This document shows positions 1-64,000 of a stretch of 64,000 bases of DNA, piece after piece. The notes under the pieces are model-generated. The model was not told where the DNA came from, searched no databases, and saw only the letters and a list, made by a program, of their open reading frames with translations. Position 1 is the first letter of the stretch, and every line of letters starts with the position of its first letter. The DNA comes from Sminthopsis crassicaudata (taxonomy: Eukaryota). The translations under genes were made by a program, and so were the position numbers. The stretch covers positions 35,590,852 through 35,654,851 of the forward strand of contig NC_133620.1 in the NCBI RefSeq assembly GCF_048593235.1, given 5' to 3'.

Positions 1-24260: not shown

Positions 24261-26774
24261 TTTGGAAGAGCTAATAAAGGAATTTTAAGGAGTTGTTTGT
24301 GGAATCACAGTATAGAACTCTCTCTCTTTCTCTCCTCTCCCTCTCCTTCTCTCCCTTTCTTCCTCTCTCCCTCTCTCCCTCTCTCTTCCTCTCTCTCTTC
24401 CTCCCTTTCTCCCCTTCCTTCCTCTCCCTTTTCCTNNNNNNNNNNNNNNNNNNNNNNNNNNNNNNNNNNNNNNNNNNNNNNNNNNNNNNNNNNNNNNNNN
24501 NNNNNNNNNNNNNNNNNNNNNNNNNNNNNNNNNNNNNNNNNNNNNNNNNNNNNNNNNNNNNNNNNNNNNNNNNNNNNNNNNNNNNNNNNNNNNNNNTCTN
24601 NNNNNNNNNNNNNNNNNNNNNNNNNNNNNNNNNNNNNNNNNNNNNNNNNNNNNNNNNNNNNNNNNNNNNNNNNNNNNNNNNNNNNNNNNNNNNNNNNNNN
24701 NNNNNNNNNNNNNNNNNNNNNNNNNNNNNNNNNNNNNNNNNNNNNNNNNNNNNNNNNNNNNNNNNNNNNNNNNNNNNNNNNNNNNNNNNNNNNNNNNNNN
24801 NNNNNNNNNNNNNNNNNNNNNNNNNNNNNNNNNNNNNNNNNNNNNNNNNNNNNNNNNNNNNNNNNNNNNNNNNNNNNNNNNNNNNNNNNNNNNNNNNNNN
24901 NNNNNNNNNNNNNNNNNNNNNNNNNNNNNNNNNNNNNNNNNNNNNNNNNNNNNNNNNNNNNNNNNNNNNNNNNNNNNNNNNNNNNNNNNNNNNNNNNNNN
25001 NNNNNNNNNNNNNNNNNNNNNNNNNNNNNNNNNNNNNNNNNNNNNNNNNNNNNNNNNNNNNNNNNNNNNNNNNNNNNNNNNNNNNNNNNNNNNNNNNNNN
25101 NNNNNNNNNNNNNNNNNNNNNNNNNNNNNNNNNNNNNNNNNNNNNNNNNNNNNNNNNNNNNNNNNNNNNNNNNNNNNNNNNNNNNNNNNNNNNNNNNNNN
25201 NNNNNNNNNNNNNNNNNNNNNNNNNNNNNNNNNNNNNNNNNNNNNNNNNNNNNNNNNNNNNNNNNNNNNCTTCCTTTTTCTTTTTTTCTCAAAGCTCTTT
25301 ATTCACCCTAATGTTGAGGAAGAACAGTTCATGAGATTGGATCCGGATATTGAAAATAGTCTCTGACATTGACATTTAGATCTCCTATCTTGTTCTCAGG
25401 AGCTCTCTGCAGGTAGTATGAGGTTGGTAATTTAGGATCATCATAGGATCATAGTCTTAGAACCAGAAATGACCTCATCCATCCTTTATTTCAACTCTTA
25501 TTTTACAGATGAAGAAAATGAGGTTCAATGAAGTTGAATGACTTGCACAAGATCTCCTAGACATCATGATTGACCAAGACTGATCAATCATCAATTTAAT
25601 AGGTTGTTTAGATGTGCCAGTCACTGTGCTAAGCATTAAGAAGACAAAGAAAAAGTAAAAACAATCTTTCTCCTCAAGGGTCTTCCATTTTATGGGGAAG
25701 ATGATATATACATATGCAATTGTACTTGACTGAATTGATCCACCACCTCATCTAGAGGAACCAACAAGATGTTCAAGCACTGATGCCTCCAATAGGTGAG
25801 AAGACAACCATTGAATTAATCATTTATCAGGGGCATTAAACTAGGGGAGGGAGAATCTTTAATCCAATTGAAAGGAATGAGAGCCATTGGAGGAAATGAA
25901 ATAATGCCGTTCCACATGATTTATATAGGGAATTGGTTGAGGAGACTTGTTCACACCCTCAGGGATTTATATGAAATAGCAACCCAGTTGGTAATCTAGA
26001 CCAGTTTAGGTGTAGAAGCAGTTACAATAAAATCCCTGAATGGGAAGAGCTTAGGGGAGGGTGAAGAATCTTAGTTCCTTCTCATCCTACGTTCTTTACC
26101 AGAGGATGACCCTTTGTACTTCAAAAGACTAGAAGTTTCTCCTGTATTTTGTACCCCTGATTTGGGAAGATGTTTTCTACCAAGTATTTTTACTATATCA
26201 CTTTAGTAAATCTTCATCTCTAAAATCAAATCAATCTGGCTGGCTGCTTGATATCAACTGGTAACCAGTGATAGGAAAACATGGGTGGGGGCACATAAAT
26301 TACAGTACTAGATAAAACCATCCCCAACACCTCTAGAACTCTGAGGAAGAGAATTAGCTTACCTCTGGAAATTTGGCCTTCAAATGCAAATAGGGATTGA
26401 GAAAGTAAGTCCAGAATATGTACTTCAAATACATGCATGCAGAGATAAATGTCTGTATATATCTCTATATATACATCTATATGTCTGTACATATACTTTT
26501 TATTTATGAAAAACAAATAATTAGGAGATGAAAGCTAACTTTGGAAAGTGGGTAAGTTTGGAAAGGAACTAACAATCTGGGGGACCAAGAAGAAATCTAT
26601 AGAAGGTGATGTTGGAGTTAAATCAGGGATTCCATGAAGCAGAGCTAAGAAAAGAAAACATAATGTTAGTGAATTATGTGATTTGACTACAATAGTAATA
26701 TAGGATCATAAGGTTTAGAAATCTCTTTGCATATATCATTACATTTGAGCCTTGAAATAATCCTGTGGAAACAG

Positions 26775-27035
26775 TTTGGTGGTACCATAGGGTGTAGAAT
26801 ACTGGACCTGAAGTCAGCAAAACTCATCTTCCTGAGTTCAAATCTAACTTCAGATACTTACTCAGTTTGATCCTGAGAAAGTCACTTAATCCTGTTTATC
26901 TCAGTTTCCTTATCTGTAAAAATGATCTGGAGAAGGAAATAGAAAATCACTCCAGTATTTTTGCCAAGAAAACCCAAAATGGGGTCACGAACAGTAGGAT
27001 ATCTCCAAAATGATTGAGCAACAACAACAAAAACA
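26775..27035 (+). mobile_element. Marsupial CORE-SINE with RTE-derived tail (MAR1-like)
   Basis: tRNA-like head, CORE (tcagtttccttatctgtaaaa), then ggagaaggaaatagaaaatcactccagtatttttgccaagaaaaccc...caacaacaac. Confidence 0.8.
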
Positions 27036-27486
27036 ATTTGTGAGGTGAGTACACAGCTATATAGTTTATAGACAAGGAAAGTTAAATTCCTACAGGTTAT
27101 GTGAGACAGCTAGTTGTTGCCAAGGTTCAAACCTAGACTCAGGTCCCCCAACTCTAAGCCCATCTTCTTTCCATTTTTCCAGTGCTAAGCATTAGGAATC
27201 CAGACTCTTTCCATGGTACCCAGCTGCTACTTATTTCTTGAATAGAACACTGGGAAATGCACTCTACTGAAACTTAAAAACCTTAAGATGGAATCAGATT
27301 TTACCTGTTATTTCCTGTGTGACCTTGGCTAAGTGGCTAACCTCTCTGAAATTGTGAGTGACTTCTGATTTCTTACTTCCACTTTATGGACCTCTGTTCA
27401 TGGACTTCATGTTTCTTTTTTTCTTGCCAGCTCTCTCTCCTTCATTTTGCCCTGTTCCTGCTGTCTGCCTTGTCTATTTCTAATAG

Positions 27487-27563
27487 ATGGCGGTGAGAAT
27501 TACACATGCATGGCTGAAACCTCTGCCTGGTATTTGGGTCCCGTTAACTCATTGTTATGGTGG
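27487..27563 (+). other. Candidate 77-nt exon beginning with ATG (MAVRITHAWLKPLPGIWVPLTHCYG..) or reading ..GGENYTCMAETSAWYLGPVNSLLWW
   Basis: Pyrimidine tract plus tag acceptor, and a strong donor TGG|GTAAGC. Non-repetitive, CpG-retaining context; two of three frames are open. Confidence 0.5.
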
Positions 27564-28754
27564 GTAAGCCTTCGCCGAAAGACAACAAACGGCACTCTTA
27601 CGGAAAATATCATTCTCCCTTAATGTATATTTACTAACTGTATTTATTATTCATCAGGATACGCAGTTTAAAAATGTGATTCTAGATTCCCTCACTTTTA
27701 ATCCCAAACAAATGTTAAAAGATTTATTTTTATAATAATCCCAGAATGAGAGCTAAGTAAGCCTCCCCTGAACAGAGCTTGCCAAATGGTGAATGTGAGC
27801 TCTATATATTCAAAAGGGATGCTAAATCGGTGCTTGCTCATCTTCTCTTACTGTTTGTAATGGCATATCAGTTTGCTGGGGCTCTCCATGGCTTCAGTTA
27901 CTTGGCACTTACTCTAGGGAGTGAGTATGGGGACGTACAATGGTTACCTCTCTTGTAAATGGCAGAAGAATGTAGAGGGCTTAGGGTGCAATAGCCATCC
28001 AGTCAGTGAACAAACATTTATTGTCTACTATGGGCCAACCATTGTGCTAAGCTCTAGGACTAGAAAGAGAGGCAAAAGAGCTCAAGAAGTTCACAGTCTA
28101 ATGGGGAAAACAACAACCACCACCAAAAACCCTACTGTGCACTAATAAGATCTATCCAGGATTAATTGGAGTTAATAAATACATGAGGGATAAAAGATGC
28201 TATATAATCAATGAAAGAAAATGCTACTTACTTCCTGTTTGAGTAATCAGGGAAGGCTTCCAGGAGTAGAATTTGAGCTGGGCTTTGGAGAATTTGTAAG
28301 CCATCCACATATAATGATGGAAATAACGGCAGGTAGAAGTGAAAAAGAAGACTGAGAGAATCAGCTGGGGGAGGGGTGTGATAAAATACATGGGAAATAC
28401 CATTCTAAGAATCTAAACTCAGCTGATATATGTCAATTTACTAAATAGCAAATTCAATTTACTATGCATTTATTATATAAGTTAGCGAGATTCAGTGGAG
28501 AGGGGGCTATCCTCCAATCTGAGCAAGTTTTCCTTAATTTTTCTGAGCCACAGTTTCCATATCTATAAAATGGGGGTTGCAATAATGTATTTCCTACCTT
28601 CCAGGGTTATTATGAGAGTCACATGCATTAATGTCGCTAAAGTACATTGCAGGGTTCGAAGTGGTACTATTACTATTGTATGTATTCTTCCTATCTTATT
28701 TCATAAAGTTCAGATCAAAACAGTCCTCAGACAAGTCATTGTACACTAATGTTG

Positions 28755-28912
28755 TTCTTTTATAGAGCAAAGAATATTTATAGCAGCACTTTTTGTTGTA
28801 GAAATTGGAAATTGAGGGGGATGGCCATCAATTGGGGAATATTTGAACAAGTTGTGGTATATAATTTTAATGTAATATTGTCATTCTATAAGAAATGACT
28901 AGCAGGATGATT
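28755..28912 (+). mobile_element. Degraded L1 ORF2 C-terminal fragment
   Basis: tttatagcagcactttttgttgt...ccatcaattggggaa...aagttgtggtatat matches 55995-56120 of the intact copy. Confidence 0.75.
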
Positions 28913-31900
28913 TCTTCACCTATAAAATGAGCTGGAGAAGGAAATGGCAAACCATTCTAGTTTCTTTGCCAAGAATATCCCAGGAGAAGTGACAAAGTAA
29001 GATAGAACAGAAAAATGACTGAACAACAAGTGTTGAGATATAAATTCATCTTCTGTAGGTTATTATTGCCTTTTTTGGGAGGGGTAGGTAGATCTGTGAT
29101 TTCACTGATGGAGGGAACTTCATGGTGAGGAATCCCTATTTCTACCAATGGAATGAGAGACTACTCTGGATGGAGAGTCTTAGAAGAATTTCCTGAAGGT
29201 GCTGTGGGGTTAGTTGACTTGCTCAGGGTTATTATAATAGAGAACAGGCTTGAATTCAGATCTTCCTGCCTTTTATGATGAATTTCTATCCACTCTACTA
29301 AGACATGTAAATAAATAAAGTTTATGCCAGTTTGAACATGATTATTGGACCAGAGAGATAAAAAATGCTTTGAGATCAAAGGAGAGAAACATTACCTGCA
29401 GTTGGGGGAGTCAGGGAAGGCTTCTTAGAAGAGGCAGCATTTGGAGTGGACCCTAAAGAATTGGGAAGATAACCAGTCAAAAACTTCAGAGGAACTAAAT
29501 TCTCTTTTCTTATATCAGCAGTAATATTGGGCTGGAGCACTTAAGCGTGGGCTTGGTATAACTGGACGTGACTAACAATAATCAAAGGCAAGCTCCTATT
29601 CAAAACATGAGTAGGTGGGTACTTGCTTACCCTCTCCTTGATCCAATTATGTAACCACCAGGGCCAGGCTCTAAGGAAAGGGAAACTGGCTGGTTTCTCA
29701 TCCTTGCTATGACTATAGGTGGATGCTATTTTTGGACTTTTCCCCAGGAATATGAAAGTCCTTGGGTTAACAGCTTAAACTTCCAGATCCGCCCCCCCCT
29801 TTTTTTAAAATAAAATTGTCCATGTTTATATGTTTCTGATATTTAGGGAAATTTCACATCTACTAGATCACTCTGTCTCTATACAAAGACATTTTGCACT
29901 TAAATACTCATGTCATTCATCCTTTATAATATTAATAATTAAAATCGAATCTACATGCATGGCAGAATCAGAGGTGGCTCACAATAAAATTCCTTGTTTA
30001 TTATTATCATTTTAACATTGAACAACTGCTCCATCCCACTCATTATTACAACTGATATGAAAGGCTAGCATTAAAGTTGTACTTGGCCTGAGATAGTATT
30101 TTCTTGTAATCTTAGCACTTAGCACAGGGCCTGGCAATAGTAAGTGCTTAATAAATGCTTCTCGACTGAATGAGGTATTTCATCTCTTATGTCCAAGTCA
30201 AGGCTTAGAAATTATATCTTTTAAAATTGAAAATCATACCTCACTGTGGACTGCCACTAACCATGGGCATGAAATCTTTATTGACATCACAAAATAGTTG
30301 TCTACTCATCATGGATGATGATTAGCTAATCCAATCTCCTCATTTTACAGATGAGGAAACCAAGGCCCCAAAAGAATTAAGAAATTTCTTCAAGGTCACA
30401 CAGGTTCTAAATGGAAGAGCTGGCTTTAAAATGGAGGTCCTCTGATTCCATACATATCATGTATAAAATATTTTGGTTTTATCATTATATTCAAAAACAA
30501 TATAAACTGATAGATGAGATATAGGTTATTAATCTAACTTCATGTCATAACCTGAATGAGAGACATTATCATCCACTTGGTTGTGGATATTTGGATAGTT
30601 AAACCAAACTCTCTTGAATGATTATATATCTCATCCAAGAGGCAATATAGTAGTCTGGGGTGTGATGTAACCAGTCCGATGTCATACACAAACAGGAGCA
30701 TCAAGAATCACCATGTGTAGAGAATCATTTTTCAACCTGGCAATGAATTTTCTCCATGGTAGCATAAATACCTTGGGTTTGGAATATATATTTTCCTCTT
30801 TTTCGCTTTGCCTGACATTAATAATTATGATGTTATTAAATTAATTTGTCTCAGTTGTTAAATCTTTCAAGAAATCTTAAATACATGCATGGGAGATAGC
30901 TTTTATTAATATTATGAAACAATAAGCAAAAAATCCCATTAAATTGTGATTCTTGAATCAACTTCTAATCGTAGTACAGTAGGTAACTTTGTGTCTGCAT
31001 TTGCCTATGCCTAATCTTGGTTAAAAGGAGAAATAGCAAGCTCGAGAGATTACTGATCTTTTAATCAAAACATCCCTTTGCTGCCATTCTCTGGAGGAAT
31101 TCAGGCTTTTAAGATAATAGATTGGGTCCCCCCATTTCCATTGGACTGAATAAATTAAAGCAAACCTCCAATTTATGTGACTATGAATATTCTGAAATTT
31201 GGTGGATCAAAGATGGAGCTATATTTGCATGCAGACGGAAGCAAAGGGACTGTCCCTGTCTACCACACCTCCCTCCCCCCCTCAAGAAGTTATGATTAGT
31301 TCTTAAAATAAAGCATTTTTAAAGTATTTGCATGTGTTTGGAGTGGTATGATGGAATGAAAAAGCAGATATGATCCCTAGTTCAATTTAAAATATAACCT
31401 AATCATACAACTAATTGCATAACAAAAAGACAATGATTGAGATTGAACAATCAAATTAACCTAAAGGATTTGTCTTATTTCTGTAATTGAGCAATTTTTA
31501 AAAGAAAATATCAAAGTAATACTGGAAAACTTCTACTTAAAACTTAAAAAATCAGATAGTAAACAACTTCACCCCTTTATTATTGAACTATTCTTTTGAT
31601 CTCCATCTATAGCCTTTAAGTTGAAAGCTACTATTTCTTCTTTTCTGGCAGACTTCCCATTGACTGGAGCCTGCCAAGTTTCTTCTTCTGGCCATGGGTA
31701 AAACTATTCCCCTACTATGAGAATCTTAAGTGACATGACCTCCAAATTCTTACCCTAGGTAAGGTTTTTAGCAGTTGATGTAAGAATTAAATGGACATCA
31801 TTGAGCATCTTTTGTAGAATATGGAAACCCGTAATGAATGTCAGTGGAATCATAAAAAACCATTTGTAAATTATTTTGAAAAGAATTGTTTCAACTATAA

Positions 31901-33813
31901 AACAAGAAGTGAAGAAGACAAATGGAAGCATCTGTGAGAGGGCATTACTATAGTGATAACACAGAGACCAGAAGGCTTACAGTAGTGATTCTATTCATGC
32001 CCAAACAGAAAAATATGGAGGGACTACTGTTGTGTTGATCCTTTACCCTAATTTGTTGGTCTTTCTTGGGTTGTGGAAGCAAAGAAAGGTGGAGTGAGGA
32101 ATTGGAGGGGGATGGGAATTCTTAGATAATGTAGATCAGTGTTTGCCAAACTAATCTGGCCCACAGAACACTTCTCCACTTGAAAAATGCTGATAAATCC
32201 CATAAATATCATTCTGTGGCATCTGGAAAGTATGGAATACCTCCTAGGATAAAGAGAATTGAAGCGAATTAGGGGCAAAAATCAAGGAAATTAAGCCCAT
32301 TTTTTCATACAAAAATTCTGCACATGATAAATATTTTGATATATTTTTTCATATTTATTATTTTGGAGTGGAAAAAAGTGTTGACATTTTCCTTGTGGAA
32401 TTCCTATTCCTAGCTCATTAAATAAGGTGGGGTGATACAGTAGAAAAAACATTGAATGAGGAGCTGGGAAACATGGGTTCTGGGATTGTTTTTTTGCTGC
32501 TGAATGTCACTGTGACTCTGAGCAAGGATCTGCCTCCCTCTGTGTGCCTTATTTTCCTCATCTGCAGAAGAAAGGATTTGCACTGAAGAGATACTTTCAA
32601 AGTTCTCTTTTAGCTCTGAGATTCTATGACTAATCTTCACCTTTGGATACAATAAAACAGTTTGGAAGATGGGCATAGGAGATATACAGTTCACATGTGA
32701 ATGGGTATATTTATAGATTATATATAATTTGCATATATATGTGATCTTTGTGATTATATGTATGTATTCATTCACATTGTATACTAGTAATTTTTTTTAT
32801 ATTGTGGGGATTAAAATTATCCCACCTATAATAAAAGAGACTGAGATAGAGCCTATGACACTTTATTAAATGATCCATGGGCCCATTTAATGAAGTGGGC
32901 TTCAGACCTTCTTTAGGTTCTGAGATGCCATCTCTTTCCAGGTTTCTATTTTTATAGGGCTGGATGTCTAGACATTCAAGATTATGGAATAATTCTATTG
33001 ATTGACATAATCACATAAAACAAAATAAGCAAAATAATATGTCAATAGGATCACAAATGGGGTGAAGCAAGGGATATCTCCATATAAGATTGGGAAGCTT
33101 CTCCTTAAGCGGGGCAGGAGGAAATTGTACAAGCTATCACAGTCAATGACCCAAGTGATGGTCACTTGCTACTATTGGACAAGAGATTGGTCCAAAGGTA
33201 CAAAAATATTTTGGAGAACTTTCTATATAGTCAAGTCACTTCCACCACACTGGACTTGTTCACCATGACAAGGAAAAACAAGGATGGAGGGCTTTTAATT
33301 AATTTCCTGTAGTTAAGCAAGTGAATTTATAATCTTCAGCTCACAGATCAGGAGCCTTATATATTGATATGTTTCTATCAAATTGATTAATACTAGTTGG
33401 AAAAGAGTAGGGATCCAAATGAATTATTTCTCACAATATTCTTGTTATTAGGTATCTAAATGACCAGACAGGTATAGAACATTGTATATTTTATGCTTTT
33501 CTTAGTGTTGTAAGAGTGTGGATGAAAATTAACTGGCTATTATAATTGAAAGCACCAGTATTTCAGAGATCTCTGAACTAAACCCCTAAATTTCTACATT
33601 TTGGATTGTGATTGGAAGGGACCTTAATAACCATTTGGTTCAACTAAACCAGATGTCCCTCTAATAGATTACATTGCATTATGTTACAACATAGTTGATT
33701 CATTCTGTCATCCAGCCTTTGTCTGAATTCCTCTAGTGATGGGGAATACACCTAATCCTGAGGCTACCCATTTCACTTTGGGACACCTCTAGTCATTAGA
33801 AAGTTTTCCCTTA

Positions 33814-34163
33814 GAAATGAGTGTAAACTGTGAGCATTGTTTTTTTTTTTAGTTTTATTTTGTTTTTCTTCCCAGATTATTTTTAGCTTCCGAATACAAT
33901 CCTTCCTTTGCAACAACAACAACAACAAAATTCGGTTCTGCACATACATATTGTACCTAGGATATACTATAAGATATTTAATACGTATGGGAATGCCTGC
34001 CATCTAGGGGAGGGGGTGGAGGGAAGGAGGGGAAAAATTCGGAACAGAAGGGAGTACAAGGGATAATGTTGTTTTAAAAAAAATTACCTATGCATATGTA
34101 CTGTCAAAGAAAATGTTATAATTATAAAAATTAATAAAAATAAATAAATAAATTTTTAAAAAG
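33814..34163 (+). mobile_element. Short 5'-truncated L1 (3'UTR only) with 13-bp TSD
   Basis: Matches 56336-56610 of the full-length copy (gggataatgttgt..., tgcatatgtactgtcaaa...). Flanked by AAGTTTTCCCTTA at 33801-33813 and 34164-34176. Confidence 0.9.
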
Positions 34164-34929
34164 AAGTTTTCCCTTATATCAAAACTAAGTTTATCTCTTT
34201 GTCACATCTGCCTACTGTTTCTGTTTCTATTTTTTTTAATCTTATCTATAACTGGGGATAATAATAACACCTACTTCTCAGATGCATCCTGAGGATTAAA
34301 TGAGATAATATTTGTAAAATTCCTTGCAAACCTTGATGAGCTATACAAATGTTGGTGATTGTTATTATTATTGATGTTGTTATTGTATTTTTTTTTTTTA
34401 TTATGGAGGCAAAACAGTACAAATCCAATCCTTCAGCACGGTACATTGAGAGAAGTCTGAGTCAGCTCTGGAGTCAGAGGTCTTCAGTTCATATCTTGTC
34501 TGTATGACGTTGGGCAAGTCACTTAACTTTTCCCCATCTGTAAAATGAGGTGGGGGGGACTGGAAGGCTTCTGAGACCCTTTTCAGTTTGAAATCTCTGA
34601 TTTTTCAGTTCTTTCATGTGAGGGATTTTCATTTTAATAGACGATGAAACTAATCTGAGAGAGTGTCTTAGGTCATAAAGCTAGAGAAATAGAATATAAA
34701 ACTCTGATCTGGCTAAGGGATAGATTTCATGATTCCCATTTCAATGACAGAGTAATGCTTCTTACACCCAACGCTATTGATTCCTTAAAGACATAAAACA
34801 GATTTTTACATTTTTAGTCAATTTTTTTGTATTTTGAGCTTTTTATACTTGGGTTATGAGCCCAAACCATATTTAGTTTAGGAGATAAGTTCATTACAAT
34901 GAAGCCTCTTTCCTATGCAATGAATTCTA

Positions 34930-35152
34930 TTGTTTGTTGTTCAGTCATGTCTAACTCTTCATGACCCCATTTGGGGTTTCTTGGCAAAGATATTGAAGTA
35001 CTTTGTCATTTTCTTCTGCAGCTCATTTTACAGATGAGGAAACTGAGGTAGAGTTAAGTGACTTGCCTTGGGTCACCCAGCTAATAAGTATATTAGGATT
35101 TAAAATTTTTAACCCCTGGCTAGCCCTCTGTTCACGGTTGCACCTAGCTGCA
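34930..35152 (-). mobile_element. MAR1-like CORE-SINE
   Basis: Reverse RTE tail (gttgttcagtcatgtctaactc...ttggcaaagat) plus CORE (ttttacagatgaggaaactgagg). Confidence 0.8.
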
Positions 35153-38100
35153 ACAAATTAGCAGGCCCAGAAAAAGAGAAAAGTAAATTAGAGGGCAAAA
35201 AGTATAAATGAAACATTATTTCTCCAAAGTTGTTTTATTGCTTGCCAAGAAAATATCTTTTAGGAGATGGACTGAAAATGGAGAGGTTTTCCCAGTGAGC
35301 ATCTGAACTGCAGCAGATTTGTAGATATTATTGGCTTTCCTCGACATCAAATGCAAACGGTGTGAAAGATGATGGAGGTGCTCAAACAGAAATGGGGAAT
35401 GGAAATGAGCAAATAGGAGATCGTGCTCAATAAAAACACAAAATGATAATCAGAATAAATGAGACCTTCAGTGCACAAGTGGGAGAAAATCAGCTAGAAA
35501 CATCTGTTCAGGTGAGACTGAAATTAAGAGAATAATCAGGCTCCGTTTGTGTGCACGTGGAAGGAGGTTGCAAAAGATGTGATGAGGAACATCACCAAGG
35601 AGGACTGTGCTAAGTCATCTGATGGGGTAGAGTTTATACTTTCATTATGGGCGGGTCTTGTCAATGTTATGTCTTCTGGCAAATGGAGTAGAGAATTGAG
35701 ACAGAGGAAACAGCAGGGGAATGTATATGGTGGGTAAGAGGATGCCTCGATTGAAATTAAAATGCACAATGAAATATGGAAGGAAATGAGTAGTTAAGAA
35801 AATATCTCTAAGTATATCTCCCTTTTTTTGTCCTTAACCCCAATCCAGTGAAGGAAATTGCTATAGTAACAGGTCACAGAATCTGACAGAGAAAGAAACT
35901 ATTAGAATATGGAGGGGGCTTTCAAAATGAGAAAATTCAGTGAACTTGTATTTAATGAGCACCTACTGAATTAATCTTTTCAATTGAAATTTTCCTCTGT
36001 GTATGTCCTTTTCAAGACTAATCAGTCAATTAATTAAACAATTCACCAAAAAGTATTATCTTATATATTTCAGGCCTTGTGCTAAGCATTAGAGATGCAA
36101 ATGCTCTTATGCAATAAAGATCTAGTTGTAGTTGCTTTATTTAGCAGTTTTTTTAAACAAACTGAATTATGAGTAGAAGACAATAGGATTAGAAATGAGG
36201 TAGGAGATGAGGTGAGGGAGAAAGTAACACTATAGCTTGACCTATGCATAGTGACTAGTAGGGCTTGTCGTCACAAATGATTTCTGTCAGTACAAGGACT
36301 TTACAGATGGCTGTGGATCAGCTAGACCTGTATATGAGTCCATTTCAGACACATTCTTACTGAGTAACCTGTCACTTTAGTCTGTCTTGAAAACAATAAC
36401 TCTAAAACTTGTATTTTTTTTGTTCAAGGTATAGCATATATTCTTTGCTATAAGAAATCATCACAACACAGTGAACCTTTCAGTTAATATAACAAACCAG
36501 CAGATTGTATTCTTAGATGGTAATGCAGTCTAAAGGAAGCCCCAAGGGGCTATGGCTTCTAATACTATTGCTCATAAGCCCCTATATACAATATTCCATC
36601 TAATATCAAGCAAGCAAATGATATAAATTAGCTTTTACAAAAGAGAATATACTAGTAAGTTATAGCAAGTACAGGAATCATAAAGTAACCCCTCTGAATG
36701 GAGAGTGTACACTCTCTTTGCATATACAAAGTCCCTGGGGAGAATAGACTCAAATGTGAAATATGTAAGTAGTAAGGTTTGCATGTAGGGAATATGTGGG
36801 ACTCAGGAGTACCACATAGTTGCAAGATGTACCTAGATGAATAAATCTCCTTCCCTTTTCTGGCCCGGAGTACATGAAGAACACAGTAGTAGAGTGAAGA
36901 CCTGCATTATTACAATGTAGAGGAGGAAGAAACATCTGGTATGGTCTGGTCACTTTGGTGCAGTTTGCCATCAGGAAATCAGAATGATTTTGTGGGAACC
37001 ATTAACATTGGAATCATTACATACAAAATACTTTTCATAATCTGAGTGTCCCCAGAATATATTTTTATCTTTAATTGGTTAATAGTTAAATTCAGTATAG
37101 AAAATAATTTTATTTCCCTTATTTCATTGTTATTTTAGATGTGGGTGATTAGTATGAATTATAGATGTGAGTTTATGATAAAGTATGTTGAAAACTGCTG
37201 CTAATACTGACAAGAATGAGGAATTCGGAGAATACTGGAAAATACTTTATGAAATAATGCAAACTTTAAAAAAGTAGAATCTGAAGAATGAAATTCACAT
37301 ATTCTATGACCCATAAAGAAAAAAAAAGAATGAGAATCATTCAACCAATAAGTAATCAACAAACATTTGCTAAAAATCTACTATGGAGACAGGCAATGTG
37401 TTAAATGTTGGGGAATAGAAGGGCAAAGGAAGAACCCTAATGGAGATATGGAATGACTGGTGAGTTGATGTGATATTTTATATCCCAAAATTAGCAAATA
37501 AATAGAAAAAATATTAAGAAATTTAGTTGTTTGTGTTGATGTTCAAGATTAAGATTTTAATAAAATAATCACATTATTATTTATTACAATTATAATATTG
37601 TATATAATTATATTTTATTAAATTTAATATAATTAAATACTTGACATAATTATTATGCAATAATAACAATTACATAACAATAATAATAAAAAAAACAGGA
37701 GAGAGTATTGAGGTGCTTGTAATTTGTATCTTGAAAATATATTCTCTGAAAAGTCCCTATTTGCTCTAGAAGAAACTCCTAAATCCTATAAGATCAATGA
37801 TTTAGGATTAGAAGGGATCTTAGAGGCCATCAGATCTGACTCTTTAAATTTATAGATAATGAAATATATTCTCAGAGAGGTTAAATGATTTGTCCAAGAT
37901 CACACAACTAAGGTGGATCTGAGGCAAGATTTGAACTCAGGTCTTTCTAAGTCTAGCACTTTATCCACTTTACCCCTATCTACCTTTCTATGATTTACCA
38001 AAAACATGACCTACAACTGACCTAAATTCTCCTAAATATTCATGGTTCTCTTTCAACCTCAATATTTTTCATTTGTTTTTATGCAAGTACATATTTATAT

Positions 38101-41100
38101 ATATATGGGGGGAAAAAGAAGAACATTAAATCTGGCATCATATTGTCAGCTGTTGTCCATATGGAAAAATTTAAATTGTCACGGAAAGCCGGCCAGTTAT
38201 GAAATGTTTGAGATAGATTAAAAAAAAATCTCATTTAAAACATATGAGCAATATGCTCAGAAATATAGTGTTGGACTGCCCTGAGAGCAGCCCCCAGTGT
38301 AATTTCCAAGTGTCTCTCCACATATAATTGTTCACCAGATCTAACAGTGCAAAGAGCAATGAAATATATTTTGTGCTAGGGGAAAATATATAAAAGGAGA
38401 GAAGCTTTCCTAACAATCACAACATTTTCTAGATACCATAGGCACATAACTAGATGTCTTCTATGGACATTAACTGGAGCCATTTATTCATGCTGAAGTA
38501 GCCAATGTGCAGACCCCAGCAATGAGCATCTCAAAACACTTGCCAATTATTTCACATTTGGCTGAAGTTGAGGCAAAAATCCTCTTAGACAATCCCAAAG
38601 AGCTTGACACTGATTACTTGATATTCCTGACCATAATTTGTCTCATTTCAGGAGAATATAAGCTTCTTGGGGACAGGGACCATTTTCCTTTTGTTTTTGT
38701 ATTTAATTCATCAAGTATGAACTCTTACACATAATGAGTATTTTTTGAATTAGATAAAGTAGAAGATTCACTTGAATGTTTGCATTTAGAAGAGTTTGTA
38801 TGAAAAATCCATATGATCATTAAGTTAAAGCTGGAATAGATTTTTGTTACCCTGAGATCTTTCTTAATATCCTTGCTCCTCTCACCTTCTCCAATTACTT
38901 TACAATAATAATTTCATATGGATTTTATATATGTTTATATGTTTCCATGGATAGAATAAAAATTATCTCCTAGTGGGCAGAGACTGTTGTATTTTTGACA
39001 TTGCTTCCTTGGAATTTATTGCAGTCCTTGGTATGTAATGAATACTTGAAAAATGCTTATTGATTAATTGATCTAATCTGGCCCTCTAATTTTATAAGTG
39101 GAGAAACTGAGGCCTCAAGAGATTAATTGAATTGCTCTTGGTCACACAGGTCATAAGAATCAGAATCAGGATTTGAATCCCAAAATCTCTAATTTCAAAT
39201 ATGGTGCTCTTCCCAGAACACCATGCTCCTTCCTTAGAGGATGGATCAAATTGATGTAATAAATACAATGAATGCTTTGGCCGTAGCAAACTGGCTTTTC
39301 TGAATTATAAAAACACCGGGTTGTTAAATGATAATTATGACAATGATAACAGTGATCAAATCTGGTATTTATATGTCACTTCAAGGTTTGCAAAAATCCT
39401 TACAAATATTCTCTCATTTGATTCTTACAAAAACCTTGGGAGGTAGGTGCCACTATTTTCTAAAGAAAACAGAAGCTGATACAGGGGTGTGACTTACCCA
39501 GAGTCATGCAATTAGAAAGGATCTGAAACAGGCTTCAAACTCAAATCTTCCTGACCCCAAGTCTTCCTGACCTATCCATCAGGCCACTTTCCTGCCTTTA
39601 TTGTAAATAGTGCCTTCAAACAGTAAGTATCAACAGCAAGCACATTCAACTGTAGCTTCCTGATCTCAGACTTAAATGCCTGAAGAAAAGCTTTACTTTT
39701 GGAATCTATGTGGTGAGAGTTAAGTTGTGGGTGGTATTGATCTCAATGAGTTCTGCATTTGTCCAAGATTATGCAAGCTTTTTTAGTCAGATGTTTTCTG
39801 GGGACTTATTTGACTATCACTTTCAGTGAGTTTCCTAACTTTTTCCTTTAGGATAGACTTGGTTTTTTGGAAGCAAATTTCTGATGTCATGCAAATGTTC
39901 TAATATTAAAGAAGCAGCGTATATAAGTTCAATTTCACAATCATATGTTCAGTGCTTATTTGATGCAAAGTACTTTGTGAGGTGTTATGATAAAAGAAAA
40001 CAATATTTGTGCAATGAAAAGAGTCTTCTGAGAACCTGGGTTTGAATCCTGGAAGGGCCATTTAATACCTGTGTAAAATCAACCCCTTTGGTTTTTCCTT
40101 TATAAAATGAGGGACTTGGATTGGATGGTCCCTTCCATCTCTAAAGTTAGGAACCTATGTATGTAAATTATAAAGCTCTCTGTCAGCAAGACATTCGTTG
40201 TTAATAATTTAAGCAAAGTATGAGGACCTTAGTATTAAAACAGAGCAATGTAAATCAATGCCCCCATTTTATATATGAGGAAAGTAAAGTCCCAAGAACC
40301 TAAATGACTGGTTAATCATCATTCTAGTTAATAAAAGAAAGAAGTTTTAGTCCTAGTCCCCATCACTAATCAGCTTGTGTCCTTGACTAAATAATTTCTC
40401 TGTGCTTCATTTTAAAAATCTATACAATAAGAGGATCGTGTGTTGATACATTGACAATAAGAAATTAGGATTCTACAATACAAATTTACTCTCTTAAAAA
40501 TGAGAGGCATGTTTAGGCTTGTTTTCCTACTCGATTCCCCATGTTTGATAAATGATAGTTGACAAAATGGTGTATTAGCGTCAGTGTCTATTTTCTTTTG
40601 CAATAATCTGGCTTGACTCATCAAACATACTGTACAACAGATTTTACAAACCACAGGAAAACTGGCACTGGGTTGGAGTATTTTGCTTTACCAAATGAAA
40701 TACTGTATTTACTAAAGCTGAAAAAAATGTTTTTGATCTTGTTTCAATAAATTCCTGGCCTGGAAAACAAATGCAAGTGAAATGTTTAAGCATTAAGCAT
40801 TTGCTATAGGTAAAATATCGTATGCCATTCAAGTAATCGAGGAGGATGCAGAAGTGGGTTGCAATTAGAATCTATTTTTCCTCCTTAAAACTTTCCTACC
40901 TGAGAGCTGTTGGGATGATGTATGCATATATAGGGAAAGACATAATTGAAGAATTCGGTTCGGAGATTGCTGCTTGGAAAGTATCAGACAAAAGTTCTGG
41001 GACTGGGTTGAGCTGCTGAACACATATCTAATTTATGGCAGTATGAGTATATTATAGAAATGCGTGTAGCTAAAAATGTCTGGGGCTTCAGACTTAAACA

Positions 41101-41895
41101 ATCATAGAAACCAGGTCAAGTTAGATACATATAAAAAATGCATGTCTCTTTGTGACACTTAACTAGTCTGTGGCACATTAGGGATGCTATTGAAATGAAG
41201 TTTCTACTTTGGCTGTCTCCTCTATGGTGTACCATTGGACATTTACATTCCCAAAATACGGAGAAGATTTTTTCCCCCTTTAATTGATACATGTTTTATT
41301 CCATCAGGTTTCATGGAAAATACATAGGATGGTGATCTTAATCAGAAACACTATCTATGTCTGTGTAGAACCCAGAAATGTTGTTATTGACATTAGCATC
41401 AGTGGTGCAGTATGAGATTTTTTTTTAAAGAAGCAACAGAGCTCTTGTCTCAGAAGTGAAATACTAACATACTAATGTTCTTATTTAGCATACATTTGCA
41501 TACCAAATTCCCAGAGCCCTAATTTGAAGTAAGTAAAGGAAAAAGAACACAACTACTACAATTGTATTCAGACCTTGATATTTAAAAATGGCACAAATAT
41601 TTCATTTCAAACCAATTAATTGGTTCATCTTCTAGATTAAGAGAAAAGGAAGTAAATGCAGGGAGGGAGGGAGGGAAAGTGTGAAGGGAAGGAGAAAGGC
41701 AGAGATGTGGATAGAGAGAGGGAGAGAGACAGAGATAACTACAGAAACAGAGACACAGAGAAAGAAACAGACAGAGGGAGACAGAAAGATAAAGTCATAG
41801 ACAAAGACAGTGCATAGGGATCCATCTGGCTAGAATAAATATGTTCACAAATATGTATTTATAAACCTTGCTGGATATTAAACCATGGTCTACAT

Positions 41896-42083
41896 CAAAG
41901 CCTCTTAAAGTGAGTCATGACCCCAGGTGAACTTGCAAAATTGAATGTGGGGGTCATGAAATTATGATTTATTATCAGTACGTGTTTGATTGGTACCTAT
42001 TTTATATACCTTTATACCTGAAATCATGTAAAAATTTCTCAGGTGAAGAGGGGTCACAAATAGAAAAAGTTTAAGAAGTCCTG
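41896..42083 (-). mobile_element. 188-bp hAT/Charlie-type marsupial MITE
   Basis: Terminal inverted caaagcctcttaaa / tttaagaagtcctg. Flanking gtctacat / atctaaat (6/8) fits the hAT NTCTANAN target preference. Confidence 0.75.
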
Positions 42084-42476
42084 ATCTAAATAACTTTGGG
42101 GCTGAATTTAATTTAGGGAACATTTATTAAGCACTTACTGTTTGCAGGGTACTATACCAGTTTCTAGGGTACAACAAAAGGAAATAGTTCCCATATCAGA
42201 ATGCTTTTATTCCACTGGGGAGTCTGGTGGTATAGAGTATACTATGAACACATTGAGAGGTCTATTTGAGAAGGGGGAAACTACCAATTGGCTATATCAG
42301 TGAAGACTTCATAGGGTCTATGGTACCTCAACTGAATCTTGAAAGAAAATAAGATGAACAAGTGGATTAATACATATCATAGGATTGGTCAGTGTGCCTA
42401 GTCTTTAGAGTATATGCAACATGACTTTCATGGTTCTAATCCATGTGGAAACTGGGTGATCTAGCTTCTGGGCATT

Positions 42477-42975
42477 TGTGATGGAGAGGCCATTACCTCC
42501 ATCTAAGTACAAAGGAGTATTCTCAGACTTTTCCTGTCACCTTCCTATATGGTAGTGGTGCCCTAGAATTGGTTGGTCAATCAGAAACCAGTGTGTATAT
42601 AAAAGGTTCAAGTGAACAATTTATTGGTTTCTTCTCTGATGACTTTTAAGGGAGGTTATTGAGATTTTGAGAGCTGCTGCTGGCCTCTAGGGTGGGGAGG
42701 AACATCAGGTTCTCCCTTCTCCTTGTGCCTCAATGGACTATGAGTGCTGGGGACTTCTGATTCTTTTTCCACTTGTGCTTGAAGTGAATGGAATATTTCC
42801 ATATGGGCTAGACCAAATTATGATAATGCAGACCTTTAGAAGTCCAAGAACTGGAGCTAGTATGCTAGCTGGTAGCTACAGTAGCTGAGTCCATTGAAGA
42901 ATTAGCCCTGAGGAAGGACCTGCTTTACTAGTCTGGTAATAAATTAATTTGGCCAACTCACCATATTCCATAACA
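42477..42975 (+). mobile_element. Possible solo LTR
   Basis: TG...CA boundaries, TATATAAAA at 42596-42604 and AATAAA at 42938 shortly before ...ATAACA. No matching TSD found; left boundary uncertain. Confidence 0.4.
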
Positions 42976-44459
42976 AAGGGATTGATGTGTACATCATTTA
43001 CACTACACCTAGAAGTGAACTTGGAAGAAACTTTTGGAAAGGAAGTAAAGGACTCCCATGACTAAGATGCACTGCTTGAGCACACATGTTCCAGTTCTTC
43101 TTGCTCCAAGTTTTAGTGTCCTCTCTATAGTGACTTTAATCATGTTTAGGATAGAAAATGTCTTGTACTCATCACTGTTTNNNNNNNNNNNNNNNNNNNN
43201 NNNNNNNNNNNNNNNNNNNNNNNNNNNNNNNNNNNNNNNNNNNNNNNNNNNNNNNNNNNNNNNNNNNNNNNNNNNNNNNNNNNNNNNNNNNNNNNNNNNN
43301 NNNNNNNNNNNNNNNNNNNNATGATATATTCTCAGTAAATAGCCTTGTGTAAAAGCTAGCTGAGATTAATTACTTAATTGATATTGGGGAAATATTACTG
43401 ATTGACCTATATTGGGATGTGTGGAGGGAAGAGGATATGGATGGTATAAGGTATGTGAGAAGAAAGAAGAAGGTTTGTACTTGTCCTATCTGGGAATTTG
43501 GGAGAGAGTTGTAGAATCATATATTTCAAGCTGAAAGAGATCTTAGGAATATTAGTGAGTTCAATTCCCTAATTTAACAACTGAAGAAATTGAAGTCTAA
43601 GGAGTTTAAATGAATTCACAAGATCTATTGTTTAAAAAGTTTGATTTTTCCTGAATCCAGGTCTAATAGTCCATTCACAATAAAAACAACAGAAATTATC
43701 ATTATAATAGCTAAAACTTATATAGGGCCTACTATGTGTCAGGTTAAACACTTTATGAATATTGTTTTGAATTCCTGCCTTCCTGATTTCAGGATTCATC
43801 TCAGATCTTTCTAACTCCCAGTCTGATACCATATCCACTACACTGCTTTCTCGCTCAATGTTTGCCTAGAAATAGTGAAATCTAGGTGAAATTAAAGAAA
43901 ATGAATTTGTAGTTTGTTATTTAATTGACCAAACTGGGCCTATTGAGTGACTTCCTTTAGCAGTCCAAGAATCTTACAATCTTTTGATCTTATGATCAGT
44001 GATATAACTGACCTAAGGTTGAGGACTGGTTGACAAGAGGACTGAGGAAGACAAAGGATTCAGGCGGGGAGGAAATCATTAAATTGGTTAATTATAAGGT
44101 CAACCTCATAAAGGAGGAAACTGATGTGAAAGCAGGGATGATGGTCAACAGGGACTAGCGAGATAGGGATAAAGCAGATGACCAAGTGCAAACAACAGAA
44201 GGAAGTAAACAAGCACTTATTAAACTCTTACTATGTGCCAGGCATTGTTCTGAGAAATTTATAAATGCCATCTCATGTTAGCCTTACCATTATAGCACTG
44301 GTAGATACATGTCATTATCATTCCTCTTTAATGGTTGAAGAAACTGAAGTAAATAGAAGTTGAAATGACTTACCCAGACTCACACAGCTAGTCTGAATTA
44401 GAATTTGTACTCAAATCCTCCTAACTCCAGGCCCAGTGCTGTATTTACTGTGCCATCTA

Positions 44460-45720
44460 GCTGTCCTGAAGATACTTTTTAAGAGGAATATAATGGTGGG
44501 AGATCAAATAAGAGAAGATTATGATCATATAATAATATTTCAGAATTTAAGATTATTGAGAAAGTATATTGGATACTGGCAAAGTCCCAGAGGGCTTCTG
44601 TAGATGGTTGAATAGAGTAGAAATATAAATTATAGAATTCACATGATTGATAAACTGGAAAGTCAGAGTATTTAAAAGAATATCACAGTGAATATACTGA
44701 ATCCCCAAGTAGGAAAGACAGAGATTGGTGGAAAAGATGACCGTGACACAAGTACTGTGTTCTCCAGGAAAGGAGCGAAAGTGAGTTGACTATAATGAAG
44801 ATCTGAACAAGGAGATAGAGCTAAATGGAGTGAACCTCTTAAAAATGGATAAGGTGCTGAATTTCTCTGATATCAGAGCAGAGGAGTCTGGGATTGACAA
44901 TGGGAAACATTGAAGGTGCTTACCTTAGTGCAAGCTGGGGAAGTTGGTCAAAGATGATATGTATCCCAAAGAAAGCTAGCTTTCCCTCAAAGCACAAAAT
45001 TTGCAAGAGTCTGAAATGGAAGAGCTCAGATGACAATATAGCCAGGATCAGTCAGGCAATAAACATTTATTAAGCACTAATTATGTGTTAAGCAGTATTC
45101 TAAGCTGGGATTCAAAAAGAGACAAAAGACAGTTCTTGCTTTGAAGAAGATTGCAATCTAATGGGGGGAAACCAGTAGACAAATATGTACAAATAAATTA
45201 TATATGAGATATATAGGAAAAAGTAAGAGAAGGTTTTTGAATTGAGAGGTTGGAAAAGGTTATCTGTGAAGATAAGATTTTAGTTGAGACTTAAAAGAAG
45301 CCAGAGGAGTCAGTGGGTGAAGATGAGGAGGGAGAGCATTCCAGGCATGGGGGGATATCCGAGAAATGACCATACTCTAAGATGAAGTATATGGTTTGTG
45401 TGGCAAGGAGGCCAGTTTCACTGAACCAGAGTTCTCAGTGAAGAGTAAAATAAAAGATTTAAAAATAGGAAGAGGCTAGGCTATGTAGGGCTTTAAATTT
45501 GATCCTGGAAGTGATAGAGAACCACTTGAGCTTATTGACTGGGGACTAGCAGCATGGATGAACCTGTCCTTTAGGAAAATCACTTTACTGACTGAATGGA
45601 AGTTGGATTAGAGTGGGGACATATTAAAGACAAGCAGGAAAAACTAGGAGTATTGGAAAAGTCCAGGTGTGAAATAATGAGGGTCTGCACCAGAGTGATG
45701 ATAGAGAAGAGGGACATAAT
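44460..45720 (-). mobile_element. L2 LINE remnants (internal region and 3' tail)
   Basis: Reverse L2 tail aaacatttattaagcactaattatgtg at 45060, followed by purine-rich L2-like internal sequence. Confidence 0.6.
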
Positions 45721-45794
45721 TCATTAACCATACAACAGGTCTTGTAGATTTGATTTAGATTGGATTTATCTGGTATTTATCTCAGCTAATGTAA

Positions 45795-46030
45795 TATTGT
45801 TTAGTCTCTGGATCTAGAGTCGGGAAGGCCTGAATTCAAATCTAGCCTCTGACACTATCCAAGTGACCCTGGGCAGGTCACATAATCTCTGTTTGCTTCT
45901 GTTGTAAAATGGAGGTAATAAAAGCACCTAGCTCCCAGATATTTTGTGAGGATCAAATGAAATAATATTTGAAAAGTACATAGCACAGTACCTGGCACAA
46001 TGAAGATGCTATATAAATTGATAATGATAG
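45795..46030 (+). mobile_element. MIR-family SINE
   Basis: cctgaattcaaatctagcctctgacact...gtgaccctgggcaggtcac...tgtaaaatggaggtaataaaagcacc. Confidence 0.8.
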
Positions 46031-47024
46031 TGACTACTAAAGTAGTGCTGTATGGGCTAGGTAGAAGTAAATATGACTTTTCACTTCACATCTACTTGGA
46101 ATTTAGGAATAGTGAGCTCTATGAGAAAGATATCCTGGTGCCCTGTTTCAAGTGTAGAGTTTCCGTCACCAGGGGAAGTTTAGCAGTTTGTGACATTGTC
46201 AATCAGTTAATCAATCAGCAAATGCTTATTGATCTCCTACTGCGTAGCAGGCACCTTGCTAAGCTCTGTAGGGGGTTAAAATAAGTATTCCCAGCCTCTG
46301 TGCTTAAGGAGCTAATAATTGAGATGAATTTTACATTAATTTCACCCTTCACTCATTTATTTGTGGCTCTGCCATGGAAAACAGAAACAAAGAATTCCAG
46401 TGACAAATATTTTTTGCCCTGTGTTCAAAATTCACTTCCTCCGGCGAGTATTGTTTAGATATTATAGCTCCATAGACTTCTCCATTCCCTTGGATTACAT
46501 TGGTACTTCCATATTCATTGTTATATATGTACTTTTGTTGCTGCATAGAAGGCAGTATTGAATGAGAAAGGATCTTAGAAATCAGCTGTCCTAATCTTTT
46601 CATTTTAGAGAAGAAGCAGCTTCAGCCTTAGAAAAAAATCCTAAAGAACCCTAAGAGGTTTGATGATTTCTTATAAAGTCACACTAGCAATTTGTGCCAG
46701 AACAAGGACATGAAACAGAAATTCTGCCCCCCAAGCTAATACTCCATCATACCTTATAGTTGTATCTATTTTTTATTCCCTCCAAGTAGTAAGCACTCCC
46801 AGGCAGAGCAAATGCAACATCAGCAGTTTTTCTGTGTGCTCTACCTTTAGTCCCACCCTTACCCTCATCCCCATGCCTTTTATTCACTAACATCTCTTCC
46901 TGGGGTCTACTACCTTTCCTTTCCCCACCATACAGCTTAGTTTTAAAGCAAATATTTTTTATTTTCCCCTGGGCCTATTTCCAGAGAACAATCCCATAGT
47001 TTATATTAAGGTTTGCTCTTACAG

Positions 47025-47180
47025 GGCAAAAAGACAGGGGAAATACAATAGCAAACAGAACGGGGAAAATGATAAGTTACCCAAGTATTGGCCATTCGGA
47101 CATACCTGTTTCCAATGCAGGAAATTCTGGTGGTGACTGGGAGCTGTCCGCAGCTGAAGAAGAGTTTTTGAAGGAACAAG
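47025..47180 (+). CDS. Candidate 156-nt phase-1/phase-1 coding exon (QKDRGNTIANRTGKMISYPSIGHSDIPVSNAGNSGGDWELSAAEEEFLKEQ)
   Basis: tttgctcttacag acceptor, CAAG|GTTAGG donor, length divisible by 3, one frame open end to end. Protein not recognised. Confidence 0.4.
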
Positions 47181-49324
47181 GTTAGGAAATGATTGAAGAC
47201 CTTCCAACACCTGTACATTATTGACTAACCATGGCTACATTTTGGCACAAATTCATTTTACTCTGGGTCAGATTCATGCAGGGTTAAAGGTTCTCCTATC
47301 TTTACTCAATCCATTGCAGGGTATAGTGGGTTGGAGGCTTCTTTGAGCACAGATTTTTTTATCCAGAGAGTTGCATTTGCCTCTTTCCTTTGTGATGAAG
47401 CTGCCTTCTCTGTCCTACTGTTCTACCTGGACACCCAACCCTCTCTCGTTTCTAGAGACCATATGGTCCTAGGAGGCTAAATTTGTAATTTTCCCTGGTC
47501 ATCCTCTTTAATCCCATATTTTCCATACTTGCTATTGGTTCAGGGCCTCCTCTGAAAATGGTATATATCGATTTTTTTGGGTGTAATTATTCACTCTGCT
47601 TTCTTGGCTTTCTGCTGCTTAGATGATTACACCACCTAAATGCCATTAGTTAATACAAATCATGCTCTTTTTTTTTTTTAAACAATGTGTAATCCTAGAG
47701 AGTTCTCCAAAGTCTTGAATAGCTGAATGAGTCACAGTCAATATATTATCAAATTCTGACCTTGTACCCTGGTTCTCTTGGCCTTCATATTCACTTTCTA
47801 TGTACTGTTCCCTGTTGCTTCTTGGTTCAAACCTGAGCCATTGAATTCTACTGGCTGTAAACATACAATGTCTAAAATCAAAAGTCTAAGTTTTGACTCT
47901 AAATTTTGCCCTTTCTCTATGGTTTTCTTCTACTAAATACCTATCCAATCGTATTTACTTACTTGATATGAAATCAGAGAATATATGAAAAGTAATCCTG
48001 GATTGAAATACATAAACTGTAATATCCACAAGGCCAGGGAGTAGGTCTTATTAAAACATTTTATTTTGTCTCTACTTAGAGCAATGCTCTCTACTCAGTA
48101 TGTATTTAACAAATGCTTGTTGATGAGTACAAGGAGCATTTCCTCTGCTAGTATAGTAATCAACTATACAACTAACATTACAGTTATTTGGGATAAACCT
48201 CTTTCTTTGTATCAGACTATGAAGATGCCACTGAACTTGGGTGATGGATCCTGAGATTGTTGGGAAACACATGGTTGCTTATAGTGGTTAGTTATACTCT
48301 AGTTGTTTATGAAGATGCCGATGCTGTTTTTGGGGGTTAGTAACTTGGTGGAAATGGATCCCTAGGTATGGTAAAAAGGAACAAGGACAGAAATCTCATA
48401 ATTGATGGTGGTTCAAGAGAGCCAACCCTTCCTATAAGGAAAGAGCATGAGAATGTCTGGGAATTTAGCCTGGGAGAATTATGTGTGGAGGCTGACAGAG
48501 CGATTGTGTGTGTGAACTAGGGTTAGAGGTTTAAGTAATAGAGCATATTGTTGGGGGCAAAGGCAGGAATTTTGTGGAGTGAGATCTGGGCTGTGTTTTG
48601 GATTCTAATGTCTCCTTGGCATATCAAAATCAGTACTGAGAAAAGATGAATGCCCATCAACTAGATTCACACTTAATGTGAGCTATCTCCATGAGCATTA
48701 TTGAATTTCTAGTGTCTGAAAGGCAAAAGAGACTGATCTGAGCAGGAAAGGAAATGAGGGAAGTTGAGCAAGCTTGGGATGTAGGTCATATCTGTTTGAA
48801 TATGTATCAGTAACCCTTAACTGTAGAGGTAGTGACAGGCATGTGTGGGCTGGGATTCAAGACAACTGAATTCTATTTCCTACAGTACTACTATTACCAA
48901 TTACTAATAAATACTAATAAGTAGTACTTTAAGATTTATAAAACTTTAGAAATATTATCTCATGTTTATCATTATAACAGCCTTGGAAGGTAGGTGCTAT
49001 TTTTATCCCTTTTTCCCAGTGAAGAGACTGAAATATATCCCATGATGACATTTTGATAAGTAATTTGTTCAGGATCACACAGATTGGAAGAGGTTGAGGT
49101 TGATTTGAAATCAGGTCTTCGTGAGTCCCAATCTTATGCTCTCTATATGGTGCCATCTTATTATACTTCTGTATGATCGTGGACAAATTATTTTTTCTCT
49201 CTGAGACTCTGTTTCCTGATATGTAAAATATGGGAAAAGGACTTGGTGATTTAGTTCCAAGTCTGTTCTCATGAAAACTGTTCAGGAAGATAATGATAAA
49301 AAAGAAAGACCCTTTACATTCCAA

Positions 49325-49700
49325 AATATTCATAATAGCATTATTTATAGTAACAAAGAATTAGGGGAAAAGTAGATGTCCTTTAGGGAATGGCTAAACA
49401 AATTATAGTACATGGATGTAATGTGAAAAGATAATAAATATGATGAATACAGAGAAACATGGAAAAGCTGATGTGAATTGTTTTGATGTGAGTGAGCAAA
49501 ATCGGGGAAAAACAATACATATAATGACAACAACAATGAAAAAGAAAACAACAAACAAATGGAAATTAAATACCATGAAATTATAATGACTAAATGTGAC
49601 CCCAAAGAAGAGAGATGGTAAATCACCTACTTCTTTCTTTATAGAAATAGGGAGCTATAGATATGGAATATTAGCTATAATGCCAAATTTTCTTCCTCTG
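49325..49700 (+). mobile_element. Old degraded L1 3' fragment
   Basis: atattcatagcattatttatagtaacaaag...gaatggctaaacaaattatagtacatg matches the ORF2 end. Confidence 0.65.
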
Positions 49701-49899
49701 TGGATTAGTTACTTACCTTCTTGCATTCCACCCCCACCATAAATCTCCCCATTGTCATTCTTTATGATTAGTGCAGAGCTTGGCATATAGTAAATATTTA
49801 ATTGTTGACTATTCACTTGGTCATAATTGATAGCTTTTGGGGAAAGGGAAGGAGAAATGTAGATGAAATAAAATCAATGGGTTTTAATAAATAACTGGT

Positions 49900-50145
49900 T
49901 GGTACAGTAGATGGAATCCTGAAACTGTAGTTAAGAAGACCTGAGTTTAAATCTAGTTCAAATCAAATCAAATCAAAATTGGGCAAGTCCCATAACTCCT
50001 GTCTGCCTCAGTTTCCTTCTTTGTAAAATGGAGATAATAATAACACTTACCTCCCAAGATTGTTGTGAGGCTAAAAGGAAGCAATATTCCTAAAGTACTT
50101 TGTAAACTTTAAATTGCTACGTAAACATTGGTTGTTATTATTGTC
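49900..50145 (+). mobile_element. MIR-family SINE immediately upstream of the L1 insertion site
   Basis: agaagacctgagttt...gggcaagtc...gcctcagtttcc...tgtaaaatggagataataataacacttacctc. Confidence 0.8.
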
Positions 50146-50148
50146 AAT

Positions 50149-50159
50149 GAAAATTTATT
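50149..50159 (+). repeat. 5' copy of the L1 target-site duplication (GAAAATTTATT)
   Basis: Identical 11-mer directly follows the poly(A) tail at 56640-56650. Confidence 0.92.
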
Positions 50160-50161
50160 GG

Positions 50162-50182
50162 ACTTCCGGCCAAGATGGCGGC
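50162..50182 (+). promoter_or_regulatory. L1 internal promoter start: ETS site (ACTTCCGG) next to YY1 site (CAAGATGGCGGC)
   Basis: Exact motif matches in the first about 25 nt of the element. A YY1 site at this position is characteristic of mammalian L1 5' ends. Confidence 0.8.
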
Positions 50183-50781
50183 GTGGAGGCAGACAGCTGC
50201 TTGAGCTCCTCGTTTTCTCTCAGAACTTACTTCATGACAAGCCTCTGACTTAATGCTTGACCCAGAAAGAAATCCACAAATTATTACCAAGAGAAGACAT
50301 CCTTGAAAGTCGCCAGAAAAGGTCTGTGTTTGTTCGGGGGAGGGTCAATCAGACTGGGCGCAGACTGAGGGCAGACAGCCAGAGCAAGACAGGCAGCTCA
50401 CACAGCTCAGACCAGAGGGGGAGGGGTGTGATCTCTGCCGTTCCTGTGAAAGGGCTTTTGCCCCAGTGTGGATGCTCCGTCTTGGCAGCAAGCCAGGAGC
50501 GGTGGAGAGGGTGTAAACACCGAGGTGAAGATTAAAACCCCAGAAAGCCAGCATCTCTCAGAACCCGGCCAACCCCAACCCCCACCTGGACTGACTCGGT
50601 GCGTTCTCAGAGCCTCAGAGCGCAGACTCAGTACAGTCATTGCTGTTCTGTTAGTGGCTCTCTGCTGCCCTACCCCCAGTCTGTAGAGGAAGCCCATTAA
50701 CACCATCCAGCCCCATCCCCCCCAAAACAGACCAATTGTTTCTCTTGTCAGTTTGTTTTCTTTGATTCCTGCTCTGACAAA

Positions 50782-51957
50782 ATGAACAAAAAATTCAAAA
50801 GGGCTCTAACCATTGACAGCTTCTGTGTGGAGAGGGAGCAAACTTCAAATGCTGAAGAGACTAGGAACAGAATGTCCCCAGATGTATCCCCTGGGAGGGA
50901 TATAAGCTGCTCCTCAATACAAAAGAACCTCATAGAGGAAATCAAAAAGGCTCTCACAAGAGAGCTGGAAGAGAAATGGGAAAAGGAAAGGGAGGCTTGG
51001 CAAGAGAGCCTGGAGAGGTCATCCCATGCATTCAAAGACAGAATGGATAAAGAAATCAAATCATTGAGAAACAAGATTAGTGAGCTGGAAAAGGTAAACA
51101 ACTCCAAGGAAAACAGGATTAGTGAGCTGGAAAAGGTAAACAACTCCAAGGAAAACAGGATTAGAGAGCTGGAAAAAGAAATCAGCTCTCTAAAAAATAA
51201 AATGGATAAAATGGAAAAAAATTCCATAGAAGATAAAAACTCAATTGGACAATTACAAAGAGATATAAAAAAAGTGAGTGAAGAAAATACATCATTGAAA
51301 ATTAGACTGGAACAAGTAGAAATGAATGACTCAAGGAGAAACCAAGAGGGAGTCAAGCAAAACCAGAGAAATGAAACAATTGAAAAGACTGTCAAGTACC
51401 TTACCAGAAAGACAACAGACCTGGAAAACAGATCCAGGAGAGACAATTTGAGAATAATCGGACTCCCTGAAAAATGGGAGGAAAAAAAGAGCTTGGACGC
51501 CATTTTCGAGGAAATTATCAAAGAGAACTGCCCAGACATTCTGGAAACAGAGGGTAAAATAGACATTGAGAAAATTCATCGATCACCTACTGAAAGGGAC
51601 CCTAAAATCAAAACGCCAAGAAATATAGTGGCCAAGTTCAAGAACCATCAGACAAAGGAAAAGATATTGGAAGCTGCTAGAAAAAAACAATTCAGATATG
51701 GAGGATCCACAATAAGGATAACACAGGATCTAGCAGCGTCCACATTAAAAGAACGCAGGGCCTGGAACATGATATTCCGAAAGGCTAAGGAACTTGGTAT
51801 GCAGCCAAGAATAACTTACCCAGCAAGAATGAGCATCGTTTTCCAGGGAAGAAGATGGACATTTAACGAAATAAATGAATTCCATCTATTTTTGATGAAA
51901 AAACCAGACCTACATAAAAGGTTTGATCTTCAAATACAGAACTCAAGAGACTTCTAA
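50782..51957 (+). CDS. L1-ORF1: LINE-1 ORF1p (391 aa; coiled coil, RRM and C-terminal domain; RNA-binding chaperone)
   Basis: E/K-rich coiled coil, then typical L1 ORF1 motifs DLENRSRRDNLRIIGLPE, IHRSP..PRNIVAKF, KEKILEAARKK, RITQDL and YPARMSI. Confidence 0.97.
   Translation: MNKKFKRALTIDSFCVEREQTSNAEETRNRMSPDVSPGRDISCSSIQKNLIEEIKKALTRELEEKWEKEREAWQESLERSSHAFKDRMDKEIKSLRNKISELEKVNNSKENRISELEKVNNSKENRIRELEKEISSLKNKMDKMEKNSIEDKNSIGQLQRDIKKVSEENTSLKIRLEQVEMNDSRRNQEGVKQNQRNETIEKTVKYLTRKTTDLENRSRRDNLRIIGLPEKWEEKKSLDAIFEEIIKENCPDILETEGKIDIEKIHRSPTERDPKIKTPRNIVAKFKNHQTKEKILEAARKKQFRYGGSTIRITQDLAASTLKERRAWNMIFRKAKELGMQPRITYPARMSIVFQGRRWTFNEINEFHLFLMKKPDLHKRFDLQIQNSRDF
51076..51177 (+). repeat. In-frame 42-bp tandem repeat (about 2.4 copies) in the ORF1 coiled coil
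   Basis: ATTAGTGAGCTGGAAAAGGTAAACAACTCCAAGGAAAACAGG at 51076 and 51118, partial third copy at 51160. Encodes ISELEKVNNSKENR twice, then IRELEK. Confidence 0.95.
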
Positions 51958-52409
51958 AAAAAGTAAAAAGAAATCTTGAGAACTATACTTCTGTCAAAAA
52001 AATATGTAAAGAACATATGTACAATTTGTCTTAGAAACTAGAGATGGAAAGGAGATTATATCATAAAGTATAAAGTGGTGGTACTACATCTCATGAAGAG
52101 GCAAAGGTAACCTATTATATCTGAGAGAAAGAAAGGAGGGAGATGAAAATAGCGTGTATCAATAGACATATTCGATTTATGGTGAAACTTCTTCCATTTC
52201 ATTGAAAAGTGAAAGGGAAGGAGTAAGCTAAGGGGAAGGGAATACAGTAATTTCGAGGAAAAGGGATAAAATAAGGGGAGGATCTTTAAGGTGGGGGAGG
52301 GATCCTAAAAAGGGAGGGCTGTGAAAAGCAAGTGGTGTTTACCAGTTGAATACTGGATAGGAGGGTAAAAGGGAAGGAAAGGGGAAAAGCATAAGCAGGG
52401 GTTAATAGG

Positions 52410-55400
52410 ATGGCAAGCAATATAGAATTAGTCCTTCTAACCATAAATGTGAATGGGGCAAACTGCCTCATAAAGAGGAAGCAGTTAGCAGACTGGATTA
52501 AAAGTCAGAATCCTACTATATGTTGTTTACAGGAAACACACCTGAAACAGGATGAGACATTCAAACTAAAAGTAAAAGGGTGGAGCAGAATCTATTATGC
52601 TTCAGGTAAAACCAAAAAAGCAGGAGTAGCCATCCTCATCTCAGATCAAGCAAAAACAAAAATTGATCTAATTAAAAGAGATAAGGAAGGGCATTATATC
52701 CTGCTAAAGGGAAGCATCAATAGTGAAGCAGTATCAATATTAAACATGTATGCACCAAGTGGTGCAGCATCTAAATTCTTAAAAGAGAAATTAAGAGAGC
52801 TGCAAGAGGAAATAGATAGCAAAACTATAATAGCGGGAGATCTCAACCTTGCACTCTCAGAATTAGATAAATCAAACCACAAAATAAATAAGAAAGAAGT
52901 CAAAGAGGTAAATAGAATACTAGAAAAGTTTGATATGATAGATCTTTGGCGAAAGCTAAATGGAGACAGAAAGGAATATACTTTCTTCTCAGCAGTTCAT
53001 GGAACCTATACAAAAATTGATCATATACTAGGGCATAAAAACCTCAAAATCAAATGCAGTAAGGCAGAAATAGTAAATGCATCCTTTTCAGACCATAATG
53101 CAATCAAAATAACATTTAATAAAAAGCCAGGGGAAAATAGACCAAAAAATAATTGGAAACTAAATAATCTTATACTAAAGAATGATTGGGTAAAACAGCA
53201 AATCATAGACATAATTAATAACTTCACCCAAGAAAATGACAATAATGAGACATCATACCAAAATGTGTGGGATACAGCCAAAGCAGTAATTAGGGGAAGT
53301 TTTATATCTCTACAGGCCTACTTGCATAAAGTAGAGAAAGAGAGGGCCAACGAATTGGGTTTACAACTAAAATTGCTAGAAAAGGAACAAATTAAAAACC
53401 CCCAGACAAACACAAAACTTGAAATTCAAAAAATAAAAGGTGAGATTAATAAAATTGAAAGTAAAAAAACTATTGAATTAATTAATAAAACTAAGAGTTG
53501 GTTTTATGAAAAAACCAACAAAATAGACAAACCCTTAGTAAACCTGATTAAAAAAAGGAAAGAGAAAAAGCAAATTGATAGTCTTGAAAATGAAAAGGGT
53601 GAACTCACCACTAATGAAGAGGAAATTAGAACAATAGTTAGGAGCTACTTTGCTCAACTTTATGCCGATAAATTCGATAACTTAAATGAAATGGAAGAAT
53701 ACCTTCAAAAATATAGCTTGCCCAGATTAACAGAGGAAGAAGTAAGTAGTCTAAATAGTCCCATCTCAGAAAAAGAAATAGACCAAGCTATTAACCAACT
53801 TCCTAAGAAAAAGTCCCCAGGACCAGATGGATTTACAGGTGAATTCTACCAAACATTTAAAGAACAACTAACTCCAATGCTATGTAAACTATTTGAAAAA
53901 ATAGGGATTGAAGGAGTACTACCAAATTCCTTCTATGACACAGACATGGTACTGATACCTAAACCAGGTAGATCAAAAACTGAGAAAGAAAACTATAGAC
54001 CAATTTCCTTAATGAATATTGATGCTAAAATCTTAAATAAGATTTTAGCAAATAGACTTCAGAAAATCATCCCCAGGATAATACACTATGACCAAGTGGG
54101 ATTTATACCAGGAATGCAGGGCTGGTTTAATACTAGGAAAACTATTAGTATAATTGACCATATTAATAATCAAATTAATAAAAACCATATGATCATCTCA
54201 ATAGATGCAGAAAAGGCATTTGATAAAATCCAACATCCATTCCTACTAAAAACGCTTGAGAGTATAGGAATAAATGGACTATTCCTTAAAATAATAAGGA
54301 GCATATATTTAAAACCTTCAGTAAACATCATATGTAATGGTGATAAACTAGAACCTTTCCCTGTAAGATCAGGAGTGAAACAAGGTTGCCCACTATCACC
54401 ATTACTATTCAATATAGTACTAGAAACTCTAGCCTTGGCAATAAGAGCCGAGAAAGAGATCCAAGGAATTAGAGTAGGAAATGAAGAAATCAAATTGTCA
54501 CTTTTCGCAGATGACATGATGGTATACTTAGAGAACCCCAAAGACTCTGCTAAAAAGCTATTAGAAATAATTCAGAATTTTAGCAAAGTCGCAGGATACA
54601 AAATAAATCCACATAAATCCTCAGGATTTTTATACATTACCAACACAATCCAACAGCAAGAGATACAAAGAGAAATTCCATTCAAAATAACAGTCGATAG
54701 TATCAAATATTTGGGAATATATCTACCAAAGGAGAGTCAGGAATTATATGAGCAAAATTACAAAACACTTGCCACAAAAATAAAGTCAGATTTAAATAAT
54801 TGGAAAGACATTCAATGTTCTTGGATAGGCCGAGCGAATATAATAAAGATGACAATACTCCCCAAACTAATCTATTTATTTAGTGCTATACCAATCAGAC
54901 TCCCAAGAAACTATTTTAATGACCTAGAAAAAATAACAACAAAATTCATATGGAAGAATAAAACGTCGAGAATTGCAAGGGAACTAATGAAAAAAAAGTC
55001 AGAGGAAGGTGGTCTAAGTGTACCTGATTTAAAGCTATATTATAAAGCAACAGTCACCAAAACCATTTGGTATTGGCTAAGAAATAGACTAGTTGATCAG
55101 TGGCATAGGTTAGGTTCACAGGACAAGATAGTGAATAAAAATAGCAATCTAATTTTTGACAAACCCAAAGATCCCAAATTTTGGGATAAGAATTCATTAT
55201 TTGACAAAAACTGCTGGGAAAACTGGAAATTAGTATGGCAGAAACTAGGCATGGACCCACATTTAACACCACATACTAAGATTAGATCAAAATGGGTCCA
55301 AGATTTAGGCATAAAGAACGAAATCATAAATAAATTGGAGGAACATGGGATGGTTTACCTCTCAGACTTGTGGAGGAGGAAGGAGTTTGTGTCCAAGGGA

Positions 55401-56243
55401 GAACTAGAGACCATTATTGATCACAAAATAGAACATTTTGATTACACCAAATTAAAAAGTTTCTGCACAAACAAAACTAATGCAAACAAGATTAGAAGGG
55501 AAGTAACAAATTGGGAAAAAATTTTTACAGTTAAAGGTTCTGATAAAGGCCTCATCTCCAAAATATACAGAGAATTGACTTTAATTTATAAGAAATCAAG
55601 CCATTCTCCAATTGATAAATGGTCAAAGGATATGAACAGACAATTTTCAGATGATGAAATTAAAACTATTTCCACTCATATGAAAGAGTGTTCCAAATCA
55701 CTATTGATCAGAGAAATGCAAATTAAGACAACTCTGAGGTATCATTACACACCTGTCAGATTGGCTAAAATGACAGGAACAAATAACGATGAATGTTGGA
55801 GGGGTTGTGGGAAAACTGGGACACTGATGCATTGTTGGTGGAGTTGTGAAAGAATCCAACCATTCTGGAGAGCAATCTGGAATTATGCCCAAAAAGTTAT
55901 CAAAATGTGCATACCCTTTGACCCAGCCATACTACTACTGGGCTTATACCCCAAGGAACTACTAGAGAAGGGAAAGGGTCCTGTATGTGCCAAAATGTTT
56001 GTGGCAGCCCTTTTCATAGTGGCTAGAAGCTGGAAGATGAATGGATGTCCATCAATTGGAGAATGGTTGGGTAAACTATGGTATATGAATGTTATGGAAT
56101 ATTACTGTTCTATAAGAAATGACCAACAGGAGAAATACAGAGAGGCTTGGAGAGACTTACATCAACTGATGCTGAGTGAAACGAGCAGAACCAGAAGATC
56201 ATTATACACTTCAACAATGATACTGTACGAGGATGTATGCTGA
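52410..56243 (+). CDS. L1-ORF2: LINE-1 ORF2p (1277 aa; APE-like endonuclease, reverse transcriptase, C-terminal Cys-rich domain)
   Basis: EN motifs TINVNG, LQETH, AGDLN, IDHI and [12 protein letters not shown] and YRPISLMN are present. RT motifs [14 protein letters not shown] and FADDM. CCHC motif CWRGC..HCWWSC. No stops or frameshifts. Confidence 0.98.
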
Positions 56244-56603
56244 TGGAAGTGGATTTCTTCAACATAGAGAAGAGCCAATCCAATTCCAATTGATTAATGA
56301 TGGACAGAACCAGCTACATCCAGAAAAGGACTGGGAAATGAATGTAAACTGTTATTTTTACCTTCTGAATCCAATTCTTCCTGTGCAACAAAAAATTCGG
56401 TTCTACACACATATATTGTATCTAAATTATACTGTAATATATTTAACATATATAAGACTGCTTGCCATCTGGGGGAGGGGGTTGGGGGAGGAAGGGAAAA
56501 AATCTGAATAGAAGTAAGTGCAAGGGATAATGTTGTAAAAAATTACCCATGCATATGTACTGTCAAAAAATGTTATAATTATAAAATAAAATAAAAAAAT
56601 TTA

Positions 56604-56639
<36 letters not shown>

Positions 56640-56641
<2 letters not shown>

Positions 56642-56650
56642 AAATTTATT
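56640..56650 (+). repeat. 3' copy of the L1 target-site duplication (GAAAATTTATT)
   Basis: Identical to 50149-50159. Confidence 0.92.
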
Positions 56651-57709
56651 TAAAATATATTTTAAAATATAACCTTTCTCTCCATTTTAAGGGAGGTGAA
56701 AAATCAAATAGTTTGAATGCAGAAAAAAAGGCATCAAATTCGAATGTTTCAAATAAGATAATAAGTATCCTCCTGAAGAAACAAACTCCTTTCCTCTTAG
56801 GATCAGTTGTGTTCAGTCAAGACCTCAGGGCAAGTCCCCCAAGCCAGCCCTCCTGTGAGGTCTCACCTTTATCTTTTCAGCAGAGGAGTGGGCAAATGCA
56901 ATTTTTCTATGACAGATCAGCTCCATTTTCCCTTTTGAAGTGGCTATTGATATTCATTGGCCTGTTAGAGCAAAGCTATTCTTCTTAAGCTTGATAAAAT
57001 CATTAGGGTAAAGGCATATATATTGTACCAAAGAACTTCCATCCTGTTGCACACTATGAGTGAGTCTGGAACTAATGATTTTTCTTGGCCTTTGCATTCA
57101 TCTTTTAGCTTGCTTTATAGTGGAACGGTCTGTCCCGGGATGATGTTTTGTTGGTCTACAGGGCCTGTTAAAGTGACTTTATAGAGCTATAGGCCATAAG
57201 GTGATATTTTATGAGAACATAAGGGTTTTCTCAAATATGTATTCTTCTCTCTGTTATCTGAAAGTCTGGATTGTTTGTAAATAGACTAACTCATAGTGTG
57301 GCAGTAGTTGTGGGTGATGTCACCTACAATATGGCACTTGGGCAAATGGAAATTGTAGTTCCCATGAAAAAAATCACATGGAACTAAATGGTGTGCCATT
57401 GTGTGCCTGAGAAAGTTAGCCAAAGATGCATTTTCACAAAGGGAAAAGTGGGATGTTGGAACCTTGTCAATAACATACTACGTTTGTTCTCTTGTTTTAG
57501 TTGATCTCTCTTGTTAGAGAATCCTGGATAGATGTCAATGATTTTCTTAAATGATATAAAACTTTGTACATACTTGGAAATGAAAGCTAACTGTACATGT
57601 TATTACTATGTTAAAAATCGTGGCTGCTTGGTATAATTGTATACTTCCAAGAGTAAGAAATGATTTCTAGAGTGACTGCTGAGAGGCTTTGAAACATTAC
57701 CCTTTGCAG

Positions 57710-57804
57710 ATGGAATAGCAAATGAGATGTTGACAGAGGCCAATATGGATCTGGAGGCCTTAGGGCGGATTGCAGTCAAATTATTATTGTCCGATGAAGA
57801 GTAA
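57710..57804 (+). CDS. Candidate exon (D)GIANEMLTEANMDLEALGRIAVKLLLSDEE*
   Basis: taccctttgcag acceptor; the phase-1 frame is open for 30 codons up to TAA. An alternative weak donor AGA|GTAAAA lies at 57800. Confidence 0.3.
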
Positions 57805-58009
57805 AAACAATAGTTGGCTATATACAGATCACTTATTCTTCTGATTGGCCCCATGGGGCAGAACTGAGAGCAATGAGAAAAGTTGCAACAAAGAAGATAG
57901 ACTTGCTATTAGGAGGGAAAAAAAAGCTCTAATAATTTGGATTGTACAAAAGCTGGATAGGCTGCCTGTGGAACTTGTAGGGGCATTCCCCCATTGGAAG
58001 GATCAAAAG

Positions 58010-58270
58010 AAAGAAGTTAGGAAAGAAGGATAGAAAAAAGGAAGAAAATTAGGACAAAAGGAAGGAAGAAAGAAAGGAAAGAAGGAAGTCAAGAGAGTAG
58101 GAAAGAAGGAAGAAATGAAGGAATGCAACAAAGATGGAAGAAAGGAGGGAAGGAGGAAGATTAAAAAGAATGAAAGAAATTAGAATGGAAGAAAGAAAAG
58201 ATTGATCAGCAAGCATTTAGGATGGAAGGGATAAAGTAAGGAATAAAGGAAAGGAGGAAGGGAAGAAGGC
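58010..58270 (+). repeat. Purine-rich (GGAA/GAAA)n degenerate tract
   Basis: Almost exclusively G/A. Confidence 0.85.
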
Positions 58271-60150
58271 TGGACAGAGGATGCTCTGTGTTTGTGTCCT
58301 GTTCTTTAGACTAAAAGGAATCAGAATAAAGAGAGATACTCCACAGGGTCTGGTGTAATAAACACACTCCCACTCTCAATGGTATTGCTCCTCATTCTAC
58401 ATTCAGATGCAAATCTCAGTGGCAAACATAAAGAATGCTTTCTGAGGCCGAAACAAATTTGTATGTATTTGGGGGAAAAACACCCTAAGGACTTCTAGAT
58501 CTTTTTCCTACCTTCCAGTATTCACTTCCTTTTATGATTATTTCCTGTGATTTATTTTTAAAGGATGTAGTTTCAATAAAGTTTCCAAAGTACTCTGAGT
58601 TCCAAATGGACTTGAGTTCATTTGATTTTTATGGGCGGCTAGCCTTTAATCTCTTATCACAGAATCAGAAATGTACCTGTTCCATACTGGTAAATTANNN
58701 NNNNNNNNNNNNNNNNNNNNNNNNNNNNNNNNNNNNNNNNNNNNNNNNNNNNNNNNNNNNNNNNNNNNNNNNNNNNNNNNNNNNNNNNNNNNNNNNNNNN
58801 NNNNNNNNNNNNNNNNNNNNNNNNNNNNNNNNNNNNNNNNNNNNNNNNNNNNNNNNNNNNNNNNNNNNNNNNNNNNNAAAGNNNNNNNNNNNNNNNNNNN
58901 NNNNNNNNNNNNNNNNNNNNNNNNNNNNNNNNNNNNNNNNNNNNNNNNNNNNNNNNNNNNNNNNNNNNNNNNNNNNNNNNNNNNNNNNNNNNNNNNNNNN
59001 NNNNNNNNNNNNNNNNNNNNNNNNNNNNNNNNNNNNNNNNNNNNNNNNNNNNNNNNNNNNNNNNNNNNNNNNNNNNNNNNNNNNNNNNNNNNNNNNNNNN
59101 NNNNNNNNNNNNNNNNNNNNNNNNNNNNNNNNNNNNNNNNNNNNNNNNNAATTAACATCAATATGCTGTTTGGTCCTTTATTAAAAATTCCCATAGGATA
59201 ACCAACACAGATGTTCAATGCAACATCATATATCTGCGGCATTTTATGGCTCCACTAATTGGCCATATGGAAAGGTGTTGCTTGGATGTAATTTTTAAAA
59301 AAAAATCTGCTAAATTATATGAATTGTAATAATTATAATCAGTTTATATATAAAGTTGGATAGGTTAATACAGGCTGCCTGTTGCAAGCAAAATAGGAGT
59401 AAACAAACTTTTGGTGCTATGTTTTGTTATAAATACCAGTTTACTTAAACATGTGCACATTAGCTCCAACAGCATTTTAAGTTCCTATTGTAATTATGAG
59501 TAATTTTAACTTTTGCCTATAGCCTAAAGAGATTATATGCTTTTGAGTTCTAGAAGCAGTAGTGTTCTTTAGGGTACCTGCTGTGAGGACTTCAACAGGA
59601 TGCACTTTTTTCATGTGTGTTCTGAAATTTTATATTAATAGTAAGTGTCCAGGATTTGGTTATTGTCATTTGTCCTTTTTGCCTGATAATAAAAATGGGG
59701 TCTTGTTAATTTCCCATGTTAATTTCTCTTGCTGTCAAAATAGAATAATGTACTTAAAGCTTCATATATTTTACTTTCTTCACATGACACATACTTTTCC
59801 TTCTTGTCACATTTTGTCTTTTTTTCACCTTTCATATTATCAGCATATATTTTATATTCATGAAATAACAATTACATATGCTCGAGTCATCCAGGGGGGG
59901 AGGGAGGGTGATAGATCAAGAGCTGGAATAGAAATCAGAAAGCTTTTTGTTTAAGCCTTGTTTGTGACCATACCTACTGTTTGGTCTTGGGCAAATACTG
60001 TAATTTCTCAGTGACCCATGCAGCCAGGGATGTAATTTAAGGGCAGATGGGGATATGCATGAAGGAGGTCTCACCTTATAGAGATGAAATTTTGGATCTA
60101 CTCCTTTTCTACTTTACTAAAATAGATACATTTATTAAAGATTAAAGATT

Positions 60151-60335
60151 TACTTGTTTAGTTGTGAGTAACCCATTTGGGCTTTTCTTGGCAAAGATCC
60201 TGAAGAGTTTTGCCATCCTATTATCCAGCTCATTTTACAGATGAGGAAAGTAAAGCAAACAGGGTTAAGTGACTTGCTCAAAGTCACATAGTTAATATCC
60301 AAGGCCTGATTTGGCTCAGGTCTTCTCAAGTCGGA
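60151..60335 (-). mobile_element. MAR1-like CORE-SINE
   Basis: ttttcttggcaaagat...cagctcattttacagatgaggaaa...gttaagtgacttgc. Confidence 0.75.
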
Positions 60336-61216
60336 CTTAGGTGACTCTTTATTAAAAGTCAGGAATATAGTATATCTAATAGCTAGCATTAGATATATTA
60401 TTAAGTGTACACTTTTTGCTGATTTGTTACCTTTTCCTCCTGGCACTCAGATCACCTCTTTTTATCATAGAATTGAATTCTTCTTTCTCTGTCTCCTCCT
60501 CAGGTGGCAGTTAGACCTCTGTTCCTCCCAGATTCCCTATCACATCTCTCTCCTTCCACAGAAGAGTCCTTTTTGTCTCACAGGCTTGTTATACATTGAT
60601 ATTCTGCCAGATAAAGCTACTTATCTGATTTTTGCTCTAGAAATTCGGGCAGTCTGAAGTAATTTACCTCTTTGTTCTCATGGTTATTTCTTTTTTTTTT
60701 TTTTTCATTTTTCTTTGTCTCTGTCTGATTCTCCCTTTCTTTCCCCCTTCCCTTGATCTTCCCCTTTCTCCTGTGTTCTGTGTATATGATGAAAACAGAT
60801 AATGAGACGGAGCATGAACTGTTCCCTACCATACCTTATTATATATTGCCTAGTTCTAATATATTTTAACTGTATGGACACAGATTCTACTGTTTTTCAC
60901 AAGTCCAAGGTAGAAGTAAAGTCAAGATGAGCCTCAAACTCTAAGACAAATGGAACACTCTGGAAATCCATCAAAGAGGATGAGGCTGGGCTGTGGAGAC
61001 ATTACTGAAGACTTTTCTCTTTCCTTTTCCATTTTGAACCAGTGTAGAATTTTCTACAATCATAGTATCTTGCATATAGAATGGTACAAGCTTCCTTTTG
61101 GCTGTTGTCTCCCTGCAGTAGATTGTCATCTCCTTCTGGTCCTATTTGGATTCTCAGTGTATAGCACATAAATACTTGTTGATTGGCTTGAGTGGAATAG
61201 ATTTCATTGATTTCTA

Positions 61217-61276
61217 TGATTTCAACTCCCATTGAAGAAACTACCATTGATTTCAACTCCTATTGAAGAAACTACC
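61217..61276 (+). repeat. 31-bp-period tandem duplication
   Basis: tgatttcaactcc(c/t)attgaagaaactacc occurs twice with one mismatch. Confidence 0.9.
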
Positions 61277-61344
61277 TCTTCCAAGGCAGATTGGCACCTT
61301 CTTTGAAACCTGCAGACTTATAATTTCAAACCACTTGTGATGGA

Positions 61345-61615
61345 AATAGCCATTTGCATCCAGAGAGAGAACTATGGAGACTAAATGTGGATCAAAACAT
61401 AGTGTTTTCACTTTGTTGTTATTTGTTTGTTTGCTTGTTTGCTTGCTTGTTTTTTCCCTCATGAAACATTTATGTTTAGAAGAATATTGGATTGCTTGCT
61501 GTTTATGGCAAAGGGTAGGGAGGAGGGAGAAAAACTTGGAACATAAGGTTTTACAAAGGTGAATGGTGAAAACTATCTTTGTATGTTTTTGAAAAAATAA
61601 AAATCAATTAAAAAG
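61345..61615 (+). mobile_element. L1 3'UTR fragment
   Basis: catccagagagagaactatggag... is also present in the L1 fragment at 6600-6630; ends in an A-rich tail. Confidence 0.75.
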
Positions 61616-62795
61616 GAAATCTGAGCTTTAGAAAATTGTTTGGGGCACTGAGAGTTTAAGGGATTTACCCAGTTTTCACATATCACTATGTATGAAGTGG
61701 GACTTGTACCCCGGTCTCCTCCTCATTCAATGACCATACTGCCTATCTGCTTTGCACATAGTAGGCACTTAATAATAAGTATTTGTGAAATTGAATGGAC
61801 TTATTCATGTTCAGACTTAGTTTTGTGTGGTATTTATCTACACATCTCCCATTTCTCCCAAACAAGATGGCAAGTTATCTATGGACTATGTATAATTCAT
61901 CTTTGTATCTCTCTTCTTCCCCCAAATTCTACCACTCTGCTTTGAACATAGTACATACTCAATTAAACTTTGGTGAATTTAATTAAGATTTGAGGAATTC
62001 TGGTACAGTGGAAAGAAAGGTGGATTCAGAATCAGAAAACCTTGGCTACTTGTTACTTGTATAATTGCCAGAGGTCACCTTCCATCTGTGGGTATCAATG
62101 AAAGGATTGGACTAGATGGCCTCTAGTTTCTCCATCTAGCTCTAAATCTATGATCCTATGATTTTATCACTTCTTTTAATGACCTTGAAGTTCACCTTTC
62201 TCCTTCATTTCTTATGAGTCACTTTATTTCCATTGGGCAAAATGAGCTCCTCTGAATAAGAGCAAAAGAAGCTACTTCAGTGACATGAAGATCCATGTCA
62301 TTATGCTACAGTTATTTTTTTGTCTTGTTATATTAGAGATGAGACACTCCAAAATAGATTTTTAATATTCTCTACAAATGATTGTTGAGCTGAAGCCCAT
62401 TTCCCATCTATAACTAAGAAGTAGCAGGAATTGATAGATCAGAATTTTGTCTCCTTTCCTCATGGCATCGTGGATCAATGCCTAGCCTTGGGTTAAGTAT
62501 TTTCTCTGGGCTCATATGCTACTTCTGACCTATACTAGCTGTCACACCATAGGCAAATCACTTAATGTCTCATTGCCTGAGGCATCTCTCTAGTTGCTGG
62601 TCTGCATGGGCAGAGATGATAGTTTTATTGGGATTTCCCTCTCCTGATGAAATGACAAGTATAGATCTGAGAAAAAATGGCCCATGTTGACCACAAAAAG
62701 GCACATGTTGAATACATGTCACCTTTGGATTTAGCAATTAGCTAATAAATCATTGGCATTTAAACCTAAAGAATTTAACAACCTGGTACCACTCC

Positions 62796-62831
<36 letters not shown>

Positions 62832-64000
62832 GACTCCTCCAGCATAATGCCTCTTACAAAGTAAGTGCTTAGTAAATCTTTATGTATTTATACTCCTACA
62901 TAGCTTTTCATCTCCCACTTCTGAGCCTTTGTATTGGATCTCCACTCTTCTTGGAATATATTCCTTCCCTAATATAATTTTTCAATTACCAGTTTGCTTG
63001 AAGCCTCAGTTCAAACATTGTCTTCCACATGAGGTCTTTCCTGATTCTTCCAGCTTCTATTTTCTCCACTCCCAATCACCTTTTATCTTTGTTTAAATAT
63101 GTACATATCCTAGCTAGAGCAGAAGTTTCTTGAGGGTAAGAGCTGTTCATTTTTGTCTTTCTATTTCCATGTCCAGGTCCAGGATTTTAAATAAGTTCTT
63201 ATTGGCCTCAAAATAATTTTTCATTGTTTTGTATTTTAGAAAAATTTTAAACATTTCCTTTTCCTATCATCATCAGCATTGGCTTTAAGGAAATGTAATC
63301 CACATTTCAGATGCATTTACAAAGCATGCAAGTGTATTGAAAAATTCTTTGGATACTTATGAAGCAAAGTTCTTTTCCACCCCAAATTATAGCAAAACCA
63401 AGTTCTGATAAAGGATCATAGATTTAAAGCTGGAAGCCACTTTGGTAGACATGTAATCCAATTCTAACTGAAATTCGATGACTTGTTCAAGTTCACAGAG
63501 GTTCCAGGATATAGAGCTGGTATTTGAATCCAAAAATACAGCATTATTTGCATTATATTTTGTCGTATGGTTCTCTTGGCAGGTAACAGGCAAGAGATCA
63601 ATCAAAATAGCGTAAGATGATCTTGGTTTGAATCCTGCCTCTGCCATGTTTTGTGATCTAGGACAAATCACAACTTCTCTCAGCCTCAGTTTTTGCATCT
63701 GTAAACTGACAGGGATGATTCAGATGCCTCTGAGTTCCCTTCCAGTTCCAAATCTATGATTTTATGATTTCAGGACAGTTTATACCTTCAGGCCTATAAA
63801 GCCACAAATGAACTCAATGGTCGATAAAAACAAACCGATGTTGCTTTAGTTTTTCTTCTGATTGAAATATCGTTTTTTAAAACTAGAAATCAATCAGACA
63901 TTCAGAAGATGTTTAGGACTTAGCCTTGAACTCAGAGTCCTGTAGATCCCATCTGTCTTGGAGAAGGCTCGCTTTACACAGCATGGGGCAGGCAGGCAGA

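What the first reader, a model, noticed from the sequence alone, without database searches (positions are those of the whole stretch)
50149..56650. Intact, probably retrotransposition-competent marsupial L1 with perfect TSD and uninterrupted 31-A tail
Seen: both ORFs are open, the catalytic motifs (LQETH, GDLN, IDH, SDH, FADD, CCHC) are present, the YY1-bearing 5' end is complete, the poly(A) is pure and the TSD identical. The reconstructed empty site caat|gaaaatttatt fits L1 endonuclease cleavage (bottom strand TTTTC/A, a variant of TTTT/A). Known: intact L1s are rare per genome. As I recall, L1 activity in dasyurids has been debated (reported near-silent in the early devil assembly, later implicated in somatic insertions in a devil transmissible tumour). 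Inference: a very recent, possibly polymorphic source element.
Basis: partly seen in the sequence, partly recalled or inferred. Interest (0 to 1): 0.75.

Follow-up and report, generated by a model that had tools for sequence, protein, structure and literature searches.

The report
Intact young L1 retrotransposon in dunnart
This is a complete, recently inserted copy of the ordinary mammalian jumping gene LINE-1 in the fat-tailed dunnart, with both genes unbroken; it matters mainly because an earlier PCR survey suggested that dunnarts and their relatives had almost no working LINE-1 left.

Summary
Window 50160-56639 (+) is a full-length 6,480-nt L1. It is flanked by an identical 11-bp target-site duplication (50149-59 and 56640-50) and ends in 31 uninterrupted A.

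ORF1 (391 aa) and ORF2 (1,277 aa) are both open. ORF2 aligns end to end with the solved human ORF2p, and all endonuclease, RT and CCHC motifs are present.

[quoted passage not shown] ORF1 is 98% identical to two dunnart RefSeq proteins and only 64-70% identical to devil ones.

Five other dunnart copies were fetched. The two closest are 98.3-98.6% identical, and both are broken or truncated with shorter tails. Four copies start at the same nucleotide.

The window copy's private changes are biased to non-coding and synonymous sites (omega about 0.28). Most of them therefore arose while its lineage was still replicating. Post-insertion decay is at most about 0.2% (95% upper bound 0.44%).

The copy is young and structurally competent. 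Activity, polymorphism and source status remain untested. One private change (R852T) hits a position that is K/R in 20 of 20 other L1s.

This is a known kind of element. Devil L1 competence was published in 2023, but I found nothing published on dunnart L1 activity.

The parts
50149..50159 (+). 5' copy of the 11-bp target-site duplication GAAAATTTATT
   Evidence: Identical to 56640-56650; flanking bases differ on both sides
50160..50781 (+). 5'UTR (622 nt, 53.5% GC, 15 CpG, o/e 0.34 against 0.10 in the flanks). Starts GGACTTCCGGCCAAGATGGCGGCG, with an ETS-type CCGGAAGT on the minus strand at 50162-50169 and a YY1 site at 50172-50182
   Evidence: The same first nucleotide is seen in L001, L002 and L004. 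A YY1 start motif is the rule for mammalian L1 (PMC5381506)
50782..51957 (+). ORF1 (391 aa): coiled coil, RRM (aa 220-316, nt 51439-51729) and CTD (aa 319-375, nt 51736-51906)
   Evidence: Open. Pfam PF02994 and PF17490. Aligns to human ORF1p structure 2yko at 5e-28. 98% identical to dunnart XP_074138411 and XP_074141155
51069..51176 (+). 42-nt tandem repeat (2.6 copies, 96% match) in the coiled coil. It gives a duplicated 14-aa block ISELEKVNNSKENR (aa 99-126)
   Evidence: TRF. The duplication is present only in the three youngest copies (window, L001, L005) and absent from the older copies P0122, P0123 and P0125
51958..52409 (+). 452-nt purine-rich inter-ORF spacer (IGR), with stops in all three frames
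   Evidence: Shared by all dunnart copies. Long IGRs of 423-719 nt are already described for opossum L1 (PMC5381506)
52410..56243 (+). ORF2 (1,277 aa): APE-type endonuclease (aa 10-229, nt 52437-53096), reverse transcriptase (aa 516-771, nt 53955-54722; FADD at 54504-54515) and a CCHC knuckle (aa 1129-1146, nt 55794-55847)
   Evidence: Open. Pfam. Aligns over residues 3-1264 to human ORF2p 8sxt residues 4-1264, E=0. Motif positions
56244..56608 (+). 3'UTR (365 nt) with a G-rich polypurine tract at about 56471-56503 and AATAAA at 56585-56590
56609..56639 (+). Poly(A) tail of 31 uninterrupted A
   Evidence: The older dunnart copies have roughly 9-14 A
56640..56650 (+). 3' copy of the target-site duplication

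Best explanation
[quoted passage not shown] It was inserted by target-primed reverse transcription. The ORF2 endonuclease nicked the bottom strand at TTTTC/A, the freed T-run primed on the poly(A) of a full-length L1 RNA, and a second-strand nick 11 bp away produced the duplication. The RNA started at the YY1-defined +1, so the copy carries its own promoter. Both proteins are structurally complete: ORF1p has a coiled coil, RRM and CTD, and ORF2p has EN, RT and CCHC domains. The copy therefore has what autonomous retrotransposition needs. What is shown: the anatomy, the host species, and that it is younger than the other copies compared. What is inferred: the insertion mechanism (from the known L1 pathway), an insertion age of at most about 0.5-2 Myr, and that the lineage was replicating until shortly before this insertion. 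Not shown: present-day activity of this copy, which I put at about 45%.
For: Anatomy and motifs.

Domains and end-to-end alignment with solved human ORF2p and ORF1p.

Host: the best ORF1 hits are S. crassicaudata RefSeq proteins at 98% identity, against 64-70% for devil and 44-60% for opossum. ORF2 is 91% identical to a devil fragment and 71% to opossum.

Family context in assembly GCA_048593235.1:
- L001 copy: full length, 98.6% identical, ORF2 broken by one stop and one 1-nt deletion, tail of about A14.
- L005 copy: element positions 47-3612, 98.3% identical.
- L002 94.4%, L003 95.3%, L004 92-96% identical.

Shared transcription start in four copies.

Polarised differences: there are 32 window-private substitutions. 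The rate is 0.90% in non-coding and 0.38% in coding sequence (P=0.016 for uniformity). In the ORFs, 11 are synonymous and 8 non-synonymous against a neutral expectation of 72% non-synonymous (P=0.006), giving omega 0.28. The dead L001 copy gives 0.48.

If the whole 0.85% neutral-class branch were post-insertion decay, the chance that 5 kb of ORF stayed open would be about 0.001.

Only 1 of the CpGs shared by L001 and L002 is lost here.

The tail (A31) is longer and purer than in all older copies.
Against: No sibling or offspring at 99% identity or more was seen, though only five other copies could be reached.

In the overlap with L005, the three young copies form a near-star with similar private counts (21, 25 and 21 in 3.6 kb). 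The raw branch length alone therefore does not make this copy younger.

The element was picked because it is intact, so the ORF-survival argument is biased by ascertainment.

The private R852T replaces a residue that is K/R in 20/20 other L1 ORF2 proteins. The private T240A replaces a T that is conserved in the dunnart, devil and human ORF1p sequences aligned.

The 5'UTR has only 15 CpG and may be methylated and silent. No expression, polymorphism or assay data are available.
Confidence: 0.85

Rival explanations
1. Intact in reading frame but functionally dead. The copy is young, but a private missense change (R852T in ORF2, T240A or K79R in ORF1) or epigenetic silencing of the 5'UTR prevents retrotransposition. 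This is the case for roughly half of intact human L1s in cell assays (from my own knowledge of Brouha et al. 2003, not checked here).
For: R852T lies at a position that is K/R in 20/20 other mammalian L1 ORF2 proteins. T240A lies in the RRM where the other dunnart and devil sequences and human have T. No near-identical offspring was seen among the copies fetched.
Against: All catalytic motifs are intact. I575T also occurs in the abundant dog/dingo L1 cluster. The private coding changes as a whole show purifying selection (omega 0.28), so most were carried by a replicating lineage.
Confidence: 0.4
2. The copy is no younger than its neighbours. It was inserted in the same burst as the L001 and L005 copies (about 0.6-0.85% divergence ago, 2-4 Myr), is fixed, and kept open ORFs by luck. 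It was noticed only because the scan looks for intact copies.
For: The three young copies form a star-like pattern with equal private counts. The selection of this copy is biased by ascertainment.
Against: P(intact) is about 0.001-0.016 for 0.5-0.85% neutral decay. There is a deficit of non-synonymous and coding changes (P=0.006 and 0.016). The tail is a pure A31 against about A14 in L001. The TSD is 11/11, and only one ancestral CpG is lost.
Confidence: 0.1
3. Assembly artefact: the open ORFs are a collapsed or polished consensus of several L1 copies rather than the sequence of this locus.
For: Nothing positive. Repeats are the classic place for such errors, and Gallus 2016 documented them in short-read devil assemblies.
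Against: The element has unique flanks joined by an exact TSD and contains no N. It carries about 32 variants not seen in the other copies, which a consensus would tend to erase. The related loci come from a chromosome-scale assembly with 657-757 Mb scaffolds.
Confidence: 0.03

Closest known systems
Tasmanian devil L1 (Repbase L1-1_SH; 1,948 full-length copies and at least 35 source elements active in DFT2; Stammnitz et al. 2023, PMC7614631)
   Same: Same host family (Dasyuridae) and same element architecture. Both were thought near-extinct from short-read and PCR data, and intact copies appeared once long-read assemblies existed.
   Different: Different species and L1 lineage. ORF1 is only 64-70% identical and ORF2 about 91%. 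The devil-derived forward PCR primer has 3 mismatches here. Activity is demonstrated for devil (somatic insertions with 3' transductions) but not for dunnart.
Opossum L1 (L1-1_MD; Gentles 2007; described in Boissinot & Sookdeo 2016, PMC5381506)
   Same: Bicistronic layout with an inter-ORF spacer several hundred nt long, a 5' end starting with the YY1 motif, and a GC- and CpG-enriched 5'UTR.
   Different: ORF2 is about 71-73% and ORF1 about 44-60% identical. This 5'UTR is shorter on CpG (15 against 31 reported for opossum). No long tandem repeat was found in the 5'UTR.
Human L1 (L1HS; ORF2p structures 8sxt, 8uw3, 8c8j; ORF1p 2yko)
   Same: ORF2 is collinear over 1,260 residues with every catalytic motif. 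ORF1 RRM and CTD align. Also shared: a YY1 site near +13, a G-rich 3'UTR tract, AATAAA, a poly(A) tail, and a 7-20 bp TSD at a T-rich nick site.
   Different: About 50% ORF2 identity, a 452-nt spacer against about 40-63 nt, an unrelated 5'UTR beyond the YY1 motif, and a different coiled coil with a 42-nt duplication.
Mouse L1 ORF1 length-polymorphism region (42-nt repeats in the coiled coil; from my own knowledge, not checked here)
   Same: A 42-nt (two-heptad) tandem duplication inside the ORF1 coiled coil distinguishes subfamilies.
   Different: Independent origin and unrelated sequence.

Membership tests
LINE-1 (L1 clade non-LTR retrotransposon, mammalian type) | ORF1p with coiled coil, RRM and C-terminal domain | tested here: met
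   Pfam PF02994 7.6e-13 and PF17490 6.4e-8. Aligns to 2yko, 2ldy and 2jrb. Heptad-rich N-terminal half.
LINE-1 (L1 clade non-LTR retrotransposon, mammalian type) | ORF2p with APE-type endonuclease, reverse transcriptase and a C-terminal CCHC motif, catalytic residues present | tested here: met
   Pfam PF03372 and PF00078. End-to-end alignment to human ORF2p, E=0. Motifs NVNG, QETH, GDLN, IDH, SDH, FADD and CX3CX7HX4C.
LINE-1 (L1 clade non-LTR retrotransposon, mammalian type) | Hallmarks of target-primed reverse transcription: 3' poly(A), polyadenylation signal, short TSD, T-rich nick site | tested here: met
   A31, AATAAA, an 11/11 TSD, and bottom-strand TTTTC/A, which is two departures from the TT/AAAA consensus read on the top strand. 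The consensus is from my own knowledge (Jurka 1997).
LINE-1 (L1 clade non-LTR retrotransposon, mammalian type) | 5' end begins with the G-rich/YY1 start motif (CAAGATGGC) at the transcription start | tested here: met
   CCAAGATGGCGGCG at +11 to +24. Four independent copies share the same first nucleotide. Consensus as given in PMC5381506. Promoter activity itself is not testable here.
Marsupial L1 lineage | Closest relatives are marsupial L1s; inter-ORF spacer several hundred nt long | tested here: met
   Identity ranks dunnart, then devil, then opossum or wallaby, then eutherians. Spacer is 452 nt.
Currently active (source) L1 subfamily | Near-identical sibling or offspring copies with different TSDs, or 3' transductions of the 56651+ flank | tested here: inconclusive
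   Only five other dunnart copies could be reached; the best are 98.6% and 98.3% identical. A whole-genome search is not possible with these tools.
Currently active (source) L1 subfamily | Purifying selection on the branch leading to the copy (lineage replicating until insertion) | tested here: met
   11 synonymous against 8 non-synonymous changes, omega 0.28, P=0.006. Coding rate 0.38% against non-coding 0.90%, P=0.016.
Currently active (source) L1 subfamily | Insertion polymorphism, transcription, and retrotransposition in an assay | not testable with these tools
   No population, read-level, RNA or experimental data are available here.

The most novel reading that the evidence does not exclude
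[quoted passage not shown] On this reading, the PCR-based conclusion that L1 was independently inactivated in each dasyuromorph lineage (Gallus et al. 2016: 2 of 100 intact fragments in this species) was partly a primer artefact. The devil-derived primers fit old copies that are 81-83% identical to this element better (1-2 mismatches) than the young dunnart lineage (3 mismatches).
Probability: 0.45. Interest if true: 0.5.

Novelty: new member of a known kind. Interest (0 to 1): 0.35.

Why it matters
The fat-tailed dunnart is being developed as the laboratory marsupial, with embryology, methylome, annotation and cell-line work under way. A live L1 there would be a source of germline and somatic mutation, and of SINE and retrocopy mobilisation. 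It would also give a natural marsupial system for studying L1 control.

The finding also bears on a published claim that Australian marsupials, dunnart included, had largely lost functional L1 (PMC5010896). For the devil that claim was overturned in 2023 (PMC7614631). This copy suggests the same correction for the dunnart.

In itself, one intact L1 in a mammalian genome is ordinary.

Tried and rejected
1. Antisense ORF of 272 aa across ORF1 (50748-51566, also 265 aa in L001). Rejected as a coding candidate: 9% of codon-order shuffles and 18% of synonymous shuffles give an antisense open stretch at least as long.

2. The long 452-nt spacer as something unusual. Rejected: long IGRs are already described for marsupial L1.

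3. Other near-identical copies inside the window. None; the other L1 fragments there are 68-79% identical.

4. Searches for dunnart ORF2 gene models to reach more young copies (full ORF2 and its first 400 aa). No dunnart hit. The exact ORF1 and ORF2 sequences are not in the protein collection.

5. A devil L1 locus for comparing architecture (P0124). Not on record.

6. Earlier scan notes by place or by sequence. Nothing near the element.

7. Rfam on 44000-64000. No family matched.

8. Host genes in the window. All long ORFs outside the L1 lie over N runs or are short; no gene was recognised.

9. TSD for the T29-tailed element at 62798-62826. None found.

10. Papers on dunnart L1 activity. None found beyond Gallus 2015/2016. 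The dunnart annotation and methylome papers do not discuss L1.
Full report
**The observation**

The element occupies window 50160-56639 on the + strand (6,480 nt). GAAAATTTATT occurs at 50149-50159 and again at 56640-56650. The bases outside both copies differ, so the 11-bp duplication is exact and its limits are unambiguous. The 3' end is a run of 31 A (56609-56639), preceded by AATAAA at 56585-56590 and by a G-rich polypurine tract at about 56471-56503.

Two long ORFs are open: ORF1 at 50782-51957 (391 aa) and ORF2 at 52410-56243 (1,277 aa). Pfam finds the L1 RRM and CTD domains in ORF1, and the APE-type endonuclease and reverse transcriptase in ORF2. ORF2 aligns without large gaps to residues 4-1264 of the solved human ORF2p (8sxt, E=0). 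ORF1 residues 171-379 align to human ORF1p (2yko).

**The host**

ORF1 evolves fast, which makes it a good species marker. The best matches are RefSeq proteins of Sminthopsis crassicaudata: XP_074138411 at 98% and XP_074141155 at 383/391 identical. Devil proteins reach only 64-70%, and opossum and wallaby 44-62%. ORF2 is 91% identical to a devil fragment and 71-73% to opossum.

Notes of other agents on the same genome also call it the fat-tailed dunnart. I treated that as a lead, and one search tests it independently.

**Other copies of the family**

Through the dunnart ORF1 gene models I fetched five loci of assembly GCA_048593235.1.

| Locus | Extent | Identity to window copy | State |
|---|---|---|---|
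| L001 7378-13836 | full length | 98.6% (1.23% substitutions) | ORF1 open; ORF2 interrupted by a stop at codon 332 and a 1-nt deletion near codon 861; tail of about 14 A; extra 22-nt repeat of its own 5' end |
| L005 | element positions 47-3612 | 98.3% | open 391-aa ORF1 |
| L002 | full length | 94.4% | many stops |
| L003 | 5' portion | 95.3% | partial or mosaic |
| L004 | mosaic | 92-96% | partial or mosaic |

The window copy, L001 (inner start), L002 and L004 all begin at the same nucleotide, G/AGACTTCCGGCCAAGATGGCGGCG. The 5' end is therefore the family's transcription start and is complete here.

The motif contains the YY1 consensus AAGATGGCGGC. It has one match in the 64 kb, with none expected by chance. 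It also contains an ETS-type CCGGAAGT on the other strand (28 of 100 shuffles give a match, so this is weak on its own). Boissinot and Sookdeo (PMC5381506) report that almost all mammalian L1s start with a G-rich stretch followed by CAAGATGGC, and that opossum L1 has an inter-ORF spacer of several hundred nt. Both the YY1 start and the 452-nt spacer (51958-52409) are thus normal for a marsupial L1.

**Age**

I used the older copies to polarise the differences between the window copy and L001. The window copy has 32 private substitutions and L001 has 39.

The window's private changes are not spread evenly. Thirteen lie in 1,439 non-coding nt (0.90%) and 19 in 5,004 coding nt (0.38%), with P=0.016 for uniformity. 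Within the ORFs, 11 are synonymous and 8 are not, whereas random mutation with the observed transition bias would make 72% non-synonymous (P=0.006). This gives omega of about 0.28, against 0.48 for the broken L001 copy.

Post-insertion decay is neutral. The non-synonymous rate gives an upper estimate of post-insertion divergence of 0.22%, with a 95% Poisson upper bound of 0.44%. That is roughly 0.5-2 Myr for neutral rates of 2.2-4.5e-9 per site per year. These are generic mammalian values from my own knowledge; the dunnart rate is unknown.

Independent indicators agree:
- If all 0.85% of neutral-class divergence were post-insertion, the chance of 5 kb staying free of stops and frameshifts would be about 0.001.
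- Only one of the CpGs shared by L001 and L002 has been lost.
- The tail is A31 and pure, against about 9-14 A in the other copies.
- The TSD is 11/11.

Against this, in the 3.6 kb shared with L005 the three young copies form a near-star with 21, 25 and 21 private changes. Raw divergence therefore does not single out this copy. The intact state was also the reason it was flagged, which biases the ORF-survival argument. I could reach only five other copies, and none is 99% identical or better.

**Competence**

Nothing structural is missing. Of the eight private replacements:
- L31M and V88M are shared with L005, so they belong to the lineage.
- I575T is also the residue in the large dog/dingo L1 cluster.
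- I308V and G905D lie in variable stretches.
- R852T replaces a residue that is K or R in all 20 other L1 ORF2 proteins aligned.
- T240A replaces a T kept in the dunnart, devil and human ORF1p sequences aligned.

Either of the last two could reduce activity. With no assay, I put the chance that this particular copy is active at about 45%.

**Relation to what is known**

Gallus et al. (PMC5010896) amplified a 612-nt ORF2 fragment with devil-derived primers. They found only 2 of 100 intact clones in this very species, with a mean distance of 0.148, and suggested independent final inactivation of L1 in each dasyuromorph lineage. They also warned that poor assemblies might hide survivors.

Stammnitz et al. 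(PMC7614631) then found 1,948 full-length L1s in the long-read devil assembly and at least 35 source elements active in the DFT2 tumour. Intact, competent dasyurid L1s are therefore already known.

For the dunnart I found no paper that addresses L1 activity. The forward primer of Gallus et al. has three mismatches to the window copy and to L001. It has only one or two mismatches to old L1 copies in L001 that are 81-83% identical to this element. Their screen probably favoured old copies. This is an inference, not a test.

First-stage notes on other windows of this genome mention further young L1s, TSD-flanked L1 derivatives and a retrocopy with a perfect TSD. They are unchecked, but they fit a recently active family.

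**Side observations in the element**

The ORF1 coiled coil contains a 42-nt tandem repeat (51069-51176, 2.6 copies). It duplicates a 14-aa block and is present only in the three youngest copies. This makes it a convenient marker of the young lineage.

The 272-aa antisense ORF over ORF1 is a by-product of composition.

**Verdict**

This is a real, complete, young L1 insertion in the fat-tailed dunnart, made by the standard L1 mechanism. It is structurally able to encode both proteins, and its lineage was under purifying selection until shortly before insertion. It is a new member of a known kind. Its interest is moderate and lies in the species rather than the element.

The breaks in other copies are only described.

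Noticed in passing
window 50748-51566 (-); L001 7988-8785 (-): A 272-aa (265-aa in L001) ATG-started ORF runs antisense across the end of the 5'UTR and most of ORF1. Shuffling ORF1 codons gives an equally long antisense open stretch in 9-18% of trials, so it looks like a by-product of the K/E-rich codon usage.
   Followed up: yes
window 51069-51176: A 42-nt tandem duplication (14 aa, two heptads) in the ORF1 coiled coil is present only in the three youngest dunnart copies (window, L001, L005) and absent in the 87-91% ORF1 relatives. It parallels the mouse L1 length-polymorphism region (the parallel is from my own knowledge).
   Followed up: partly
L001 7356-7399 and gene model 8001-72110: The 98.6% copy in L001 starts with a 22-nt direct repeat of its own first 22 nt. 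The RefSeq model LOC141551050 joins its ORF1 to sequence up to 64 kb downstream, which suggests a chimeric transcript or model starting in the L1.
   Followed up: no
window 54501-54521 and 55095-55115; L001 about 51247 and 53029 (-): The devil-derived ORF2 PCR primers of Gallus et al. 2016 fit old dunnart L1 copies (1-2 mismatches) better than the young lineage (3 mismatches in the forward primer). This could explain the low intact fraction they reported for this species.
   Followed up: partly
window 62798-62826: A pure T29 run, which would be the A29 tail of a minus-strand retroposed element, is followed by SINE-like sequence. I found no TSD within 1.2 kb, so its nature and age are open.
   Followed up: partly
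window 50000-50143: The L1 landed a few bases past the A/T-rich end of a CORE-SINE/MIR-like repeat (ctcagtttcc...gtaaaatgg motif). The identification is from my own knowledge and was not tested.
   Followed up: no
L003 7378-9684; L004 7377-14415; L005 7429-10994: L003 carries only the 5' 2.3 kb of an L1 (first 12 nt replaced, ending about 30 codons into ORF2), like the 'half-L1' noted elsewhere in this genome. L004 is an older mosaic copy that still has a perfect 11-bp TSD (acagcactacc). L005 is cut at both ends.
   Followed up: partly
proteins P0136 and P0312 (database hits): An L1 ORF1-like protein labelled Bacteroidales bacterium (MAG, 2.5-kb contig, 55% identity) and an L1 endonuclease-like protein labelled Sphingobium sp. 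AS12 (2.0-kb contig) are almost certainly mammalian host DNA contaminating bacterial assemblies.
   Followed up: no
window 8174-25269, 43181-43320, 58698-59149: Twelve N runs (3,197 N in all) lie outside the element. Most long 'ORFs' listed in the window merely run over them. They were left untouched.
   Followed up: no
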